64,000 nucleotides of DNA from an uncultured Ruminococcus sp. Lineage in GTDB: Bacteria > Bacillota > Clostridia > Oscillospirales > CAG-272. Both the position numbers and the translations under genes were made by a program. The notes beneath the pieces were generated by a model. That model was not told the origin of the DNA and ran no database searches. It was given only the letters and a program-made list of their open reading frames with translations. Location of the stretch: positions 10,014 to 74,013 of the forward strand of contig CACZAZ010000003.1 of NCBI GenBank assembly GCA_902779285.1, written 5' to 3'. Below, in pieces: positions 1 to 64,000 of the stretch. Every line of letters starts with the position of its first letter. Positions within the stretch are counted from its first letter, which is position 1.

Positions 1-1
1 T

Positions 2-301
2 GGGAAAATTGACAAAAAAGAATTGATTTACGAAACGCATCCCGATCCGGAAATTCGAGCGGCAATGGTCCAGAAAGGATACGTAAAGGGACACGACGTC
101 AAGGATCCTGCGGTTAAGACGCTGAACGCGATGGTGGCAACGATAGCGACTGACGTTCTGATTAACCAGTATACGGAAAGGCAAAAAGATCAGTTCGTCA
201 TCATCTACGAAAACAACGAAGCGCAGACAATCTACGAAGATGAAGACTGCATAAAGAAACGCGAGTCTGAATGTCACGTTTGCGGAGGAAAGAATGGATA
301 G
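2..301 (+). CDS. 3' fragment of a gene entering from the left edge; tentatively the C-terminus of an E1/ThiF-like adenylyltransferase
   Basis: The frame is open back to position 2, and the track ORF start at 23 is an internal TTG. The helix NAMVATIATDVLINQY plus the terminal C-x2-C (ECHVCGG) resemble the C-terminal part of ThiF/MoeB/E1 enzymes. Its stop overlaps the next start (ATGGATAG). Confidence 0.35.
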   Translation, partial: GKIDKKELIYETHPDPEIRAAMVQKGYVKGHDVKDPAVKTLNAMVATIATDVLINQYTERQKDQFVIIYENNEAQTIYEDEDCIKKRESECHVCGGKNG

Positions 302-899
302 AAGAGTCGTGTTTGAACTACCCGATTATTCGATAGAACAGATCAAAAGAGATTATCATCTGTATAGCCTGTGCATTGACGATACCGCGCAGATCGAGAA
401 CATTGCGATCACCATCCAATCAATATACCTGTATCACAACGTTCTTATGGGTTTGCCGAAGTGGCCGCGGTCTATGGAGGCAAGCTTGTGCCGAACGATG
501 CTGATTATGAGTTATTCCGTCCTTGAGGGGATCGTTGTAAGTACGGGTTACAAAATACAGGATAGATGCCGTAGCTGCCCTCACAAGTGCGGCTCTTATT
601 GCGATTCAATGTTTCAAGGAGATCGTAAAAAGAACGAAAAGGATGCTTTCTTCAATGCGGACGGTTTCTTGAAAAATGCCGAAATTCTTGCGATGGATGC
701 TTCTGCAAGCAAGTATTACAAGACGTTCAGGGATAGCAGAAACAACGTTCACCTTGCAAGAAACGCAAGAATAATAACCGAAGATCCTATGTACTCGATT
801 TCGGAGTGTGCTTTTGCGGTAAAATTGTTGCAGAAGATGATCGACGTGATATATCACAACTACTTGGCGTTTTGCGAAAGAAACAACTGTGAGAGGTAG
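294..899 (+). CDS. hypothetical, mostly helical protein with a HEPN-like motif (FRDSRNNVHLARN) and a Cys-rich middle (CRSCPHKCGSYC)
   Basis: 201-aa ORF overlapping the upstream gene by 8 nt, which suggests translational coupling. The region is AT-rich. The motif reads R-x6-H or RNNVH, which is not the canonical R-x4-H spacing. Confidence 0.5.
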   Translation: MDRRVVFELPDYSIEQIKRDYHLYSLCIDDTAQIENIAITIQSIYLYHNVLMGLPKWPRSMEASLCRTMLIMSYSVLEGIVVSTGYKIQDRCRSCPHKCGSYCDSMFQGDRKKNEKDAFFNADGFLKNAEILAMDASASKYYKTFRDSRNNVHLARNARIITEDPMYSISECAFAVKLLQKMIDVIYHNYLAFCERNNCER

Positions 900-904
900 A
901 GCGT

Positions 905-1474
905 ATGAAGCAAATTGACATTCGGGATTTCTTTCGAGAAAGAAGCGAAGGGGTCGCATCCGGCGGTAGTCCGGCATCCGTAAAGGAACCCGTCTCCAGC
1001 GGTAAATCGTCATTCGGCAGCAGCCCCGTCAAGTACAAAAACGAAGCGGGGAAAAAGGAAAAAAACGACCGACCGCGCGTTTCGCGAGGAGGAAGCAGAT
1101 CCGGGTTTTCCTCTGTTGAAGCCGAAATGATCTCCGACTACATTTCCGCCTCAACTTTTTCATCTAAGGATGTAACTATAGATAGAATTATTGATATCTA
1201 TACTGAGATAGACGGTATACTTGAAATAATTGATGAGTGTTTCGGAGATTTCTTGCAAACGAAAAAGGAGAAAATGGGCTTCTTTGGTAGATTAACGGAT
1301 TCTAACAAAAAAAGAGAGAAATGGTATCTCCAGGCAGCGAGAATGCCGCTAGTCAAAAACTGCAATCGCAGATTGAACGAGCTTATAAGGAATTTGCGGA
1401 AGTTGGGAGACGAGGACGGGTATTCGTATGTTTGGGAACAACTGAACGACCTGTCTACGCAATTCTACGATTGA
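905..1474 (+). CDS. hypothetical protein with a Ser/Gly/Lys/Arg-rich, probably disordered N-half and a helical C-half
   Basis: 189-aa ORF with GAGAGG 8 nt upstream of the ATG, starting 5 nt after the previous stop. I recognise no family. Confidence 0.5.
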   Translation: MKQIDIRDFFRERSEGVASGGSPASVKEPVSSGKSSFGSSPVKYKNEAGKKEKNDRPRVSRGGSRSGFSSVEAEMISDYISASTFSSKDVTIDRIIDIYTEIDGILEIIDECFGDFLQTKKEKMGFFGRLTDSNKKREKWYLQAARMPLVKNCNRRLNELIRNLRKLGDEDGYSYVWEQLNDLSTQFYD

Positions 1475-1645
1475 CGCTCTTTGCGGACGGCGCTCCTGTC
1501 CTTGCCGGAAAACGTCGTTTTCGCGGGGAGACGGGAGCCCTTTGATTTGCCGCGCTCCGCGGTTTCCGGTTGCAGGCGTCTTGATCGCAGCGCGAGAATA
1601 CAGAAAGGAATTGACGCGGTCGACGCCGCGTCACACAAGGACGAA

Positions 1646-2773
1646 ATGGGATTTTATCTTCCGGACCGTGGGGAGGCGTACAAACAGCATTTGAATCTTT
1701 CCGATTCCGCGTGGCTCGTCGTTGAAGACGACATCAACGTTTTCGGAAACGGTGCAAGACACAACCTCAGCGGCTTTCTCAACCAGGTCATTCTGTTCTT
1801 TCATCATGACGCGGACGCATCGATCGGTGAAAGAGTGGAGAACCGCAGGGAGGAACTGCGTGCAGTTTTTTCGTCGAAAGAGTTCAAAAAAACAGATCCC
1901 GCCGTCACCGAAAAGTATATCAACGCTCTCATCTCCGCATATAAAAAAGAATTAATAGAAAAAGTGCGGTCCTACCCCAAAGGAATGGGACGGAAGTTCT
2001 ACCTGCGCGAAGACGTCAAGGAAGCGCTGAGTGACTCTGAGGAGAGCGAATACTATGAGAACGAGTCGGGACTCGGGCTCGGCGTATATCTGAAGGCGCT
2101 TCTGGAAGAGTACGCGTCAAAGCCGACGTTCGAGAGGGAACAGATCTATTTCAAGAGCGCCGTCGATAAGATCAAGTTGGCGATGGCGGAAAAAAAGAAA
2201 TTGAAAATCGCGCTGATCCCCAGACTGGATCCGGGCACCAACACGTCGTACACGACGAAGTGCTATTTCTCTCCCTACAAGATCGTGCAGGACAAGACCC
2301 GGTCGTACAACTACCTGATCGGATACTCGGAGATCATCAACGAGGACGGAACGACGCAGAAACCCGTTGCCGCCTCTCTGCGGCTCTCCCGCATCGGTCT
2401 CGATCGCGTTTCGGTCATGTCGAGCAAAACCAAGTACCTGAACGCCGAGGAGCGCAACGAACTGGAGGAAATGCTGCGCGAAAAAGACGTGCAATTCCTG
2501 GTGGGAGACGTGCAGACCTTCAAAGTGCGGTTTACCGAGAAAGGGCTTGAATCCTTCAACCGACTCCTCTATTTGCGCCCGAGAACGTATGAGGAAGTAC
2601 CGGACGAGCCCCTGACGTATCGGTTTCGCTGTACGGAGATGCAGTTGATCAGTTATTTCTTCAAGTTCGGGCGGGACGCTGAGATTCTTGACCCGGCGGA
2701 AACCAGGGAAAAGTTCATCAGAAAATATCGCGAATCATACCGGCTCTATTGCCCCGTCGAAGAAGCAAATTGA
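1646..2773 (+). CDS. WYL-domain protein with a WCX-like C-terminal extension and no recognisable N-terminal HTH
   Basis: The WYL core is CYFSPYKIVQDKTRSYNYLIGYSE, and the C-terminal tail YRFRCTEMQLISYFFKFGRDAEILDPAETREKF is typical of WYL regulators. I chose the ATG at 1646 (AAGGA 5 nt upstream) rather than the TTG at 1481. Confidence 0.6.
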   Translation: MGFYLPDRGEAYKQHLNLSDSAWLVVEDDINVFGNGARHNLSGFLNQVILFFHHDADASIGERVENRREELRAVFSSKEFKKTDPAVTEKYINALISAYKKELIEKVRSYPKGMGRKFYLREDVKEALSDSEESEYYENESGLGLGVYLKALLEEYASKPTFEREQIYFKSAVDKIKLAMAEKKKLKIALIPRLDPGTNTSYTTKCYFSPYKIVQDKTRSYNYLIGYSEIINEDGTTQKPVAASLRLSRIGLDRVSVMSSKTKYLNAEERNELEEMLREKDVQFLVGDVQTFKVRFTEKGLESFNRLLYLRPRTYEEVPDEPLTYRFRCTEMQLISYFFKFGRDAEILDPAETREKFIRKYRESYRLYCPVEEAN

Positions 2774-2859
2774 CCCGAAGCAGGAACAGAATAATAGTCC
2801 AAACCTCGCTTTCTCCCTTTTTCGAAACCTGAAAAACTTTTGTTTTCTCACAAGCCAAT

Positions 2860-2902
2860 TCTCGCCCAACGCAGAATGCGTTGGGCGAGAATATTTGTTT
2901 TT
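2860..2902 (+). terminator. rho-independent terminator after the WYL gene
   Basis: A perfect 13-bp stem, tctcgcccaacgc/gcgttgggcgaga, with a 5-nt loop, followed by atatttgttttt. Confidence 0.7.
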
Positions 2903-2924
2903 GGATTATCGGGGAACCGAGTTT

Positions 2925-3182
2925 TCAACGTTTGACTTTTCTTAGAAGATCCTGCAAAAAGTTCTCCGCCATAAAGACGCTGTTCCCGCAATAGACCGCT
3001 TTCCAGAACGGCATAACGGAATCGTGAGCCGCCAGGTTTCTCAGGTTGAACGCGATATTCCCGAGTTTGTTTTTCAGTTTGAACAGATACTCTTTTATGC
3101 TTTCGATCCGCGTCTGGTGCGGGAAGGCGTTTTCCTTGAACGTTTCGTTCATATACGCAAGGCGAAAACGGAGTGCTGTCAT
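2925..3182 (-). CDS. small ORF with a canonical HEPN R-x4-H motif (NLRNLAAHD); possibly a gene remnant
   Basis: 85-aa ORF with no Shine-Dalgarno sequence before the ATG. It lies directly downstream of the tRNA-Lys terminator. It is shorter than a typical HEPN domain. Confidence 0.3.
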   Translation of the reverse strand: MTALRFRLAYMNETFKENAFPHQTRIESIKEYLFKLKNKLGNIAFNLRNLAAHDSVMPFWKAVYCGNSVFMAENFLQDLLRKVKR

Positions 3183-3212
3183 ATTAGTATGATAACGCCG
3201 AAGAAGTCCTTG

Positions 3213-3256
3213 CAGAAAAACAATACGAACCGAGTATCGTTTACCCGGTTCGTATT
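3213..3256 (-). terminator. terminator of tRNA-Lys
   Basis: An 11-bp perfect stem, aatacgaaccg/cggttcgtatt, followed on the minus strand by gtttttc. Confidence 0.65.
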
Positions 3257-3265
3257 ATTCTTGCT

Positions 3266-3341
3266 TGGTGCACCTCCAGGGACTCGAACCCTGGACCCAC
3301 TGATTAAGAGTCAGTTGCTCTACCAACTGAGCTAGAGGTGC
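3266..3341 (-). tRNA. tRNA-Lys (anticodon CTT)
   Basis: The reverse complement reads gcacctctagctcagttggtagagcaactgactCTTaatcagtgggtccagggttcgagtccctggaggtgcacca. It forms a cloverleaf with a TTCGAGT T-loop and an encoded CCA. Confidence 0.9.
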
Positions 3342-3362
3342 GTTTTTCGGACAGCGTATTGT

Positions 3363-3391
3363 ATTATATCCCATCTTTTTGCGTTTGTCAA
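3363..3391 (-). promoter_or_regulatory. sigma-70-type promoter for tRNA-Lys
   Basis: The minus strand reads TTGACA-N17-TATAAT (ttgacaaacgcaaaaagatgggatataat). Confidence 0.6.
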
Positions 3392-3446
3392 GGGGCAAAA
3401 ACGATTTTTATTCGTTTTTTGTTTTCACGCGCTTTCGCGGGAGCAC

Positions 3447-3475
3447 TTGACAGAGGGGGCGGGGTTTGTTATAAT
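3447..3475 (+). promoter_or_regulatory. sigma-70-type promoter for the suf genes
   Basis: TTGACA-N17-TATAAT (ttgacagagggggcggggtttgttataat), about 70 nt upstream of the sufC ATG. Confidence 0.6.
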
Positions 3476-3544
3476 CTTTTTTGGCGCGGATCGGTCCGAT
3501 AAAAGAGGGCGGGTCCGCAGACGACGACCGAAAGAGGTAAGCGA

Positions 3545-4279
3545 ATGCTGGAAATCAAAAACGTGTCGTTTTCCGTTTCCGAGAACGACGGGGACAAGGA
3601 GATCCTTCGGGACGTTTCCCTGACCGTTCCCGCAAGAAAACTGCTGGTCATCACGGGACCGAACGGCGGCGGGAAATCGACGCTCGCCAAACTGATCGCG
3701 GGGATCGAACGCCCGACGGCGGGATCGATCTTTTTCGACGGCGAAGATATCACGGATCTGAACATCACCGAGCGCGCGCGGGCGGGGATCGCCTTCGCGT
3801 TTCAGCATCCGGTGCGTTTCAAGGGGATCCGCGTCCTCGATCTTCTGCGGCTCGCGACGGGGAAGAACGCCTCGGTCGCGGAGGCGTGCGAGATGCTCTC
3901 GCAGGTCGGGCTGTGCGCGAAGGAGTATATCAACCGCGAGGTGAACGATTCGCTTTCGGGCGGGGAACTCAAACGCATCGAGATCGCGACGGTCATCGCG
4001 CGCGGCGCGAAGCTTTCGGTCTTCGACGAGCCCGAGGCGGGGATCGACCTCTGGAGTTTTCAGAATCTCATCAAGGTCTTCCGCAAAATGCGAAACGAGA
4101 TCCGCGACAGCTCGATCATCATCATTTCCCACCAGGAGCGCATCCTCAGGATCGCGGACGAGATCGTCGTTTTAAAAGACGGACGGGTCGACCGCCGGGG
4201 AACGCCGGACGAGCTGTTCCCGAACCTGTGCGACGCGGCGAGCGTTTCTGCGCCCTGCCGGATGGCGGAGGAGGACTGA
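3545..4279 (+). CDS. sufC: Fe-S cluster assembly ATPase, SufC-like
   Basis: Walker A GPNGGGKST, signature LSGGELKR, Walker B LSVFDEPEAGID. It is followed by a SufB/D-family gene. Confidence 0.8.
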   Translation: MLEIKNVSFSVSENDGDKEILRDVSLTVPARKLLVITGPNGGGKSTLAKLIAGIERPTAGSIFFDGEDITDLNITERARAGIAFAFQHPVRFKGIRVLDLLRLATGKNASVAEACEMLSQVGLCAKEYINREVNDSLSGGELKRIEIATVIARGAKLSVFDEPEAGIDLWSFQNLIKVFRKMRNEIRDSSIIIISHQERILRIADEIVVLKDGRVDRRGTPDELFPNLCDAASVSAPCRMAEED

Positions 4280-4280
4280 C

Positions 4281-5207
4281 ATGCCGGAATTGAATCAACT
4301 GCAGAAGAAGATCCTCGAAGAGGTCGCGGACCTGCACAAGGTGCCGGAGGGGGCGTACAACATCCGCTCGGACAGCAAATCGGTCGGGAGGCGTTCGACC
4401 GAGAACATCGAGATCGTCCCCAAGACCGACGTCAGCGGGCTGGATATCAGGATCCGTCCGGGGACAAAGAACGAGAGCGTGCATATCCCGGTCATCCTGA
4501 CCGAGAGCGGGCTCCGCGAGACCGTCTATAACGATTTCTATATCGGCGAGGGCGCCGACGTTCTGATCGTCGCGGGCTGCGGCATCGACAACTGCGGGAA
4601 TCAGGATTCCGAACACGACGGGATCCACCGCTTTTTCGTCGAGCGCGGCGCGTCGGTGCGCTACGTCGAAAAGCACTACGGACAGGGCGACGGGAGAGGA
4701 AAGCGCATCCTCAATCCCGTGACCGAGGTGACGCTTGCCGACGGCGCGTCGATGGAGATGGAGATGGTCCAGATCAAGGGGGTCGACGACACCGACCGCA
4801 GGACCGTCGCCAAACTCGGCGCGGGCGCGAAACTGGTCGTGCGCGAACGGCTGATGACCCACGGAGAGCAGAGAGCGCTCAGCACCTACGACGTCGAACT
4901 GAACGGCAAAGGCGCCACGGCAGACGTGGTGTCGCGCTCGGTCGCGAAGGACGATTCCCTCCAGCGTTTCGACGCCAAGATCACCGGCAACGCCGAGTGC
5001 CGCGGGCATACCGAGTGCGACTCGATCATCATGGACCGCGGGCGCATCCTCGCCGTCCCGGCGCTCGAAGCCAACGACGTCGACGCCGCGCTGGTCCACG
5101 AAGCCGCCATCGGCAAGATCGCCGGCGCGCAGTTGATCAAACTGATGACCCTCGGGCTGACCGAACGCGAAGCCGAGGAACAGATCGTCAACGGCTTCCT
5201 CAGCTGA
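4281..5207 (+). CDS. SufB/SufD-family Fe-S assembly protein
   Basis: The C-terminal motif HEAAIGKIAGAQLIKLMTLGLTEREAEEQIVNGFL is typical of the SufB/D beta-helix family. The start lies 1 nt after the sufC stop. Confidence 0.75.
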   Translation: MPELNQLQKKILEEVADLHKVPEGAYNIRSDSKSVGRRSTENIEIVPKTDVSGLDIRIRPGTKNESVHIPVILTESGLRETVYNDFYIGEGADVLIVAGCGIDNCGNQDSEHDGIHRFFVERGASVRYVEKHYGQGDGRGKRILNPVTEVTLADGASMEMEMVQIKGVDDTDRRTVAKLGAGAKLVVRERLMTHGEQRALSTYDVELNGKGATADVVSRSVAKDDSLQRFDAKITGNAECRGHTECDSIIMDRGRILAVPALEANDVDAALVHEAAIGKIAGAQLIKLMTLGLTEREAEEQIVNGFLS

Positions 5208-5214
5208 CCCTCAA

Positions 5215-5250
5215 AAAACACCCCCCCGGACGTTCCGGGGGGTTTTTGTT
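5215..5250 (+). terminator. rho-independent terminator after the suf genes
   Basis: cccccccgg acgtt ccgggggg, followed by tttttgttt. Confidence 0.7.
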
Positions 5251-5537
5251 TGGTTTATATGGTTTGCATAAAAGAAAATCGAAATATGCGTTCTGCACGA
5301 AAACCGAAGAAAAGACGTTCAAAAGCGGTTTCGGGGCGCGGAGCGGGAAACGCAAACGGCGGAACGCGACCGAAAACAAATAAATATTTACGAAAATCGC
5401 GGAATATACGAGATCTATTCCGAAACGTCCGTCTTTTTCCGATATCGCAAAAACGCGTTTTTTCGGTCGGAAAAGCCGAAGAAACAGAATTCGACAAACG
5501 CGCGTGCTATAATGAAGAAAAAAGGAGCAACAGGGAA

Positions 5538-5798
5538 ATGACGGCTACGGAAACGAAAACCAAAGAGATCGTAAGGCGGGACGAGGCAGCGCGCGAGGGC
5601 GTGTCCGCGGTCTATCGGCTGATCCGGGACGGCGCCGGCTTCACCGTTTCGGTCGAGTGCAGGGGACAGAGCGAGGAGGTCTCCGCTTTTCCCGGCGGGG
5701 AAGCGGACGCGCGGCGGCTTTACGCCATCGCCGTAAAAGAGTTCGTTCTGCCGGGAACGCTCGCGGACGTCTGGCGCGATCTGCACACGATGGGATAA
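5538..5798 (+). CDS. small hypothetical protein (86 aa)
   Basis: The ATG is preceded by AAAGGAG, with an extended -10 (tgcTATAAT) upstream. The rest of track ORF 5250..5798 is AT-rich leader. Confidence 0.5.
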   Translation: MTATETKTKEIVRRDEAAREGVSAVYRLIRDGAGFTVSVECRGQSEEVSAFPGGEADARRLYAIAVKEFVLPGTLADVWRDLHTMG

Positions 5799-5800
5799 GG

Positions 5801-6379
5801 TCAGGCGAATCGAGAGAGGAACTCGTCGCGGGAGAACAGGATATTCAGCGCGTCGAGCAGGGCGTTGGCGGGCAGATCCCCCGGCAGCCCGAGCGACTCC
5901 GCCAGTTCCGCGCGGCGTTTTTCGGCGCCCGCCTTGCCGGAGAGCCCCAGCGTAAAGAGATCGGTTTTCGTGATGGGCTCGGACGCGGGGCGCTCGGGCG
6001 CGTCGGACAGGAAGGGCGCGAAGACGCTCCGCAAAACGTCGGGCGACATCCCCTCCACCCCGAGCAGCCCCGCCTTGCCGGGTTTGCTCTTGCGCTTTTC
6101 TTTGCCCGGGATCTGCGGGATATAGAGGTGGATCACCTTATCGGGGGGCAGGACGCCCGACAAAAACGAACGGATCTGCCGCCCGCCTCCGTCGCTGTCG
6201 GTGAGCAGGATCAACGGGCTCTTTTCGGCAAGCCGCAGAAGCAGCGCCCGCGTCCCCTCGCTGTTGAATACCGAAAAGCCCCCCGTCGAAAAGACCGGGG
6301 TATCGAAGACAGCGGAGAGGGCGATCTTGTCGTACTTTCCCTCGACGATCACGGGGTAGCGCACCCGCAGTTTATCCAT
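5801..6379 (-). CDS. Toprim-domain protein (RNase M5-like / DUF4093-like)
   Basis: VIVEGKYD plus LLTDSDGGGRQIR, which are Toprim E and DxD motifs. I chose the start at MDKLRV, with GGGAGG upstream. Confidence 0.6.
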   Translation of the reverse strand: MDKLRVRYPVIVEGKYDKIALSAVFDTPVFSTGGFSVFNSEGTRALLLRLAEKSPLILLTDSDGGGRQIRSFLSGVLPPDKVIHLYIPQIPGKEKRKSKPGKAGLLGVEGMSPDVLRSVFAPFLSDAPERPASEPITKTDLFTLGLSGKAGAEKRRAELAESLGLPGDLPANALLDALNILFSRDEFLSRFA

Positions 6380-7040
6380 TTCGCGCCTCCCGGTTCCGCC
6401 TCTCGCAAAGACCCTTCGCGGCAAGCGGACAGGACGGGCAAGCGGGGCTCTGCGCGCGGCAGACCTCCCGCCCGAACCAAACGATCCGGTGACAGAAGGC
6501 GGAGCCCTCTTTTTTATCCATCAATCCCAGCAAGATCTTTTCGATTTTGTAGGCATTTTTCTCTTTTTCGGGGTAAAATCCCAGCCGCCCGCAGATGCGG
6601 ATGCAATGCGTGTCGGTGACGAATCCGCCCTGCCCGAACACGTCCCCGAGCATCAGATTGGCGATCTTGCGCCCCACGCCGGGCAGCCGGAGCAGGTCGT
6701 CCATATCGTCGGGGACCCGCCCGCCGAACTCGTCGAGCAGCATCTTCGACAGGTTGATAAGATCCTCGGCTTTCCTGTGATAGAGCCCGCAGGACTTGAC
6801 GTAGTTCTCGACCTCGGAAACGTCTGCGTTCGCCATGGCGGTACAGTCGGGGAAACGGGAAAACAGCGGACCCGCCGTCAGATTGACCCGCGCGTCGGTG
6901 CATTGCGCAGAGAGCCGCGCCATCACCAGCAGCCGCCAGGGGTCGTCCCCGCCCCAGAGCAGGGCGCACTCGTCGGGGTACAGGTCTTTCAAGGCGGCGT
7001 TGACCGCGGCGATCCGTTCCCGTTTTTCGGTCTTGTTCAC
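6372..7040 (-). CDS. nth: endonuclease III
   Basis: HhH-GPD motif LPGVGRKIANLMLG and a C-terminal 4-Cys cluster (CRAQSPACPSCPLAAKGLC). GTG start with AAAGGAG upstream. Confidence 0.85.
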   Translation of the reverse strand: MNKTEKRERIAAVNAALKDLYPDECALLWGGDDPWRLLVMARLSAQCTDARVNLTAGPLFSRFPDCTAMANADVSEVENYVKSCGLYHRKAEDLINLSKMLLDEFGGRVPDDMDDLLRLPGVGRKIANLMLGDVFGQGGFVTDTHCIRICGRLGFYPEKEKNAYKIEKILLGLMDKKEGSAFCHRIVWFGREVCRAQSPACPSCPLAAKGLCERRNREARNG

Positions 7041-7636
7041 GGCGTCTCCTTTCCCGGGTCGTACCCGGCTTCGCGGAGCAGTTTCGCAAGCAGTTTGCGG
7101 GGCAGCCCGATCACGTTGTCCACCTCGCCGTCGACCTTTTGAACGAAGCGGACGGCGCCCGCCTGGATGCCGTAGGAGCCGGCTTTGTCCATCGGCTCGC
7201 CCGACGCGACGTATTCCGCGATCTCCTCTTGCGAGAGGGGGCGGAAGGTGACGGCGGTGGTCTCCACGTCCGAAAAGAGTTTTCCCCGGGCGGCGACGGC
7301 TACCCCGGTCACGACGCGGTGCGTTTCCCCGGAGAGGGCGGTCAGCATCGCCCGGGCGTCGGCTTCGTCCTTCGGCTTTCCGAGCGGGACTCCGTTCAGT
7401 TCGACCAGCGTATCCGCCCCGATAACGAACACGGGGGCGGTTTCGCTTTTTTCAGGCGGGAGCGACGATTCGACCGCCTTCGCTTTCCGCTCGGCAAGGA
7501 TCTTGACGCCCTCCGCGGGGGGAATATCGGGGGGCAGCGTCTCGTCCGCTTCGCTCACCAGGATCCGGAAGGAATATCCGGCGTCGGTCATCAGTTCGCG
7601 GCGGCGCGGGGATTTGGACGCGAGGATCAGTTCCAT
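7037..7636 (-). CDS. maf: Maf-family nucleoside triphosphate pyrophosphatase
   Basis: MELILASKSPRRRELM... and GKPKDEADARAML... match across the full Maf length. Confidence 0.85.
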   Translation of the reverse strand: MELILASKSPRRRELMTDAGYSFRILVSEADETLPPDIPPAEGVKILAERKAKAVESSLPPEKSETAPVFVIGADTLVELNGVPLGKPKDEADARAMLTALSGETHRVVTGVAVAARGKLFSDVETTAVTFRPLSQEEIAEYVASGEPMDKAGSYGIQAGAVRFVQKVDGEVDNVIGLPRKLLAKLLREAGYDPGKETP

Positions 7637-7652
7637 GTTCGTTCGCCTTTCT

Positions 7653-9665
7653 TCAAAAACTGCGGGGAGCGCGACGGACGGCTTCGTCGAGCGGCTCGCC
7701 CGAGAGGAATTTCGACAGGATCCTCCGCGCTTCGGTGGGGGGCTCGACCGAGAAATACAGGTACGGACGGACGAGCCCCGCGGCGTCGAGTTCGGCGCGT
7801 TTGTCCCCGAGGTAGGTCGGGACGCCGTTCAGGATCTGGTTGCGGTGCGGATATTCGCGGAGCAGGGGGAACTTCGCCCCCGTCCGATCGGTGAAAACGG
7901 CTTGGCTGCAGTTTTTGCATCCGAAGTTCTCGCGGATGAAACAGCGCTCGGTCAGCATCAGGGGGATATGCCCGTAGGCGAAGATCCGACCGCCGACCGC
8001 CGCCGCCGCGGGGAGGGGCAGTTCGGGCGACAGGATCGCGTCCGAAAGACCCGCGCGGGACAGCGCAGCCGCCGCTTTGCGGTTGGTGATATTCAGCCGC
8101 TGCGAGCCGATCGGGGTAAAACCGAGCGATCTCGCGAGTTCGATCTGCCCGACGTTGTGGATCAGGGCGAGCCCGATCCCGCGCTCGCGAGCCGCTTTCG
8201 CCGTCTTCACGACCTCCTCGCGTTCGCCGTCGAAGATCACGGCGGGAAAGGAGACGCCCGAGGGGACGGCGGCGCCGATCTCCTCCCACAGAGGGAGGAA
8301 GGTCTCGTATCCCGCGGGCAGAAGATCCCGGATCGCGTCGAGCTGTTCCGCGGTCCGGCAGAAGACCGAAAGCAGGGGCGTTTCGGGGAAAGGACGGTCG
8401 GTTTTGCTCTCCGTATAGGGGATCGGCGCCCGGCGCTCGCCCGCCTCCCATTCTGCGACCGCGTCGCGGCGAAGCCGGTTGACGGCGCCGGGGGAGAGAT
8501 TCAGACCGGGGGCGAGATCAATCTTGATTTCGGCGGGGTCGCTGGAAAAGAACGTGCCGCCGAGTTTCGCGAGCCGCCCCGCCAGCGCGTCTTTTTCGAG
8601 CGGGGAACTTTTCGCCTCCTCCGGCGTATCTCCCTCGACCGTGACGCTCCGCCCCGCCGCCGCAAGCGTGAGTTTTGCCGGCTCACCGGGACGGACGGTG
8701 CAGGAAAGTTCGGCTCGGACCGGGATCGGCGGGATCGCCGCGTCGTTGGCTTCCCGCGAGTTCGCCTTGTCGACGGCGGAGCGAACGCCGAGCATCGAAG
8801 GTCCGGTCTTGCCCGTAAAATAGCCGTCGGTGAAGCCGCCGCGCGAGAAGATGCGTTCGAGTTCCGCGATCTCGCTTGCGGTCGCGGCGCGTTTTTCGTC
8901 GAGCAGCCGTCGGTAGACCGAGGTGACCCCGAAGACGTAGCCGGGGCTCTTCATCCGTCCCTCGATCTTGAGCGACGAGACCCCCGACGCGATCAGTTCC
9001 GGGATATGCGGGGCAAGACACAGATCGCGGAGCGACAGGCGTTCTTTCCCGTCGTAGGGAAGGCGGCAGGGCTGGGCGCAGGCGCCGCGGTTGCCGCTCC
9101 GTCCGCCGACGAGCGAACTGAACAGGCATTGTCCCGAGTGGCATACGCAGAGCGCCCCGTGTAAGAAGACCTCGGTTTCGGGGATCGCGTTTTTCGTGAC
9201 CGATCCGATCTCCGAAAGCGGCAGTTCCCGCGCCAGAACGACCCGCTTCGCGCCGAGCCCGGCGAGCAGATCGCAGCCCTCCGTCGAGTGCGCCGACGCC
9301 TGCGTGCTGGCGTGGATCGGCAGATCGGGATAGATCTCGCGGATCCGTGAGATCAGCCCCGCGTCCGCGACGATCAGGGCGTCGACCCCGAGTTCCCGGA
9401 GTTCCCCCGCGCGTTTGACGGCGGATCCCAGTTCACGCTCGGAGAGCAGGACGTTCAGCGTGACGTACGCCTTCGCCCCGTGCAGATGACAGTAGACCGC
9501 CGCCCGCGCGATCTCGTCGTCGTCGAAATTGCGGGCGAAGGCGCGGGCGTTCAGTTGTTTGCCGCCGAAATAGACCGCGTCGGCTCCCGCGTTGACCGCG
9601 GCGATAAGCGCCTCAAACGATCCGGCGGGGGACAGCAGTTCCGGCAGAGGTCCTTTTCTAAACAT
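7653..9665 (-). CDS. peptidase U32 family protein
   Basis: LLSPAGSFEALIAAVNAGADAVYFGG and the EGRMKSPGYV region are typical of the U32 family. I chose the ATG at 9665 (AAGGA upstream); a GTG at 9680 is also possible. Confidence 0.8.
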   Translation of the reverse strand: MFRKGPLPELLSPAGSFEALIAAVNAGADAVYFGGKQLNARAFARNFDDDEIARAAVYCHLHGAKAYVTLNVLLSERELGSAVKRAGELRELGVDALIVADAGLISRIREIYPDLPIHASTQASAHSTEGCDLLAGLGAKRVVLARELPLSEIGSVTKNAIPETEVFLHGALCVCHSGQCLFSSLVGGRSGNRGACAQPCRLPYDGKERLSLRDLCLAPHIPELIASGVSSLKIEGRMKSPGYVFGVTSVYRRLLDEKRAATASEIAELERIFSRGGFTDGYFTGKTGPSMLGVRSAVDKANSREANDAAIPPIPVRAELSCTVRPGEPAKLTLAAAGRSVTVEGDTPEEAKSSPLEKDALAGRLAKLGGTFFSSDPAEIKIDLAPGLNLSPGAVNRLRRDAVAEWEAGERRAPIPYTESKTDRPFPETPLLSVFCRTAEQLDAIRDLLPAGYETFLPLWEEIGAAVPSGVSFPAVIFDGEREEVVKTAKAARERGIGLALIHNVGQIELARSLGFTPIGSQRLNITNRKAAAALSRAGLSDAILSPELPLPAAAAVGGRIFAYGHIPLMLTERCFIRENFGCKNCSQAVFTDRTGAKFPLLREYPHRNQILNGVPTYLGDKRAELDAAGLVRPYLYFSVEPPTEARRILSKFLSGEPLDEAVRRAPRSF

Positions 9666-9868
9666 AGTCCGTCCTTTCACTCGCGTTCCGACCCCCGGCG
9701 AAAACCGCGGGAGCCGTATTCGTCTCCATTATACAACAAAAAACGGCGAAAGGGAAGAGCGGGACGAAAAAACGCGCGGCAAAAGAAAAAACCGCGTCTT
9801 TGCCGCGGCGTCGCGTCCCCGCCCGCGCCCCCGCCCGCGACCCGCGAAACGTTTTTTGTTTTTCCCTC

Positions 9869-9897
9869 TTGACAATTCTCCCGCCGTCTGCTATAAT
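9869..9897 (+). promoter_or_regulatory. sigma-70-type promoter for tRNA-Gln
   Basis: TTGACA-N17-TATAAT (ttgacaattctcccgccgtctgctataat), 12 nt before the tRNA. Confidence 0.6.
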
Positions 9898-9909
9898 ACG
9901 TTCCGTCAA

Positions 9910-9985
9910 TGCGGCATCGCCAAGCGGTAAGGCAACGGACTCTGACTCCGTCATCACCTAGGTTCGAATCCTAGTGCCGCAGCCA
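9910..9985 (+). tRNA. tRNA-Gln (anticodon CTG)
   Basis: tgcggcatcgccaagcggtaaggcaacggactCTGactccgt...ctaggttcgaatcctagtgccgcagcca has the same layout as bacterial tRNA-Gln, with an encoded CCA. Confidence 0.85.
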
Positions 9986-9986
9986 T

Positions 9987-10025
9987 GAAAGAGCCCTCTT
10001 TTGTCTACCAAAAGAGGGCTCTTTC
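9987..10025 (+). terminator. long perfect hairpin after tRNA-Gln, a likely terminator
   Basis: A 16-bp stem, gaaagagccctctttt/aaaagagggctctttc, with loop gtctacc. The T-run lies inside the stem rather than after it. Confidence 0.45.
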
Positions 10026-10027
10026 AA

Positions 10028-10124
10028 TGATATCCGTTCCTTGTCGGAACGGGTGATATCCCTTCGGGATGATATCCGCTGACGCGGATGATATACGCCT
10101 GCGGCGTATGAAGGAACGGATATT
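10028..10124 (+). repeat. array of four short stem-loops, each starting with GATAT(C/A)C, in the leader of the cyclase gene
   Basis: Stems: ccgttcc/ggaacgg (10034-10052), atccc/gggat (10058-10070), atccgc/gcggat (10074-10089) and atacgcc/ggcgtat (10093-10109). A distal segment, ggaacggatat (10113-10123), is complementary to 10030-10040. Confidence 0.6.
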
Positions 10125-10162
10125 AGAACTCAACAAATCGGGATTTATGGAGGTGATATGCA

Positions 10163-10762
10163 ATGACAATCTACGATATCTCGCAAGAGGTTTTCGGCTG
10201 CCGGGTATATCCCGGGGACCCGGCGCCGGAAAGAAGCGTGCTTTCTTCCATGAAAAAAGGCGACCTGTACAATTTGACGGCTTTTAAGATGTGTGCGCAT
10301 AACGGCACGCACGTGGATGCGCCATTTCATTTTCTTAAGGCCGGAAAAACAATTGATGCCATAAGTCTTGAAGCCTTTGTCGGGCCGGCTTCTGTTATGG
10401 AGCATCACGGGATTGTCTCCGGCCATGACGCAATGGAGATGTATGAAAAAACGAGAGATCGTGACCCGGAAGCGGCAAAACGAATTTTGATCAAGGGAGA
10501 CGCGGTGGTCTCCCCGGAAGCAGCAAAGGTCTTTGCCTCCAAGGGAATTCTGTTGCTGGGGAATGAATCGCAGACTGTCGGCCCGGAAGACGCGCCGATG
10601 GAAGTACATCTGATCCTGCTGGGCGCCGGCGTTGTATTGCTTGAAGGCATCCGATTGGCAGAGGTTGAGGAAGGCAGATATTTTTTAAGCGCAGCGCCGT
10701 TGAATCTATCCGGAGCGGATGGTTCTCCGTGCAGAGCTTTTTTGATCGCTGACAGAAGATAA
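10163..10762 (+). CDS. cyclase-family protein (kynurenine formamidase-like)
   Basis: The HNGTHVDAPFHF motif (HxGTHxDxPxH). GGAGG lies 9 nt upstream of the ATG. Confidence 0.75.
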   Translation: MTIYDISQEVFGCRVYPGDPAPERSVLSSMKKGDLYNLTAFKMCAHNGTHVDAPFHFLKAGKTIDAISLEAFVGPASVMEHHGIVSGHDAMEMYEKTRDRDPEAAKRILIKGDAVVSPEAAKVFASKGILLLGNESQTVGPEDAPMEVHLILLGAGVVLLEGIRLAEVEEGRYFLSAAPLNLSGADGSPCRAFLIADRR

Positions 10763-10844
10763 ATTCCGGTTTAGCGAGGCGGTAAAAGACGTTACGTTTG
10801 TACCTTCTTACCTTAATTTCGGTACGTTTGTACGCTCTTTCACA

Positions 10845-10886
10845 AAGAGAGCGCCACCCCCTCGCGGGACGGCGCTCTCTTTTCGT
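10845..10886 (+). terminator. rho-independent terminator after the cyclase gene
   Basis: aagagagcgcc ... ggcgctctctt, followed by ttcgtct. Confidence 0.6.
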
Positions 10887-11112
10887 CTCTTGTTCCTCTC
10901 CCTCGGAAGACCCCGTCCCGGTCTCTTTCTCCCCCGCCCGCGTATATAATTCGGAAGGAAACCCCTTGCCTTTTTTTAAGCGGAAGTTTGACCCGCTCCG
11001 GCGTTGACGCGCGTTTTTCTTCCTTGCGGAGTTCAGCGCGGCAACTATCGGTTTCGGGGTCCGGAACGCCCGGTCCGAAAAGATACGTTTTCGTCTTTTC
11101 GGGGGAAAAGGG

Positions 11113-11141
11113 TTGCAAATAAAGCAAACGCGTGGTATAAT
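11113..11141 (+). promoter_or_regulatory. promoter of the heparinase-like gene pair
   Basis: TTGCAA-N17-TATAAT (ttgcaaataaagcaaacgcgtggtataat). Confidence 0.5.
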
Positions 11142-11214
11142 GAATTCACGAAGCAAACCGCATCCGGTTTCCCCTGTAAACGGTATGAAACAATACGCAT
11201 TCGGAGGAAAAACC

Positions 11215-13947
11215 ATGAAAAAACGCATCCTGCTCTTTACGCTCGCTTTTTGTATCGTCCTTTGCCTTTCGCTGTTCGTTTCGTGCGGCAAGAACAAGAC
11301 CGACGCGACGACGGCGGAAGAGACCGCCGCGCACGAACACGTCTGGGACGCCGGCGTAACGACGGCGATCGGACCCTGTGAAAGCAAGACCGTCTACACC
11401 TGCTCCGAGTGCGGAGAGACCAAGACCGAGACGGTCGAATCGCACGTCTGGGGCGAGACCGCGCGCCTGATCGCGCCGCCGACGGCGGACGGGGACGGCG
11501 AATGCGAGCGGCTCTGCTCGGTCTGCAAAAAAACGGGAGGGATCGTACCTATGACAAACGAGGAATACAACGCGAAGGTCGAAGAACTGAAGGCGAAGAT
11601 CGACGCGTTCAGCACCTCCGCGTTCGGCGGGGCGAGGGTCACGAAGACCCTTTCCGAGTTCAACGCGGCGGCACAGGCGCTGGCAAGCGCGGACGGGAAG
11701 ACCTTTACGCCCTACGCCGCGCCGAAAAAGAACCCGATCGCGGGGCATCCGCGCGTGCTCTTCAACGAGAGCGATCTCGACGCGATCCGCGGCGTTCTGA
11801 AAGAGGAACGGAGCCGCGACGCCGCCGCGATCTTCTTCGATTCGGTCACGACGATCCCGACGGGAGAACTCGGGGAGGCGACCCTGCACGAAAAGGGGAC
11901 CTATAAATACGTAACGGACAGCGTCTACAACTACGACGACGAGATGCTGAAACAGATCCAGGCGCTCGCCCTCGACTATCGGCTGACCGGGAACAAGATC
12001 TCGGGCTACGGCGCGATCCTCGCGATCGAGAACTACATTCTCACGCTCGATATCGCGCAACTGACGAGCGATCCCGAACGTCAGTACGGCGCCGTGATGT
12101 ACACTGCGGCGTGCGTCTACGACTGGTGCTACGACCTTACGAGCAACCTCGACCGGCTTCGCATCGTTTCGGGCGTCGAGCACAAGATCGTCAACGGCAA
12201 GCATATGGAAATGGGCTTCCCGCCGATCAAGCAGTATTCAATCGCTGGGCACGGCTGCGAATATCAGCTGATGCGCGACTATCTCGCCTTCGCCCTGGCG
12301 ATCTACGACGAATATCCCGGCTGGTGGGAATTCATCGCCGGACGGTTCTATCAGGAATACGTCGAGGCGCGCAACGAGTTCTACGCGGGCGGGATGGTGT
12401 CGCAGGGCGTTTCGCTCTACGTCCGCGTCCGCTTCGCGTCGGATCTGTATTCCGCGTGGCTGCTCAAAGCCGGCGTCGGAGAGATGCCGTATAACGCCGA
12501 CGATATGAAACGGGTCATGCGCTCGATCTACTCGTACGAATTGCCGAACGGAAACGGCTTCGCGATGGGCGACAGCCACGAGACGAAGATCGACGGCGAC
12601 TTTATCAACTACGGACTTCCCGCGATGATGGCGGCGTACCTCTTCAACGACGAAACCATGCGCGCCCAGCTCGAGAGCCGCGAGGGCTGCTACACCAAGT
12701 TCTACGACGAGGACCAGGACTGCTTCGAGTACACCGGAGTCGCGGAGTATCTGATCTGCAGCTCGAACGACGTGAAGGCGGCGGACGACGTCCACAAGGA
12801 TATGGATCTGATCCTCTACAACGGCGGCTGGCTCGGACAGATCATCGCCCGCAACAACTGGGGCGAAGATCAGGCGACCGTCTTGATGAAGATCGGCGTC
12901 AAGACTGCGGGCAACCACGATCATCAGGATCAGGGACAGTTCCAGATCTTCTATAAGGGAATGCTCGCGGGCGATACCGGCGTTTACGACAGCTACAATT
13001 CCACGCACCGGAACAGCTATCACCGGCAGACCATCGCGCACAACTGCGTCCTGGTCCGCACGCCCGGCGCCACCGGCACGTCCGACAGCGGCGGGCAGAA
13101 AAAGATCGGCGGCGACGAGATGAGTCTCAGCGGCTGGAACACCGAGTCGAGGACCAAGACCGGCGAGGTGATCGGAGTCAAGTACGCCTACGCCGACGCG
13201 GCGAAGACCAAGCCGCTCTACGCCTATATCGCGGGCGATATCTCGGCGTCCTACGAATCCACGAGGGCGTCCAATGTCGCGCGCCGGATGCTCGCGGTCT
13301 ACGACACGCAGAACGACGACGTTCCGCTCTGTTTCTTCGTCTTCGATAACGTGACCGCCGCGACCGCCGCGTACGAAAAGGTCTTCCTGCTCCATACCCG
13401 GACCGAGCCGACGATCGCGGGCAAGACCGTGACCGAGGTGAACGGAGAGGGCAAACTGGTCCTGCAGAACGTCTTCGGCGGCGATACGGTCACGAAGATC
13501 GGCGGCGAGGGCAACAACTACAATATCAACGGAACGCAGGTCGAAGCGAAAACCGACGCCACCAGCCGCGAGGACGGCTACTGGGGCAGGGTCGAGATCG
13601 TCACGAGCGGGGAAAAGACCCAGCAGATGCTGAACGTGATGTACGTCTGCGACGCCGACAAGGACCCGGCTCTGACCGCCGCCGCGATCGAGACCGACGA
13701 CGTCAAGGGAGCCGTGATCGGCAAGGTCGCCGCGGTCTTCGTCACGTCCGACGCGCGTAGGGAGACTACGTTCAAGTTCACGGCGCCGGGCGAGGGCGAC
13801 CTGACCTATTACGTCTCGGGCGTGAAAGCCGGAACGTGGACGCTCTCCGTGAACGGACAGTACAGAAATCTGAAAGTGACCGAGGAGAGCGGATTCCTCA
13901 CCTTTACGGCGCCCGCGGGCGTCGAGATCTCGCTGATCCCGTCGTGA
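11215..13947 (+). CDS. heparinase II/III-like (alginate-lyase superfamily) lipoprotein with N-terminal Cys-rich repeats
   Basis: Signal peptide and lipobox (LSLFVSC). NHDHQDQGQFQIFYKG...HRQTIAHNCVL resembles the heparinase II/III family. The start is at MKKRILLF, with GGAGGA upstream. Confidence 0.7.
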   Translation: MKKRILLFTLAFCIVLCLSLFVSCGKNKTDATTAEETAAHEHVWDAGVTTAIGPCESKTVYTCSECGETKTETVESHVWGETARLIAPPTADGDGECERLCSVCKKTGGIVPMTNEEYNAKVEELKAKIDAFSTSAFGGARVTKTLSEFNAAAQALASADGKTFTPYAAPKKNPIAGHPRVLFNESDLDAIRGVLKEERSRDAAAIFFDSVTTIPTGELGEATLHEKGTYKYVTDSVYNYDDEMLKQIQALALDYRLTGNKISGYGAILAIENYILTLDIAQLTSDPERQYGAVMYTAACVYDWCYDLTSNLDRLRIVSGVEHKIVNGKHMEMGFPPIKQYSIAGHGCEYQLMRDYLAFALAIYDEYPGWWEFIAGRFYQEYVEARNEFYAGGMVSQGVSLYVRVRFASDLYSAWLLKAGVGEMPYNADDMKRVMRSIYSYELPNGNGFAMGDSHETKIDGDFINYGLPAMMAAYLFNDETMRAQLESREGCYTKFYDEDQDCFEYTGVAEYLICSSNDVKAADDVHKDMDLILYNGGWLGQIIARNNWGEDQATVLMKIGVKTAGNHDHQDQGQFQIFYKGMLAGDTGVYDSYNSTHRNSYHRQTIAHNCVLVRTPGATGTSDSGGQKKIGGDEMSLSGWNTESRTKTGEVIGVKYAYADAAKTKPLYAYIAGDISASYESTRASNVARRMLAVYDTQNDDVPLCFFVFDNVTAATAAYEKVFLLHTRTEPTIAGKTVTEVNGEGKLVLQNVFGGDTVTKIGGEGNNYNINGTQVEAKTDATSREDGYWGRVEIVTSGEKTQQMLNVMYVCDADKDPALTAAAIETDDVKGAVIGKVAAVFVTSDARRETTFKFTAPGEGDLTYYVSGVKAGTWTLSVNGQYRNLKVTEESGFLTFTAPAGVEISLIPS

Positions 13948-14011
13948 TCCCGCAGGAGCGCAACGTTTTTCCCCGGACCGGGGATCAAGCATATTTGAAA
14001 AGGGAACCGTT

Positions 14012-16756
14012 ATGAAAAAAGTACTTTATCTTACCGCGATCGTTCTGTGTCTCGTCCTCTCGCTTGCGGCGCTGACCGCCTGCTTCGGAGGGGGAGACGA
14101 TACCGAAAAGACCGAGGCGCCCGGGACCACCGAAGCCGAGACCCACGAACACGTCTGGGACGAGGGGCGCGTGATCCGAGAGGGGAGCTGCAACGCCGAG
14201 ACCCAAGAGGAGACAAAAGGCGAGATCCTCTATACCTGCACCGTCTGCGGTGAAACCAAGACCGAGGAGACCGACGGGCATACCTGGAACGACGGACGGG
14301 TGGTCGACGCCGCGGACTGCACCCATACCGGGATGCGGATGTATACCTGTACCGTTTGCAATGCCAAGAAGACCGCGGCGATCCCCACCAACGGGATGCA
14401 CAAATTCACCGACGGCTATCTCGTCGTCGCGCCGACCGAGAATTCCGCGGGTCAGCGCGCCGGGATCTGCTCGATCTGCGGCGCCGTCAGCCGCGTGGAG
14501 GACGAAATGACCTACGAGGAGTACAGTTCCAAACTCAACGCCGCGACGACGGCGATCGGCGCTTTCAAGACCGAATCCTTCGGCGGCAGGGAGCATACCA
14601 AGATGTCGACCGACAAGTATTCCGCCCCCGGAGCGTATCCGACGGCGGGCGAGCATCCGCGGATCTTTATGAACAAGACCACGATCAGACAGGTGCGCGC
14701 TGCGCTGCAGGATCCCGCGAACGCCGCCACCGTGACGTCGCTTATCGAAGTGGCGAACGCTTACGCGTCCGGGAAGGTCACCGAATACAGCGCCGGGGTG
14801 CTCAACTGTGCGCGGGCGAAGGCGTTTCTGTACCAGATGACCGGCGTCAAACTCTACGGCTACGACGCGATCCGGCTGATGAAGGAGTTTCTGACCACCT
14901 GTACCTCGGTCGGGAGCAGCGGCGATCCCTGCCGCAAATACGGCGAGATCATGTTCGCTACGGCGGTGGTTTACGACTGGTGCTACGATCTGCTCACCGC
15001 GACCGACAAGACGCAGTTCATCTCGGGCGTCGAGCATAAGGTCGTAAACGACTCCCACATGGAGGTCGGCTTCCCGCCGTCTGGACAATGGGCGATCACG
15101 GGTCACGGCGCCGAGCGCCAGATCCTGCGCGACTATCTCTCCTTCGCGCTCGCCATCTACGACGAGGAACCGACGTGGTATCAGTTCATCGGCGGACGGA
15201 TCTATCAGGAATACGTTCCGGTCCGCGATCTCTATTACGAGGCGGGCTATTATCCGCAGGGCGTTTCGGTCTACCTGTCTCTCCGTTTCGCCGCCGACCT
15301 CTGGAGCGCGTGGCTGCTCAAGTCCGCGACCGGGGATATGCCCTACGACGCCGACGGGATGAAACAGGTGATGCACACGGTCTACTCGTACGTCGTCGAC
15401 GGCGCCAATCGCTTCTTTGAGGAGGGCGACGACGAGGCGAGGGACGGCGTCGAGAATATGAGGCAGTTCGCGACCGCCGCCCTGATCTCCGCGTATCTTT
15501 TCGACGATCCGACGGCGATGAGTTGGGCGGATTTCGCAAGCTACTCCTATATCGAAAAACCGTATATTATGATCCTGAAATCGAGCGGCGTCGAGGGCAA
15601 GGCGGCTACGCGCTACGACGGGCTGGACCTGATCCTCTACAACGGCGGCTGGCTCGGGCAGGTGATCGCGCACAGCAACTGGACCAACACCGGCGCGACG
15701 GTTTTGATGAAGATCGGGAACCACAACAACGCAAACCACGATCACGCCGACTCGGGCGCGTTCCAGATCTACTACAAGGGACTGCTCGCGGGCGACTCGG
15801 GCTTCTACGACAAGTACGACTCGAATCACCATCTGAATTATCACAAGTCGACCATCGCGCACAACTCGATCGTTCTGCAGAAGGGATCGAACCTGATCCA
15901 GCAGAGACGGCCGCCCGAAATGAAATCGCTGGAGCCCGCAAGCTACGACCGGGCGTGGACCAACAGCCAGTATCAGTTCGGGACCACCACGGGGCACGCG
16001 GGCGCGTATCTCGACGAGGCGAAGACGAAGCCGAAGTACGCCTACATCGCGGGCGATATCGCGAAGGCGTACGCCTCGACCGTCACCCGGCTCGACAGGC
16101 GGATGCTCGCGGTCTACGATACCGGGAACGCCTCCGTGCCGATGTACTTCTTCGTCTACGACAATATCACCGCGAGCGACAGTTCGTATCAGAAGGTCTT
16201 CCTGCTGCACACGATCAACGAACCGACGATCTCGGGCAAGACCGTCACCGTCGTCAACGGGGACGGAAAACTGGTGCTCCAGAACGTCGTCGGCAATACC
16301 ACGGTCTCGAAGGTCGGAGGCGCGGGGCACAACTACGACGTCGGCGGCTCGCAGATCAACACGTTGAAAGGCGAGGACGACGGCTACTGGGGACGCGCGG
16401 AGATCAAGACCGTCGCCGGGAACGAAAACGACGTGATGCTGAACGTGATGTACGTCTGCGACAAGAACAAGACGCCGGAGGGACAGACCGCGACCGCGTT
16501 CTCGAACACCCTAATCACCGGCTCCGTGATCGGCAAGGTCGCCGCCGTGTTCGTCAACGCGGCGGAAAGACGCTCGAACGCGCTCACCTTCACCGCCCCG
16601 GGATCGGGCGACCTGACCTACTACGTCTCGGGCGTCAAGGCGGGGAATTGGACTGTCTCGTCGAGCGGCGGGACCCAAACCGTCGCCGCGACGGAGGACG
16701 GCGGACTGCTCGTCTTTACCGCCCCGGCGGGAACGGTATCGCTCACTCCGCAGTAA
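14012..16756 (+). CDS. paralogous heparinase II/III-like lipoprotein
   Basis: Lipobox LTAC. NHDHADSGAFQIYYKG...HKSTIAHNSIVL. It is collinear with the upstream paralog along its whole length. Confidence 0.7.
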   Translation: MKKVLYLTAIVLCLVLSLAALTACFGGGDDTEKTEAPGTTEAETHEHVWDEGRVIREGSCNAETQEETKGEILYTCTVCGETKTEETDGHTWNDGRVVDAADCTHTGMRMYTCTVCNAKKTAAIPTNGMHKFTDGYLVVAPTENSAGQRAGICSICGAVSRVEDEMTYEEYSSKLNAATTAIGAFKTESFGGREHTKMSTDKYSAPGAYPTAGEHPRIFMNKTTIRQVRAALQDPANAATVTSLIEVANAYASGKVTEYSAGVLNCARAKAFLYQMTGVKLYGYDAIRLMKEFLTTCTSVGSSGDPCRKYGEIMFATAVVYDWCYDLLTATDKTQFISGVEHKVVNDSHMEVGFPPSGQWAITGHGAERQILRDYLSFALAIYDEEPTWYQFIGGRIYQEYVPVRDLYYEAGYYPQGVSVYLSLRFAADLWSAWLLKSATGDMPYDADGMKQVMHTVYSYVVDGANRFFEEGDDEARDGVENMRQFATAALISAYLFDDPTAMSWADFASYSYIEKPYIMILKSSGVEGKAATRYDGLDLILYNGGWLGQVIAHSNWTNTGATVLMKIGNHNNANHDHADSGAFQIYYKGLLAGDSGFYDKYDSNHHLNYHKSTIAHNSIVLQKGSNLIQQRRPPEMKSLEPASYDRAWTNSQYQFGTTTGHAGAYLDEAKTKPKYAYIAGDIAKAYASTVTRLDRRMLAVYDTGNASVPMYFFVYDNITASDSSYQKVFLLHTINEPTISGKTVTVVNGDGKLVLQNVVGNTTVSKVGGAGHNYDVGGSQINTLKGEDDGYWGRAEIKTVAGNENDVMLNVMYVCDKNKTPEGQTATAFSNTLITGSVIGKVAAVFVNAAERRSNALTFTAPGSGDLTYYVSGVKAGNWTVSSSGGTQTVAATEDGGLLVFTAPAGTVSLTPQ

Positions 16757-16795
16757 AGGCGCGCGCGGAACCAACCGAAAAACAAACAAAAATAC

Positions 16796-16832
16796 AAAAC
16801 GCCCCCCGTTTCGCGGGGGGCGTTTTGTTTTA
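16796..16832. terminator. bidirectional terminator between convergent genes
   Basis: aaaacgccccccg tttc gcggggggcgtttt, flanked by A- and T-runs. Confidence 0.7.
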
Positions 16833-16834
16833 GA

Positions 16835-17278
16835 TCAGATATCTTCGATCGAATCAAAGAGAGCGGCGAGGATCGAATCGTATTCGTCGCCTTTCCCGCC
16901 GATCTCGACGCTGCAGGCGATCATCCGCTCCTTTTTGACGACGGTGAACCGCGTCACGAAACGAAGCCCGCGGAAACTCGAGTAGAGCGTGTCCACCCGG
17001 GCGCGCCCGTCGGTCTTGAAAGTGCGCTCGTCGATTTTCAACCCCAACCTTTTCATGTTTTTCTCGTTCAGGGCGACGAGTTCGAGATACTCCTCCTCGT
17101 TCTCCGCGACGTCGTCCGGGGACAGGGAGATCGTGCGGGGCGTCCCATCCTCGTATTTCACGAAAACGTGAAGCGTGTCGCCGTCGATATCGTACTTCCC
17201 GTAATCCTCTTTCGGGATCTCCGCGTAATCGTCGGGCACGACGAAGGAGAAACCGTATTCCGTGTTTTCGATCCGCAT
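16835..17278 (-). CDS. hypothetical protein (147 aa)
   Basis: ORF with AAAGGA upstream of the ATG. I recognise no family. Confidence 0.55.
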   Translation of the reverse strand: MRIENTEYGFSFVVPDDYAEIPKEDYGKYDIDGDTLHVFVKYEDGTPRTISLSPDDVAENEEEYLELVALNEKNMKRLGLKIDERTFKTDGRARVDTLYSSFRGLRFVTRFTVVKKERMIACSVEIGGKGDEYDSILAALFDSIEDI

Positions 17279-17605
17279 ATCCGTTCCGTCCTTTCTTGGT
17301 TCGGGAGGGCGGGATCTCCCGAAGGTCGCCCTCCGAAACCAGTATACAGGAAAAACACGGAAATTGCAAGAGGACGGCGCCGATTATACCGTTCGGGTGC
17401 GAAAACGGGGCGGCTCCCGCATAAATCGCCCGCTTTTTCGTTTTGTTTTGCGGACGTTCACAATTTATTTACAAAGCTATGTTATAATAATCAATCGAAG
17501 GATAACCATTTGACGACAACGCGGGACGGGAGGGAAACCGCCCGTCCCGTTCTCCGCTCCGTCCGGGCGAAAAGAGGGAGTCCGGCGGGGAAGAAAGGAA
17601 ACGAT

Positions 17606-18607
17606 ATGAGCCAAACGGACAAACCCGAAAACGAGAAGAAGGGGACCGCGATGATCAAGGTAGAGCATCTCGTCAAACGCTACGGCGGCGCCGCGTTCGC
17701 TCTCGACGACGTGAGTTTCGAGATCGGAGAGGGCGAGATCGTCGGTCTGCTCGGTCCGAACGGAGCGGGTAAGAGTACGGCGATGAACATTCTGACCGGC
17801 TATCTGTCGACGACCTCCGGAAAAGCGGAGATCGGCGGGGTGGACATCCTCGAAAACCCGATCGAGGCGAAACGGATGATCGGGTATCTGCCCGAACAGC
17901 CCCCGGTCTATCCCGATATGACGGTGACCGAGTATCTGCGCTTCGTCTACGAACTGAAGGGATGCGGTTTCCCGCGGGAACAGCATCTTGCGGACGTGAT
18001 GGCGGCGGTCAAGATCACCGACGTCAAAGGGCGGCTGATCCGCAACCTCTCGAAGGGGTACCGGCAGCGGGTCGGGATCGCGCAGGCGCTGATCGGGGAC
18101 CCGAAGGTCATCATCTTCGACGAGCCGACGGTCGGGCTGGACCCCAAGCAGATCCTTGAGATCAGGAATCTGATCCGCAATCTCGGGCGCACGCATACCG
18201 TCATCCTCTCGACCCACATTCTCGCGGAGGTGCAGTCGGTCTGCGAACGCATCATCATCATCAACCACGGGCGCATCATCGCCAACGAACGCGCCGAGGA
18301 CCTTGCCCGCGTGATCGAGGACAACACCCATTTCCGCTACGCGATCGTCGGTGACAAGAACGCCGTCCTCGACGGGCTGAAGGGCGTGCAGGGCGTCGCC
18401 TCGGTGACCCCGATGAACGAGCGCGAGGGCGACGCCTTCCGCTACCTCGTCGAGGGGAAACGCGGCGTCGACGTCCGGCGCGGGGTCTTCCGGGTCTGCG
18501 CCGAGAACGGCTGGCCGATCCTTTCGCTCGGAGCGGTCGGGGACGACCTCGAAAGCATCTTCATCCGGCTGGTCGACCGTTCGGACAAAGAGATCGACCG
18601 GAAATAA
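17606..18607 (+). CDS. ABC transporter ATP-binding protein (ABC-2 / GldA-like)
   Basis: Walker A GPNGAGKST, signature LSKGYRQR, Walker B IIFDEPTVGLD. ATG at 17606 with GAAAGGA upstream. Confidence 0.85.
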   Translation: MSQTDKPENEKKGTAMIKVEHLVKRYGGAAFALDDVSFEIGEGEIVGLLGPNGAGKSTAMNILTGYLSTTSGKAEIGGVDILENPIEAKRMIGYLPEQPPVYPDMTVTEYLRFVYELKGCGFPREQHLADVMAAVKITDVKGRLIRNLSKGYRQRVGIAQALIGDPKVIIFDEPTVGLDPKQILEIRNLIRNLGRTHTVILSTHILAEVQSVCERIIIINHGRIIANERAEDLARVIEDNTHFRYAIVGDKNAVLDGLKGVQGVASVTPMNEREGDAFRYLVEGKRGVDVRRGVFRVCAENGWPILSLGAVGDDLESIFIRLVDRSDKEIDRK

Positions 18608-18658
18608 CGCGGCGAAACCAAAGAAAGGGCTCCTCCGGGAGGGGGAGGGAAATCGACA

Positions 18659-19363
18659 ATGTCTGCCATCTATAAACGGGAACTGCACGCCTACCTGACC
18701 TCCGCGATCGGGTACGCTTTCATCGCGCTTTTCTTCGCCGTGTCGGGGGGCGTCTTCGTCTACACGACCCTCTACGCGGGAACGGCGAATCCCGCGAACT
18801 ACTATTCGTCTATGCTGATCTTCTTCGTCATCCTTCTGCCGATCTTGACGATGAAGTCCTTCAGCGAGGAACGCAAGCTCCGCACCGAACAGCTGCTGCT
18901 GACGGCGCCGGTCTCGATCCCCGCGATGGTGATCGCGAAGTTCCTTGCCGCCATGACCATCTTCTCGTCCTGCACCGTCCTCTGCTCCTGTTCGTTCCTT
19001 CTGCTCGCGAAATACGCGACGGTGCGCGCGGCGACGGTGTTCGGCAATCTGATCGCCATCCTGCTGGTCGGCGGGGCGTTCATCGCGATCGGGCTGTTCG
19101 TTTCGGCTCTGACCGAGAATCAGCTCGCGGCGGCGATCGGCACGGTCGGGATCATCCTGACGTTCTTCGCCGTCCCTAAGCTCAACAGTTTCATCCCGGT
19201 CTACTGGATCCGGTTCGTCCTTTCGGGCGTCTCGATCTTCAGTCGCTTCAGCAACTTCACGCAGGGCGCGTTCGACTTCTCGGCGCTCCTCTACTATCTG
19301 TCGGTGATGGCGGTATTCCTGCTTCTGACCGGACGGGTGTACGACCGCCGCCGCTATCGGTAA
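18659..19363 (+). CDS. ABC-2 family permease (GldF-like)
   Basis: About six hydrophobic segments. It immediately follows the ATPase gene. Confidence 0.75.
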   Translation: MSAIYKRELHAYLTSAIGYAFIALFFAVSGGVFVYTTLYAGTANPANYYSSMLIFFVILLPILTMKSFSEERKLRTEQLLLTAPVSIPAMVIAKFLAAMTIFSSCTVLCSCSFLLLAKYATVRAATVFGNLIAILLVGGAFIAIGLFVSALTENQLAAAIGTVGIILTFFAVPKLNSFIPVYWIRFVLSGVSIFSRFSNFTQGAFDFSALLYYLSVMAVFLLLTGRVYDRRRYR

Positions 19364-19372
19364 GGGGGAATT

Positions 19373-20860
19373 ATGAGCCGATTGAAAGAAACGGCGAAGG
19401 GTCTTGTCCGCCGCGCCGGAGGGCGGGGCGGGATCGGCGCCGCGACGGTGATCGTCGTGATCGCGCTGCTCGTGATCCTGAACGTCATCGTCTACGCTTT
19501 GGGGGCGAAATATTCGTGGTATCTCTACACCGCGCCCCATTACGAGCATACGATCGGGGATTCCTCCGAGATCTTCTTCTCCGACCTCGATCGGGGGCGG
19601 GAACTCAAGATCCGCTTCTGTATGAACGAGGAGGACCTGGAGGGCGACTCGGCGTACCGGCTGGTGCTGGAGACCGCGCGCCAGTTCGCCGCGAAATACG
19701 ACTTTATCTCGGTCGATTTCATCAATATCGTCGTCAACCCCGACGAGGTATCGCGCTATAAGTACGGCGCGGCGCCCGAACTCGACGAGAACGGGAACAA
19801 GATCAAGAAGAACAACGTGACCAAGAACAGCGTCGTGTTCGATCTGGGGGGCAACGACTTCACCGTCGCGAACCTTCCCGCCTTCTTCATCCTCGACAGC
19901 CGACAGTATATTACCGGCTACGACGGGGAACGGGTGATGTCCGCGCTGATCCATCGGACGATGGCGGACGAGCGTCCCGTCGCCTGCTTCACGCAGGGGC
20001 ACGGCGAGACCTCGAGCGAACTGCTCTACAACATCCTGATCTGCGCCGGGTACGCGATCGCGACGGCGGACCTCGCCAAAGAGGAGATCCCGGAGGGGAC
20101 CACGCTTCTGATCGTGTCCGATCCGCGCTACGACTTTGAGACCGGCGCCGCGGGGTCCGGGATCGTTTCGGAGATCGAACGGCTGAACGAATTTGCCGAG
20201 GCGGGGGGAACGGTCTTCGCCATTCTCGACCCGCTGATCACCGACCTGCCGCACCTGAACGCCTACCTCGAGGGGTGGGGGCTCTCGCGCCGCGAGGGAA
20301 CGGTGCGCGATATGATCAACTCGCTGACCCCGGACGGCTACGCGGTGTCGACCTCGTTTTCTTCGAGCGCGCCCGGCGACGCGATCCGCGAACGGATCCG
20401 GGCGTTTTCGGACGCCGACGTGGTTTTGAAACGCGCCGCGGCGATCGAACTTGACGCCCCCGACGGAGTTTCGGCGGAGCCGGTGCTTTCGGTCGGACGG
20501 ACCGCCTCGATCTGGACGGACGGCGAAAAGACCGATTCGGACGGCGGCTACGCGGTCGCGGCGTACGCGAGAAAAGAGAACGGATCGGGCGTGTTCCTGG
20601 TCTCGAGCGTCTATATGACCTCGTCCGACGCCATCCGCACCAACGGCTACGCCAACGCCGATTTCATCTACGCCGTTCTGGAGTATTCCGACGGCGCCCG
20701 CGTCCCGCTCGGGACGACCGTTATGCTGATCGAGACCCAAAAACTCGAGGGCGTGACCCGCGGGACCATCCGACTCACCCTGGCGATCCTGTTCGCCGTT
20801 ATCCCCGCCGCCGTCGTGACGGTCGGCGCGGTCGTTCGGATCAAGCGGAAGAACCGCTGA
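19373..20860 (+). CDS. GldG-like ABC-transporter auxiliary protein
   Basis: N- and C-terminal TM anchors around a large extracytoplasmic domain, and a position after the GldA/GldF-like genes. The family call is from memory of this operon type. Confidence 0.55.
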   Translation: MSRLKETAKGLVRRAGGRGGIGAATVIVVIALLVILNVIVYALGAKYSWYLYTAPHYEHTIGDSSEIFFSDLDRGRELKIRFCMNEEDLEGDSAYRLVLETARQFAAKYDFISVDFINIVVNPDEVSRYKYGAAPELDENGNKIKKNNVTKNSVVFDLGGNDFTVANLPAFFILDSRQYITGYDGERVMSALIHRTMADERPVACFTQGHGETSSELLYNILICAGYAIATADLAKEEIPEGTTLLIVSDPRYDFETGAAGSGIVSEIERLNEFAEAGGTVFAILDPLITDLPHLNAYLEGWGLSRREGTVRDMINSLTPDGYAVSTSFSSSAPGDAIRERIRAFSDADVVLKRAAAIELDAPDGVSAEPVLSVGRTASIWTDGEKTDSDGGYAVAAYARKENGSGVFLVSSVYMTSSDAIRTNGYANADFIYAVLEYSDGARVPLGTTVMLIETQKLEGVTRGTIRLTLAILFAVIPAAVVTVGAVVRIKRKNR

Positions 20861-20911
20861 CCGTTTAACTTCCCCCGGCGCATCCTCCGGGGAGAAAGGA
20901 CGCAATCCCAG

Positions 20912-22600
20912 ATGAACAACACCCGACCCAAACGCCTGTCCGCCCGATTCCAGAAATGGCTGACGCCCGCGGTGATCGTACTCGCGGCGCTTCTGGTCGT
21001 TCTCTCGGTCGGACTCGCCGGGCTGGTCTCGTCCCACTCGCTCTGGCTCGATCTGACGCCGGAAGGACTGTATTCGCTCTCGGATCTGATGATCGCGGAA
21101 TGCTCGAAGATCGAGCGCGACATCACGATCACCTTCTGCGACGATCCCGACCACCTGATGAGCGGCTATATGACGCGCTACGTCTACGTGATGGCGAAGG
21201 AGCTCGAACAGCGCTTCGATAACATCACGGTCAAGACCTGCAACGTGACCCTGAACCCGACGGCGGTCGACCGCTATCGGGCGGTCTCGTCGTCCTCGAT
21301 CCCCGCGTCGAGCGTGATCGTCAGCTGCGGAGATCAGTTCCGCATCTATACGGCGTCGCAGTTCTGGATCTCCGGCACCGATTCGGACGGGAACTCGTCG
21401 GGGCTCTACTCCTTCAACGGGGAATACAAGATGGCGACCGCCTTCTTCTCGCTCTCCGCGATCGCGTCCCCCAAGGCGTACTTCCTCATCAATCACGGCG
21501 AGCGCTACTACGCCCCGGACGACGAAGTCCACGCCGAACTGCGCGCGGGCGCGGGACAGGACGAGGATCTTTCCGCGTTCTACAACCTGCTTCTGAAAGC
21601 GGGACTGACGGTCGATTATCTCGATCTGACCGGAAAGCGGACCGTGCCGGACGACTGCGCGGTGCTGATCGTCAACCGTCCGCAGACCGACCTCGGAGGG
21701 GGGGATCTGTATTCCTTCTCCGACCGCACCGAAGCCGAGGTGCTCGACCGGTATATCTCGGAGGGGAACGGCGCGATCATGTTCTTCAAGGATCCCGACG
21801 TTTCGCTTCTGAACCTCGAACAGTTCTGCGAAAAGTGGGGCATCTCCTATATCGACGGCGCGACGGTCGGGCGCAAACTCAAGACCGGAGAGACCACCGA
21901 CCTCGTCCGCGGCGTTTACAACAAGGACGAAGCCACCGTCGCCTACTCGATCTACAAAACGCTGGCGTCGGTCGTATCCTCTCCCGACGTCGTGGCGCGC
22001 GGGAGCGGCGCGGTCAAACTCGCGTGGAAGGAGAGCGAGGGGGAACTCTCGGGCAACTTCCTCGGCAAGCGGCTGTACGCCGATTTCCTCTACGCGCCGA
22101 CGAAGGATCCGAACGATCCGCACGACTACGGCTCGGCGCTTTACGCGATCGACGGCGGCGGGCTCGTTTCGGACGACGATCAGCGCTACGCGGTCGCGGC
22201 GATCTCGACCCGCTACTGGAGCGATTCCTACTCGCTTGAAAAATTCTATTCCTACGTTTTCGCCTCCGCTTCGTCCGATATCATCTCGAAGGAGAATCTC
22301 GAAAATCCCGCCTACGGGAACGCCGACGTCTTCTTCTCGCTGGTCCGCTATCTGGCGCGCACCGACGAGTACGCCGACCTTGCGCTCGGCTCCGAGAGTT
22401 TCAACTCCGAGAATATGGGCGGCAAGAAACTGGTGACGAGCAAACTCTCCGCCGCCGCGTACACCGATTCGGGCTCGCGGAAATCCTGCGCCGCCTTCAC
22501 GCGGGGCGATCTGGTCAGGATCTCGATCTTCGTATTCGTCCCGGCGCTCGCAGCGTCGGTCGCGGGCGTCGTTCTCTGGCGCCGCCGCCGGATCCTGTGA
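20912..22600 (+). CDS. second GldG-like auxiliary protein
   Basis: The same N/C-terminal anchor topology and the same operon. Confidence 0.5.
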   Translation: MNNTRPKRLSARFQKWLTPAVIVLAALLVVLSVGLAGLVSSHSLWLDLTPEGLYSLSDLMIAECSKIERDITITFCDDPDHLMSGYMTRYVYVMAKELEQRFDNITVKTCNVTLNPTAVDRYRAVSSSSIPASSVIVSCGDQFRIYTASQFWISGTDSDGNSSGLYSFNGEYKMATAFFSLSAIASPKAYFLINHGERYYAPDDEVHAELRAGAGQDEDLSAFYNLLLKAGLTVDYLDLTGKRTVPDDCAVLIVNRPQTDLGGGDLYSFSDRTEAEVLDRYISEGNGAIMFFKDPDVSLLNLEQFCEKWGISYIDGATVGRKLKTGETTDLVRGVYNKDEATVAYSIYKTLASVVSSPDVVARGSGAVKLAWKESEGELSGNFLGKRLYADFLYAPTKDPNDPHDYGSALYAIDGGGLVSDDDQRYAVAAISTRYWSDSYSLEKFYSYVFASASSDIISKENLENPAYGNADVFFSLVRYLARTDEYADLALGSESFNSENMGGKKLVTSKLSAAAYTDSGSRKSCAAFTRGDLVRISIFVFVPALAASVAGVVLWRRRRIL

Positions 22601-22621
22601 CGGAAGAAAGGAAGGGATAAG

Positions 22622-25600
22622 ATGAAAAAAAGAAAACTGATCCTTCTGATCCTCCTCGCCGCGGCGGTCGTTCTGACCGTTCTCTACTTTGCCGTCGTGC
22701 GCCCGATCGTCAACCGCACGAACAACGCGAAGGCGGAGCCGGTCCCGCTGCTCGAGGGCGAGTCCTATTTCCGGCTGAACAACAACGAGAGCGACCAGAT
22801 CCCCGTGATGTTCCGGCAGGTCGACAGGGAGGACCTCTACGAGATCCGGATCCTGAACGGCGGGGAGACCTACGGGTTCACGCACTACCTTGCAGGCGGG
22901 AAGAACTATTTTCTGATGTGGACCGAGAGCGGCGAGGACGCCGACGGAGACGGGGCGCCCGACCGCACGCTCTTCTATCCCGAACTCGCCCGGATGACGG
23001 CGAACTTCGACTATACGACGCTCTACGACGAGACGTCGAAGATCCCCGCGCTGATCACGGGATCGGGCTGCGTCGTGTTCAAGGACCGGGTCTATATCCG
23101 CGCCGACGCCGACCCCGCGCCAACTGACGAAGAATATCAGACGATCCTGCACCGTTACGGGCTTGCAGACTCGGATCATCCGGTGGGATACGAGATCACC
23201 CCGCTGATGCGCGACGATCGCAAGAACCTGCTGTACTGCGACGACGACGGGAATCTCTACTGCACCGACGGGAACAAGGAGAGCCCGCGCTACTACGACG
23301 CGTTGGCGCTCCGGGCGTCCGGCTACGATTACGAAAACACGCCGACCGCCGACGTTTCGGGCGTAACGCTCGACGGCGTGCCGTCCCCCGACGTGATCCG
23401 GGTGTTCGTCGGCGATATGCTCCCCGACGAGAGCGGGTACTATCTCCGGCTCGAGGGGCGCGACGTGGTCTATTCGACCGGCACCGCCACCATCGGGAAG
23501 ATCGTGTATCAGTCGCTCTCCTACTATATCCATCCGCGTCTGGTGCAGACCGGGGAACACGAGAGCGCGCCGCTCTACACCACCTCCTTCCGCCTTTTCG
23601 GGGGAACGGGATCGAAGGATACGGGGATCGCCCCGACCGACACGGTCCTCTTTACGTCCTCTTACGCGCTCCGCGACGGTATCGCCGCCGACAAGACGGG
23701 CGCGCTCGCTCTCGGGACGGGAGACCTGCCCGAGAACCTGATCGCCGCCCTGACCTCGTCCGGCGCGTCGGTCGGAGATACCCTCCCGCTGCTTTACGGG
23801 ACTGCCTCCGAGCCCCATCGGACGCTGCGCCCGGATAAGACCTCCGCCTACGCGATCTTCGCCGTCGGCGCCGTCATCCGCGGCGGGGAATACCTCGATC
23901 AGAACGGCACGGTCGTACAGGCGGGGGATATCGCGATCTGCGCCTACACCTCGGACGGCGAGGCGGCGACCGGGGCGATCGACCTCGCTTCCGCGCCCGC
24001 GGCTTTGGTGAACGCGATCGTCGGGCTCGAGATCGGGGCGGGCAACGGAAGAACTCCGCTTTCCTCGGCTTCGGTCGACTTTTCGGGCGCGCCCGTTTTC
24101 GAGACTGCGGTCTACCGGGTCGAATCGATCCAGGCGTACGCCCGCAATTCGTCCTTCACGAGCGGGCGGGTCGTATGGAACGGTTCCGATAAACTTTCGA
24201 CCCAGACGGCGAACTTCCCGACGTCGGGCTCGCGCGGCTACGTCTTGGTCTCCTATTCGGTGAAACGCGACGGCGTGCTCGCGGTCGAGCGGACTATGCT
24301 CTGCCTCGACGGAGGAAACGCTACGCTGGCGGAGAATATGATGGCGGCGGCGATCGTCTCGTCGGACTACGCGTCGGGCAAACTGACGCTCGGGTATCGG
24401 CAGGGGATCACGGCGTCGGTCGCTCTGCCCGCCGATCCGTTCACGTCCTATCTCGTCTACCGCGATTTCAAGATCGAGGGGATCTTCGGAAACGAAGAGG
24501 AGATCGGCGTCCGGTACGTCAACGACACCGAACGCAACATCTTCTACGGCGGGAGCGCCTACGAGATCGTATCTCCCGCGAATCGCAGGATCTACTCGGT
24601 CAACAACACCAACCTGATGAACGTTCTGCAGAACGTGTTCGGAGAGGCGAAGGGGAGCGAGACCGTCGCCGTCGGGCTGACCAAAGACAACTTCGACCGC
24701 TACGGGCTGGGGGCGCACGTCGTCTACTTCGAGATGCCGCTGGGCCTTGCCTACCGCGACGGGACCTCGATGGACGTCGGGATCGGCTCGCGGGTCGGCT
24801 TCCGGCTCTATCTCAGCGAACGGAAGAGCGACGCGTCGGGCGACTACTACTACGTCGCGTCGGATCTGTACGGGATCGTCGTCCGCGCAAACGTTTCCGA
24901 CAAGGATTTCGGTTTCGTCGACTGGACCTTTGCCGACGCGTGGGTCGACGACGATCTGCTCCTGCTCGATCTGACCGACATCCGCGATATCACGTTCCGG
25001 ATCAACTATAACGACCTGAAAGAGACCCACGGCTTCGCCGTTTCGGTCAATCCCGCCTATTATACCTCGACCGACGACGCCGACGTGACGAGCCGGATCT
25101 ACGTCGCGTACGTTCCCGGGGCGTTCCCGACTTACGAGATCGTCGTGACCGACGCCAAAAACGTCGAGCCCGACAATCGGAATTACGCCGCCCGCAACGC
25201 GACGGGGAGGGCGTACTACCGGACCGACTACGGGATGCAGCTCTCGAAGATCAACGACGATTTCTGGTCGGTGCGGATCGTGTCGAACGAAGGCGCGATC
25301 GGGCTGGACGACCACTATTCGAACCAACGCGGCGGCGCGGAACTCGAGTTCTCCGGGACCTACTACGAGGGGGTCGCCAACTTCACCAAACTGATCACGC
25401 TGATCTACACCTCGAAGTACACCGGCGCGGTCGCGGAGAGCGAACTTTCCGACGCGGAACGGGCGCGGATCGCGGATCTTCTCGAAAAGGACGGGGAGGG
25501 CAATTTCGTTCTCTCGGACGACGCCGCGGCGGCGCAGGATCGCGCGGTCTTCACGATCCGGCTCACGCTGGTCGACGGGCGCGTGTTCACGCTCGCGTTC

Positions 25601-25777
25601 TATCCCTATTCGGACGGGCGCTACCTGCTCTCGTTCAAGGACGCCGCCGCCGGGATCGTCAGCCGCGAGTTCTATCTGAATATGGGCGAGATCAAGAATA
25701 TGGTCACGGCGGTCAGAACGATCGTCGCGGGCGGATCGGTGCGTTACGACTGGTCCTATCTGCCCGAACCGAACTGA
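22622..25777 (+). CDS. large (1051 aa) N-terminally anchored protein, DUF4340-like by operon position
   Basis: Single N-terminal TM (LILLILLAAAVVLTVLYFAVV). It is the last gene of the ABC-2/GldG cluster. The domain call is tentative. Confidence 0.45.
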   Translation: MKKRKLILLILLAAAVVLTVLYFAVVRPIVNRTNNAKAEPVPLLEGESYFRLNNNESDQIPVMFRQVDREDLYEIRILNGGETYGFTHYLAGGKNYFLMWTESGEDADGDGAPDRTLFYPELARMTANFDYTTLYDETSKIPALITGSGCVVFKDRVYIRADADPAPTDEEYQTILHRYGLADSDHPVGYEITPLMRDDRKNLLYCDDDGNLYCTDGNKESPRYYDALALRASGYDYENTPTADVSGVTLDGVPSPDVIRVFVGDMLPDESGYYLRLEGRDVVYSTGTATIGKIVYQSLSYYIHPRLVQTGEHESAPLYTTSFRLFGGTGSKDTGIAPTDTVLFTSSYALRDGIAADKTGALALGTGDLPENLIAALTSSGASVGDTLPLLYGTASEPHRTLRPDKTSAYAIFAVGAVIRGGEYLDQNGTVVQAGDIAICAYTSDGEAATGAIDLASAPAALVNAIVGLEIGAGNGRTPLSSASVDFSGAPVFETAVYRVESIQAYARNSSFTSGRVVWNGSDKLSTQTANFPTSGSRGYVLVSYSVKRDGVLAVERTMLCLDGGNATLAENMMAAAIVSSDYASGKLTLGYRQGITASVALPADPFTSYLVYRDFKIEGIFGNEEEIGVRYVNDTERNIFYGGSAYEIVSPANRRIYSVNNTNLMNVLQNVFGEAKGSETVAVGLTKDNFDRYGLGAHVVYFEMPLGLAYRDGTSMDVGIGSRVGFRLYLSERKSDASGDYYYVASDLYGIVVRANVSDKDFGFVDWTFADAWVDDDLLLLDLTDIRDITFRINYNDLKETHGFAVSVNPAYYTSTDDADVTSRIYVAYVPGAFPTYEIVVTDAKNVEPDNRNYAARNATGRAYYRTDYGMQLSKINDDFWSVRIVSNEGAIGLDDHYSNQRGGAELEFSGTYYEGVANFTKLITLIYTSKYTGAVAESELSDAERARIADLLEKDGEGNFVLSDDAAAAQDRAVFTIRLTLVDGRVFTLAFYPYSDGRYLLSFKDAAAGIVSREFYLNMGEIKNMVTAVRTIVAGGSVRYDWSYLPEPN

Positions 25778-25845
25778 TTTTTCCCCGCCGTACGGCGCCT
25801 TTTTCCGGGTCGGGGAAAAAAAGTCCGGGAAAAAACAAAAAAAGA

Positions 25846-25873
25846 TTGCATTTTGAAAAAAGTGTGATATAAT
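25846..25873 (+). promoter_or_regulatory. candidate promoter
   Basis: TTGCAT-N16-TATAAT (ttgcattttgaaaaaagtgtgatataat). Confidence 0.45.
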
Positions 25874-25920
25874 ATTGAAGTACAATAGCCAAATTATCCA
25901 CATCAAGGGGTTTACAGTTT

Positions 25921-27690
25921 ATGACGAAAACGAAAAAGATTGTCTGTATCGCACTCGCGCTGCTGATGATCGCCGGCGCAATTTTCTTCGCTGTCTATAA
26001 TAAGGTAGGGAAGAATTACAACTACGCGAAGATCAAGGATTACTCGAAGTATATCACGATCGGGGACGTCATGGGTCTTTCGTTCGAGGCGGACGACTGT
26101 GAGATCGCCGCGGTGACCGACGAGGACGTGCAGAAGCAGGTCGCCGCCAATCTGCGGGCGCTGATGACCGACGACGACAAGAACGTGACCGACACGGCGG
26201 CGGTGATCGGGACCTACGACGAGGTGTTCGTCAACTTCTACGGGAGTTACGTCGACGAGGGCAGCGTGACGCATATCTTCGTCGCCGGCTCGCGTATGGA
26301 TAAGGAGAATCCCGTCCCGCTCTACGTGGAGAGCGGATCGGCGTCCGAGTATTTCGCCAACTCTCTGAAAGGGAAGAGCCCCAACCCCGACGCTTACAAG
26401 CTGAAGGCGACGGGGGCGGAAGGCGACGAAACCGTGATCGACGCCGACGATATCGCGTATATCAACTACACCTGGGTCCGCTACCGCTATCAGGAGGACG
26501 GCGTGACCAAGGACGAAAGCACGAAGCAGACCAACTCGACGGTCGACGCGAACACGAACCGCGTGACCACCGAGCTCCGTCTCGACCTTGCAAACGTCCC
26601 CGACTATTTCCCCGACGGCTTCAAGGATCAGATCGTCGGGAAGAAGGCGGGCTCGCTCGGCACGCTGACCTTCGACAACGTCGAGGTCGACCTCGGCGGT
26701 GAAGAGGGCGTCGTTAAGTTCTGCTACGAGTACACCGTCACCGTCAACCGCGTTATCGACGCCTTCGACGCGATCGAGATCCCCTACACGTTCGCCGCCG
26801 ACGCGACCGACAAGGACCTCGAGGGCAACGCTCTCGCGGGCAAGGACGTCACGTTCCACGTCGTGATCGCCAAATTCAACGACGTTCCGGACCTCGGCAA
26901 GACCTATCCCGCCGATCCCTCCGACGAGAGTTCGGAGCAGATCAACGTCGTGATCTCCAAACTCAAATTCGACGAGACCTCGTACTATAAAGAGAACGTC
27001 AAGACCGAAACCGACTGGCTTGCCGAGAACGAGGGCAAGACCCACGACGATTACGTCGAGTATCTGAAGGGTCAGTACGTCGACTACGTCGAAAAGCAGC
27101 TGATCGATTCGTACGACGCCAAGCGGATGAACGCCGCCGCCAAGCCGATGTGGGAGAAGATCAAGGAGCAGGTGACCGCGGTCAACGCTCCGAAACGCGC
27201 CGTGAAGCTCACCCGGAAGGACGTCGAATCCATGTTCAAGTACGTCTTCAACAACGGCACCTTCGAGAACGAGGCGGGCAAGACGATCTCCTACCGCACG
27301 CAGTACGGAAGCTACCGGAAGTTTATGGCGGCGTGCTACAAGAGCGACTCGGTGATCGAATCGGTCGGGCTTGACACCAACGCCGCGTACAAGAAGGCGG
27401 TCGAGGAGGGCAAGAGCTACGGCGAATGCATCGACGCCGCCGTGACCGAGATCGTGACCAACAAGCTCCTGATGTACGCGCTGTACGACAAGTTTGGCGA
27501 CGCCGTTAAGGTCGACGAAGCCGAGTTCGAGTCCGCGCGGAGCCTGATGTATATGTACTACTACTACGGGCTGTCGAAGACGCTTCTGCCCGACTCCGCG
27601 ATCCGCGAGTCCATCATGTTCGATAACGTGATGAAGTATATCTACGACAACGCCAACGTGCAGTGGGAGAGCGAAGGGGCGAATCCCTGA
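25921..27690 (+). CDS. membrane-anchored trigger-factor-like / FKBP-PPIase-like protein
   Basis: N-terminal TM. The blocks VTDEDVQKQVAANL and YDEVFVNFYGSYVDEG...SGSASEYFANSLKGK resemble the trigger-factor N and PPIase regions. Confidence 0.5.
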   Translation: MTKTKKIVCIALALLMIAGAIFFAVYNKVGKNYNYAKIKDYSKYITIGDVMGLSFEADDCEIAAVTDEDVQKQVAANLRALMTDDDKNVTDTAAVIGTYDEVFVNFYGSYVDEGSVTHIFVAGSRMDKENPVPLYVESGSASEYFANSLKGKSPNPDAYKLKATGAEGDETVIDADDIAYINYTWVRYRYQEDGVTKDESTKQTNSTVDANTNRVTTELRLDLANVPDYFPDGFKDQIVGKKAGSLGTLTFDNVEVDLGGEEGVVKFCYEYTVTVNRVIDAFDAIEIPYTFAADATDKDLEGNALAGKDVTFHVVIAKFNDVPDLGKTYPADPSDESSEQINVVISKLKFDETSYYKENVKTETDWLAENEGKTHDDYVEYLKGQYVDYVEKQLIDSYDAKRMNAAAKPMWEKIKEQVTAVNAPKRAVKLTRKDVESMFKYVFNNGTFENEAGKTISYRTQYGSYRKFMAACYKSDSVIESVGLDTNAAYKKAVEEGKSYGECIDAAVTEIVTNKLLMYALYDKFGDAVKVDEAEFESARSLMYMYYYYGLSKTLLPDSAIRESIMFDNVMKYIYDNANVQWESEGANP

Positions 27691-27809
27691 TCCGACTTCC
27701 CGTTGACAAGACCGTACCGACCCACGACGCGAGGGAAAGGAAACAAAGTTTTCGCCGCGCGGTGTGCGCGGTACGGTCTCTTTTTCAAAAAAGGAGGGAC
27801 CGACGGTAA

Positions 27810-28289
27810 ATGAAAAAGGTGGAACTGTATACCGACGGGGCTTGCCGGGGAAATCCCGGCCCCGGCGGCTGGGGCTGCATCCTCGTTTACGGAAAATACC
27901 GCCGGGAACTCTCGGGCGGGGAGGCGTGTACCACCAACAACCGGATGGAACTGACCGCCGCGATCGAGGGACTGTCCGCCCTGAAAGAGCCGTGTGAAGT
28001 CACGCTGACGTCGGATTCCAAGTACCTCGTCGACGCGGTGACGCTGGGCTGGCTCGACGAATGGAAGCGGAAGAACTGGCGCCTGAAATCGCATGGGACG
28101 GTCAAGAACCCCGATCTGTGGGAAAAACTTTCGGATCTGCTCGGGATCCATCGGGTCGATCTCGTCTGGGTCAAGGGACACGACGGACATCCCGAAAACG
28201 AACGCTGCGACCTGTTGGCGACCTCCGAAGCCGACAAGTTCAAACCGTCGGCGGGATCCGAAAAAGAAAAGGAAGGCGAGACGATATGA
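27810..28289 (+). CDS. rnhA: ribonuclease HI
   Basis: [31 protein letters not shown] and [17 protein letters not shown]: all RNase H1 catalytic blocks are present. Confidence 0.9.
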
Positions 28290-29761
28290 GAAACAGACGC
28301 GCGATCCGGGTCTTTTCCTTCACGCTCGTTTTCGCCCTGCTGTTCCTTCTCGCGTCCTGCGGCTTCTCCTACGAAAAGAGCAGGATGTCGAAATACGTCA
28401 AAATGGCGCGGGAGGACTATTACGGGGTATCCGTTTCGATCCCTGCCGCAAAAGAGGTGACCGACGAGGATATCGACCTCGAGATCCGCACCTTCCGGCT
28501 CGAACTCCGGACGCTCGTGTCGGAGGGGGAACTGACCGTCCACGCCGGGTGGGGCGACACCGTAAATCTCTACTATCACATCACGGTCGAGGGAGAGGGA
28601 GGCGGTTTCCTGCCCCCGGAGGATTTCTCCAATATGACCGACGACGCGCCCCACGGCTTCGTCCTCGGCGGCGAGATCCTGCCGAAAGCGTTTGAAAACG
28701 CCCTGCTCGACCACGCCGCGATCGAGACGCATTACGCGCCGACGACCGACACGGAGCAGACCGTCGGGGCAAACGACGTGATCTATCTGGATCTCTCCTA
28801 CCGGTATACCGACGGCGAAAACGTCGCTTCGGGGACCACCCGCGCCGCGCGGCTCGACCTTTCGGAGAACGCCGTCGCCGCCGCCGCGTTCGCGGGGCTT
28901 TATCCGGGGGACGACTTCGACTGCGGGATGGAGACGGGAGAGCCGCTGGTCTATGACTGGGACGGCGACGGGGAAAACGAGACGCTCGCTATGGCGGGCG
29001 CGGTCGTATCCGTTTCCCGCGGCGAGATCCTCGGACGGATCGAAGCCGATATCGAAGCCGATTATTTCGACGACGTTCTCGCCGGCAAGCACGCGGTCCT
29101 GCAGTACGCGATCCAAACGGTCGACGTCTATTCCGTCCCCGAGATCACCGAGGAACTGCTGCGGGAGAACCTCCCCGAATTCAAACTTTCGGAGGGCGGG
29201 GATCTCGACGGAGAGTTCCGCGACTACGTCTATCAGGTGCTTTTGAACGAGTCCCGCCGGGAATGGCAGGCGACGATCGAGGAGGAACTCTGGCGCCGCT
29301 TCGATTCTCTCGACTGCGTCAGGAAATATCCCGCCGCCGCGCTCCGCGAGGAGACGAAGGCGCAGGAAAAACAGCTCGAACGGCTCTACGAATACTACGG
29401 CGCGCGCCTCGAGGAGGAGTACGGCGTCAATCCCTTCGACTCGGTCGAGGATTTCGGATACGCGTATTACGAACTGGACGGCACGGTTTACGACAACGTG
29501 CACGAATACCTGAAAAAAGAGGTCGTGCCGCACACGGTCAAGCAGAAACTCATCATCTATTATATCGCGGAACAGGAAGGATGGGAGATGACCGAAGACG
29601 AGTACGCATCCGAACTCCCGGATCAGCTCGCCTACTACGCCTCGTCGGAGGGCGTCACGACCGCCGAGGTCATGGCGAAATACGGTGAAAACTTCTTCCG
29701 CCAGGCGGTCCAGTACAACAAAGTTCTGACCAATCTCGTCGCCGTTACCGTGATCGAGTAA
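28286..29761 (+). CDS. trigger-factor-like lipoprotein, related in layout to 25921..27690
   Basis: Lipobox [19 protein letters not shown] and GDTVNLYY...[17 protein letters not shown]. The ATG overlaps the rnhA stop (ATGA). Confidence 0.5.
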
Positions 29762-29798
29762 CGGAAGGACGATCCAAAGCAAGAGAAAGGAGGTCCCG

Positions 29799-31127
29799 AT
29801 GGAAAAAGTCAACAGAAAACTATCCCCGTTCCAGATCATCATTCTGGGCTTTACGGCGGTCATCCTGTTCGGGACGCTTCTGCTCACGCTCCCGTTCGCG
29901 TCGAAAGCGGGGGGCTGGACCCCCTTCCTCGACGCGCTGTTCACCTCCACGTCCGCCGTCTGCGTGACCGGGCTGGTCGTACTCGACACCGCGACGGGAT
30001 GGACGATGTTCGGACAGATCGTGATCCTCTGCCTCATCCAGATCGGCGGGATCGGAGTGGTGACCATCGCCGCGTCTCTTGCGGCTCTTTCGGGGCGAAA
30101 GATCGGCATTTTCAGCCGGGAGACCATCAAGAACGCTCTCTCCGCGCCCAGCGTCGGCGGGATCGTACATCTGACCGGATTCATCGTCAAGGGGTGCTTT
30201 CTGATCGAGGGGATCGGGGCTGTGATCATGCTTCCGTTCTTCTGCGTCGACTACGGCGCCGCGGGGATCTGGATGGCGATCTTCCACGCGGTCTCGGCGT
30301 TCTGCAACGCGGGATTCGACGTGATGGGGGAGAAGACCGGACAGTTCTCGTCTCTGACGGGTTACGCGGCGCACCCGGTCATCAATATCACGGTGATGCT
30401 CCTGATCGTCATCGGCGGGATCGGGTTCCTCGTCTGGGAGGACGTCATCACGAACAAATGGCGGTTCCGGAAGTATAAGACCCAGAGCAAGATCGTCTTT
30501 GCGGTCTCGGGCTTCCTGATCCTTCTGCCCGCTCTGTATTTCTTCTTCTTCGAGTGTTCCGACCTCACCTTCGGGCGCCGGCTGACGGCGTCGCTGTTCC
30601 AGGCGGTCACGCCGCGGACGGCGGGCTTCAACACGCTGGACCTGGCCGCGTTTTCCGGGGTCGGGCGCGGGATCTTGATCGTGCTTATGCTGATCGGCGG
30701 CTCTCCCGGCTCCACCGCGGGAGGTATGAAGACGACCACCGTTGCGGTGCTGTTCGCCTCCGCGATCGCGGTCTTCCGCAAGAAGGACAACGCCGAACTG
30801 ATGAAGCGCCGGATCGACGACGCGACCGTCAAGACCGCCGCCGCGATCCTTTTGATGTACGTCACGGTCTTTCTTTCGAGCGGGATGATCATCAGCGCGG
30901 TCGAGGGTCTGCCGATCGGGGAGTGCCTGTTTGAATCGGCGTCCGCCGTCGGTACGGTCGGGCTTTCGCTCGGGGTCACCCAACAGATCGGGGTCGTATC
31001 CAAACTCATTTTGATCGTATGTATGTTTTTCGGACGCGTAGGCGGGCTTACGCTGATCTACGCCGCGTTCGGCGGCAACAGAAAACAGGTCGCGAAACTG
31101 CCGCTGGACGTCGTTTCCGTGGGATAA
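29799..31127 (+). CDS. ktrB: K+ transporter membrane subunit (TrkH/KtrB family)
   Basis: A polytopic protein with repeated pore-loop-like GG/GFN segments (TAGFNT, GSTAGGMK), followed by a KtrA-size gene. Confidence 0.75.
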   Translation: MEKVNRKLSPFQIIILGFTAVILFGTLLLTLPFASKAGGWTPFLDALFTSTSAVCVTGLVVLDTATGWTMFGQIVILCLIQIGGIGVVTIAASLAALSGRKIGIFSRETIKNALSAPSVGGIVHLTGFIVKGCFLIEGIGAVIMLPFFCVDYGAAGIWMAIFHAVSAFCNAGFDVMGEKTGQFSSLTGYAAHPVINITVMLLIVIGGIGFLVWEDVITNKWRFRKYKTQSKIVFAVSGFLILLPALYFFFFECSDLTFGRRLTASLFQAVTPRTAGFNTLDLAAFSGVGRGILIVLMLIGGSPGSTAGGMKTTTVAVLFASAIAVFRKKDNAELMKRRIDDATVKTAAAILLMYVTVFLSSGMIISAVEGLPIGECLFESASAVGTVGLSLGVTQQIGVVSKLILIVCMFFGRVGGLTLIYAAFGGNRKQVAKLPLDVVSVG

Positions 31128-31139
31128 GGAGGAAATTTT

Positions 31140-31793
31140 ATGAAACAGAAATCGATACTGCTCGTCGGACTCGGACGCTTCGGGCTGAACATCGCCCGCA
31201 AACTGAACGAACTCGGGCACGAGGTGATGGCGATCGACAGCAACGAGGAGCGGGTCAACGAGGTGATGGACTACGTGACCAACGCGCAGATCGGAAACAG
31301 CACGAGCGAGGCGTTTTTGAAGTCGCTCGGCGTGAAGGATTACGACGTCTGCATCGTGACGATCGGCGGCGATTTCCAGAGTTCGCTCGAAACGACGTGT
31401 CTGCTCAAGGAACTCGGGGCGAAGAAGGTCGTCGCGCGCGCCGAACAGGACGTTCAGGCGAAGTTCCTGCTGAGGAACGGCGCGGACGAGGTCATCTATC
31501 CCGAAAAGCAGCTCGGTGAATGGACGGCGATCCGGTACAGCGCCGACAACGTCCTCGATTACATCAATCTCGAGGGTCCCTGCGCGATCTTCGAGGTCTC
31601 GGTCCCCCGCGAATGGCTGGGGAAGACCATCGCGGAGATCGACATCCGCAGAAAGTTCGGCGTCAACGTCATCGCGATCCGGGAAAAGGGCGCGGTCAAT
31701 CCCGTCGTGACCCCGGATACCGTGATGTCGAAGGATATCACGCTGCTTGCGCTCGGAGAGTTCAACGCGCTGAAAAAGTGCTTTAATATTTAA
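31140..31793 (+). CDS. ktrA: K+ transporter NAD-binding subunit (TrkA/KtrA family)
   Basis: ILLVGLGRFG Rossmann motif plus a C-terminal RCK_C-like region. Confidence 0.8.
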   Translation: MKQKSILLVGLGRFGLNIARKLNELGHEVMAIDSNEERVNEVMDYVTNAQIGNSTSEAFLKSLGVKDYDVCIVTIGGDFQSSLETTCLLKELGAKKVVARAEQDVQAKFLLRNGADEVIYPEKQLGEWTAIRYSADNVLDYINLEGPCAIFEVSVPREWLGKTIAEIDIRRKFGVNVIAIREKGAVNPVVTPDTVMSKDITLLALGEFNALKKCFNI

Positions 31794-31849
31794 CGAGTTA
31801 TCGATTCCGCTGCGCGGAACGTTATGACGCTCCCCTCAAAACATTTATG

Positions 31850-31884
31850 AGATCGCCGCCCGTAAACGGGCGGCGATCTTTTTG
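31850..31884. terminator. terminator between convergent genes
   Basis: agatcgccgcccg taaa cgggcggcgatct, followed by ttttg. Confidence 0.7.
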
Positions 31885-31930
31885 ATTTGACCTTGCCGTT
31901 AGGCGCGGTCAGGTTTCGGTTTGATGGTTT

Positions 31931-33070
31931 TCAGCGAAGCGGGCGTTTCCCCGTATCGTTCTTGAAATACTGATAGAGGACGCAGGGGATCATACCGTTA
32001 TAGAGTTTTCTCGTCTTGTCGGCGCGTTTGCCGTAGAAAGATTCGAAGTTCGGGAGCGACGAGATGATATAGACCTGCCACGGGGCGAGCAGTCGGAAGT
32101 GCCGTCCCAGTTCGCGGGTGAGCGTTTCGGCCTCGGGCAGGGTCATCATCCGTTCGCCGTACGGGGGATTGGTGACGACGGTCCCCCTCCGTCCCGGGGC
32201 GGAGATCTCCCGCGCGTCGGCTTCGAACGCCGAGATCAGATCCGCGACGCCGGCGCGTTCGGCGTTCTCTTTTGTCAGAGCGACGGCGGCGGGGTCGATA
32301 TCCGAGGCGTAGACCTCGAATTTGGTCTCTACGATCGAATCCCGCGCTTCTTCCCGCGCTGAGAGCCAGACGCTCTTCGGGATGCCGGGGAAGCGTTCGG
32401 CGGCGAAGCGGCGGCGTGCGCCGGGGGCGATCTTCTTCATCTGCATCGCCGCTTCGATCGCGATGGTGCCGGATCCGCACATGGGATCCCAGAACAAGAC
32501 CTCCTCCCGCGGACGGGAGATCGCGGCGATGGCGGCGGCGAGGGTCTCGCGGATGGGGGCGGCGTTCGATTCGGGGCGGTACCCTCTCTTGTGGAGGGGG
32601 TCGCCCGAGGTGTCGATCATCAGGGTCGCCTCATCCTTCAGGATGAAGAATTCGATCTGATAGGTCACGCCGGTCTCGGGAAAACGCGTCAGCCCGTAGA
32701 CCGACGAGAGCCGGTCGACCACCGCCCGCTTTACGATTCGCTGACAGTCGGGGATCGAGAAGAGTTTGCTCTTGATCGAGTGTCCCTTGACCGGGAAGGC
32801 GTCGTCCCGCCCGATCCAGGTCTCCCACGGCAGCGCCTTGGTCCCCTCGAACAGGTCGTCGAACGTGTCGGAACGGAAACGCCCGAGATTGATGAACACG
32901 CGCTCGGCGTAGCGGAGAAACACGTTCGAGAGGGCGATCGCCTCCTCGTCCCCGCGGTAGGTGATCCGCCCGTCGATGGTCTCGACCCGGTCGTATCCGA
33001 GCGCCTCGATCTCCTCGCCCAAAAGGTGTTCCAGCCCGAACAGGCAGGTCGCGGTCAGGGTGATATTCAT
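31931..33070 (-). CDS. THUMP-domain class I SAM-dependent RNA methyltransferase
   Basis: DPMCGSGTIAIEA (SAM motif I) and VTNPPYGERM (motif IV), with an N-terminal THUMP-like region. Confidence 0.8.
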   Translation of the reverse strand: MNITLTATCLFGLEHLLGEEIEALGYDRVETIDGRITYRGDEEAIALSNVFLRYAERVFINLGRFRSDTFDDLFEGTKALPWETWIGRDDAFPVKGHSIKSKLFSIPDCQRIVKRAVVDRLSSVYGLTRFPETGVTYQIEFFILKDEATLMIDTSGDPLHKRGYRPESNAAPIRETLAAAIAAISRPREEVLFWDPMCGSGTIAIEAAMQMKKIAPGARRRFAAERFPGIPKSVWLSAREEARDSIVETKFEVYASDIDPAAVALTKENAERAGVADLISAFEADAREISAPGRRGTVVTNPPYGERMMTLPEAETLTRELGRHFRLLAPWQVYIISSLPNFESFYGKRADKTRKLYNGMIPCVLYQYFKNDTGKRPLR

Positions 33071-33930
33071 GCCTTCTCCCCGTCGGGGCGCCCCTCGCCC
33101 TCGAAGATCAGACCGTCAAACGCCTCGGGAGACGCGGCGAGGTCGTCCTTCGTTTTCACCGTCCAGGAGACGGTCGGAACGCCGTAGACGCGCCGTAGCC
33201 GCAAGAAAGAGCGGTCATCGCGATCCCCGATGCGGTAGGCGATGAAGTCGGGGCGGGCGCGGAAATTCAGAAGGAAGTGCTGCAGGACGAAATACTTGAA
33301 TTTCCCCTTGTACTTGTCCTGACGCAGGTACGCCATCGCGAGCTGCCCGCGCAGAACGTTCGGACGGTGCTTTCTGAACCACGCGAGGGCAAGCGGGTTG
33401 AAAGATTCGACCCAGTATTCGCCGTCGTACCGATCGAGCAGCTCGGCGGCTTTGGCGCAGGTCAGATCATACGCCGGATCCTCGCCCTTGATCTCGACCA
33501 GGATCGGCACGCGTCCCCCGATCACCTCCAGCACCTCTGCGAAGGTCGGGACGCCGATCCCCTCCTGCCCGAACAGGGGGGTGGTCGCCAGTTTTTCAAG
33601 CGGATAGTCCCGGGTCGAGCCGGGGATCCCGCAAACTCTGTCCAGCGTCTGGTCGTGAAAGACCACGGGGATCCCGTCGGACGAGAGCTGCACGTCGAGT
33701 TCGACGCCGTAGCCCGCCTCGACGGCGGCTTTGAAAGCGGGGAGCGAGTTCTCGGGCACTTCGGGGTTCTTGTGCAGCCCCCTGTGCGCGAGGGCAAGCC
33801 CCTTGAAGCGTTCGATCCCTTCCCGCGGTTTGGCGGGAGCGGTGAGAAAACGGTGCAGGAAAAACCCGCAAAGGCAGAGCAGGGCGATCCCGCCGAAAAC
33901 CGAGATCAGGGCGATTTGAATGGGCGTCAT
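33067..33930 (-). CDS. glycerophosphodiester phosphodiesterase family protein, N-terminally anchored
   Basis: LAHRGL...ENSLPAFKAAVEAGYGVELDVQLSSDGIPVVFHD matches the GDPD catalytic region. Confidence 0.8.
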   Translation of the reverse strand: MTPIQIALISVFGGIALLCLCGFFLHRFLTAPAKPREGIERFKGLALAHRGLHKNPEVPENSLPAFKAAVEAGYGVELDVQLSSDGIPVVFHDQTLDRVCGIPGSTRDYPLEKLATTPLFGQEGIGVPTFAEVLEVIGGRVPILVEIKGEDPAYDLTCAKAAELLDRYDGEYWVESFNPLALAWFRKHRPNVLRGQLAMAYLRQDKYKGKFKYFVLQHFLLNFRARPDFIAYRIGDRDDRSFLRLRRVYGVPTVSWTVKTKDDLAASPEAFDGLIFEGEGRPDGEKA

Positions 33931-35480
33931 AAAGTTTCCTCCGTATTATCGACCGGCGGCAGGACTTCGCGGTTATCGCCGCGCCGGACGAAGATCATGG
34001 TGATCAGGGCGCAGAAAATGCAGATCGAGGCGTAGGGGAAGAGCGAGGTCATCCCGACCCGATCCATAAAGAATCCCGAAAGGATCGGGGTCAGGGTCTG
34101 CGCCGCCATCGAAGCGGTGTAGTAGTAGCCGGTATATTTGCCGACGTTATCCGAGTTGCAGAGTTCGACCACCATCGGGAAACTGTTGACGTTGATCGCC
34201 GCCCAGCCGATCCCGGCGGTGCAGAACAGGACGTTGACGAGCAGAGCCGGACTGTTCATCCGCAAAAACGAGCAGAACGAGAAGGCGACGGTCATCATGA
34301 TCACGCCCGCGAGGATCATCCGTTTCCGTCCGACCTTCGCGGAGAGGAACCCGATCGGCAGGAACGCGAGGATGGTCACGCCCTGCGCGAGCAGCAGCGT
34401 CAGGTTGTAGTCGAGCCCCAGGATCTTCCCGGCGTAGACCGAATATTTGCTGGTGACGGCGTTGTAGCCCATGTACCAGAAGACCACCGACGCAAGGATC
34501 AGGAGCAGGGGGAGAAGCGCCCCGGTCCCGCCGTGCTTCGCCGCCTCCCGTTTGGCTTCGTCAAGTTCGCTTTCCACCTCCGACGAGATGCCGAGCCGAC
34601 GGCTTTCCTCCTCCATTTCGCGGACGTATCTCGGCTCGCGCACGAACGCGAGGAAGACGGCGAGCGAGACCGCCATCAGCGCCGCGACGATGAAGAAGAA
34701 CGTGCCGTAGTGCATCAGGTCGTTTTCGGGCTTGCCCGTCCCGAGGACCAATCCGAGCGCGAGGGTCAGGATGCCGCCGATCGCGCCCATCAGGTTGATG
34801 ACGGCGTTCGCCTTCGAGCGGAGCGGCTTGATCGTGACGTCGGGCATCAGGGCGACGGCGGGGGAGCGGAAGATCGACATCGAGAGAAGCAGCAGGATCA
34901 AAGCCCCCATAAACAGGATCATCGGCGCGGGGTTTTGTTTGGTCACGATCCGGGCGTACGCCTGCCGCGCCGGGATCACGAAGTCGGTCTGCCCCTCCGA
35001 GGGGTCGCCGTTCTCGTCGGTCAGGGGGATCGACGTGAAATCCTCTTTGGTTTCAAAGAGGAGTTGCAGACGGACCTTGCCCGATCCGTTCGGATCCTTG
35101 ATCTCGGGATCGGCGTCCCAGACCTCGGACAGCTGCGCCTCTCTGTCGGCGGGATCGGCGTCCGAGAGATTCTGAAGCTGCATCCGGTCGGAGAGCGAGA
35201 GCGGGAAGATCAGGGCGATCGCCACGACCGTCCCGATCAGAATGAACGGGGTGCGCCGTCCCATCTTCGAGCGGCACTTGTCCGAGAGGGCGCCGAACAG
35301 CGGGAGCATAAAGAGCGCGACGATATTGTCGAGCGCCATGATCACGCCCGACGCCGTCTGCGACATACCGAATTTGTCGGTCAGGATCTTCGGGATCAGC
35401 GTGTCGTACGCCTGCCAGAACAGGCAGATCAGGAAAAAGGCGAAACCGACCAGCACGGTCCTCCTGTAATTCAGTTTCAC
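33927..35480 (-). CDS. MFS-type transporter
   Basis: About 12 hydrophobic segments. I chose the GTG start at 35480, with GGAGG 6 nt upstream. The upstream part of the track ORF is low-complexity. Confidence 0.7.
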   Translation of the reverse strand: MKLNYRRTVLVGFAFFLICLFWQAYDTLIPKILTDKFGMSQTASGVIMALDNIVALFMLPLFGALSDKCRSKMGRRTPFILIGTVVAIALIFPLSLSDRMQLQNLSDADPADREAQLSEVWDADPEIKDPNGSGKVRLQLLFETKEDFTSIPLTDENGDPSEGQTDFVIPARQAYARIVTKQNPAPMILFMGALILLLLSMSIFRSPAVALMPDVTIKPLRSKANAVINLMGAIGGILTLALGLVLGTGKPENDLMHYGTFFFIVAALMAVSLAVFLAFVREPRYVREMEEESRRLGISSEVESELDEAKREAAKHGGTGALLPLLLILASVVFWYMGYNAVTSKYSVYAGKILGLDYNLTLLLAQGVTILAFLPIGFLSAKVGRKRMILAGVIMMTVAFSFCSFLRMNSPALLVNVLFCTAGIGWAAINVNSFPMVVELCNSDNVGKYTGYYYTASMAAQTLTPILSGFFMDRVGMTSLFPYASICIFCALITMIFVRRGDNREVLPPVDNTEETL

Positions 35481-35523
35481 GGGAACCTCCTTCGGGGCGG
35501 CGCCCCATCGTCTTTCTTTATCT

Positions 35524-35552
35524 ATTATACTATTCCTTTTCTCTCTTGTCAA
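35524..35552 (-). promoter_or_regulatory. sigma-70-type promoter for the MFS gene
   Basis: The minus strand reads TTGACA-N17-TATAAT (ttgacaagagagaaaaggaatagtataat). Confidence 0.6.
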
Positions 35553-35613
35553 TTTGCAGAGCGACGAAAAACCGCCGTTTTTTCGGGGGCCGGAGCGAAT
35601 CGCCCGCGCCCGA

Positions 35614-35642
35614 TTGACAAGAGGGAGGAAAAAGGATATAAT
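35614..35642 (+). promoter_or_regulatory. sigma-70-type promoter for ribF
   Basis: TTGACA-N17-TATAAT (ttgacaagagggaggaaaaaggatataat). Confidence 0.6.
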
Positions 35643-35697
35643 ATCATCGGAGTTTCGTCGGACGAACGGCGAAAAGAAAGGAAAGGAGGACGGCGAA

Positions 35698-36606
35698 ATG
35701 AAACTGATCCGTATCCTGCCCGGCTGTCCTCCCCCCGAATCGGGACGGACGGTTGCGGCGCTCGGCTTTTTCGACGGGGTGCATATCGGACACCGCCGCC
35801 TGCTCGACAGGGTGGCGGAGATCGCCCGGTCGCGGGGGCTGGTCCCCTCGGTCTTTACCTTCTCGGACGACGCGCTCTCGTTCAAACCCGACGCGGCGCG
35901 CCTGACCGACTTTTCTGAAAAACTCGAACTTTTCCGCGCGGCGGGGATCGAACGGGTCTACGCCGCCGACTTCCCGGCTTTGTCGGGGCTTTCTCCCGAG
36001 AGATTCGTTTCGGAGATCCTCGTCGGCTGCCTCAACGTCTCGGTCGCGGTCTGCGGCTTCAATTTCCGCTTCGGCGCCCGCGCCTCGGGCGACAGCGAAA
36101 CGCTGGTACGGCTGATGCGGGGAGCGGGCGGGGAAGCCGAGGTCATCGCCTCGACCCTGCTTGACGGCGCGGTCGTCAGTTCCTCCGCGATCCGGTCCGC
36201 CCTCGCCGCGGGCGAGACGGATCTCGCGAATCGGATGCTCGGGCGTCCCTACGCGATCTCGGGCACGGTGGAGCATGGGCGGGGGTACGGGCATACCGAG
36301 GGCATCCCGACCGTCAATCTGCCGCTCGCGCCGCATCTCGCGATCCCCCGCAAGGGCGTCTACCGCTCGCGGGTGGCGGTCGACGGAACGGGATATCCCG
36401 CGGTCACAAACGTCGGCACCAGACCCACGTTCGGCGGGACCGGGATCAACTGCGAAAGTTATCTCCTCGACTACGACGGCGCCGACCTGTACGGGCGGAC
36501 GGTCTCGGTCGAACTGCTCGCGTTCCTGCGCGACGAAAAGAAGTTCGATACCCCGGAGGAACTGTACCGTCAGATCGAACGCGATATCGCCCTGGCGAAG
36601 GGCTGA
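35698..36606 (+). CDS. ribF: bifunctional riboflavin kinase / FAD synthetase
   Basis: ALGFFDGVHIGHRRLL (FAD synthetase) and a C-terminal riboflavin kinase region (GYPAVTNVGTRPTF...EL..FLRDEKKF). Confidence 0.85.
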   Translation: MKLIRILPGCPPPESGRTVAALGFFDGVHIGHRRLLDRVAEIARSRGLVPSVFTFSDDALSFKPDAARLTDFSEKLELFRAAGIERVYAADFPALSGLSPERFVSEILVGCLNVSVAVCGFNFRFGARASGDSETLVRLMRGAGGEAEVIASTLLDGAVVSSSAIRSALAAGETDLANRMLGRPYAISGTVEHGRGYGHTEGIPTVNLPLAPHLAIPRKGVYRSRVAVDGTGYPAVTNVGTRPTFGGTGINCESYLLDYDGADLYGRTVSVELLAFLRDEKKFDTPEELYRQIERDIALAKG

Positions 36607-36617
36607 AAAGAGGGAAC

Positions 36618-37550
36618 ATGGAACAACAGGCGGAGTGGACGAAACTGACCGTGCGCGCCTCGCGGGACGATCTCGATACCGTGACGGCGGTGATGGGGAT
36701 GCTCGACAACGGGCTGATGATCGAGGATTACAGCGATTTCCCCTTTGAAACGGGGATGTACGGGGACCTCGTCGACGAGAGCATCAAAAACGCGGATCTT
36801 TCGAGGATCGCCGTCTCGATCTTCGTCGCCCGCGAAAAGAACCTTTCCGAATATATCGCGTTCCTCCGCGAGCGTTTCTCGTTTGCGGGGGTCATGTGGG
36901 AATACGAATGCGAGGGGCTTCGCGAGGAGGATTGGGCGGAATCGTGGAAGCAATACTACCACCCGATCCCGCTCGGACGCGTGACCATCGTTCCCGCCTG
37001 GCAGAACTACCGGGCGAAGGGCGGCGAGATCGTCGTCAGAATGGACCCCGGCATGGCGTTCGGCGCGGGCACGCACGAGACCACGCGGCTCGCCGTGCTT
37101 CTGCTCGAAGAAACGATTGCGGGCGGTGAAAAAGTGCTGGACGTCGGGACCGGGAGCGGGATCCTCGCGATCGTCTCCGAAAAACTCGGCGCGTCGCTTT
37201 GCCGCGGGTACGATATCGACCCGGTGGCGGTGCGCGTGGCGAAAGAGAACGCAGAAGAAAACGGCGCGAAAAACGTATCGTTCGGCGCGTCCGATCTGCT
37301 CGCGTCGGTCGAAAGACCGGAGGGCGGCTACGATCTCGCCGTCGCGAATATCGTCGCGGACGTGCTTCTCCGGATGGCGCCCGATCTGCCGGCTTTTCTC
37401 CGTCCGGGAGCGCGTCTTATCTGCTCCGGGATCATCGAGCCGCGCCTGCCCGAACTCCGCGCCGGGATGATCGCCGCCGGATTCAGGGAAGAAAAAGTGA
37501 TCTCCGAAAACGACTGGTACGCGCTCCGCTTCGTTCTTGCGGAGCGGTAA
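36618..37550 (+). CDS. prmA: ribosomal protein L11 methyltransferase
   Basis: DPGMAFGAGTHETTRL and VLDVGTGSGILAI are PrmA hallmarks. Confidence 0.85.
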   Translation: MEQQAEWTKLTVRASRDDLDTVTAVMGMLDNGLMIEDYSDFPFETGMYGDLVDESIKNADLSRIAVSIFVAREKNLSEYIAFLRERFSFAGVMWEYECEGLREEDWAESWKQYYHPIPLGRVTIVPAWQNYRAKGGEIVVRMDPGMAFGAGTHETTRLAVLLLEETIAGGEKVLDVGTGSGILAIVSEKLGASLCRGYDIDPVAVRVAKENAEENGAKNVSFGASDLLASVERPEGGYDLAVANIVADVLLRMAPDLPAFLRPGARLICSGIIEPRLPELRAGMIAAGFREEKVISENDWYALRFVLAER

Positions 37551-37560
37551 GGAGGGATAT

Positions 37561-38292
37561 ATGCCGAGATTCTTTACCGACGAGTCCGCCGTTTCGGGAA
37601 ACGCGGTCGCGATCGCGGGCGCCGACGCGCGCCATATCGCCCGTTCGCTCCGGATGGCGGTCGGGGACGGGATCACGGTCTGTACGACGGCGGGGCGGGA
37701 GCTTTCCTGCCGCCTGACCCGCATCCGCGACGACCTCTGCGAGGCGGAGATCCTGTCGGTGCGCGAAGCCCGGGGCGAATCCCCCGTCGCGATCCGGCTC
37801 TTTATCGCCTACCCGAAGGGCGACAAACTCGAGACCGTCGTGCAGAAGGCGACCGAACTCGGCGCGGTCTCGGTCACGCCGTTCTCGTCGGCGTTCGTCG
37901 TGCGGAAGCCCCGTCCCGAAAAGATCGCGCAGGAGACCGAGCGTCTCAACCGGATCGCGGAGGAAGCCGCGAAACAATGCCGCCGCGGCGCGATCCCGAC
38001 CGTGACGCCCCCGCTTTCTTTCAAAGAGACGTTGACCGAGGCAATGAAAGTCGAATTGCCCCTTTTCTGCTACGAGGGAGAGGGAACGCGCCCGCTGCCC
38101 GCGCTGCTGCCTGCGAAAACGCCCGAGAGCGTTTCGGTCGTCGTGGGGTCGGAGGGCGGTTTTTCCGAAGACGAAGCGGAGGAGGCGAAAGCGGCGGGAT
38201 TTCTGCTCGCCGGGCTCGGAAAACGCATCCTGCGCTGCGAAACCGCGCCCCTTTTCGCGCTTTCCTGTCTTGCGTTCCGTTACGAACTTTGA
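37561..38292 (+). CDS. rsmE: 16S rRNA (uracil1498-N3)-methyltransferase
   Basis: MPRFF... at the N-terminus, VVGSEGGFSEDE and LGKRILRCETA at the C-terminus. This is the usual prmA-rsmE gene pair. Confidence 0.8.
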   Translation: MPRFFTDESAVSGNAVAIAGADARHIARSLRMAVGDGITVCTTAGRELSCRLTRIRDDLCEAEILSVREARGESPVAIRLFIAYPKGDKLETVVQKATELGAVSVTPFSSAFVVRKPRPEKIAQETERLNRIAEEAAKQCRRGAIPTVTPPLSFKETLTEAMKVELPLFCYEGEGTRPLPALLPAKTPESVSVVVGSEGGFSEDEAEEAKAAGFLLAGLGKRILRCETAPLFALSCLAFRYEL

Positions 38293-38431
38293 ACGGGCTC
38301 TCGTCACTTTGCTGAAAACTTTTTGGATTTTTTGTGACTTTTTTACGATAGACTATTGATATTTGACAAAAAAAGATGTAAAATATAAGTCAGACTAACC
38401 AACACAGACACACGCCAAAGGGGGAACGAAT

Positions 38432-39517
38432 ATGTCCAACCGTTTGTATCAGGGTGTGATCCACCAGATGAAGGATGCGATCGACCGCACCGTCGGCATC
38501 ATCGACGAGGCGGGCGTGATCGTCGCCTGCAGCGATCCGCGTCTGATCGGCGAATCCCGCCAGGGTATCCGCGAGGAACTCTCCTTCGCGACCGACGCGG
38601 CTGCGATCGACGGATTCACCTACCGTTTCGTTTCGGTCGGCGGGAAGAACGAGGGGATCGTTTTCGTCGCCGGCGAGGACGCCGAGGCGGGCCGCTACGC
38701 GGCGATGCTGTCGGTCTCGCTCGGGAACATCAAGGGGCTCTACGACGAGAAATACGACAAGGGTTCGTTCATCAAGAACATCATGCTCGACAACATCCTG
38801 CCGAGCGACATCTACATCAAGAGCAAGGAACTGCACTTCTCGGGCGAAGACCACCGGGTCGTTCTGATCATCAAGTTCTTCGGCTGGACCGACGTGCTTC
38901 CTTACGATATGGTCGCGGGGATGTTCCCGGACAAGAGCCGCGATTACGTCATCAACATCGGCGAGTCCGACGTCGTTCTGGTGAAGGAAGTCGAAGAGGG
39001 GACCGATATCCGCGAGATCGAGGAACTTGCCGCCGGGATCGCGGAGACGCTGAACTCCGAGTTCTTCACGAAGGTCAGCATCGGCATCAGCTCGGTCGTC
39101 GACGGGCTCAAGGATCTTGCCCGCGCCTACAAGGAAGCGCGGATCTCGCTCGAGGTCGGCAAGGTCTTCGACACCGAGAAGAATATCGTCAGTTACGAGA
39201 ATCTCGGCATCGGCCGTCTGATCTATCAGCTTCCGACCACCCTCTGCGAGATCTTCCTCGACGAGGTGTTCAAGCGCGGGTCGCTCGATTCGCTCGACCG
39301 CGAGACGCTGATGACCGTCCAGAGCTTTTTCGAGAACAACCTGAACGTGTCCGAGACCTCGCGCAAACTGTTCGTCCACCGCAACACGCTGGTCTACCGG
39401 CTCGAGAAGATCCGGAAACTGACCGGGCTCGATCTCCGCGAGTTCGAGCACGCCGTCACCTTCAAGGTGGCGCTGATGGTCAAGAAGTACCTGACCAGCA
39501 AACCGACCAAGTTCTGA
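38432..39517 (+). CDS. CdaR/PucR-family transcriptional regulator
   Basis: The C-terminal HTH is LNVSETSRKLFVHRNTLVYRLEKIRKLTGLD. The N-terminus looks like the sugar-diacid-regulator type. Confidence 0.75.
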   Translation: MSNRLYQGVIHQMKDAIDRTVGIIDEAGVIVACSDPRLIGESRQGIREELSFATDAAAIDGFTYRFVSVGGKNEGIVFVAGEDAEAGRYAAMLSVSLGNIKGLYDEKYDKGSFIKNIMLDNILPSDIYIKSKELHFSGEDHRVVLIIKFFGWTDVLPYDMVAGMFPDKSRDYVINIGESDVVLVKEVEEGTDIREIEELAAGIAETLNSEFFTKVSIGISSVVDGLKDLARAYKEARISLEVGKVFDTEKNIVSYENLGIGRLIYQLPTTLCEIFLDEVFKRGSLDSLDRETLMTVQSFFENNLNVSETSRKLFVHRNTLVYRLEKIRKLTGLDLREFEHAVTFKVALMVKKYLTSKPTKF

Positions 39518-39604
39518 TCCGCATTCGCGGCACTATGGAAAATCACCCCGACGCCCGCCAACGGGCGGCGGGGCTTCCGTTGATTAAAGGAAGGAGACAG
39601 ATCG

Positions 39605-41017
39605 ATGAAACGCGACGTAAACGGCGTCCGGCTGACAGCCGTATTGCTTTTGATCCTGACTCTGATCTTCGCCTTTTCGGGTTGTACTGCGTTCGCTTTG
39701 CGCCCCGCCGAAACGGGGGAAACCGACGCGACGGCGCCCGAAACCACGGGGAGCGGGGAAAAACAGCCGTCCGAGCTGGTCTCGCTGCTTCTTGCAAACG
39801 AAACGATCCCCGATTTCAACCAAACGGTCGTCGAGAATATCCACTACTACTATTCGCACTATTTCATCGGCGACCTCGGGACCGACGCCGAACTTGCGGC
39901 GGCGATCGCGGAGTTCTACGCCGAATACCGCGATCTGATCGACGAGAGCGACCCGGGTGAAGTGACCGACCTCCTCTGCGAGAGTTATCTTGCCGCCGCG
40001 GGGGATAAATACGCCTACTATATGAATCCCGAGGCGTACGCCGAATACACGTCGGATATGACCGGCAACTACGTCGGGATCGGGGTCCAGGTCACCAACG
40101 ACGCGGTGGCGCGGATCATCACGGTCACCGCCGTCTTTCCCGACACGCCCGCGTACGAGGCGGGGGTGCTGGCGGGCGACGTCATCGAGGCGGTGGGGGA
40201 CACTCCGGCGTCGACCATCTCGTTTGCAGAACTCGTCAACCGCATCCGCGGTGAGGAGAATACCGAAGTAACGGTCACTTTCGCGCGGGGCGGCGAGACC
40301 TACACCCGCACCATGACCCGCCGCACGGTCGTGCAGGTCACGGCGTCGGCGTCGGTCCTGCCCGGATCCCCGAAGATCGGCTTGATCCAGATCACCGAGT
40401 TCGACGAGACCACGGCGCCGCAGTTCAAAGCCGCGCTCGACGGTCTCTTCGACGAGGGGATCGACGGACTGATCTTCGATCTAAGGAACAACCCCGGCGG
40501 GCTTCTCTCCTCGATCCTGACGGTGCTCGATTATCTGGTGCCGAACGGAACGCCGCTCGCCAACTACGAATACTACGACGGCTCGGTCGAGTACGACGTG
40601 GCGAACTGTGCAAGTTACGACAAGTCCGCCGTCGACCGTAAACTGCCTTCGGATCTTCCGATCGCCGTTCTCTGCAACGAGCATACCGCGTCTGCGGGCG
40701 AGCTCTTCACCTGCGCGATGCAGGATTACGCGAGAGAGGGGCTGCTCGACGTGAAGATCGTCGGAACCGTGACCTACGGAAAGGGAACGATGCAGACGCA
40801 GGTCCGGCTGGGCTCGGGCTGCGCGACCACCATTTCCTTCGCGCACTACAATCCGCCCTACTCCCCGAACTACGAGGGGAAGGGGATCACGCCGGATCTT
40901 GTCGTCGAACTCTCCGAGGAGGCGCAGAACAAGTCCGTCTGGGCGCTCACCGACGAGGAGGACGTGCAGATGTCGGCGGCGATCGATTCGGTCACGGAAC
41001 GGGTGGTGAGTGAATGA
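39605..41017 (+). CDS. S41 family C-terminal processing peptidase
   Basis: PDZ region (AGVLAGDVIEAV), then LIFDLRNNPGGLL and SASAGELF...GKGT. Confidence 0.8.
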   Translation: MKRDVNGVRLTAVLLLILTLIFAFSGCTAFALRPAETGETDATAPETTGSGEKQPSELVSLLLANETIPDFNQTVVENIHYYYSHYFIGDLGTDAELAAAIAEFYAEYRDLIDESDPGEVTDLLCESYLAAAGDKYAYYMNPEAYAEYTSDMTGNYVGIGVQVTNDAVARIITVTAVFPDTPAYEAGVLAGDVIEAVGDTPASTISFAELVNRIRGEENTEVTVTFARGGETYTRTMTRRTVVQVTASASVLPGSPKIGLIQITEFDETTAPQFKAALDGLFDEGIDGLIFDLRNNPGGLLSSILTVLDYLVPNGTPLANYEYYDGSVEYDVANCASYDKSAVDRKLPSDLPIAVLCNEHTASAGELFTCAMQDYAREGLLDVKIVGTVTYGKGTMQTQVRLGSGCATTISFAHYNPPYSPNYEGKGITPDLVVELSEEAQNKSVWALTDEEDVQMSAAIDSVTERVVSE

Positions 41018-42381
41018 ACCGGCAGGACGAATTCGCGTCCCCCGAACGAAAAAAGGGGACCCCGTCCCGTCCGCTGCTCGTCACGCTGCTCGCCTGTCTT
41101 CTGACCGGGATCGTCGTGTTCCTCACGACCTTCTTCGCGCTCACGGGGTACTACGGATCCGAGATCGAGGATTACCGGAACAACTACGTGCGGCGCTCGG
41201 ATAAGTACGACCCGGGACTGCTCGAAGCGGCGCTCGGACTGCTCGACGCCAACTCGATCTTCGATCTCCCCGACCGGGGCGATCTGACCGAGACCATGGT
41301 AGAGGCGGCGATCTCCGCGATGGGCGACCGCTACGGAACTTTCTTTACCGACGCCGAATACGCCTCGTATTCGTCGGATCTGTCGGGCAATTTCGTCGGG
41401 ATCGGCGTCACGCTCCAGAAAAACGCCGACGGCAACGCCGAGGTCGTTCTGGTCCACGCGGGCTCGCCCGCGCAAGACGCGGGACTGCTCGCCGGAGACG
41501 TTCTGACCGAGATCGACGGCAAATCCTTCGCGGACGGCTACGACGAGGCGTTCAACGCGATCGTCGGAGAGGCGGGGACCGTCGTCAACGTCTCGTTCTT
41601 CCGCGCGGGCGAGCCGATGAACGCCTCCGTCACGCGGGCGGAGGTGACCAAGCAGACCGTGATCTCCCGGATCGAAAATTACGGCGGGAGTAAGATCGGC
41701 TACGTTCATATCACCGGCTTTGACGGACACACCTACGAACAACTCGAGAGGGCGGTGTCGGAACTGGAGGGCGAGGGGATCGACGCGCTGACCTTCGACC
41801 TTCGCTCGAACGGCGGCGGGCTTCTGTCGTCGGTCGGGACGGTGCTTGCGTATCTGCTCCCGGACGGCGTGATCGCCTACGTGGATTACCGCTCCGAGTC
41901 GCTTTCGGACTATACCATTTCCGCGGAGGACGGATACCTGAAAAACGGCGGATCCTCCACCCTCTACCGCGAGGGAGGTCACGAACTGTCCCCGGATCTT
42001 CCGGTCGCGGTCCTGGTGAACGGCGGGACCGCTTCGGCGGCGGAACTGTTCACCGCGGCGCTCCGCGACTACGCCGACCCCGCGTTCGCCTCCGCAGCCG
42101 GGGTGACGCCGCTCGACGTGACGGTCGTGGGAACGACGACCTACGGAAAGGGGACCGTGCAGACCACCTATACGGTCGGCGCGGACAGTTATCTCAAACT
42201 GACCGTCGCGCGGTACAGCCCCCCCACCAACGTCAACTACGACGGGGTCGGGATCACCCCCGGGCTTGTCGTGGAATTGCCGGAGGAACAGGCGGGGGTC
42301 AGCATCTATCTTCGCACGCGGGATAACGACGCGCAGCTTGCGGCGGCGCTCGCGTATCTCGACCAAAAAGTCAACCCTTAA
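41014..42381 (+). CDS. second S41 family peptidase
   Basis: LTFDLRSNGGGLL, TASAAELF and YGKGTVQ. The ATG overlaps the previous stop (ATGA). Confidence 0.8.
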   Translation: MNRQDEFASPERKKGTPSRPLLVTLLACLLTGIVVFLTTFFALTGYYGSEIEDYRNNYVRRSDKYDPGLLEAALGLLDANSIFDLPDRGDLTETMVEAAISAMGDRYGTFFTDAEYASYSSDLSGNFVGIGVTLQKNADGNAEVVLVHAGSPAQDAGLLAGDVLTEIDGKSFADGYDEAFNAIVGEAGTVVNVSFFRAGEPMNASVTRAEVTKQTVISRIENYGGSKIGYVHITGFDGHTYEQLERAVSELEGEGIDALTFDLRSNGGGLLSSVGTVLAYLLPDGVIAYVDYRSESLSDYTISAEDGYLKNGGSSTLYREGGHELSPDLPVAVLVNGGTASAAELFTAALRDYADPAFASAAGVTPLDVTVVGTTTYGKGTVQTTYTVGADSYLKLTVARYSPPTNVNYDGVGITPGLVVELPEEQAGVSIYLRTRDNDAQLAAALAYLDQKVNP

Positions 42382-42421
42382 AGAGTATCATAGATAAAAC
42401 ACGAACAAGGAGATAAACCAA

Positions 42422-42901
42422 ATGGAGAAGCAGCAGGTCATCACCCAGGCGTCGCTTGACGCGTTGAAGGCGCAGCTCGACGAACTGAAGGCGCAGCGCG
42501 AGATCATCAAGAAGGATATCTCGACCGCCCGCAGCTACGGCGACCTTTCGGAGAACAGCGAATACGACGAGGCGAAGAACGAGCAGGCGAAGAACGCCAT
42601 GCAGATCGCCGAGCTCGAGGAGAGGATCAAAAACGCCCGCGTCGTCGACGAGAGCGAGATCGACCACAACCTCGTCCACGTCGGCTCGGTCGTCGTGGTC
42701 TACAGCGAGAAGAAAAAGAAGGAGATCACCTACCACATCGTCGACTCGTACGGCGCGGATCCCCTCGCGGGCAAGATCTCGGACGTGTCCCCGATCGGGC
42801 GCGCTCTGATCGGAGCGAAGTCGGGCGAACGCGTGGTGGCGGAACTCCCCTCCGGCGAACAGGTCGGACTCAAGGTGAAAAAGGTCACCCGCGCGCAGTA
42901 A
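42422..42901 (+). CDS. greA: transcription elongation factor GreA
   Basis: YGDLSENSEYDEAKNEQA and the C-terminal SPIGRALIG match across the full GreA length. Confidence 0.9.
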   Translation: MEKQQVITQASLDALKAQLDELKAQREIIKKDISTARSYGDLSENSEYDEAKNEQAKNAMQIAELEERIKNARVVDESEIDHNLVHVGSVVVVYSEKKKKEITYHIVDSYGADPLAGKISDVSPIGRALIGAKSGERVVAELPSGEQVGLKVKKVTRAQ

Positions 42902-42957
42902 ATCCCTCTTTTTTAAGGTTTTCCCCTTGCGGAGGGGAAGAGAGAAAGGACTATAAT

Positions 42958-44827
42958 ATGGCAGACGTACAGAACAACAATCCGGGCAGCGAACTTGCGG
43001 TCCGCCGCGAGAAACTGGCGGCGCTGGTCGCGGAGGGGAAGAACCCCTTTACCATCACCAAATACGAGGTCACGGCGCACGCCTCCGAGATCGTCTAGAA
43101 TGATGAGCCGCCGGATCATGGGCAAGGCGGCGTTCGTCCATCTGATGGACGGATCGGGAAAGATCCAGCTTTACGTGAAGCGCGACGACGTCGGAGAGGA
43201 CGCCTACGCCGCGTTTAAAAAGTGGGACGTCGGGGACGTCGTCGGCGTACACGGCTTCGTTTTCAAAACGCAGACCGGGGAGATCTCGGTGCATTGCGAC
43301 GGTATCGTTCTGCTCGCCAAGTCGCTTCTCCCCCTGCCCGAGAAGTTCCACGGGCTGACCAACACCGACCTCCGCTATCGGCAGCGGTACGTCGACCTGA
43401 TCATGAACCCCGAGGTCAAGGATACCTTCGTCCGCCGGAGTAAGATCCTTGCCGAGATCCGGGCGTACCTGGACGGAAAGGGATTTCTCGAGGTCGATAC
43501 CCCGATCCTGACCCCGTTCGAGATCGGCGCGTCGGCGCGTCCTTTCTTCACGCACCACAACACGCTGAATATGGATATGGTCCTCCGCATCGAGACCGAA
43601 CTCTATCTGAAACGGCTGATCGTCGGCGGATTCGAGCGGGTCTACGAGGTGGGACGGATCTTCCGCAACGAGGGGATGGATCCCAAGCACAACCCCGAAT
43701 TCACCTCGATCGAACTCTATCAGGCGTACACCGACTATAAGGGGATGATGGACCTCGTCGAGGAACTCTACACCCTGCTCGCCAAGAAGATCTGCGGCTC
43801 GACCGTGATCCCCTATCAGGGACAGATGATCGATATGGGGCATTGGGAACGGCTCACGATGGTCGAGGCGGTGAAAAAGTATTCCGGCGCCGACTACAAC
43901 GCCTGGAAGACCGACGAGGACGCCCGCAACGAGGCGGCGAAACTCCACGTTCCGGTCCCCGCAGACGCCACGAAGGGAACCGTGCTCGCGGAACTCTTCG
44001 ACGCGTTCGTTGAGGAGAAACTGATCCAGCCGACCTTCATCTACGACTATCCCGTGGAGAACAGCCCGCTCGCGAAGCGGAAACCCGAGGATCCCGCGTT
44101 CACCGAGCGTTTCGAGTATTTCATCAACGCGACCGAGTTCGGCAACGCCTTCAGCGAACTGAACGACCCGATCGATCAGAAGGGACGGTTCGTCGCGCAG
44201 GTCGAGGCGAGACGCCGCGAGGACCCGAATACCAAAGCCAGGGTCGACGAGGACTACGTCACCGCGCTCGAATACGGTATGCCCCCGACGGGCGGGCTCG
44301 GCTTCGGGATCGACCGGCTCGTGATGCTCCTGACCGACAGCGCGTCGATCCGCGACGTCTTGCTCTTCCCGACGATGAAGCCGCTGGATCAGGACAAGCC
44401 CGCCGACGCTCCCGCGGAAACCGCGGCAGAAACCTCCGCCCCCGAAGTGATCGATTTCTCGAAGGTGGAGATCGAGCCGCTGTTTTCCGACACGGTCGAT
44501 TTCGAGACCTTCTCGAAGTCGGATTTCCGCGCGGTCAAGGTGCTCGCGTGCGAGGCGGTGCCGAAGTCGAAGAAACTCTTGAAGTTCACCCTGAACGACG
44601 GTACCGGGACCGACCGCGTCATCCTCTCGGGGATCCACGCGTTCTACGAGCCGGAGCAGCTCGTCGGCAAGACCCTGCTCGCCATCGTCAACCTCCCGCC
44701 CCGCGCCATGATGGGCATCGAGTCGAACGGGATGCTGATCTCCGCCGTCCACAACGAGGAGGGCGAGGAAAAACTCCATCTCCTGATGCTCGACCCGCAC
44801 ATCCCCGCCGGCGCGAAGATGTATTGA
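42958..44827 (+). pseudogene. lysS: lysyl-tRNA synthetase (class II) interrupted near codon 47, with a C-terminal Trbp111/EMAPII-like tRNA-binding domain; either a frameshifted gene or an assembly error
   Basis: Frame 1, 42958-43098, encodes MADVQNNNPGSELAVRREKLAALVAEGKNPFTITKYEVTAHASEIV and then TAG. The rest of LysRS (RMMSRRIMGKAAFVHL... through class II motifs 1-3) continues in the next frame, with ATGs at 43100 and 43103. Confidence 0.6.
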
Positions 44828-45097
44828 CGACGACACGCACAGACGGCACAGGACGGAAAACAAAAAGGGACTATCCGAAATTCGAGGTGCTTTCCGCTTT
44901 GTTCCGTTATTCCGCATAGCAAATTGCGATTAAGGACGAAAACCACCCGCTTTCGCGAGTGGTTTTCTCCTTTTTTATTTGTATTTTTGTTTTCCTCTCG
45001 CCGTTTGCTTGCTCTCGGCGTATGAAGATACGCCTTCGGGTCGCAAACGACGACCCTGCACTCGCCTGTGCGCGCCTGACAGCAATAGCTGGCGCAG
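44828..45097 (+). repeat. copy C of a ~270-290 nt gene-3'-flank repeat, in the sense orientation of lysS
   Basis: It starts at the first base after the lysS stop and is collinear with the reverse complements of 45241-45520 and 60558-60830. The order is leader, terminator, U-rich spacer, second hairpin (44998-45053), then a tail ending gctggcgcag. Confidence 0.75.
44939..44980 (+). terminator. lysS terminator, part of repeat copy C
   Basis: aaaaccac ccgctttcgcga gtggtttt, followed by ctccttttttattt. Confidence 0.7.
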
Positions 45098-45240
45098 TTA
45101 ATAAGAAAAAAGAAACCAAGTGCGCTGACGCAAGTACGAAAGCGCGACTTTTCCGTTCGCCTTGCTTTGTGGTAAAATACCGCACCGTTCCTTCGGAGCG
45201 ATGGTCGGCAACGTCTTATCAACCCATCCGCGCGTCGTCC

Positions 45241-45520
45241 CCTTGACCCTACCCGCGCCAGCTCAAGTTATCAGACGCGCGGAGGTGCGTGCAGAATCCC
45301 CGTTCTCGACCCGAAACTGTACAAGCGTACTGTGAGCGGTCGAGAACGGGGAGAGGAAAACGAATTTGAAAAAAAGAAGAAAACCTCCCGCGGCTCCGCG
45401 GGAGGTTTTCAACCTTAATTTGCGTTTATCAATGCAAGGAGTTTTCACAGAGCAGAAAGCTTTGACGGATTCATTATAGATTCCATTCGTTTTCCGGTCT
45501 GTGCGCGCATACGCGTGTCG
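45241..45520 (-). repeat. copy A of the 3'-flank repeat, in the sense orientation of the Gfo/Idh/MocA gene
   Basis: It starts at the first base after the stop codon at 45521-45523. It contains terminator 45384-45405 and the 14-bp hairpin ccccgttctcgacc/ggtcgagaacgggg (45298-45351). Confidence 0.75.
45365..45405 (-). terminator. terminator of the Gfo/Idh/MocA gene, part of repeat copy A
   Basis: cctcccgcgg/ccgcgggagg hairpin, followed on the minus strand by ttttcttcttttttt. Confidence 0.7.
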
Positions 45521-46711
45521 TCAGATCTTCGGGATCTTGATCTCGATCTCTTTCCCGATCGCCGCCGACTTCGCGATGCCGTCGAGGATCGCCTGGTTGT
45601 AGAGGATCTCGCTCGACGGAACGGGAGCGGCGCCGCCGTTCTTGCTCGCGTCGAGGAAGGTGCGGATCTTCTGGTCGAAGAGCGAAGGCATACCGGCTTT
45701 CGAGCCGATCAGCGGGATCTCGGTGCAGACCTGTTCGCCCGCGACCTCGTGATAGATCTTCAGGGGCTTGTCGAACGAGCCGTTCCAGCACTCGGTCGAG
45801 GGGATACGGAGCGAGCCCTTGGTACCCATGATGATCGTGTCGCCCGAGGTGTCGAGGTTCATCGCCCACGCGATACGGAAGTCGAGGATGATCCCGCCCT
45901 CAAGACGAATGAACGCGGCGGCGAAATCGTCGACCGAGAAGACCTTCGCGTATTCGGGATGACCCTTCTTGACGTAACCGGAGTAGTTCGGATCCTTGCC
46001 GAAGAAATCGGACTTGTAACCCGAGACGGTCAGGGGTTTCGGATAGCCGAGCGCGTTCAGCACGCAGTCGAGCGAGTAGCATCCGATATCACCGAGCGCG
46101 CCGAGGCCCGCGGTCTTGTCTTCAATGAAGGTGGTCCCGTAGGGGAAGGGAATACCGCGCCGCCGGCCGCCGCCGGTCTGGACGTAGTAGATCTTGCCGA
46201 GTTCGCCCGACTGCACGATCTTCTTGATCATCTGCATATTGGCGTCGAAACGCGGCTGGAAACCGATCGAGAGGACCTTGCCGCTCTTCTTCTCGGCGCG
46301 CATGATCTCGACCGCCTCTTCGGTGGTCACGCACATCGGCTTCTCAAGCAGGACGTTGACGCCCGCGTTCAGCGAGTCGATCGCGCAGATCGCGTGGGTG
46401 CGGTTGTAGGTGCAGACGCTGACGCAGTCGAGCTTCAGCGACTTGTCCGCGAGCATCGCCTTGTGGTCGGCGTAGTCGGTCTTGACGCCCTCGATCCCTC
46501 TGTCCTTGAAAAACGCTTCGGCTTTTCCGGGGATCAGGTCGCAGCCCGCGACGATCTCGACGTCGGGCTGTCTCAGGTAGCTCGACAGGTGGGTCTCGGC
46601 GATCCAGCCGCACCCGATGATACCGACGCGAACTTTTTTCGACGCGTCAACCTCCGCCTCGTCTTTGCTGACGTCCATAAAAGCGTTCAGGGAATCGTCC
46701 TTCTTTGCCAT
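45521..46711 (-). CDS. Gfo/Idh/MocA family oxidoreductase
   Basis: KVRVGIIGCGWIAETHL Rossmann motif and an EKPM block. The start is at MAKKDD, with GGAGGA upstream. Confidence 0.8.
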   Translation of the reverse strand: MAKKDDSLNAFMDVSKDEAEVDASKKVRVGIIGCGWIAETHLSSYLRQPDVEIVAGCDLIPGKAEAFFKDRGIEGVKTDYADHKAMLADKSLKLDCVSVCTYNRTHAICAIDSLNAGVNVLLEKPMCVTTEEAVEIMRAEKKSGKVLSIGFQPRFDANMQMIKKIVQSGELGKIYYVQTGGGRRRGIPFPYGTTFIEDKTAGLGALGDIGCYSLDCVLNALGYPKPLTVSGYKSDFFGKDPNYSGYVKKGHPEYAKVFSVDDFAAAFIRLEGGIILDFRIAWAMNLDTSGDTIIMGTKGSLRIPSTECWNGSFDKPLKIYHEVAGEQVCTEIPLIGSKAGMPSLFDQKIRTFLDASKNGGAAPVPSSEILYNQAILDGIAKSAAIGKEIEIKIPKI

Positions 46712-46784
46712 GATTGTTCCTCCGTTCAAATTCTCGTTTGATTCGGTTGTACGCCTGCACGCGCGGGCGTCTTTTACCGTTTAC

Positions 46785-46813
46785 ATTATAACAGATTCAA
46801 ATAGGAAAGTAAA
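46785..46813 (-). promoter_or_regulatory. promoter of the oxidoreductase gene
   Basis: The minus strand reads TTTACT-N17-TATAAT with a TG extension (tttactttcctatttgaatctgttataat). Confidence 0.5.
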
Positions 46814-46845
46814 CCCTTTTTTGAAAAATCTTCGGGAATCCCGCG

Positions 46846-48903
46846 TCAGATCCCGACGGGGTCGCCTCCCGCGTCGTAGGTCGCGTCGTCGCCGTCGCGG
46901 GATGGGAAGCGCCGCCCTGCGTCGGGGGAGGGCTCGTCGGTCTCGCCGTTGATCCTTTCGCCCTCGCTGACGTAGCGTTTCGCCTGGGTCGAGAAGAGTT
47001 CGTAGTATTTGCCGCGCTTCTCCATCAGTTCGGCGTGGGTCCCCTCCTCCACGACCTCGCCGTATTCGAGCACCACGATCTTCGAGGCGACGGTCGCGCT
47101 CGAGAGCCGGTGGGAGACGAAGATGGTGGTCTTGTCCCGCCGCAGCTGATCGAAGGTGTTGAAGATCTCCTGCTCCGCGATCGCGTCGAGCGAGGCGGTC
47201 GGCTCGTCAAGGATCAGGATATCCGACGTACTGTAAAAGGCGCGCGCGATGGCGAGCTTCTGCCATTGACCGCCCGACAGTTCGGTGCCCTCGCGGTCGA
47301 AAATACGCATCAGAGGCGTGTCGTACTGCTGAGGCAGATGCGAAATGTACTCGTCGACGTTCGCCTGTTCCGCCGCCTCCTTGATCTCGCTTGGGATCGG
47401 AGTGCGATGGACGTCCCCGAAATGGATGTTCTCCGTGACCGTGACGGCGTAGCGCCCGAAGTCCTGGAAGATGATGCCGAACATCTTGTAGAGTTCCGCC
47501 GTGTCGTAGCGTTTGAGGTCCTCGCCGTCGAGCAGGATCTTTCCCTCGGTCGGGTCGTAAAGCCGGGTCAGCAGCTTGATCAGCGTCGTCTTGCCCGCAC
47601 CGTTCAGCCCGACCAAAACCGCCGTTTCGCCCGGACGGAGCGTGAGGTTGACGTTTTTGATGACGTCGCGATCGGTGCCGGGATAGTGGAAACTGACGTT
47701 TTGGAACTCGATGGTGTGCGGGATCCCGCGCTTGACGTGCAGGGGCTCGCCTTCGGGGACGATCTTCTGCTCTTCGTGAAGAAAAACGAGCAGGTTATCG
47801 ATGAACAGCGTCCCCTCGTAGATCGACGCCGAATTGTTGATGAGGTTGCCGACCTCGGTCGAGATCTGATTCAGCGCGCCGGTATAGAGCGAGTAGTCGC
47901 CGATCATGAAGTCGCCCTTGAATACCCCCCACGCGACGAAGCCGTAGCAGACGCAGTTGACGACCGACGAAACGATCGAAATACAGACGTGCCAGACCCC
48001 CTCGTGGATGATCAGGCGGCGCAGCCCGGAGAAGTAGCGTTTGAACACCGACTGGTAGGCGTCGATGAACGCGCCCGACAGGTCGTAGAGCCGGATCTCC
48101 TTGACCAGGTCCTTGTTCACCAGAACGTCGGAATAGTAGTTCATCTCGCGGCGGTCGCGCGAACGGAAACGCATATACGCCCAGTTCTTGCGCCGGTAGA
48201 TGAAGTTGACGATCGCGGAGGGGAAGGACACGACCAGGATCGCGGCGGCGGCGAGCGGCAGGTCCGCGGACAGGATGATCAGATAGCCGACGAAACTGAT
48301 GACCGTACTGATCATCGCAAAGAAGTTGGAGATGATCTCGATCGGGCGGTGTCCCGCCTCGCGGTTGGCGTTCTCGAGTTTCTCGTAGAACTCGGGCATA
48401 TCGAAGGAGGCGTGGTCGATCTTCGCCGCCTTTGTCATGATCAGCGTCTTGACGTGCCGGACGACGAGTTCCCCGGCGATCCGGGTGGTGGCGGTGCTGA
48501 TCCGTCCGATCACGTTGTTCAGGATGCGGTAGGTGAACAGGAAGATCAGAAGGAACATCACCGTCGAGCCCATAAAGGAGTTCGCCCATTTCGCAAACCC
48601 CTCCGCGGCTCCGGTCGCAGAATCGGCGGCTTGCTCCGCGATGATCTTCTGCAGTTCGTTCAGGATCTCTTTCGAGAGCAGGGAGCCGACGATCGGCATC
48701 ACGCCCTGGAACAGAGCGATGAACGACTTGACGAACAGGATCCACGGCCCCGTCTTCCACACCAGGGCGAAAATATAGCCCAGCCGCGAGAAAAAGCCCC
48801 CGATCAGTTCGCGAAGGAACCGGGGCAGATCTGCGATATTCTTCGGGGGCGGAACGCGGGGGACGTCGTCGCGCCGCATCGGGGGCGGCATCATCGGAAC
48901 CAT
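46846..48903 (-). CDS. ABC exporter, fused permease and ATPase (MsbA-like type)
   Basis: Six-TM N-half, Walker A GLNGAGKTT, signature LSGGQWQK, Walker B ILILDEPTASLD. AAGGAG upstream of the ATG. Confidence 0.85.
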   Translation of the reverse strand: MVPMMPPPMRRDDVPRVPPPKNIADLPRFLRELIGGFFSRLGYIFALVWKTGPWILFVKSFIALFQGVMPIVGSLLSKEILNELQKIIAEQAADSATGAAEGFAKWANSFMGSTVMFLLIFLFTYRILNNVIGRISTATTRIAGELVVRHVKTLIMTKAAKIDHASFDMPEFYEKLENANREAGHRPIEIISNFFAMISTVISFVGYLIILSADLPLAAAAILVVSFPSAIVNFIYRRKNWAYMRFRSRDRREMNYYSDVLVNKDLVKEIRLYDLSGAFIDAYQSVFKRYFSGLRRLIIHEGVWHVCISIVSSVVNCVCYGFVAWGVFKGDFMIGDYSLYTGALNQISTEVGNLINNSASIYEGTLFIDNLLVFLHEEQKIVPEGEPLHVKRGIPHTIEFQNVSFHYPGTDRDVIKNVNLTLRPGETAVLVGLNGAGKTTLIKLLTRLYDPTEGKILLDGEDLKRYDTAELYKMFGIIFQDFGRYAVTVTENIHFGDVHRTPIPSEIKEAAEQANVDEYISHLPQQYDTPLMRIFDREGTELSGGQWQKLAIARAFYSTSDILILDEPTASLDAIAEQEIFNTFDQLRRDKTTIFVSHRLSSATVASKIVVLEYGEVVEEGTHAELMEKRGKYYELFSTQAKRYVSEGERINGETDEPSPDAGRRFPSRDGDDATYDAGGDPVGI

Positions 48904-48948
48904 ATACGGCGATTCTCCTTAAAAAAGGACATTGTTGCAACCGCAACC

Positions 48949-48977
48949 ATTATAGCACGGTCGCGCGGGGAAGTCAA
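48949..48977 (-). promoter_or_regulatory. promoter P1 of the ABC exporter
   Basis: The minus strand reads TTGACT-N17-TATAAT (ttgacttccccgcgcgaccgtgctataat). Confidence 0.6.
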
Positions 48978-48993
48978 GCGAATCTTCCATTTC

Positions 48994-49022
48994 ATTATAG
49001 CAGACCCGGGGAGCAGAGTCAA
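48994..49022 (-). promoter_or_regulatory. promoter P2, a tandem duplicate 45 bp upstream of P1
   Basis: The minus strand reads TTGACT-N17-TATAAT (ttgactctgctccccgggtctgctataat). Confidence 0.55.
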
Positions 49023-49053
49023 GAAAAATGCGCCCCGTCTCACGCCGGGGCGC
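49021..49053 (-). terminator. terminator upstream of P2
   Basis: The minus strand reads gcgccccg gcgtgaga cggggcgc, followed by atttttctt. Confidence 0.55.
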
Positions 49054-49128
49054 AATTCATGCCGCGCTCGCGCGGCAATTCACGACGCGGAGCGTCAATT
49101 CATGCCGACGAAGGAGGCAATTCATCAA
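49052..49128. repeat. four phased copies of (G/T)CAATTCA(T/C), an iteron- or operator-like array
   Basis: Copies start at 49052, 49075, 49095 and 49117, spaced 20-23 bp apart. The palindrome ttgccgcaagcggcaa lies next to them at 49147-49162. Confidence 0.6.
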
Positions 49129-49283
49129 AAAAAGCGCCCCCGGAATTTGCCGCAAGCGGCAATATCCGCGCGCCCTCCGCCTGACAAGCGAGCTTGTCGA
49201 TCTCCGGGCGGCGGATGCGGACCGGATTCCGCTCCGCGCAAGCGCGGGCGGAGCCCGATCCGATAAAGGGTGGCGCCTCCAAC

Positions 49284-49310
49284 GCAAAAACACCCCCGCG
49301 GACGGGGGTG
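49284..49310 (-). terminator. terminator of the tRNA operon
   Basis: The minus strand reads cacccccg tccg cgggggtg, followed by ttttt. It is nested inside a longer hairpin that reaches into tRNA-Cys. Confidence 0.7.
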
Positions 49311-49317
49311 TTTGCGT

Positions 49318-49391
49318 TGGAGGCGCCACCCGGAATCGGACCGGGGATGAAGGTTTTGCAGACCTCTGCCTTACCGCTTGGCTATGGCGCC
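49318..49391 (-). tRNA. tRNA-Cys (anticodon GCA), with a non-canonical T-loop
   Basis: The reverse complement is ggcgccatagccaagcggtaaggcagaggtctGCAaaaccttcatccccggtccgattccgggtggcgcctcca. The T-loop reads TCCGATT where TTCGATT is expected. Confidence 0.8.
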
Positions 49392-49631
49392 GGATAAATG
49401 AGACAAGGAATTGCGCACGGACTGCGCGGAGAGAAAACCGGAACCGACGAGGGCTCTGAACCGGGGTTCAAGCCGGAAATGCGCACGGACGGAACAAAGA
49501 GAAAAACGGAACTGACGAGGGCTCTGAACCCTGGCGTCGGATAACGGAGCAGTCATTGTTGCTGTGCCGGGGCGACGCCTTGGATTTCTCACCGCTCCGC
49601 GGCGAGAAATCGGGGTTCAAGCCGGACGCGG

Positions 49632-49673
49632 TTCGAAAAAGAGCGGGAAGGATCACGGGATCCTTCCCGCTCT
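49632..49673 (-). terminator. hairpin/terminator after tRNA-Gly
   Basis: A 13-bp stem, agagcgggaagga/tccttcccgctct, followed on the minus strand by ttttcg. Confidence 0.5.
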
Positions 49674-49677
49674 TTTT

Positions 49678-49753
49678 TGGAGCGGATTACGGGGCTCGAA
49701 CCCGCCACCTCGACCTTGGCAAGGTCGCGCTCTACCAAATGAGCTAAATCCGC
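49678..49753 (-). tRNA. tRNA-Gly (anticodon GCC)
   Basis: The reverse complement is gcggatttagctcatttggtagagcgcgaccttGCCaaggtcgaggtggcgggttcgagccccgtaatccgctcca. Confidence 0.9.
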
Positions 49754-49771
49754 GGAGCGACCATCGGTCGC

Positions 49772-49847
<76 letters not shown>

Positions 49848-49861
49848 AAAGGGAATAAGGA

Positions 49862-49938
49862 TGGCGACCCGGATGGGGCTCGAACCCACGACCTCCGCCG
49901 TGACAGGGCGGCGCTCTAACCAACTGAGCTACCAGGCC
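49862..49938 (-). tRNA. tRNA-Asp (anticodon GTC)
   Basis: The reverse complement is ggcctggtagctcagttggttagagcgccgcctGTCacggcggaggtcgtgggttcgagccccatccgggtcgcca. Confidence 0.9.
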
Positions 49939-49980
49939 ATCGTCCTCTTTTCGCCCGGACTTTTGTCCGAGACGAATAGT

Positions 49981-50009
49981 ATTATAGCAAAGCGAAAACC
50001 GTTTGTCAA
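49981..50009 (-). promoter_or_regulatory. sigma-70-type promoter of the tRNA Asp-Phe-Gly-Cys operon
   Basis: The minus strand reads TTGACA-N17-TATAAT (ttgacaaacggttttcgctttgctataat). Confidence 0.6.
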
Positions 50010-50125
50010 GACTTTTTTTGAAAAAACGCGAAAAGGTCTCACCGCGCGAGAAACCGCGTGCCTTATCTTGCTTTTTTCATCAAATTGCGGTATACTGGGT
50101 TTACAAATAAAAGCAAGGGGTCAAT

Positions 50126-50608
50126 ATGGAAAACAACGAGATCCGCGCCTATCTTGAAAAAATGAAGTTTTGCCGGCTGACCGGGATCAGATGCGCGTGC
50201 GAAATGCTTGTGTTTGATTTCGGTTCTTGCGGTCTACACGCGCAGTGCTTTGCCCGCGTCGTCAAAAACGGAAAGATCCTTCTGACCACGCTGGATTATC
50301 AGAGTTGGGACGGGGAAAACGACGAAAACAACGACGAATGGCGCAACCTTGATCGGTATCGGGACGAGATCGTCGGAGGCGTCGTTTCAGACGTCCGGTT
50401 AAACGAATTGAACGATCTGACCATCACGCTTGATAACGGTGTGACGATTGAGTGCTTCGCCGCGAACGGGGAAACGACCTATGATGAAGAACGCGAGTTC
50501 TGGCGGGCGCTGTTCGACGTAGACGAGATGATCGTCACGCATGTTGTGGCGACCAACGTTTCTTTGGACGTGATAGCGAGCGTAGTGGAGACGGATTCCA
50601 AAGAATGA
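50126..50608 (+). CDS. hypothetical protein (160 aa), acidic, from an AT-richer gene
   Basis: ORF with AAGGGG upstream. Its stop overlaps the next ATG (ATGA). I recognise no family. Confidence 0.55.
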   Translation: MENNEIRAYLEKMKFCRLTGIRCACEMLVFDFGSCGLHAQCFARVVKNGKILLTTLDYQSWDGENDENNDEWRNLDRYRDEIVGGVVSDVRLNELNDLTITLDNGVTIECFAANGETTYDEEREFWRALFDVDEMIVTHVVATNVSLDVIASVVETDSKE

Positions 50609-51171
50609 AGAAACTTCTTTTGTTCGATTGCTTCGGGGTGGTGATGCGCGAGGTCGCGCCCTACTGGTTCCGACGCTACTATACTCCGGAAGAAGCCGAC
50701 CGGATCAAGGAAAGTATGATGCACGACGGCGACGTGGGCGCGGTCCCCGACGACGTGCTTTATAGGCGGCTCGGTGAGACCGTCGGTGTGCCGGGGGACG
50801 AGATCAAACGCGAATGGGAATCCCTCGTGATCCCCGACCCAAAGACCATCGCCCTGATCCGCGAACTGAAAACCCGTTACCGCGTCGTCCTGCTCTCGAA
50901 CGCGATGTCGGGCTATCTTCGCTACGCCCTCGACAAATGCGGGATCGCCGATCTCTTCGACGACGTGATCGCGTCCGCCGAGGTCAAACTGGTGAAGCCC
51001 GATCCCGCGATCTTTAAACTCGCCCTCGAACGCGCGGGGGTGGTTGCAAAAGACGCTCTGATGATCGACGACGTAGAGAAGAACCTCGTCGGCGCGAAAT
51101 CGGTCGGGATCGAAGGATACCTGTTCCGCGGCGCCGAGGGGCTGAGAGACTATCTCGCCTGCGACGCCTGA
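50605..51171 (+). CDS. HAD-superfamily hydrolase-like protein
   Basis: LLLFDCFGVV is a motif I variant that lacks the second Asp. LLSNA (motif II) and LMIDDVEKNLVGA (motif IV) are present. Confidence 0.6.
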   Translation: MKKLLLFDCFGVVMREVAPYWFRRYYTPEEADRIKESMMHDGDVGAVPDDVLYRRLGETVGVPGDEIKREWESLVIPDPKTIALIRELKTRYRVVLLSNAMSGYLRYALDKCGIADLFDDVIASAEVKLVKPDPAIFKLALERAGVVAKDALMIDDVEKNLVGAKSVGIEGYLFRGAEGLRDYLACDA

Positions 51172-51200
51172 AACGCGTTTTTTCCTACCCCTCAAAACCG

Positions 51201-51239
51201 GACGCCCGCGCATCTTTTGATGCGCGGGCGTCGTTTTTT
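51201..51239. terminator. bidirectional terminator
   Basis: gacgcccgcgcatc tttt gatgcgcgggcgtc, followed by gtttttt. Confidence 0.7.
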
Positions 51240-51915
51240 ATTTGATCTTGAGCGTTTTGAGGTACTCTTTCCGTTCCGGCGGGACGCGGTAACTCTCGAT
51301 CGCTTTTTGAATCGTTTTGTTGTGCGTCCACACGGGGAGACGGCGGTCGGAGAGGTAGGGGAGCGTCTCGTCCCACCTCTTGGCGAGGGCGGTGGCGTAG
51401 AACCACGCGACCTCCATCCCGACGTAGTATTCCTCCTGCGGGATCTTCGCCGGCAGGGCGAGGACTTCGGGTTTGAAGTTTTCGTCGAGGAAATACGCCA
51501 TCAAAAACCCGACGGCGGCGCGCCGGACGTAGGGCAGGGGGGACCCGAGCCAGCGTTCGATATGCGTCAGCGCCTCGTCCGGGTGTTTGGCGAAAACCTT
51601 CGGGCGGAGGATATCGGTCGCCGCCCAGTTGTCGGCGTAGGGCAGAAACGCGTCGAGTTCCGCGATCGCCGTGGAAAGATCGCGCTCCCGCCCGACAAGG
51701 ATCGCGTGGAGCAGGTCTTCTTCGAGCGTCCCGTGCGGCAAAGCCGAGAGGAACGCCCGCGCCTCGTCGCCCTTGATCTCCTTTGCCAGCCCGCGGAGCA
51801 GGGGCAGGCGAACGCCGAGGATCTTTTCGCGCGGGACGGTCGGGATCAGTTTCGCCTGGAAGTCCGCGTACTCCGGCTCCGCCTGCGCCGCGAGACGGTC
51901 AACGATCGCCGCCAT
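51238..51915 (-). CDS. DNA alkylation repair protein (AlkC/AlkD-like HEAT-repeat family)
   Basis: N-terminal ...YADFQAKLIPTVPREKILGVRLPLLRGLAKEI and an overall helical-repeat pattern. Confidence 0.7.
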   Translation of the reverse strand: MAAIVDRLAAQAEPEYADFQAKLIPTVPREKILGVRLPLLRGLAKEIKGDEARAFLSALPHGTLEEDLLHAILVGRERDLSTAIAELDAFLPYADNWAATDILRPKVFAKHPDEALTHIERWLGSPLPYVRRAAVGFLMAYFLDENFKPEVLALPAKIPQEEYYVGMEVAWFYATALAKRWDETLPYLSDRRLPVWTHNKTIQKAIESYRVPPERKEYLKTLKIK

Positions 51916-52907
51916 CAGTTTTCGTCACGCGAGCCCGAGACCAGCCGCCAGATCGCCGTGACCGCGCCGAACAGCACGCCGGCGATCGGCCAGACGATCC
52001 AGGTCCTGCCCCAGTCGTTCGTAAGGAAACTCCAGGTCAGGTAGATCGCGACGGCGACGCACCAGTAGACCGAGCTGATCGTCTCTTCGGTCTTGTTCTT
52101 TTTTCTCGTTTCGGGGGACGCGTCGATCTCGTTCAAAAGGAAGGTGAAACTTCCGCGCACGACTCCGACCCGCACGATCAAATAGACGCCGATCCCGATG
52201 ATGGGGAACATCATCGATAAGAACACCGTGAGGATCCGATCAGAGACGCCCATAGCGCCGGCGACGATCAGGGGCAGCACCGCGAGGATGCAGAGCACGA
52301 TCCCGAGCGTCAGGCAGACGGTGTAGGCGTGTTCGTGCGCGCGGCGTTTCTCTTTGACCATACCCGACACGCCGTAGGCGGTCTCAAACCCCTCGGTATG
52401 CCAGACGTTGAAGCGGGAGGTGCGGATGCCGGTCACGATGAAGAGCGCGACCCCGATCGCCACCAATCCGAACAGGGCGGTCATCCCGACGGCGGTGGCG
52501 ACGCCCTCGCTGATCGAGCCGCCGTACTCCGCCAGCCCGCCGAGCAGGATCAGGAGGGCGGGGCAGAGGACGCAGAGCAGAACGCCGAGCGCCACGGTGC
52601 GCGCGCTCTGCCGCTGGGTCGAGAGGTAGTCGTTGGCTTCCTCCATCGTGACGACGCGCTTGCCCCCGGGCTCGGTCGTTTCTTTCAAGGGCGCGGCGTC
52701 CTCGGGCTCGATCTCGTCTTTTAAAAGGTAGTCGGTAGAGACCCCGAACAGTTCCGCGAGCAGGATGACCTTCGAGAGGTCGGGGGTCGCCTGCGCGCTC
52801 TCCCATTTCGAGATCGCCTGCCGCGAGACCGACAGTTTTTCGGCGAGGTCCTCTTGCGACCAGCCGTTCTTTTTGCGTTCGTTGATGATTTTGTCTGCGA
52901 GTATCAT
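51915..52907 (-). CDS. XRE-family HTH protein fused to a multi-pass membrane domain
   Basis: The N-terminal HTH is WSQEDLAEKLSVSRQAISKWESAQATPDL, followed by about six hydrophobic segments. Confidence 0.75.
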   Translation of the reverse strand: MILADKIINERKKNGWSQEDLAEKLSVSRQAISKWESAQATPDLSKVILLAELFGVSTDYLLKDEIEPEDAAPLKETTEPGGKRVVTMEEANDYLSTQRQSARTVALGVLLCVLCPALLILLGGLAEYGGSISEGVATAVGMTALFGLVAIGVALFIVTGIRTSRFNVWHTEGFETAYGVSGMVKEKRRAHEHAYTVCLTLGIVLCILAVLPLIVAGAMGVSDRILTVFLSMMFPIIGIGVYLIVRVGVVRGSFTFLLNEIDASPETRKKNKTEETISSVYWCVAVAIYLTWSFLTNDWGRTWIVWPIAGVLFGAVTAIWRLVSGSRDEN

Positions 52908-53002
52908 GGTTTCGTCTCCTTGATGATCTTCCCGGTCCGGCGTCTTGCCCCCGGGACGCCTTCATTCTACCACGGGCAGGGGGTCGGGGTCTACCAACCG
53001 GG

Positions 53003-53051
53003 GGTTGCAATTTGTAAAATCACGGTTGCTTTTTTCGGTTTTTTCGGTTGC
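53003..53051. repeat. three phased GGTTGC direct repeats upstream of the XRE-membrane gene
   Basis: GGTTGC occurs at 53003, 53024 and 53046, spaced 21 and 22 bp apart, within cggttgcttttttcggttttttcggttgcg. Confidence 0.5.
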
Positions 53052-53073
53052 GTTTGCCGCTACCGACCGTTTT

Positions 53074-53448
53074 TCAGCGGTTTTCGCGGATCCACGCGAG
53101 CAGACCGTCGTAGTCCATCTCCCCCCGCGCGACGGCGAATCCGACCCGCGCGACGTCGTCCACCGAGGGGTGGAGCCGGATCCCGTTGGTTTCGAGAAAG
53201 GTCAGAAGGATATACATCCCGATCCGTTTGTTTCCGTCGACGAAGGCGTGATTGGAGATCAGGGAATACCCGATCCGCGCCGCCTTCTCCTCTTTCGTCG
53301 GATAGAGTTCCTTGCCGTCGAAGGTCTGAAACGCCGACGCGAGCGCGCTGTCGAGCAGATCGAGGTCCCGCACGTCGGCGGCGCCGCCCGTTTCTTCGAT
53401 CAGGAGGCGGTGCAGAAGCAGCACTTTTTCACGGCTGAAACGGATCAT
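53074..53448 (-). CDS. doc: Doc (death-on-curing) Fic-family toxin
   Basis: HAFVDGNKRIG, the Fic/Doc motif HxFx(D/N)GNKR. It is 124 aa and overlaps the upstream antitoxin gene. Confidence 0.85.
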   Translation of the reverse strand: MIRFSREKVLLLHRLLIEETGGAADVRDLDLLDSALASAFQTFDGKELYPTKEEKAARIGYSLISNHAFVDGNKRIGMYILLTFLETNGIRLHPSVDDVARVGFAVARGEMDYDGLLAWIRENR

Positions 53449-53687
53449 TTTGCCAGCACCTCAAACGCGCGGCGATACTCGCGCAGAACGCGCGCGGCGA
53501 CGAAGTCGATCTTCTCGTCGTCGGTCATCTCGATCGGTGCGTCGCTCTCCAGATCGACCAGGCGGTATTTCGGCTTGTTGTTCTTGAAAATGATGATTTC
53601 CCCGGATTTGTCCGCCATCCGCGCGACCCGGGAAAAGTTCTGATTCGCTTCGGAAATCGAAACGATTTTTTCGGTGTTGATGTTCAT
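53445..53687 (-). CDS. phd: Phd/YefM-type antitoxin
   Basis: 80 aa, with ISISEANQNFSRVARMADKSGEIIIFKNNKPKYRLVDL. Its stop overlaps the doc start. Confidence 0.75.
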   Translation of the reverse strand: MNINTEKIVSISEANQNFSRVARMADKSGEIIIFKNNKPKYRLVDLESDAPIEMTDDEKIDFVAARVLREYRRAFEVLAK

Positions 53688-53708
53688 ACAGTTCACCCCC
53701 CCGAGAGT

Positions 53709-53737
53709 ATTATACATAAATTATAGGATATTGTCAA
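53709..53737 (-). promoter_or_regulatory. sigma-70-type promoter of phd-doc
   Basis: The minus strand reads TTGACA-N17-TATAAT (ttgacaatatcctataatttatgtataat). Confidence 0.6.
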
Positions 53738-53742
53738 CCTAT

Positions 53743-53779
53743 TTTCAAAAAAAGAACTGCGCCGCGCAGGGCGGCGCAG
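53743..53779 (-). terminator. terminator of the upstream small membrane-protein gene
   Basis: ctgcgccgc/gcggcgcag stem, followed on the minus strand by ttcttttttt. Confidence 0.65.
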
Positions 53780-53799
53780 AGAAAGAATTCGCTTTTTTG

Positions 53800-54204
53800 T
53801 CACTCTTCGGCGATATCGGAGATGAGCGACTGCAGGTAGCCCGTCACGTCAAAACTGAACCGGTTGACGTTGTTGTTGTCTACCACGAATCCTCCGACGA
53901 GGAGACCGTTTTTGTAAAAGGATACGTCGAATATTGCGAAAGACGGTTTCTTCTTTCCCCGAGAGGACGTTCTTCTGACCTTCAGGGCGGAGAGGGTCTT
54001 CCGCGCGCTCTCTACGGTCTCGGGGTCCGTGATCTCGTAGTCGACGTAGGAAGATCCGCTTTCCCGGTACTCCCGGATCACGAGCGTATCCGCTTCCGGC
54101 AGATCTTTCAGCGGTCTTTCCGGGATCAGGTCCCGCAGCACGATAAAGAGCAGAAACGCGAGCAGGACGAGAACGATCAGCGTGACGGCGACTTTGATTT
54201 TCAT
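53800..54204 (-). CDS. hypothetical N-terminally anchored protein (134 aa)
   Basis: The start is at MKIKVAVTLIVLVLLAFLLFIV, with GGAGGTGA upstream. Confidence 0.6.
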   Translation of the reverse strand: MKIKVAVTLIVLVLLAFLLFIVLRDLIPERPLKDLPEADTLVIREYRESGSSYVDYEITDPETVESARKTLSALKVRRTSSRGKKKPSFAIFDVSFYKNGLLVGGFVVDNNNVNRFSFDVTGYLQSLISDIAEE

Positions 54205-54470
54205 GGTTTCACCTCCGCGGTCCTGTGTGTCGGGGCGGTTTTCAAGTAAAGGATACCACAAAAGCAAAAGATTTGCAAGAGAGAGGACGGTACTTTTCGC
54301 ACCCGGGGGATCGCGGGCAAGCCGCAAGGCGATACGTTGCTCCGCAACGCGATATGCCTCCTTTCGGTCGGCGCGAAAGAAAGCGGGAAAAATCTTCGCG
54401 CGCGGGGTTGCGCGGGGGCGCGGGATGTGCTATAATAGAATGTAATTTGAAGCAAAAGGCGGAACCGAAG

Positions 54471-55907
54471 ATGGAAAACAGGCACGACGGATACGTTTCC
54501 CCGCTTTCGACGCGTTACGCGAGCGAGGAGATGCAGGCGGTCTTTTCCGACAATTTCAAGTTCCGGGCGTGGCGGCGTCTCTGGATCTCGCTGGCGAAGG
54601 CGGAGAGGGCGCTCGGTCTTCCCGTGACGGAGGAACAGATCGCGGAGATGGAAGCGCACCGTGACGACGTCAACTACGAGGTCGCGGAAGCCCGCGAAAA
54701 GGAAGTCCGGCACGACGTGATGGCGCACGTTTACGCCTTCGGGAAACAATGCCCGAAAGCCGAGCCCATCATCCACCTCGGCGCGACCTCCTGCTACGTC
54801 GGGGACAACGCCGACGTACTGGCGCTCCGCGAGGCGTCGAAGATCGTTTTGAAGAAAGCCGCGCAGGTGCTTCGCAACCTGAGGGCGTTCGCCGTCAAGT
54901 ACCGCGCTCTGCCCTGCCTCGGCTACACGCATCTGCAGCCCGCGCAGCTCACCACGGTCGGCAAGCGCGCCACGCTCTGGATGTACGAACTCTCGTCGGA
55001 TATCGAGGAACTCGAACACCGTCTCGACAAACTGCTCCTGCTCGGGAGCAAGGGCACGACCGGAACGCAGGCGTCCTTCCTCGAACTGTTCGGCGGCGAT
55101 CACGAAAAGGTCAAGAAACTGGACGAGATGATCGCGGACGACCTCGGTTTCCCCGGTACGGTCGCCGTCTCGGGGCAGACCTATTCCCGCAAGGTCGACG
55201 CCAACTTCCTCGCCGTCCTGTCGGGCTTCGCGCAGTCGGCGTACAAGTTCGCGAACGACCTCCGCATCCTGCAGTCGTTCGAGGAGATCGAAGAGCCGTT
55301 TGAGAGTCATCAGATCGGCTCGTCCGCGATGCCCTACAAGCGCAATCCCATGAGGTGCGAACGGATCTCGGCGCTTGCGCGCTACGTCATCGTTGATTCG
55401 CTGAATCCCGCGTTCACGGCGGGCACGCAATGGTTCGAGAGGACGCTCGACGATTCCGCGAACCGCCGGATCTCGGTGTCCGAGGCGTTCCTTTCGGTCG
55501 ACGCGATCCTGAATATCTATATGAACGTCACCTCGGGGCTGGTGGTCTACGACCGCGTGATCGATCGCCGCGTCCGCGAGAAACTGCCGTTTATGGCGAC
55601 TGAAAATATCCTGATGAGATCGGTCAAGGCGGGCGGGGACCGTCAGGCGCTGCACGAACGGCTCCGGGTCCATTCCCACGCCGCCGCCGCCAACGTCAAA
55701 CTCGAGGGCGGCAAGAACGACCTGCTCGAACGGATCAAGGGCGACCCCGCCTTCCCGATCGAAGCCGAGGAGATCGACGCCGTGCTGGATCCCGCGCTCT
55801 ACGTCGGACGCGCCCCCGAACAGGTGGACGAGTTCCTTGCGGACGTGGTCGATCCCATCCTCGCCCGTTACCCCGACAAAGGGCTGGTCGGGGAACTCAA
55901 CGTGTAA
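54471..55907 (+). CDS. purB: adenylosuccinate lyase
   Basis: SPLSTRYASEEM at the N-terminus and the signature GSSAMPYKRNP. An extended -10 (tgcTATAAT) lies at 54428-54436. Confidence 0.9.
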   Translation: MENRHDGYVSPLSTRYASEEMQAVFSDNFKFRAWRRLWISLAKAERALGLPVTEEQIAEMEAHRDDVNYEVAEAREKEVRHDVMAHVYAFGKQCPKAEPIIHLGATSCYVGDNADVLALREASKIVLKKAAQVLRNLRAFAVKYRALPCLGYTHLQPAQLTTVGKRATLWMYELSSDIEELEHRLDKLLLLGSKGTTGTQASFLELFGGDHEKVKKLDEMIADDLGFPGTVAVSGQTYSRKVDANFLAVLSGFAQSAYKFANDLRILQSFEEIEEPFESHQIGSSAMPYKRNPMRCERISALARYVIVDSLNPAFTAGTQWFERTLDDSANRRISVSEAFLSVDAILNIYMNVTSGLVVYDRVIDRRVREKLPFMATENILMRSVKAGGDRQALHERLRVHSHAAAANVKLEGGKNDLLERIKGDPAFPIEAEEIDAVLDPALYVGRAPEQVDEFLADVVDPILARYPDKGLVGELNV

Positions 55908-55936
55908 TTCAAGTACCATAGATAAAGGAGAACGAA

Positions 55937-57445
55937 ATGGCAACTATTCTGGAGGGAATGTCCCACACGTTCAGCGAGTATCTTCTGCTTCCCGGGTACA
56001 CCGATGAGAACTGCATCCCCGCGAACGTCTCGCTCAAAACCCCGCTCGTGAAGTACCGTCCCGACGAGGAGGAATCCCCGATCACGCTCAGTATCCCGAT
56101 GGTCTCCGCGATCATGCAGTCGGTTTCCGACGACCGGATGGCGATCGCTCTGGCGAAGGAGGGCGGGCTCTCCTTCATCTACGGCTCGCAGAGCATCGAG
56201 GACGAGGCGGCGATGGTCGCCCGCGTCAAGAACTACAAGGCGGGCTTCGTCGTCAGCGATTCCAACCTGAAACCCACCGACACGCTCGCGGACGTTCTGG
56301 CGCTGGTCGAGCGGACCGGACATAACACCGTCGCAGTCACCGAGGACGGGACCGCGAACGGACGGCTGGTCGGCGTGGTGACCGGGCGCGACTACCGCGT
56401 CAGCCGGATGTCGACCGATCTCAAGGTCGCAAGTTTTATGACCCCGCTTGAAAAACTCGTGACCGCCCCCGCCACCACCTCGCTCAAAGAGGCGAACGAC
56501 ATCATCTGGGATCACAAGCTCAATTCGCTCCCCCTGATCGACGAGAAGGGACGGCTCTGCTATTTCGTTTTCCGCAAGGACTACGACGAACACAAACAGA
56601 ATCCGCAGGAGATGCTCGATTCGAGCAAGCGGTATATGGTCGGCGCGGGCATCAACACGCTCGACTACGAGAAACGCGTTCCCGCCCTGATCGCGGCGGG
56701 CGCCGACGTCCTCTGCATCGACTCGTCCGAGGGCTACACCTGCTGGCAGAAGAAGACGCTCGACTTCATCCGCGAGAACTACGGCAACGCCGTCAAGGTC
56801 GGTGCGGGCAACGTGGTCGACCGCGAGGGCTTCCTGTTCCTCGCGCGCGCCGGAGCCGACTTCGTGAAGATCGGTATCGGCGGCGGCTCGATCTGCATCA
56901 CCCGCGAACAGAAAGGTATCGGACGCGGGCAGGCGAGCGCCGTGATCGAGGTCGCCGCGGCAAGAGACGAGTACTACCGCGAGACCGGTATCTACGTTCC
57001 GATCTGTTCGGACGGCGGTATCGTTCACGACTACCACATGACCCTCGCGCTCGCGATGGGCGCCGACTTCCTGATGCTGGGCAGATACTTCGCCCGCTTC
57101 GACGAATCCCCGACCCCGAAACTCCAGGTCAACGGCACTTACGTCAAGGAGTACTGGGGCGAGGGCTCCAACCGCGCCCGCAACTGGCAGCGGTACGACC
57201 TCGGCGGCAAAGCCAAACTTTCCTTCGAGGAGGGCGTCGATTCCTACGTCGTTTACGCCGGCTCGCTCCGAGACAACGTGGCGAAATCGCTCTACAAGGT
57301 CAAGTCAACGATGTGCAACGTCGGCGTGCTGACCATCCCCGAACTGCAGAAGAACGCGCGCATCACGCTGGTCTCCGCGACGTCGATCGTCGAGGGCAGT
57401 TACCACGACGTGACGCTCCGCAGTACGGCGAACATCAAGAACTGA
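55937..57445 (+). CDS. guaB: IMP dehydrogenase
   Basis: A CBS pair inside a TIM barrel, and the catalytic loop [12 protein letters not shown]. Confidence 0.85.
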
Positions 57446-57452
57446 CGGAAAA

Positions 57453-57480
57453 CGGCGGCACCGATCGTGCCGCTTTTTTC
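57453..57480 (+). terminator. rho-independent terminator after guaB
   Basis: ggcggcac cgatc gtgccgc, followed by ttttttc. Confidence 0.7.
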
Positions 57481-57523
57481 GTATCCGACGTCACAGAGAG
57501 CGAAACGAAAAGAGACACGGTAA

Positions 57524-60202
57524 ATGAAAACCTTTGAAAAAGTTCGATTCAACGGCACGTTCCGCACGTATCAGCAGAGAGTGCTGGACCGCGCGCCGAA
57601 ATACCTCCTGGACGGACGGATCAACGTCGTCGCGGCGCCCGGAAGCGGCAAAACCATTCTCGGGCTGGAACTGATCCGGCGGCTGAACGCGCCCGCCGTG
57701 ATCCTGTCGCCTACGACGACGATCAAGTATCAATGGGGAACAAGGTTCGCGGAAAACTTTCTCGAAGAGGGAGAGGACCCCGGCGAATACTTTTCCTACG
57801 ACCTTCACGAGATCACGCTGATCAACTCGATCACCTATCAGGCGCTTCACTCGGCAATGAGCCGCGTTCCGATCGAGGAGGACGGCGTGACGGTCGACTA
57901 TTCCGACGTCGATATCTTTCAGTTGATGAAGAAATACGGCGTCAAGACCGTCTGCCTTGACGAGGCGCACCATCTGCAGAACGAATGGCAGAAAGCGTTG
58001 GAACAGTTTCTCGACGGGCTTGGCGAGGAGGTCCGGATCATTGCGTTGACCGCCACCCCGCCCTACGACGCGGGGCAGACCGAATGGGAACGGTACGAAC
58101 GGGTCTGCGGTCCGATCGACGAGGAGATCTTCGTCCCGGAACTGGTGAACGACAAAACCCTGTGTCCCCATCAGGATTACGTTTACTTCAACTATCCGAC
58201 CAAGGAAGAGACCGCGTCGTTCAAGGAGTATCGGGAAAAGGTCCTGACGGGGATCGGGGAACTGCAGGCGCTCGGATTCTACCCGAAGGTCTACGAATTT
58301 ATCTTTGCGCGGTACGAGAGCGATCAGGAGACCCTTTACGAGAACACGAGGGGGGTTATTGCGACCCTGATCCTCCTGAACGCGATCGGGATCCCCGTCG
58401 ACGAAAAGATCGTCGGATCGTTTACCGGCAAGAAGAGACTTCCCGACCTCGACGTTGAGTTTTGCGAAAGAGCGTATCGTTTTCTTCTCGAGAGCGAGAT
58501 CCTGAACGAGGAAGAGAAAAACGAGATCCGCCTGATCCTGAAGAGCAACGGTCTGATCGAACGGGGGCAGCCGGTATTCTCGCTGAAAGAAAACGCCAAA
58601 CACAAACTGATCAGCTCGGTCGGGAAACTGAAGAGCATCACCGAAATCGTCAAAAGCGAAAGCGGGAATATGGGCGACGCGCTGCGCCTCCTGATCCTGA
58701 CCGACTTTATCAAGAAAGAATCCGTCAAGAATCTGTTTTCGGGCAAAACGCCGGGAGAGGTCAGCGTCGTTTCCATCTTCGAGTGCCTTGCCGAGAGCGA
58801 TCCCGGGTACAGAATGGGCGTGCTGTCCGGCGGGCTGATTATTCTGCCGACCGACTGCGGGCAATATCTTGAGCGTTTCAACGTAAAATGCACGCCGATC
58901 GGTGACACGATCTATTCGGAGTTTTCGTTCGGCGCGGTCAAGAACAAGGACAAGGTGGACGCCGTTTCCGAACTGTTCGAGCGCGGGATCATCCGGATCC
59001 TGATCGGAACCAAGGCGCTTCTCGGCGAGGGGTGGGATTCGCCCTGCATCAACACGCTGATCCTCGCCAGTTTCGTCGGGAGTTTCATGCTCTCCAACCA
59101 GATGCGGGGAAGAGCCATTCGGATCGATAAAAACAACCCGGACAAGGTTTCGAACGTCTGGCATCTGGTCACGCTGGAACCCGACTACATCTTTGAGGAG
59201 ACGGCGCTCGGCGCACAAATCGCGAAAAGGCAGACCGACCACAGCCGGATCGTCTCCTACGACTATAAAACGCTCGAAAGACGCTTCGAGTGTTTCACCG
59301 GCCCCAACTATACGACCGGGGAGATCGAGAACGGGATCGAACGCCTGACCGTTATCCGCCCGCCTTTCGATCGGAAGGGAATAGAGAGGATCAACCGCGA
59401 AATGCTGGAGCGTGCGGCGCAGAGAGACAATACGAAGAGCAAGTGGGCAACCGCACTCGTAAACAACGTCAGACTGACCGAGGAGATCGTCGTTCCGAAA
59501 GAAAGCGTCGTCAAACCGATCGTTTTCATCAATTACGTCGCTCTGACGGCGCTTCTCAGCGTCGACGCGGGGGTCATGGCAGCGGAATTTGCCGTGTTGA
59601 ATTCCACGTTGAGAACCGCGGCAAGTGAAGAGATAAACGTTTCCGATTGGCGCGGTTTGTTGCTCGTTTCGTCGCTCCTCCTGCTCCTCGGCTTGACCTA
59701 TCTGACGGCGAAACTCGCAAGGAAAATCATCCTGCACTCGACCCCGAAAAAGAATATGACGCAACTGGCAAACGCCTTCCTTCGGACGCTGCAGCAGACG
59801 AACAAGATCGGTTACAACGCGATCGTCAAATCCGAAGGCAGAGACGTGTCGGTCTATCTCCATCTCGCGCACGCCACGACCTACGAACAAAATCTTTTCA
59901 ATACGGCGATCAACGAGATCCTGTCTCCGATCGACAACCCGCGTTATATCCTGATCTTCAAGCGGCGTAACCGCCTGTATTTTGAGCAGTCGTACGCCTG
60001 CCCGTCGATTATCGGTCAGAAGAAGGAACTCGTCGAACTCTTCGCCGACAATCTGGCGGGACGGGTCGGAGATTTCGAGATCGTCTACACCCGGAACGAC
60101 GAGGGAAGAAAACTGTTGATGAAGGCAAAAAAATACGCCCTGATCTCGAGAAGCGAGAACCAATCTCCGAAACGCAGGCGGAGAATCGCCCGTTTCGAAT
60201 AA
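57524..60202 (+). CDS. SF2 (DEAH) helicase-family protein with two hydrophobic segments and an uncharacterised C-terminal domain
   Basis: Motif I AAPGSGKT, motif II CLDEAHHL, motif III LTATPPY, motif VI QMRGRAIR. Hydrophobic stretches are PIVFINYVALTALLSVDAGVMAAEFAVL and GLLLVSSLLLLLGLTYL. Confidence 0.75.
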   Translation: MKTFEKVRFNGTFRTYQQRVLDRAPKYLLDGRINVVAAPGSGKTILGLELIRRLNAPAVILSPTTTIKYQWGTRFAENFLEEGEDPGEYFSYDLHEITLINSITYQALHSAMSRVPIEEDGVTVDYSDVDIFQLMKKYGVKTVCLDEAHHLQNEWQKALEQFLDGLGEEVRIIALTATPPYDAGQTEWERYERVCGPIDEEIFVPELVNDKTLCPHQDYVYFNYPTKEETASFKEYREKVLTGIGELQALGFYPKVYEFIFARYESDQETLYENTRGVIATLILLNAIGIPVDEKIVGSFTGKKRLPDLDVEFCERAYRFLLESEILNEEEKNEIRLILKSNGLIERGQPVFSLKENAKHKLISSVGKLKSITEIVKSESGNMGDALRLLILTDFIKKESVKNLFSGKTPGEVSVVSIFECLAESDPGYRMGVLSGGLIILPTDCGQYLERFNVKCTPIGDTIYSEFSFGAVKNKDKVDAVSELFERGIIRILIGTKALLGEGWDSPCINTLILASFVGSFMLSNQMRGRAIRIDKNNPDKVSNVWHLVTLEPDYIFEETALGAQIAKRQTDHSRIVSYDYKTLERRFECFTGPNYTTGEIENGIERLTVIRPPFDRKGIERINREMLERAAQRDNTKSKWATALVNNVRLTEEIVVPKESVVKPIVFINYVALTALLSVDAGVMAAEFAVLNSTLRTAASEEINVSDWRGLLLVSSLLLLLGLTYLTAKLARKIILHSTPKKNMTQLANAFLRTLQQTNKIGYNAIVKSEGRDVSVYLHLAHATTYEQNLFNTAINEILSPIDNPRYILIFKRRNRLYFEQSYACPSIIGQKKELVELFADNLAGRVGDFEIVYTRNDEGRKLLMKAKKYALISRSENQSPKRRRRIARFE

Positions 60203-60238
60203 AGCGACCGCCGCACGGAGCACCGTGCGGCGGCGGTA

Positions 60239-60451
60239 TTATTCGTCTTCTCCAAACATCCGGTCGACGGCGTGATCGAGCGCGTCGGCGCATTTCTTGC
60301 CCGCCTTTTTCATTGCGCATTTGGCGTCGCTGCGCTTGTACCAGAGCAGCGTTCCCATAGCACCCAGCCCCATCGCCGCCGCGATCCAGAACACCACCGC
60401 CGGCGAACAGCACTCCCGCCGCTTCTTTTTCTCTTTGCAAAGCATCATCAT
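60239..60451 (-). CDS. small (70 aa) single-TM protein
   Basis: AAGGAG lies 8 nt upstream of the first of three ATGs. The TM segment is AVVFWIAAAMGLGAMGTLLW. Confidence 0.5.
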   Translation of the reverse strand: MMMLCKEKKKRRECCSPAVVFWIAAAMGLGAMGTLLWYKRSDAKCAMKKAGKKCADALDHAVDRMFGEDE

Positions 60452-60557
60452 TCCGAGAACTCCTTTTTGTCCTATTGTGCCACGCCGCTTCCTTTCTTAT
60501 TCCTTGGTTTCTTTTTTCAAGCAAACCGCGCCGGCAAACGCCAAGCCATTGGAAACA

Positions 60558-60830
60558 TTTTCAACCTAACCGCGCCAGCAGATGCCGCCTGACAGGAGGA
60601 GGCAGATGCAGAATTCGCGCTTGCGACCCGACGCTGTACAATCGTACTGCAAGTGGTCGCAAACGCGGATAGAAAAACAAAAAACAAATCAAAGAAGAAA
60701 ACCGCCCCTCGGGGCGGTTTTCAACCTCTATTGCGTTTTACTATGCAGGTTTTTCAAACAGGGTGGAATGCTTTAACGGACTTATATATTCCATCCTTTT
60801 TGTTTTTCGGTCTGCGCTGAAATCCGCCTG
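60558..60830 (-). repeat. copy B of the 3'-flank repeat, in the sense orientation of glmS
   Basis: It starts at the first base after the glmS stop. It contains terminator 60702-60717 and the hairpin tcgcgcttgcgacc/ggtcgcaaacgcgg (60615-60668). The part distal to the terminator is bracketed by ttttcaacct at 60558 and 60718. Confidence 0.75.
60685..60717 (-). terminator. glmS terminator, part of repeat copy B
   Basis: ccgccc ctcg gggcgg, followed on the minus strand by ttttcttctttgatttgtttttt. Confidence 0.7.
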
Positions 60831-62666
60831 TCACTCCACCGTGACGGATTTGGCGAGGTTACGGGGCTGGTCCACGTCGCATCCGCGGGCAAGCGACACC
60901 TGGTACGCGAGCAGCTGCATCCCGGTCGCCAAAGCGATGGGCGCGACGGTCTCGGGGCAGTCGGGGCAGACAAAGGCGACCTTCGCCATCTCGCGGAGTT
61001 CCGTGACGCCCTCTTTCCCTGCGGCGAAGACGAACAGTTTCGCTCCGCGGGCGACGACCTCTTTCATATTGCCGACCATCTTCTCGCGGATGCCGGCTTC
61101 GCTCGAAATGGCGACGACCGGAGTCCCCGGCTCGATCAGCGAGATGGTGCCGTGCTTCAGTTCTCCCGCGGCGTACGCCTCGCTGTGGATGTAGGAGATC
61201 TCTTTCAGTTTCAAGGACGCTTCGGCTGCGAGCGTGGCGTCGAAGAGTCGACCGATAAAGAACATATCGTCCTTTTCGGCGATGTCTGCGGCGATGGATT
61301 TGAGTTCCTTTTCGCGGGCGATGATCTTCTTGATCTCGGCGGGGAGGGCGATCGTCAGATCGGAAACGTACTTCCGGGCGACCTCCTCCGTAACGGTCCC
61401 GCGGATCATCCCCGTCCAGACCCCGAACAGGGTCATCAGGGCGGTCTGCACGGTGTACGCCTTGGTGCTGGCGACGGCGATCTCGGGTCCCGCGTAGGTG
61501 TAAAGCACCGCGTCGGATTCACGCGCGACGGTCGAGCCGACGGTGTTGACGATCCCGAGCGTGAAAGCGCCCGCCGCTTTTGCAAGCCGGAGCGCGGCGA
61601 TGGTGTCGGCGGTCTCGCCCGATTGCGAGATCAGGATCACGAGTTCGTCGGGCTCGATCACCGGATTGCGGTAACGGAACTCCGACGCGATCTCGGCGGA
61701 CGCGCGGACGCCCGCGACCCGTTCGAGGACGGCGGCTCCGGTAAGTCCGGCGTGGTAGGCGGTCCCGCAGGCGACGATACGGACCGAACGCACCGCTTTG
61801 ATCCGTTCGGGTTTCAGTCCCTCCGGGGCAAAATCGGGGATCCCGTCCGCGATGCGGGGAAGCAGGGTCTTGCGAACGGCGTCGGGCTCCTCGTAGATCT
61901 CCTTGTGCATAAAGTGGGCGTGACCGCCTCTCATCGCGGCGGCAAGATCCCAGAGAGCGGTCTGCGGCTCGCGCTTGACCTCGTTCCCCTCGGAATCGTA
62001 GACCGTCACCGTATCGCGGGTGATCCTTGCGACGTCGCCGTTTTCGAGCGCGAGATAGCGGCGGGTATAGGCGAGGATCGCCGTCACGTCGGAGGCGATC
62101 AGGTTCTCGTTTTCCCCGAGTCCCACGATGAGCGGGCTGTCCTGCCGCGCCGCCCAGATCTCGCCGGGCTTGTCTGCGAACAGGATCCCGAACGCGTACG
62201 AGCCGCGGATCTTCTTGAGCGCTTTGAGGATGCCCGCAAGACGGTCTCCCTCGCGGGTGCAGGAGTCGATCAGGAGTGCCGCCGCCTCGGTGTCGGTATC
62301 CGACTTGAAGGCGTAGCCCTGATTCTCGAGTTCGAGTTTCAGTTCGCGGCAGTTCTCGATGATCCCGTTGTGGACCAGCATCAGCCGCTCGTTCCCGTGG
62401 GGGTGCGAGTTGACGTCGGTCGGCGCGCCGTGCGTCGCCCAGCGGGTATGTCCGATCCCGCAGCGGGTGTTGACGTTCTCCTCGCTCGCCAGTTTGTTCT
62501 CAAGACAAGCGATCTTGCCCGCCGATTTGACCGAGCGGAGAGCGCCGCCCTTTTCGAAGAACGCGATCCCGGAGGAGTCGTATCCCCGGTATTCAAGCGC
62601 GTGAAGACCGCCGAGAATGACCGCGTCCGCTTTTTTGGGACCGGTATAGCCGATAATGCCGCACAT
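60831..62666 (-). CDS. glmS: glutamine--fructose-6-phosphate aminotransferase
   Basis: The N-terminus MCGIIGYTG, two SIS domains, and the C-terminus NLAKSVTVE. Confidence 0.9.
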   Translation of the reverse strand: MCGIIGYTGPKKADAVILGGLHALEYRGYDSSGIAFFEKGGALRSVKSAGKIACLENKLASEENVNTRCGIGHTRWATHGAPTDVNSHPHGNERLMLVHNGIIENCRELKLELENQGYAFKSDTDTEAAALLIDSCTREGDRLAGILKALKKIRGSYAFGILFADKPGEIWAARQDSPLIVGLGENENLIASDVTAILAYTRRYLALENGDVARITRDTVTVYDSEGNEVKREPQTALWDLAAAMRGGHAHFMHKEIYEEPDAVRKTLLPRIADGIPDFAPEGLKPERIKAVRSVRIVACGTAYHAGLTGAAVLERVAGVRASAEIASEFRYRNPVIEPDELVILISQSGETADTIAALRLAKAAGAFTLGIVNTVGSTVARESDAVLYTYAGPEIAVASTKAYTVQTALMTLFGVWTGMIRGTVTEEVARKYVSDLTIALPAEIKKIIAREKELKSIAADIAEKDDMFFIGRLFDATLAAEASLKLKEISYIHSEAYAAGELKHGTISLIEPGTPVVAISSEAGIREKMVGNMKEVVARGAKLFVFAAGKEGVTELREMAKVAFVCPDCPETVAPIALATGMQLLAYQVSLARGCDVDQPRNLAKSVTVE

Positions 62667-62686
62667 AAAAAAACTCCTGTATGAAA

Positions 62687-63355
62687 TCAGATTTTGCGGG
62701 GAACGATCGAGCCGTCCCCTTTCAGAATGGACTTTTCGGGGACGGATCCGCGGACGCGGGAGAGCGGATAGATAACGGTATCGCGCCCGACGACCGATCC
62801 GGGGCAGAGTACGCTGTTGCAACCGACGTCGACCCCGTCTCCGAGGATCGCGCCGAGCTTCCGCATCCCGGTCTCGATCTTTTCGTTCCCGTCGCGCACG
62901 CCGACGTTTCCCTTGTCGCTCCGGAAATTGGAGGCGACGACGCCCGCGCCCATGTGCGAACGGAAACCGAGGATCGAGTCTCCGACGTAGTTGTAGTGGG
63001 GGACCTGCACGTTATCGAAGATCACGGCGTTTTTGACCTCGGTCGAGTTGCCGACGACGCAATTGTCTCCGATCAGCGCCGACCCGCGGATGAACGCGCA
63101 ATGCCGCACCTCGGTTCCGGCGCCGATCACGGTCGGACCCTGGATCAGGGCGGTCGGGGCGATCTTCGCCGTCTTGTGCGCAAAGACCCCGGGGGCGATC
63201 TCGTCGTATTCCTCTCTCGAAAGAGAAGCGCCGAGTTCGCGGATGAACTCTTTTAAAAGCGGCAGGATCTCCCACGGATAGCGCTTGCCGCGGAACAGGG
63301 GGGCGGCGAGCGTATGCGTCAGATCCAGCAGTTCTTCGATCTTCGGGATCGCCAT
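62687..63355 (-). CDS. left-handed beta-helix (hexapeptide-repeat) transferase, GlmU C-terminal-like
   Basis: Hexapeptide repeats (IGAGTEV, IGDNCVVG, ILGDGVDVG). It lies 20 nt upstream of glmS in the same operon. I preferred the ATG at 63355 by SD spacing. Confidence 0.65.
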   Translation of the reverse strand: MAIPKIEELLDLTHTLAAPLFRGKRYPWEILPLLKEFIRELGASLSREEYDEIAPGVFAHKTAKIAPTALIQGPTVIGAGTEVRHCAFIRGSALIGDNCVVGNSTEVKNAVIFDNVQVPHYNYVGDSILGFRSHMGAGVVASNFRSDKGNVGVRDGNEKIETGMRKLGAILGDGVDVGCNSVLCPGSVVGRDTVIYPLSRVRGSVPEKSILKGDGSIVPRKI

Positions 63356-63426
63356 GATCATTCTCCCGGCGTGATGCCGTTTTCGTCTCGTTTTTTCGGG
63401 CGGACGCGCCTTTGCCCGCTCTTATA

Positions 63427-63455
63427 AGTATATCACTCGCTTCGGCGTTTGTCAA
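63427..63455 (-). promoter_or_regulatory. promoter of the hexapeptide-transferase/glmS operon
   Basis: The minus strand reads TTGACA-N17-TATACT (ttgacaaacgccgaagcgagtgatatact). Confidence 0.55.
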
Positions 63456-63493
63456 TAACCGGAGAACGCCGACCCCCGTGAAGGGGGGAGGTT

Positions 63494-64000
63494 TTATTCT
63501 TCAAAGAGAAGTTCGTCCGTAAGATGCCCGGCGAAGCCGCCGAGGGTCTCGGTAAGCACGCCGTCCTCTTCTTCCAGAACGGTGAACGAGGCGTTCGGAA
63601 ACCACTCGGCTTCGTTCATCCGCTCGACCGTGCCGAACGCCGCCCTGCAATGCAGGCAGCGGATCGGGGTGGCGTGGGTGACGGCGAGCACGGTCTTCCC
63701 GCGATAGGTATTCACGATCCGGTCGAGGGCGCCGCCGATCCGTTCGTAAAGCTCGCGCATACTTTCCCCGTCTCCGGGGCGGCTGTTCGCGGGATCCTCG
63801 CACCAGATCCGGAAACACTCGGGATAGAGCCGGGCGATGTCGTCGAAATGCACGCCCTCCCATTTGCCCGAATAGATCTCGCGGAGGGCGGGATCGGGCA
63901 GGATCGGCAATCCGAGAGCGAGCGACGTCGGCAGGGCGGTCTGGATCGCGCGGATCAGATCGCTCGAAAGGATGACGTCGGGTTTCGGCACGCCGCCGTT
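63494..64000 (-). CDS. histidine phosphatase (phosphoglycerate mutase-like) family protein; N-terminus lies outside the window
   Basis: SSDLIRAIQTA and VLAVTHATPIRCL are His-phosphatase blocks. The frame stays open to the window edge, and the RHGE motif is expected upstream. Confidence 0.7.
   Translation of the reverse strand, partial: NGGVPKPDVILSSDLIRAIQTALPTSLALGLPILPDPALREIYSGKWEGVHFDDIARLYPECFRIWCEDPANSRPGDGESMRELYERIGGALDRIVNTYRGKTVLAVTHATPIRCLHCRAAFGTVERMNEAEWFPNASFTVLEEEDGVLTETLGGFAGHLTDELLFEE

Follow-up and report, generated by a model that had tools for sequence, protein, structure and literature searches.

The closest published analogue of the repeat family described here is SPRITE, a ~105-nt sequence with a single ~18-bp duplex, a long U-rich tract and AAAA/TTTT ends, which is found in one species group, is enriched close to coding-sequence 3' ends and in the gaps between convergent genes, and has ~63% of its copies on the leading strand (PMC3049150). 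A co-opted role in termination has been suggested for SPRITE (PMC3049150). The structured repeats BOX, RUP, ERIC and Correia can influence termination or the stability of mRNA (PMC3049150, PMC3184786), and stop-codon anchoring with strict sense orientation is not reported for SPRITE, BOX or RUP as described in PMC3049150. REP sequences are single palindromes of 20-40 nt with a GTAG motif, and the RAYT gene is flanked by REPs (PMC3116915). BOX, RUP, ERIC and Correia elements have terminal inverted repeats and occur in both orientations; BOX, RUP and Correia elements also have target-site duplications. To our knowledge, precise stop-codon anchoring has not been reported for REP, ERIC or Correia elements either. 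MIRU repeats, reportedly described by Supply et al. in 1997, are said to be 40-100 bp long, to lie between the genes of one operon in the orientation of the flanking genes, to overlap the upstream stop codon with their ends, to form tandem units and to contain short ORFs that overlap the flanking stop and start codons and couple translation; they reportedly have no terminator and no elaborate fold.

A group of uncultured rumen Clostridia contains a previously undescribed family of non-coding repeats of ~280 bases that starts at stop codons, of which no published account was found in the literature searched. The window (the whole 64-kb stretch of DNA analysed) holds three full copies, A, B and C, and one short copy. 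The initial annotation had described three full copies of one architecture, and the alignment bears this out, with a mean column identity of 72% across ~280 nt. In the window, a profile built from the three copies recovers these three as its only full matches (E values of 1e-89 to 1e-92), and a 21-base gapped pattern drawn from them has three matches, with 0.00 expected. The features of the window copies are as follows.

16757..16840, + strand: short form or remnant, abutting the TAA stop of a heparinase-like gene (14012-16756)
44828..45110, + strand: copy A, full element, directly 3' of the lysS TGA (44825-44827), its head with three GAC units
44832..44864, + strand: copy A, 5' strands of the closing helices, placed by column mapping and pair counts
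44832-44841, + strand: copy A, 5' strand of helix P1
44849-44852, + strand: copy A, 5' strand of helix Pa
44855-44864, + strand: copy A, 5' strand of helix P2, GGAAAACAAA
44934..44970, + strand: copy A, hairpin H1 (GAAAACC-stem-GGUUUUC), terminator-like module
44971-44985, + strand: copy A, U-rich tract directly 3' of H1
44986..45076, + strand: copy A, 3' half
44986-44995, + strand: copy A, 3' strand of P2
44998-45053, + strand: copy A, bulged hairpin H2
45055-45058, + strand: copy A, 3' strand of Pa
45067-45076, + strand: copy A, 3' strand of P1
45088..45120, + strand: copy A, tail GCTGGCGCAG and end module AAGAAAAAAGAAACCAAG
45121..45224, no strand assigned: spacer between the convergent copies A and B, ~99% identical in L113, with weak hairpins
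45225..45239, - strand: second head, GACGACGCGCGGATG, directly after the tail of copy B
45240..45522, - strand: copy B, full element, overlapping the oxidoreductase TGA stop by its first GA
45255-45262, - strand: copy B, GCTGGCGC
45297-45352, - strand: copy B, H2
45376-45414, - strand: copy B, H1
45521-46729, - strand: GFO/IDH/MocA oxidoreductase gene upstream of copy B
60503..60556, - strand: extra tail after copy C, ...GCCGGCGCGG and TTGAAAAAAGAAACCAAG
60557..60835, - strand: copy C, full element, its GA shared with the TGA stop of glmS
60572-60579, - strand: copy C, GCTGGCGC
60614-60669, - strand: copy C, H2
60694-60726, - strand: copy C, H1

The elements end raggedly. Copy B is followed by a second head, as if another unit had begun there but was missing, and copy C by a second tail (to 60503), which is a partial second unit or 'mini-copy'. 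The end module AAGAAAAAAGAAACCAAG of copy A is also found after copy C and after L060. The syntenic copy in L113 matches copy A at 98% identity, and the spacer between copies A and B may represent the displaced native 3' ends of both genes. The short copy consists of a head (AGGCGCGCGCGGA), ACCAACCGAAAAACAAA, a terminator-type hairpin and TTTTGTTTT; the orthologues of its heparinase-like gene in L117 and L124 carry full copies. Short forms retain the head, P2 and the terminator module only; a permissive motif scan for them returned mostly noise, and few were recognised by eye (L008, L137 and the window copy, at 16771).

A search with DNA patterns and the profile identified ~60 further profile-confirmed copies, seen only in five genomes and 24 metagenome contigs. 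They sit behind unrelated genes in at least five species; the search for further copies in relatives, suggested by the initial annotation, yielded many. The five genomes are metagenome assemblies labelled 'Clostridia bacterium', two of them named as yak rumen, and the family is restricted to one lineage, a small clade of uncultured, rumen-type Clostridia. Every copy was ascertained through patterns in the region from H2 to the tail, and the conservation of that region is therefore overstated. Of 101 pattern matches in the genome collection, about 75 lack a profile match and arose by chance in high-GC genomes; in the viral collection both pattern matches, found in 69%-GC sequences, were likewise due to chance. 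Contig ends hold many of the copies, and the repeats break assemblies.

The family had been described as unlike any recognised RNA family or mobile element, and database searches agree: the repeat has no blastn match in plasmids or phages, and in an Rfam 15 search of the window it matches no family at the gathering score, only tRNAs and Gut-1 passing. In 44700-45650, PyrR gives the best relaxed Rfam match, scoring 29.6 bits and thus far short of its threshold of 54. Nor does the element contain a conserved ORF, as the initial annotation had also stated. Its sense frames are closed; an antisense frame is open over 35-50 codons in many copies but was rejected as coding, having no conserved start, shifts of frame between copies and compensatory changes that would be non-synonymous.

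The repeat is located at gene 3' ends in 35 of 36 loci, and its orientation is always sense to the upstream gene; antisense copies are absent. In the window, the junctions are TAT TGA|CGACGAC between LysS (with a C-terminal tRNA_bind domain) and copy A, ATC TGA|CGACAC between the GFO/IDH/MocA oxidoreductase and copy B, and GAG TGA|CAGGCGG between GlmS (with its canonical ...KSVTVE* end) and copy C, all three gene assignments being confirmed by Pfam. Copies A and B lie on opposite strands, 140 nt apart, each behind its own gene. A start was counted as stop-adjacent if the element begins 0-5 nt past the stop of an ORF in the sense direction, or has its GA in common with that stop. By this definition, 38 of 50 non-tandem copies are stop-adjacent (binomial P ~1e-37 against the 5.7% of random positions that pass the same test), as are 31-32 of 36 independent loci, which supports the claim of a genuine family that begins at stop codons in the sense orientation. 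The remaining copies start after the T-run of another terminator (three loci) or are the second units of head-to-tail tandems. The preceding stop codon is TGA in 22 cases, TAA in 14 and TAG in two, and the GA of the element completes the stop in 13 of the 22 TGA cases. No sequence target was found at the left junction across loci. The host genes are unrelated and include those for LysS, GlmS, PFOR, RNase J, AlaS and TypA, and by crude ORF calls the gene that follows the repeat is convergent in 28 cases and co-directional in nine.

The element folds into one closed structure with five helices. In a 46-copy alignment, 94.9% of the helix cells are paired, compared with only 40-55% in slid controls, and both sides change in 31 of 58 pairs. 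Compensatory cells number 273 against 101±8 in shuffled alignments, none of 500 shuffles reaching the observed value, and single-copy folds have z-scores of -4.8 to -8.4. Structure-preserving covariation, proposed as a check on the family, is thus strong. Helices P1 and Pa, formed by the first 25 nt, pair with a segment ~250 nt downstream, the first ~13 nt pairing with a segment ~25 nt upstream of GCTGGCGC; within the head, nt 4-13 recur in inverted form at nt ~258-267 (P1). The leader and the U-rich spacer that the initial annotation had listed as separate parts are the two strands of a covarying long-range helix, P2 (GGAAAACGAA / UUCGUUUUCC), which encloses the AU-rich leader and the GC-rich hairpin H1. 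H1, set between an A-tract and a U-tract in the form of an intrinsic terminator, and P2 are followed by the long bulged hairpin H2 and a conserved tail of ~35 nt (GCUGGCGC) that lies beyond the right arm of P1. RNAalifold predicts an alternative hairpin in the tail, with C-G/U-G alternation. G·U pairs outnumber A·C pairs by 141 to 79 over all helices and by ~51 to 27 when the invariant U·G pair and helix P1 are set aside, whereas in P1 alone A·C exceeds G·U; these counts only lean towards folding of the sense strand, with P1 pointing the other way.

H1 has the features of an intrinsic (Rho-independent) terminator: a GC-rich hairpin with a U-tract, downstream of an ORF and in the same orientation. 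Consensus terminator sites are called at H1 in all three full window copies; across the 46 copies the median free energy of the core stem is -11 kcal/mol, and the 12 nt behind the stem contain a median of 8 T, compared with 5 in the reverse direction. These properties support the claim of a built-in terminator hairpin, and transcription probably ends at H1. The stems of copies A, B and C do differ in sequence, as had been noted; however, the reading of each stem as the terminator of its own gene fails, since each stem type recurs at other loci. H1 is therefore a covarying part of the element rather than of the host gene, and a model in which the gene's own terminator is flanked by two half-elements is rejected, as genes without any relation to each other are followed by identical stem variants. 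Because the presumed terminator precedes the 3' strands of P1, Pa and P2 as well as the entire H2, efficient termination would keep the conserved fold from arising in RNA. Other window genes that were inspected end in ordinary terminators, and these too use GGAAAAC...GTTTT flanks.

Relatives show that copies are gained, lost and replaced. Where the element would be, relatives with 80-96% identical LysS have ordinary terminators or other genes: at 80-82% LysS identity a plain terminator lies 4-12 nt after the stop, and at 96% and 93% identity the element is absent and homology stops at the stop codon. L113 has one extra unit relative to the window, with flanks 98-99% identical and the indel breakpoints at the head sequence. 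Head-to-tail tandem units are common, with their joins placed precisely at the head; about half of the copies have an extra head behind the tail, and nested insertions and decay forms occur; in no copy are the 5' and 3' parts more than ~110 nt apart. Copies taken from different loci of a single metagenome resemble each other at 95%, compared with 83% for positional orthologues, and some copies spread along with duplicated paralogous genes. Clustering of the ORFs in ~350 kb of flanks recovered only paralogous surface/lipoprotein families and housekeeping genes, and no recurrent transposase-like or reverse transcriptase ORF. Neither a transposase nor a target-site duplication was found for the repeat, and clear terminal inverted repeats at both extremities were not seen, the right arm of P1 lying inside the conserved tail; the evidence for calling the repeat 'mobile' is thus indirect.

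Among described repeats, SPRITE shares most with this family, although it can be compared by description only and the host lineages are far apart. Both are small interspersed sequences without an ORF, AT-richer than the genome, with a hairpin and a U-rich tract, and both are enriched at gene 3' ends and between convergent genes. In contrast to SPRITE, the element is ~280 nt long, its five covarying helices enclose the terminator, head-to-tail tandems occur as well as short or mini forms, and it abuts stop codons in strict sense orientation. Like BOX, RUP, ERIC and Correia elements it is non-autonomous, highly structured and apparently co-transcribed with its neighbours, and like BOX it is modular, with a variable number of internal units; unlike in them, no terminal right-hand repeat or duplication was found, and its position and orientation relative to the ORF are fixed. 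With REP, BIME and REPIN sequences it has in common that they are extragenic palindromes often found in 3' UTRs, are lineage-specific and undergo within-genome concerted evolution; however, no REP/BIME unit is present in the alignment and no RAYT-like ORF in the flanks. Sense orientation, overlap with the stop codon and tandem units recall MIRU, whereas the element has no conserved ORF and lies between transcription units.

A MITE-type target-site duplication was rejected, because the TGA after the right arm of P1 stays TGA where the left stop is TAA (L018, L068); no other flanking direct repeat was seen around the element, and no recurrent transposase-like ORF in the ~350 kb of flanks represents a parent insertion sequence. 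Elements derived from IS200/IS605 have subterminal hairpins at both ends, a fixed left tetra- or pentanucleotide target and an orientation tied to replication; the element departs from this pattern, with no fixed left flank and no tnpA or tnpB in the flanks, and with copies A and B on opposite strands. Integron attC sites are also structured, lie directly after an ORF in its orientation and are recognised by fold rather than by sequence, but they are 57-141 nt long with paired R''/L'' and L'/R' boxes in cassette arrays beside intI, whereas the element is 280 nt long and lies behind scattered housekeeping genes. The attC assignment was rejected, since only a GTTRRRY-like motif in the tail fits, the head has no RYYYAAC and no integrase lies near any copy. 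Class C group II introns insert after terminators in sense orientation, which only the three after-terminator loci resemble, and no intron domain (for example, domain V) was matched in Rfam. The check for an IS, MITE or Rfam match thus returned none.

We hold, with somewhat more belief than doubt, that the element is a lineage-specific, non-autonomous interspersed repeat that supplies the terminator of the gene it follows and that spreads, or is homogenised, through recombination. The element would be co-transcribed as the 3' UTR of the upstream gene, and H1 would end most transcripts, replacing the plain terminator seen at the same spot in relatives. The whole fold would form on read-through RNA, or possibly on single-stranded DNA, and would be the constraint that holds the family coherent. 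Copies would duplicate head-to-tail at the 15-nt head sequence, and recombination would homogenise copies between loci; this manner of spread we infer from the tandem joins and the likeness of copies within a metagenome. Selection for termination alone accounts for neither the anchoring at 0-5 nt from the stop nor the absence of antisense copies, and the reading also gives no account of the helices that span the terminator.

Four other readings take up these features. A ribosome parked on a stop codon would cover the first 15 nt downstream, which here hold the 5' strand of P1, and the element could be a translation-sensing RNA device of the 3' UTR that acts in cis and benefits the host. The closed fold of P1, Pa, P2 and H2 would form only on untranslated or read-through mRNA, the 3' partner of P1 (CGCGCGYC) would alternatively pair with the tail GCUGGCG or a repeated head, and the switch would set mRNA decay, processing or read-through. 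The start fixed exactly at the stop codon, whichever stop is used, the constant sense orientation, the behaviour of the 15-nt head as a separable unit, the covarying long-range helices and the predicted tail hairpin with its C-G/U-G alternation all suit such a device, which we consider possible but improbable: no output is evident, there being nothing downstream to regulate, because most copies precede a convergent gene or another copy; the dozens of copies, with their tandems, nested insertions and decay forms, suggest a selfish element and not a regulator; and the element is missing from close relatives. Rather unlikely is a DNA mobile element acting through folded single-stranded DNA, on the model of IS200/IS605 derivatives, REP with RAYT or integron attC, in which the helices would be the substrate of a recombinase encoded elsewhere and the 15-nt head its crossover or core site. 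Tandem joins, extra heads and the window/L113 breakpoints all fall at the head, the pairing constraint covers the whole element, also beyond the terminator, the G·U excess is as modest as expected for DNA folding, and many tails contain GTTAGGT, a match to the integron core GTTRRRY, or GTTAGGG, which differs from that core in the final base. However, orientation tracks the upstream gene and not replication, as the opposed copies A and B illustrate; the junction has no sequence target, the head has no inverse core RYYYAAC, and there is neither an integrase/array context nor, in the flanks, an HUH-type or other transposase; and 280 nt exceeds any attC or REP.

An RNA-mediated (retro-)mobile 3' UTR would arise by template switching onto RNA 3' ends, namely a terminated transcript, an mRNA cut at the A-site stop codon or another element RNA, followed by copying to DNA and recombination. 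All three classes of junction (stop codon, end of a terminator T-run and previous tail) are natural RNA ends, the GA that completes TGA in 13 of 22 cases resembles a microhomology junction, tandem concatemers occur, and P1 joins the 5' and 3' ends of the element. Against it, no reverse transcriptase lies near any copy, the 3' ends are ragged and not defined, and positional conservation across species indicates mostly vertical inheritance. We know of no mechanism for inserting such cDNA without downstream homology, which also counts against this reading and leaves it very unlikely. Local duplication or a chance likeness of ordinary terminators, with no biology at the level of a family, deserves almost no credence. 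The GGAAAAC...GTTTT flanks of ordinary window terminators and the copies that spread with paralogous genes are in keeping with it, but this reading is refuted by the zero expectation for the pattern in the window, by the ~60 copies behind unrelated genes in at least five species, and by homology over 280 nt with covariation. Cutting across these accounts is the idea that the position of the element is set by translation termination itself, the element being either a mobile 3'-UTR module that reports translation of the upstream ORF or an RNA-end appendage fixed through cDNA; we regard this as rather unlikely.

On the preferred reading, that of an interspersed repeat supplying terminators, one repeat family would provide a visible share of the gene ends in the 64-kb window, a clear case of an interspersed repeat in terminator position. 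The repeat will confuse the prediction of terminators, small RNAs and operons in these abundant, uncultured Clostridia. Covariation across a helix system that spans the terminator raises the question of how much read-through RNA is functional, the alternative being a single-stranded DNA intermediate. Precise, sequence-independent anchoring at stop codons in strict sense orientation suggests either that targeting relies on an unrecognised mechanism or that the terminating ribosome is functionally linked to a 3'-UTR structure. If true, either version in which translation termination sets the position would make this a gene-end-seeking type of element not described in bacteria.

The three stretches that the initial annotation had joined into one repeat family are homologous, aligning with 72% mean column identity across about 280 nt. 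Searched with a profile of these copies, the 64-kb window yields three full matches and no more (E 1e-89 to 1e-92); a 21-base gapped pattern derived from the copies occurs three times, where chance predicts 0.00. Sequence inspection bears out for all three the noted start at a stop codon and the sense orientation. Pfam assigns the host gene products as LysS with a C-terminal tRNA_bind domain, a GFO/IDH/MocA oxidoreductase and GlmS; the glmS stop codon is native, because GlmS retains its canonical ...KSVTVE* C-terminus. As annotated, neither strand holds a conserved ORF and the element corresponds to no known RNA family, Rfam giving no match at gathering score and none near at relaxed thresholds. 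The copies in the window, including a short fourth one, are as follows (the head being the first 15 nt of the element):

44828-45110 (+): copy A, after lysS
45522-45240 (-): copy B, after the oxidoreductase gene
60835-60557 (-): copy C, after glmS
16757-16840 (+): short copy (head, CCGAAAAAC, terminator hairpin, TTTTGTTTT), directly 3' of the TAA of a heparinase-like gene (14012-16756)

Other features lie nearby or elsewhere in the window. In the A-B spacer, TGGTAAAAT (45165-45180, +) resembles an extended -10 promoter element directed into copy B, antisense; it is conserved in L113 (L-numbers denote other loci or contigs from genome and metagenome collections), and a promoter scan made no call. 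Right after copy C, a 69-aa ORF (60243-60452, -) has a ribosome-binding site (AAAAGGAG) and apparently one transmembrane helix, and the equivalent position on the contig of a relative with 94% identical GlmS also has a predicted 69-aa gene. A Gut-1 RNA (RF01706; 10025-10099, +) scores 54.1 bits, just over the gathering score of 50, 43 nt 3' of a tRNA gene (9910-9982). A 42-nt inverted repeat (49254-49345; 86% complementary, 8-nt gap) overlaps the end of a tRNA cluster (tRNA 49321-49391, minus strand). Tandem paralogue pairs encode two large heparinase-like secreted proteins of about 75% DNA identity (11113-16756, +) and two S41 peptidases (39605-42381, +).

Among 63 copies with an intact 5' end, 38 start at, or only a few nt from, the stop codon that ends a long sense ORF. 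Another 12 form the second unit of a head-to-tail tandem, 12 fall into an 'other' class and one sits at the edge of a contig. The stop-adjacency test is passed by 5.7% of random positions in the same DNA (binomial P about 1e-37). None of the copies found is antisense to its upstream gene. Grouping by upstream flank, followed by re-examination of the 'other' class, gives 36 independent loci:

31 of 36: stop-adjacent
3 of 36: element begins where the T-run of a different terminator ends
1 of 36: mnmG (gidA), L052 2898-2939 (-) and L055 ~970-1014 (-), no stop codon at the junction
1 of 36: L063, situation ambiguous

At mnmG the reading frame continues for 41 nt inside the element, so that the last 14 residues (...LLIWLSSRRRQAAQTGKRGE*) are element-encoded. 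Two of the 31 stop-adjacent loci (L003_2143 and L114) carry an unrelated ~45-nt repeat nested just past the head; one more copy of this kind, L052_2052, was grouped with L117. Typical junctions are TAA followed by GACGACGCGCG, and T followed by GACGACGCGCG, where the GA of TGA is common to stop and element. Stop codons at the stop-adjacent copies are TGA (22), TAA (14) and TAG (2), so the element does not target one type of stop codon. Its host genes have no relationship to one another and are often housekeeping genes; they include those for PFOR, type III glutamine synthetase, RNase J, AlaS, TypA, KDG kinase, MATE, LysR, DUF1508 and ABC permeases.

A MAFFT alignment of 46 distinct copies, built without fitting to any structure, supports long-range helices together with a terminator-like hairpin (H1) and a long bulged hairpin (H2), at these alignment columns:

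4-13 / 258-267: helix P1
18-25 / 246-253: helices P1b and Pa
28-37 / 175-184: helix P2 (GGAAAACGAA / UUCGUUUUCC)
114-128 / 146-159: hairpin H1
187-197 / 234-244, plus two inner helices: hairpin H2

Standard pairs occupy 94.9% of helix cells against 85.9% in shuffles, and 31 of the 58 pairs change on both sides. Compensatory cells number 273 against 101±8 in shuffles, a value reached by 0 of 500, and since the host organisms are closely related, not all of these changes are independent events. When the 3' partners are slid by 1-3 columns, only 40-55% of cells pair and the covariation score, 0.289 in the true register, does not exceed 0.109. Single copies fold with z-scores of -4.8 to -8.4 relative to shuffled sequence. 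H1 has the form of a consensus intrinsic terminator, the 12 nt after its stem holding a median of 8 T in the sense direction versus 5 in the reverse, and transcription presumably terminates there.

In a one-genome-per-species pattern scan, profile-confirmed copies occur only in five 'Clostridia bacterium' metagenome-assembled genomes, two of them named as yak rumen; the other ~75 pattern matches are chance, in high-GC genomes. A stricter pattern on metagenome contigs returned 24 loci, all profile-confirmed (24/24). Two pattern matches on viral contigs are both chance, and blastn of the element against plasmids and phages gave no match. The total is about 52 near-full copies plus partial ones, all ascertained via H2-to-tail patterns, so that conservation of that region is overstated. 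Many lie at contig ends, as expected of a repeat at which assemblies break. G+C content is 52% in the element and 60% in the surrounding DNA, where ORF calling is crude, downstream-context counts being affected most.

The element is modular. The head (GACGACGCGCGGATG) recurs immediately past the tail, the conserved 3' end, in about half of the copies, as the start of a tandem unit, as an orphan (window 45239-45225) or as the head of a mini-copy. Mini-copies, consisting of head plus tail, occur in L018, L063, L116 and the window (60503-60556), and short forms comprise the head, P2 5' strand, terminator and P2 3' strand; one follows glmS in L137, a relative whose GlmS fragment is 99% identical. 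Further modules and nested repeats are:

L003 2100-2138, L010 1219-1256, L113 5619-5656, L137 3107-3144, also L021, L052, L092, L114, L122: ~45-nt repeat inside copies, GAACCCCC...GGGGAACCCC (also written GAACCCCCRACGCT...CGGGGAACCCC)
L068 ~2230-2280: ~45-nt repeat, reverse orientation
L035 4362-4469, L087 1215-1319, L119 2315-2412: ~100-107-nt nested repeat (...GTCGCCGTCG...GGGCGACAC...)
Window 45103-45120 (+) and 60503-60520 (-), L060: end module (TT)GAAAAAAGAAACCAAG, just past the last GCYGGCGCGG of some copies
L007, L109, L116, window copy C: alternative end module GAAARATGTTACCRA, after the copies

The ~45-nt repeat is confined to copies of the element or their immediate neighbourhood, usually just past the head, with one case in the H1 loop (L010), and is absent from the 64-kb window. 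The ~100-107-nt repeat has one identical insertion point, in the H2 5' stem, in three copies.

Copies also turn over. L113 is syntenic with window 44760-45560, with flanks 98-99% identical; one additional unit follows its oxidoreductase stop codon, with breakpoints at the head. The L113 unit in the position of copy B matches copy B at only about 85% identity and differs in the H1 stem. The L109 copy shares 95% identity with a copy from a different locus in that metagenome (L116), versus 83% with the orthologue at the corresponding position in L062. Where LysS is 80-82% identical, relatives carry a plain terminator 4-12 nt past the stop codon and lack the element. Those with 96% (L133) and 93% (L134) identical LysS also lack it, synteny with L133 (~4945-4950) and L134 (~2335-2340) ending exactly at the lysS stop codon (window 44825-44827); beyond it lie, in L133, a ribosome-binding site and a 106-aa gene in the same direction and, in L134, unrelated sequence. 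Across the loci, at least 12 genes belong to the heparinase-like family and many of them precede a copy of the element; orthologues in L117 and L124 carry full-length copies versus the short form in the window. Some copies were duplicated along with paralogous lipoprotein genes, with a clear promoter of the downstream gene after the element:

L116 640-760 and 5210-5330 (+): textbook promoter (TTGCAA, 17 nt, TATAAT), ribosome-binding site and start of a paralogous lipoprotein gene, downstream of two copies

Thus, gene-plus-element units were duplicated as blocks.

The element belongs among small structured interspersed repeats. Among published elements, SPRITE from Streptococcus pneumoniae comes closest, a terminator-like repeat of ~105 nt that is enriched at CDS 3' ends between convergent genes (PMC3049150); enrichment at gene 3' ends and the convergent-gene setting are common to both. 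However, the element is nearly three times longer, forms a closed five-helix structure, is fixed to the stop codon in the sense orientation, makes tandems and mini forms, and has an unrelated host lineage. Of classical MITE features, neither a target-site duplication nor, in about 350 kb of flanks, a parent insertion sequence was found; the head forms an inverted repeat with a segment near the right end (P1), but a conserved tail of about 35 nt lies outside that right arm. Nor does the element fit the tested defining features of REP/RAYT elements, integron attC sites, derivatives of IS200/IS605, group II introns or MIRUs.

Downstream of the H1 terminator lie H2 as a whole and the 3' strands of helices P1, Pa and P2; therefore, the fold requires read-through RNA or single-stranded DNA. 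A weak test of the folding strand counts 141 G·U against 79 A·C over all helices. Leaving out the invariant U·G pair and P1 gives about 51 against 27, and P1 itself leans the opposite way. The element may fold as RNA. A 3'-UTR RNA device that senses translation is unlikely; in that reading the 15-nt head would approximate the stretch covered by a ribosome on the stop codon. Less probable still is a structure-specific recombination substrate in single-stranded DNA, and an RNA-mediated element joining onto natural RNA ends seems very improbable; about 350 kb of element flanks contain no recurrent transposase or reverse transcriptase.

The best-supported reading of the family is a lineage-specific, non-autonomous interspersed repeat, which takes the position of a gene's terminator and probably acts as one. 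Structural constraint would keep the family coherent. In this reading copies are gained, lost, tandemly duplicated and homogenised through recombination; the data show the family, its placement, its structure and its turnover, whereas the way it spreads is inferred. A plain 'selfish terminator' leaves unexplained the conserved pairing across the terminator, the strict sense orientation and an anchoring to stop codons that is independent of sequence and accurate to a few nt.

Follow-up and report, generated by a model that had tools for sequence, protein, structure and literature searches.

Introduction

Bidirectional intrinsic terminators, in which a GC-rich hairpin lies between A and U tracts, stand between the ends of convergent genes and terminate the abutting gene. 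The repeats known as REP/BIME, REPIN, ERIC/IRU, BOX, Correia and bcr1 are multi-copy and intergenic, usually lie at the 3′ ends of genes, and have a conserved secondary structure with signs of compensatory evolution; some of them carry terminators. They are single imperfect palindromes of ~35–150 bp, found in either orientation and at variable distances from the gene. Integron attC sites vary in sequence and are conserved in structure, lie directly past or overlap the stop codon of the upstream ORF, and are folded on the strand antisense to that ORF. Their hallmarks are the R″/R′ core sites (RYYYAAC ... GTTRRRY), a length of 57–141 bp, and arrays of co-oriented cassettes.

Here, we describe a repeated element that resembles each of these systems in part, found in a 64,000-nt stretch of DNA from an uncultured Ruminococcus sp., the whole of which is called the window below. 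A sequence-only reading of the window had drawn attention to one hairpin (hairpin 2), described as an independent stem-loop lying past a terminator. This hairpin proves to be a single helix within a repeated element whose several helices make a closed fold, and literature searches found no description of such an element.

Copies and genes in the window

A degenerate search found only three copies of the element in the window, and nhmmer agrees. Copies A and B fold better on the plus strand and copy C, which is inverted, on the minus strand; C and A stand tail to tail. Each follows the stop codon of a gene, and the 3′ strand of P1 in copy B (60823–60832) overlaps the glmS stop codon by 2 nt. 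The parts are as follows, with T denoting the terminator hairpin, P1 and P2 the ends of the basal helix, and P3 a long-range helix.

42995–44827, plus strand: class II aminoacyl-tRNA synthetase gene, whose stop codon (44825–44827) abuts copy C
44828–45125, minus strand: copy C, whole, with T at ~44940–44969 and GCTGGCGC at 45088–45095
44998–45053, minus strand: hairpin 2 of copy C
45239–45273, plus strand: leader/tail of copy A, with the GCGCCAGC motif at 45255–45262
45274–45295, plus strand: 5′ strand of the copy A basal helix, made up of P1 (GACGCGCG), a G.U-rich middle and P2 (CAGA), and pairing with 45498–45519
45297–45352, plus strand: hairpin 2 of copy A, spanning positions 24–79 in the single-sequence minimum free energy (MFE) fold
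45355–45365, plus strand: 5′ strand of P3 in copy A (GGAAAACGAAU), which pairs with 45485–45495 and encloses T
45379–45410, minus strand: T of copy A, a 14-bp stem whose long U tract is confined to the minus strand, which ends the oxidoreductase gene
45411–45484, plus strand: inner hairpins of copy A, between T and the 3′ strand of P3
45485–45495, plus strand: 3′ strand of P3 in copy A (AUUCGUUUUCC), placed by covariation and MFE
45498–45519, plus strand: 3′ strand of the copy A basal helix, ending 1 nt before the complement of the stop codon
45521–46729, minus strand: GFO/IDH/MocA-family oxidoreductase gene, whose stop codon (45521–45523) abuts copy A
60591–60832, plus strand: core of copy B, from the 5′ to the 3′ strand of the basal helix, with T at 60697–60722
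60614–60669, plus strand: hairpin 2 of copy B
60831–62822, minus strand: glmS, whose stop codon (60831–60833) abuts and overlaps copy B

Further units accompany many elements, trailing them as P1-like modules (GACGACGCGCGGAT on the gene strand) and GCGCCRGC leader units. In the window these occur at 45227–45240 (plus strand), just upstream of the leader/tail of copy A, and at 60500–60556 (plus strand); elsewhere they lie downstream of the copies at loci L012, L013, L022, L026, L029 and L033. Some are 'mini' copies, which look like the full element minus everything between the two P1 strands.

A family confined to one lineage

One genome per bacterial or archaeal species was scanned with a pattern of flanking words (GTTTTYCTNTC ... 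CTGCA ... GCTGGCGC), which left hairpin 2 unconstrained and of which the GCGCCAGC word of the tail was part. This returned 44 loci, comprising 36 true copies and eight chance matches in unrelated phyla. All 36 true copies come from metagenome-assembled genomes (MAGs) that bear the label Clostridia or Ruminococcus sp., and the names of most of these give a rumen origin. A second pattern, built from the P2 and P3 strands only, gave 44 further loci in rumen metagenomes, bringing the family to 84 distinct copies with a mutual identity below 97%. The element is restricted to a single lineage of uncultured Clostridia from the rumen, and searches of viral, phage and plasmid collections gave no match to it. 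With Rfam 15, the whole window at gathering thresholds yielded only tRNAs and Gut-1, away from the element; on extending the search to an E-value of 10, the best match was PyrR (29.6 bits against a threshold of 54), an identity that was rejected because this weak match is just the terminator hairpin on which it sits.

Identity between copies averages ~71% and reaches 91% at most in a 34-copy alignment, with no near-identical copies; the copies are thus old. Tandem, partial and internally deleted copies exist. Five orthologous gene ends from different MAG species all carry the element, and between these orthologues the paired columns differ by 7–10% and the other columns by 16–33%, so that paired columns evolve 2–3 times more slowly than the rest. 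The same comparison contains nine double compensatory changes, where a back-of-envelope estimate puts the number expected by chance at ~1.5. Nested at differing positions in several copies is a palindromic mini-repeat of ~40 nt (GAACCCCCRACGC-N10-GCGYCGGGGAACCCC), which looks like a separate family of small insertions; it lies in the terminator loop at L007 and L011 and near P1 at L014, L017, L023 and L043, and is not found in the window.

The window and related loci also hold arrays of differing perfect GC-rich hairpins, spaced by a constant 7–8-mer. One array in the window (10025–10099, plus strand; word ATGATAT(C)) comes right after a tRNA and its terminator and is the Gut-1 match noted above (54.1 bits), and a second, at 49052–49125, has CAATTCA four times. 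Other arrays are at L045:4845–4945, L021:7413–7500, L041:1222–1360, L012:42–140, L068, L071, L073 and L078, and the words used at related loci include GTGATATG, ATATCGC, ACATCATT, TGAATTG, AATGATG and TATCGAA. Such arrays often lie directly past the tail of the element, and at a 60%-identical glmS locus directly past the stop codon. Six tRNA genes are present in the window (49321–49938, minus strand; 3269–3341, minus strand; 9910–9982, plus strand), four of them clustered beside the CAATTCA array. Two pairs of coding segments of ~75% identity, 12241–13856 with 15095–16668 (~2.8 kb apart) and 40453–40548 with 41772–41867 (~1.3 kb apart), are paralogous, suggesting tandem gene duplicates.

Hairpin 2 and its compensatory changes

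Hairpin 2 of copy A has a 15-bp lower stem followed by a 4 × 4 internal loop (CGAA/GAGC), and is topped by an upper stem (CUGUAC/GUACUG) with an AAGC loop. On re-reading the sequence, the stem that had been reported at 45298–45351 (ccccgttctcgacc / ggtcgagaacgggg) is indeed paired at 14 of 14 positions, and its counterpart in copy B (60615–60668; tcgcgcttgcgacc / ggtcgcaaacgcgg) differs from it by three double changes that preserve pairing (C:G to G:C, C:G to U:A, and U:A to G:C), together with one U:G wobble and one C:A mismatch, all as originally read.

The proposal that these arm changes are compensatory holds in an alignment of 39 copies, where 11 of the 22 pairs have changed on both sides. 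Across that alignment, 90.9% of hairpin 2 cells pair, as against 52% or less in slid-register controls, and there are 99 double-changed cells, compared with 34 ± 4 in shuffled alignments, none of which reached 99 in 500 trials. Pairing in hairpin 2 is thus far beyond chance. Nor is the hairpin missing from most copies, since it is kept in all 36 true copies of the genome scan.

More of the original description changes at the apex. A conserved palindromic apex had been reported, and copies A and B do share CTGTACAA(G/T)CGTACTG; across the family the sequence differs, and GTAC/TGTACA is a trait of one subfamily. The apex is of the GTAC/GTAC type in 12 of the 39 copies and of the GTAT/ATAC type in the other 27, and the pair closing the loop covaries (U:A in 27, C:G in 12), while the loops vary. 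Copy C had been thought to have a different apex, which arose from comparing opposite strands; once oriented, it matches A and B in its lower stem, internal loop, 7-bp upper stem and tetraloop. A palindrome suited to protein binding is therefore better described as a covarying stem whose sequence switches between subfamilies.

That termination alone does not account for the conservation of hairpin 2 is borne out, as the hairpin lacks a U tract and covaries in 39 to 84 copies. It is not terminator-like: the sequence past it reads AUUCUGCA on the gene strand, or GAGAGGAAAAC if the plus strand is taken, and a terminator scan flags only the neighbouring hairpins (45379–45410, 60697–60722 and 44947–62). 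Its reported position downstream of the terminator is correct on the minus (gene) strand only; on the plus strand, hairpin 2 lies 5′ of T.

A closed fold of long-range helices

Long-range pairs were revealed by a full-length alignment of 34 copies analysed with RNAalifold. The paired core measures ~245–260 nt, and the element ~290 nt with its tail. The fold is closed by a basal helix of ~22 bp, formed by P1, a G.U-rich middle and P2 (CAGA paired with UCUG), which leads into a tight three-way junction, with linkers of only 1–2 nt, that carries hairpin 2. The third arm is P3, an 11-bp long-range helix in which GGAAAACGAA, close to the gene, is base-paired to UUCGUUUUCC directly ahead of hairpin 2, enclosing two small hairpins and T. 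Rather than standing free, hairpin 2 is locked into this junction with the long-range helix and a basal helix that spans the terminator.

Both long-range helices covary. Two pairs of P3 alternate between GC and AU (19 and 15 copies, and 21 and 12 copies, respectively). In P1, the first 10 nt past the stop codon pair with a segment ~240 nt away, six of the ten pairs show double changes, and one copy has a wholly different sequence that is still complementary. Over the six helices (59 pairs), 92.6% of cells are paired, 28 pairs show double changes, and the double-changed cells number 213 as against 80 ± 7 in shuffles; all copies are related, and these cell counts therefore overstate the number of independent events; the shuffle counts are not probabilities. 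Gene conversion between copies could also imitate compensatory change. The single-sequence MFE folds of copies A and B give the same architecture without any alignment, with z-scores of −11.9 and −9.3, respectively.

Some parts of the fold are less well defined. Alignment of the J region and of the inner hairpins is imperfect, making fixed-column pairing of the inner hairpin H-b unreliable. A further hairpin 3 (CGCC/GGCG) competes with P1 and is a possible alternative pairing; its 3′ strand was fixed by the search pattern, and its covariation is therefore not scorable. Overall, the element has the covarying multi-helix fold, better than that of shuffled sequence, by which structured non-coding RNAs in general are recognised, and on sequence grounds the folded molecule may be RNA or single-stranded DNA.

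Position at the gene end

Of 71 evaluable copies, 61 are preceded by a long same-strand ORF ending 15–23 nt before the CAGA anchor, and the stop codon lies from ~3 nt either side of the first P1 nucleotide to 5 nt before it. This abutment had been overlooked in the sequence-only reading. The remaining copies either come second in a tandem array or have a small nested repeat in front of them. The abutting genes are of ordinary kinds: besides the three in the window, RNase J, BipA, glutamine synthetase, YebC, PfkB, a carboxylase subunit and an ABC permease are among them. Their stop codons (36 TGA, 24 TAA and one TAG) match genome-wide usage, and an element-specific depletion of TAG was rejected, as TAG accounts for 2% of stops genome-wide. 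In this lineage, TAG ends six of 299 called genes and none of the 35 in the window, with TGA at 59% and TAA at 39%. Such rarity is unusual for a Firmicute of 60% GC, and hints at a lost or reassigned decoding of UAG.

Each copy carries the terminator of its abutting gene and stands where a transcription unit ends. T has a strong U tract on the gene strand only (6.5 U per 10 nt, versus 3.3 on the other strand), and its loops include UUCG and UCCG on the gene strand. Genes around the copies were called with a GC3 rule that had been calibrated on the window; by these calls, 41 of 63 copies have a convergent downstream neighbour and the other 22 (~35%) a co-directional one, and in the co-directional cases a canonical promoter often follows the element. 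A distant glmS orthologue (58% identity) has only a plain bidirectional terminator, 5 nt past its stop codon.

After copy B on the minus strand comes a 70-aa ORF (60239–60451) with one predicted hydrophobic stretch, a good Shine-Dalgarno (SD) sequence and its own terminator (60207–60234). No obvious promoter is seen between glmS and this ORF, and a 69-aa counterpart occupies the same place in a 94%-identical glmS contig.

The folded strand

Most tests of strand favour the antisense of the abutting gene (the plus strand in copies A and B). When the same 66 pairs are scored, 91.6% are paired on the antisense alignment and 87.1% on the sense alignment, and for the basal helix the values are 83.8% and 73.5%. 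One basal-helix pair is U:G in 34 of 34 antisense sequences and is hence an invariant C.A on the sense strand. Over the 59 pairs in 84 copies, the gene strand has 219 A.C oppositions (G.U on the other strand) against 73 G.U. The basal duplex is predicted at −30.1 kcal/mol on the antisense strand and −22.7 kcal/mol on the sense strand, the antisense being better in 79 of 82 copies, and the plus strand is also the more stable for copy A (−126.6 versus −107.4 kcal/mol) and copy B (−103.7 versus −98.0 kcal/mol). In addition, unpaired bases on the antisense strand are A-rich, with a purine-rich internal loop in hairpin 2, whereas the unpaired regions of the gene strand are pyrimidine-rich.

Not all signs agree. 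The gene strand also folds (z = −9.5 for A and −8.4 for B), and in 11 of 34 copies the gene strand has a U:G at one mid-stem position of hairpin 2, where the antisense strand has A.C. Hairpin 2 by itself does not tell the strands apart, so the call becomes clear only when the basal helix is included. The result is a paradox, in that the element is positioned by the gene strand and folds best on the other. In a promoter scan around A, B and C, no two-hexamer sigma-70 site was found for the antisense strand; an extended −10-like word (GGTAACAT) is present in only about a third of tails, and no U-rich stretch follows the basal helix on that strand.

Explanations weighed

Comparison with known classes of mobile DNA bears on one of the alternatives. 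Miniature inverted-repeat transposable elements (MITEs) carry inverted repeats at their termini; here, P1 is a covarying 10-bp inverted repeat, with a conserved tail of ~45 nt lying outside it. For a target-site duplication, the 5′ flank offers TGA/TAA and the 3′ flank has no copy-by-copy match; a MITE with a TGA/TAA duplication was rejected, as the 3′ 'UGA' is conserved whatever the stop codon. Nor is there a sign of recent bursts or insertion polymorphism, with no near-identical copies and all five orthologous gene ends occupied. REP/REPIN mobilised by RAYT are palindromic units of 20–40 nt or inverted doublets, flanking a RAYT gene, and a unit of ~290 nt that is no simple doublet does not correspond to them. 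Integron attC was rejected on the 5′ end (GACGNCGCGG) and the absence of core sites and cassette context; GTTAGGT occurs in some tails, where GTT is not conserved (GGGTAGG, AGGCAGG and others). An IS200/IS605-derived PATE, which has a conserved target of 4–5 nt directly 5′ of its left end and alike subterminal hairpins at either end, is disfavoured by left flanks that share the stop codon only, and by the lack of a second, hairpin-2-like hairpin at the other end. Among RNA classes, a riboswitch or 5′ leader, which precedes the gene it regulates in the same orientation, does not suit an element that comes after the gene when read on the gene strand and, on the other strand, has antisense coding sequence next to it.

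The element could nevertheless be, or have been, a non-autonomous mobile DNA element whose fold belongs to a single-stranded DNA intermediate, much like the folded bottom strand of attC sites or the hairpins at the ends of IS200/IS605. A recombinase or transposase would recognise the hairpin and long-range helices, and the terminator would be carried along as cargo, rendering insertions at gene ends harmless. Copies are many and dispersed, following unrelated genes, and the family must once have spread; tandem, partial and internally deleted 'mini' copies, a P1 that acts like a 10-bp inverted repeat, and the tolerance of DNA hairpins for G.T wobbles all suit mobility, as does an attC-like geometry in which the fold is antisense to the ORF whose stop codon it abuts. 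We consider this unlikely, though worth keeping in view, as there is no target-site duplication, the left flanks share the stop codon only, core sites of attC are lacking, the genes beside the copies are core genes and vary in orientation, and identity between copies peaks at 91% (mean 71%). Retention at orthologous gene ends with slower-evolving paired columns is unexpected of decaying dead copies, phage, plasmid and viral collections gave no matches, and an unsystematic look at flanks noticed no transposase gene beside copies. A stand-alone antisense non-coding RNA gene, with its own promoter, acting in trans through protein binding or as a sponge and only incidentally at gene ends, is improbable. 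The fold, with z-scores typical of structured RNAs, the wobble asymmetry and the A-rich unpaired bases of the antisense strand would suit it, and an extended −10-like TGGTAACAT lies ~10–25 nt upstream of GCGCCAGC in ~20 of 58 terminal-type tails; yet this promoter-like word is absent or degenerate in most copies, A and C included, no terminator follows the fold on the antisense strand, an RNA acting in trans has no need for upwards of 80 diverged copies, each of them selected, and exact abutment with the stop codon goes unexplained.

That abutment is readily accommodated by a sense-strand 3′-UTR structure, in which the distal half would pair back onto the 3′ UTR after read-through of T, and a terminating ribosome would melt P1, coupling translation termination to mRNA 3′-end stability or read-through. 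Orientation is fixed to the gene, P1 starts within a few nt of the stop codon, and the promoter would come from the gene. Folding is very good on the gene strand as well (z = −9.5 and −8.4), the U:G pair of hairpin 2 in 11 of 34 copies and the UUCG and UCCG loops of T are on this strand, and copy B is followed by a co-directional small ORF without an obvious promoter. Against this, most strand tests point the other way, the basal helix of the gene strand contains an invariant C.A, unpaired regions are pyrimidine-rich, and the full fold would require read-through of a strong canonical terminator, leaving this explanation about as doubtful as the trans-acting RNA. Far less probable is the original interpretation of hairpin 2 as an independent hairpin past the terminator with a conserved palindromic apex (TGTACA/GTAC) that binds a protein; copies A and B have the apex in common and the hairpin is conserved without a U tract, but the apex varies with covariation in 39 copies and the hairpin is tied to covarying long-range helices. 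Least credible of all is a small protein encoded by a plus-strand ORF running from a conserved RUGCAG through the hairpin (MQNPRSRPE...), which could be a type I toxin with its ribosome-binding site masked by the basal helix. An AUG or GUG is present there in all 83 copies examined, some with GGAGG upstream, and long-range 5′–3′ closure over a start codon recalls hok-/aapA-type mRNAs. The ORF, however, ranges from 6 to 91 aa (below 20 aa in 16 of 83), only 20 of 83 have an SD-like word before it, the third codon position varies least (0.46 versus 0.61 and 0.60 bits), the peptide is basic rather than hydrophobic, and no other conserved ORF exists; a small ORF or type I toxin was rejected on its unconserved length, missing third-position signal and few SDs.

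A possible role at the ends of transcription units

The reading that we favour, tentatively and at rather less than an even chance, is that the element is an RNA-level gene-end module, folding on the antisense strand, that insulates its gene against transcription converging on it or antisense to it. T would act as the terminator of this gene on the gene strand. RNA that comes in from downstream on the other strand, whether by read-through from a convergent neighbour or from the weak extended −10-like motif of the tail, would read through the weak side of T and then zip into the closed structure, with its last base pair at the gene boundary. Insulation could follow from pausing or termination, from creation of a processing site, or from masking of the antisense segment. 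Hairpin 2 would be a structural junction arm in this module, and neither a terminator nor a palindromic operator. Several observations sit poorly with such a module, namely that no conserved sigma-A promoter was found for the antisense strand, that ~35% of copies have a co-directional downstream neighbour, that exact stop-codon abutment is most naturally a feature of the gene strand, and that nothing U-rich past the antisense basal helix is available to stop a polymerase.

Put more broadly, and held with more reserve, the family may represent an undescribed gene-end RNA device with a core of ~250 nt, folded antisense and selected at more than 80 loci of one Clostridia lineage, that either neutralises or terminates converging transcription or reads the state of the 3′ end. 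Were the fold that of a functional RNA, compact bacterial genomes would have in it a new, unusually elaborate way to end transcription units and to guard their genes against converging or antisense transcription, and it would join the few large structured RNA families that are both multi-copy and linked in cis to ordinary genes. Should it instead be a mobile element, targeting of stop codons in a fixed orientation, with neither duplication nor a shared flank, would call for some new mode of insertion. In both cases, the hairpin first noticed is the visible tip of a larger object, the 84 diverged copies offer enough covariation for 3D modelling, and stop-codon abutment gives a direct experimental handle.

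Comparison with known systems

Like a bidirectional intrinsic terminator, the element places a GC-rich hairpin at the end of the abutting gene, and 65% of its copies have a convergent neighbour. Here, in contrast, T is one arm of a covarying fold of ~250 nt, its U tract is strong on one side only, and the whole forms a repeated family set exactly at stop codons. With REP/BIME-type repeats it shares a multi-copy, intergenic, gene-end distribution and compensatory evolution of structure, but where those are single palindromes, the element has multiple helices, some of them long-range, a fixed orientation, a position abutting the stop codon, and old copies that persist at orthologous sites. The folded strand antisense to the ORF and the contact with its stop codon are reminiscent of attC, from which the element differs in lacking RYYYAAC/GTTRRRY cores and co-oriented cassette arrays, in abutting core genes, in being about twice the length of the longest attC, and in containing a terminator.

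Among large or multi-copy structured RNAs, whose functions are unknown or came to light only recently, HEARO (omega RNA), ROOL, GOLLD, OLE and raiA are likewise supported by covariation, several hundred nt long and found in Firmicutes or in gut or rumen organisms, and HEARO is also multi-copy. The element, unlike these, has no Rfam match or associated protein gene, and its stop-codon position and embedded terminator have no counterpart there. In hok/aapA-type mRNAs, as in the element, an end-to-end basal helix closes the molecule and covers a start-like RUG, and a bidirectional terminator is shared with the neighbouring transcript; the element differs from them in carrying neither a conserved toxin ORF nor a coding signal.
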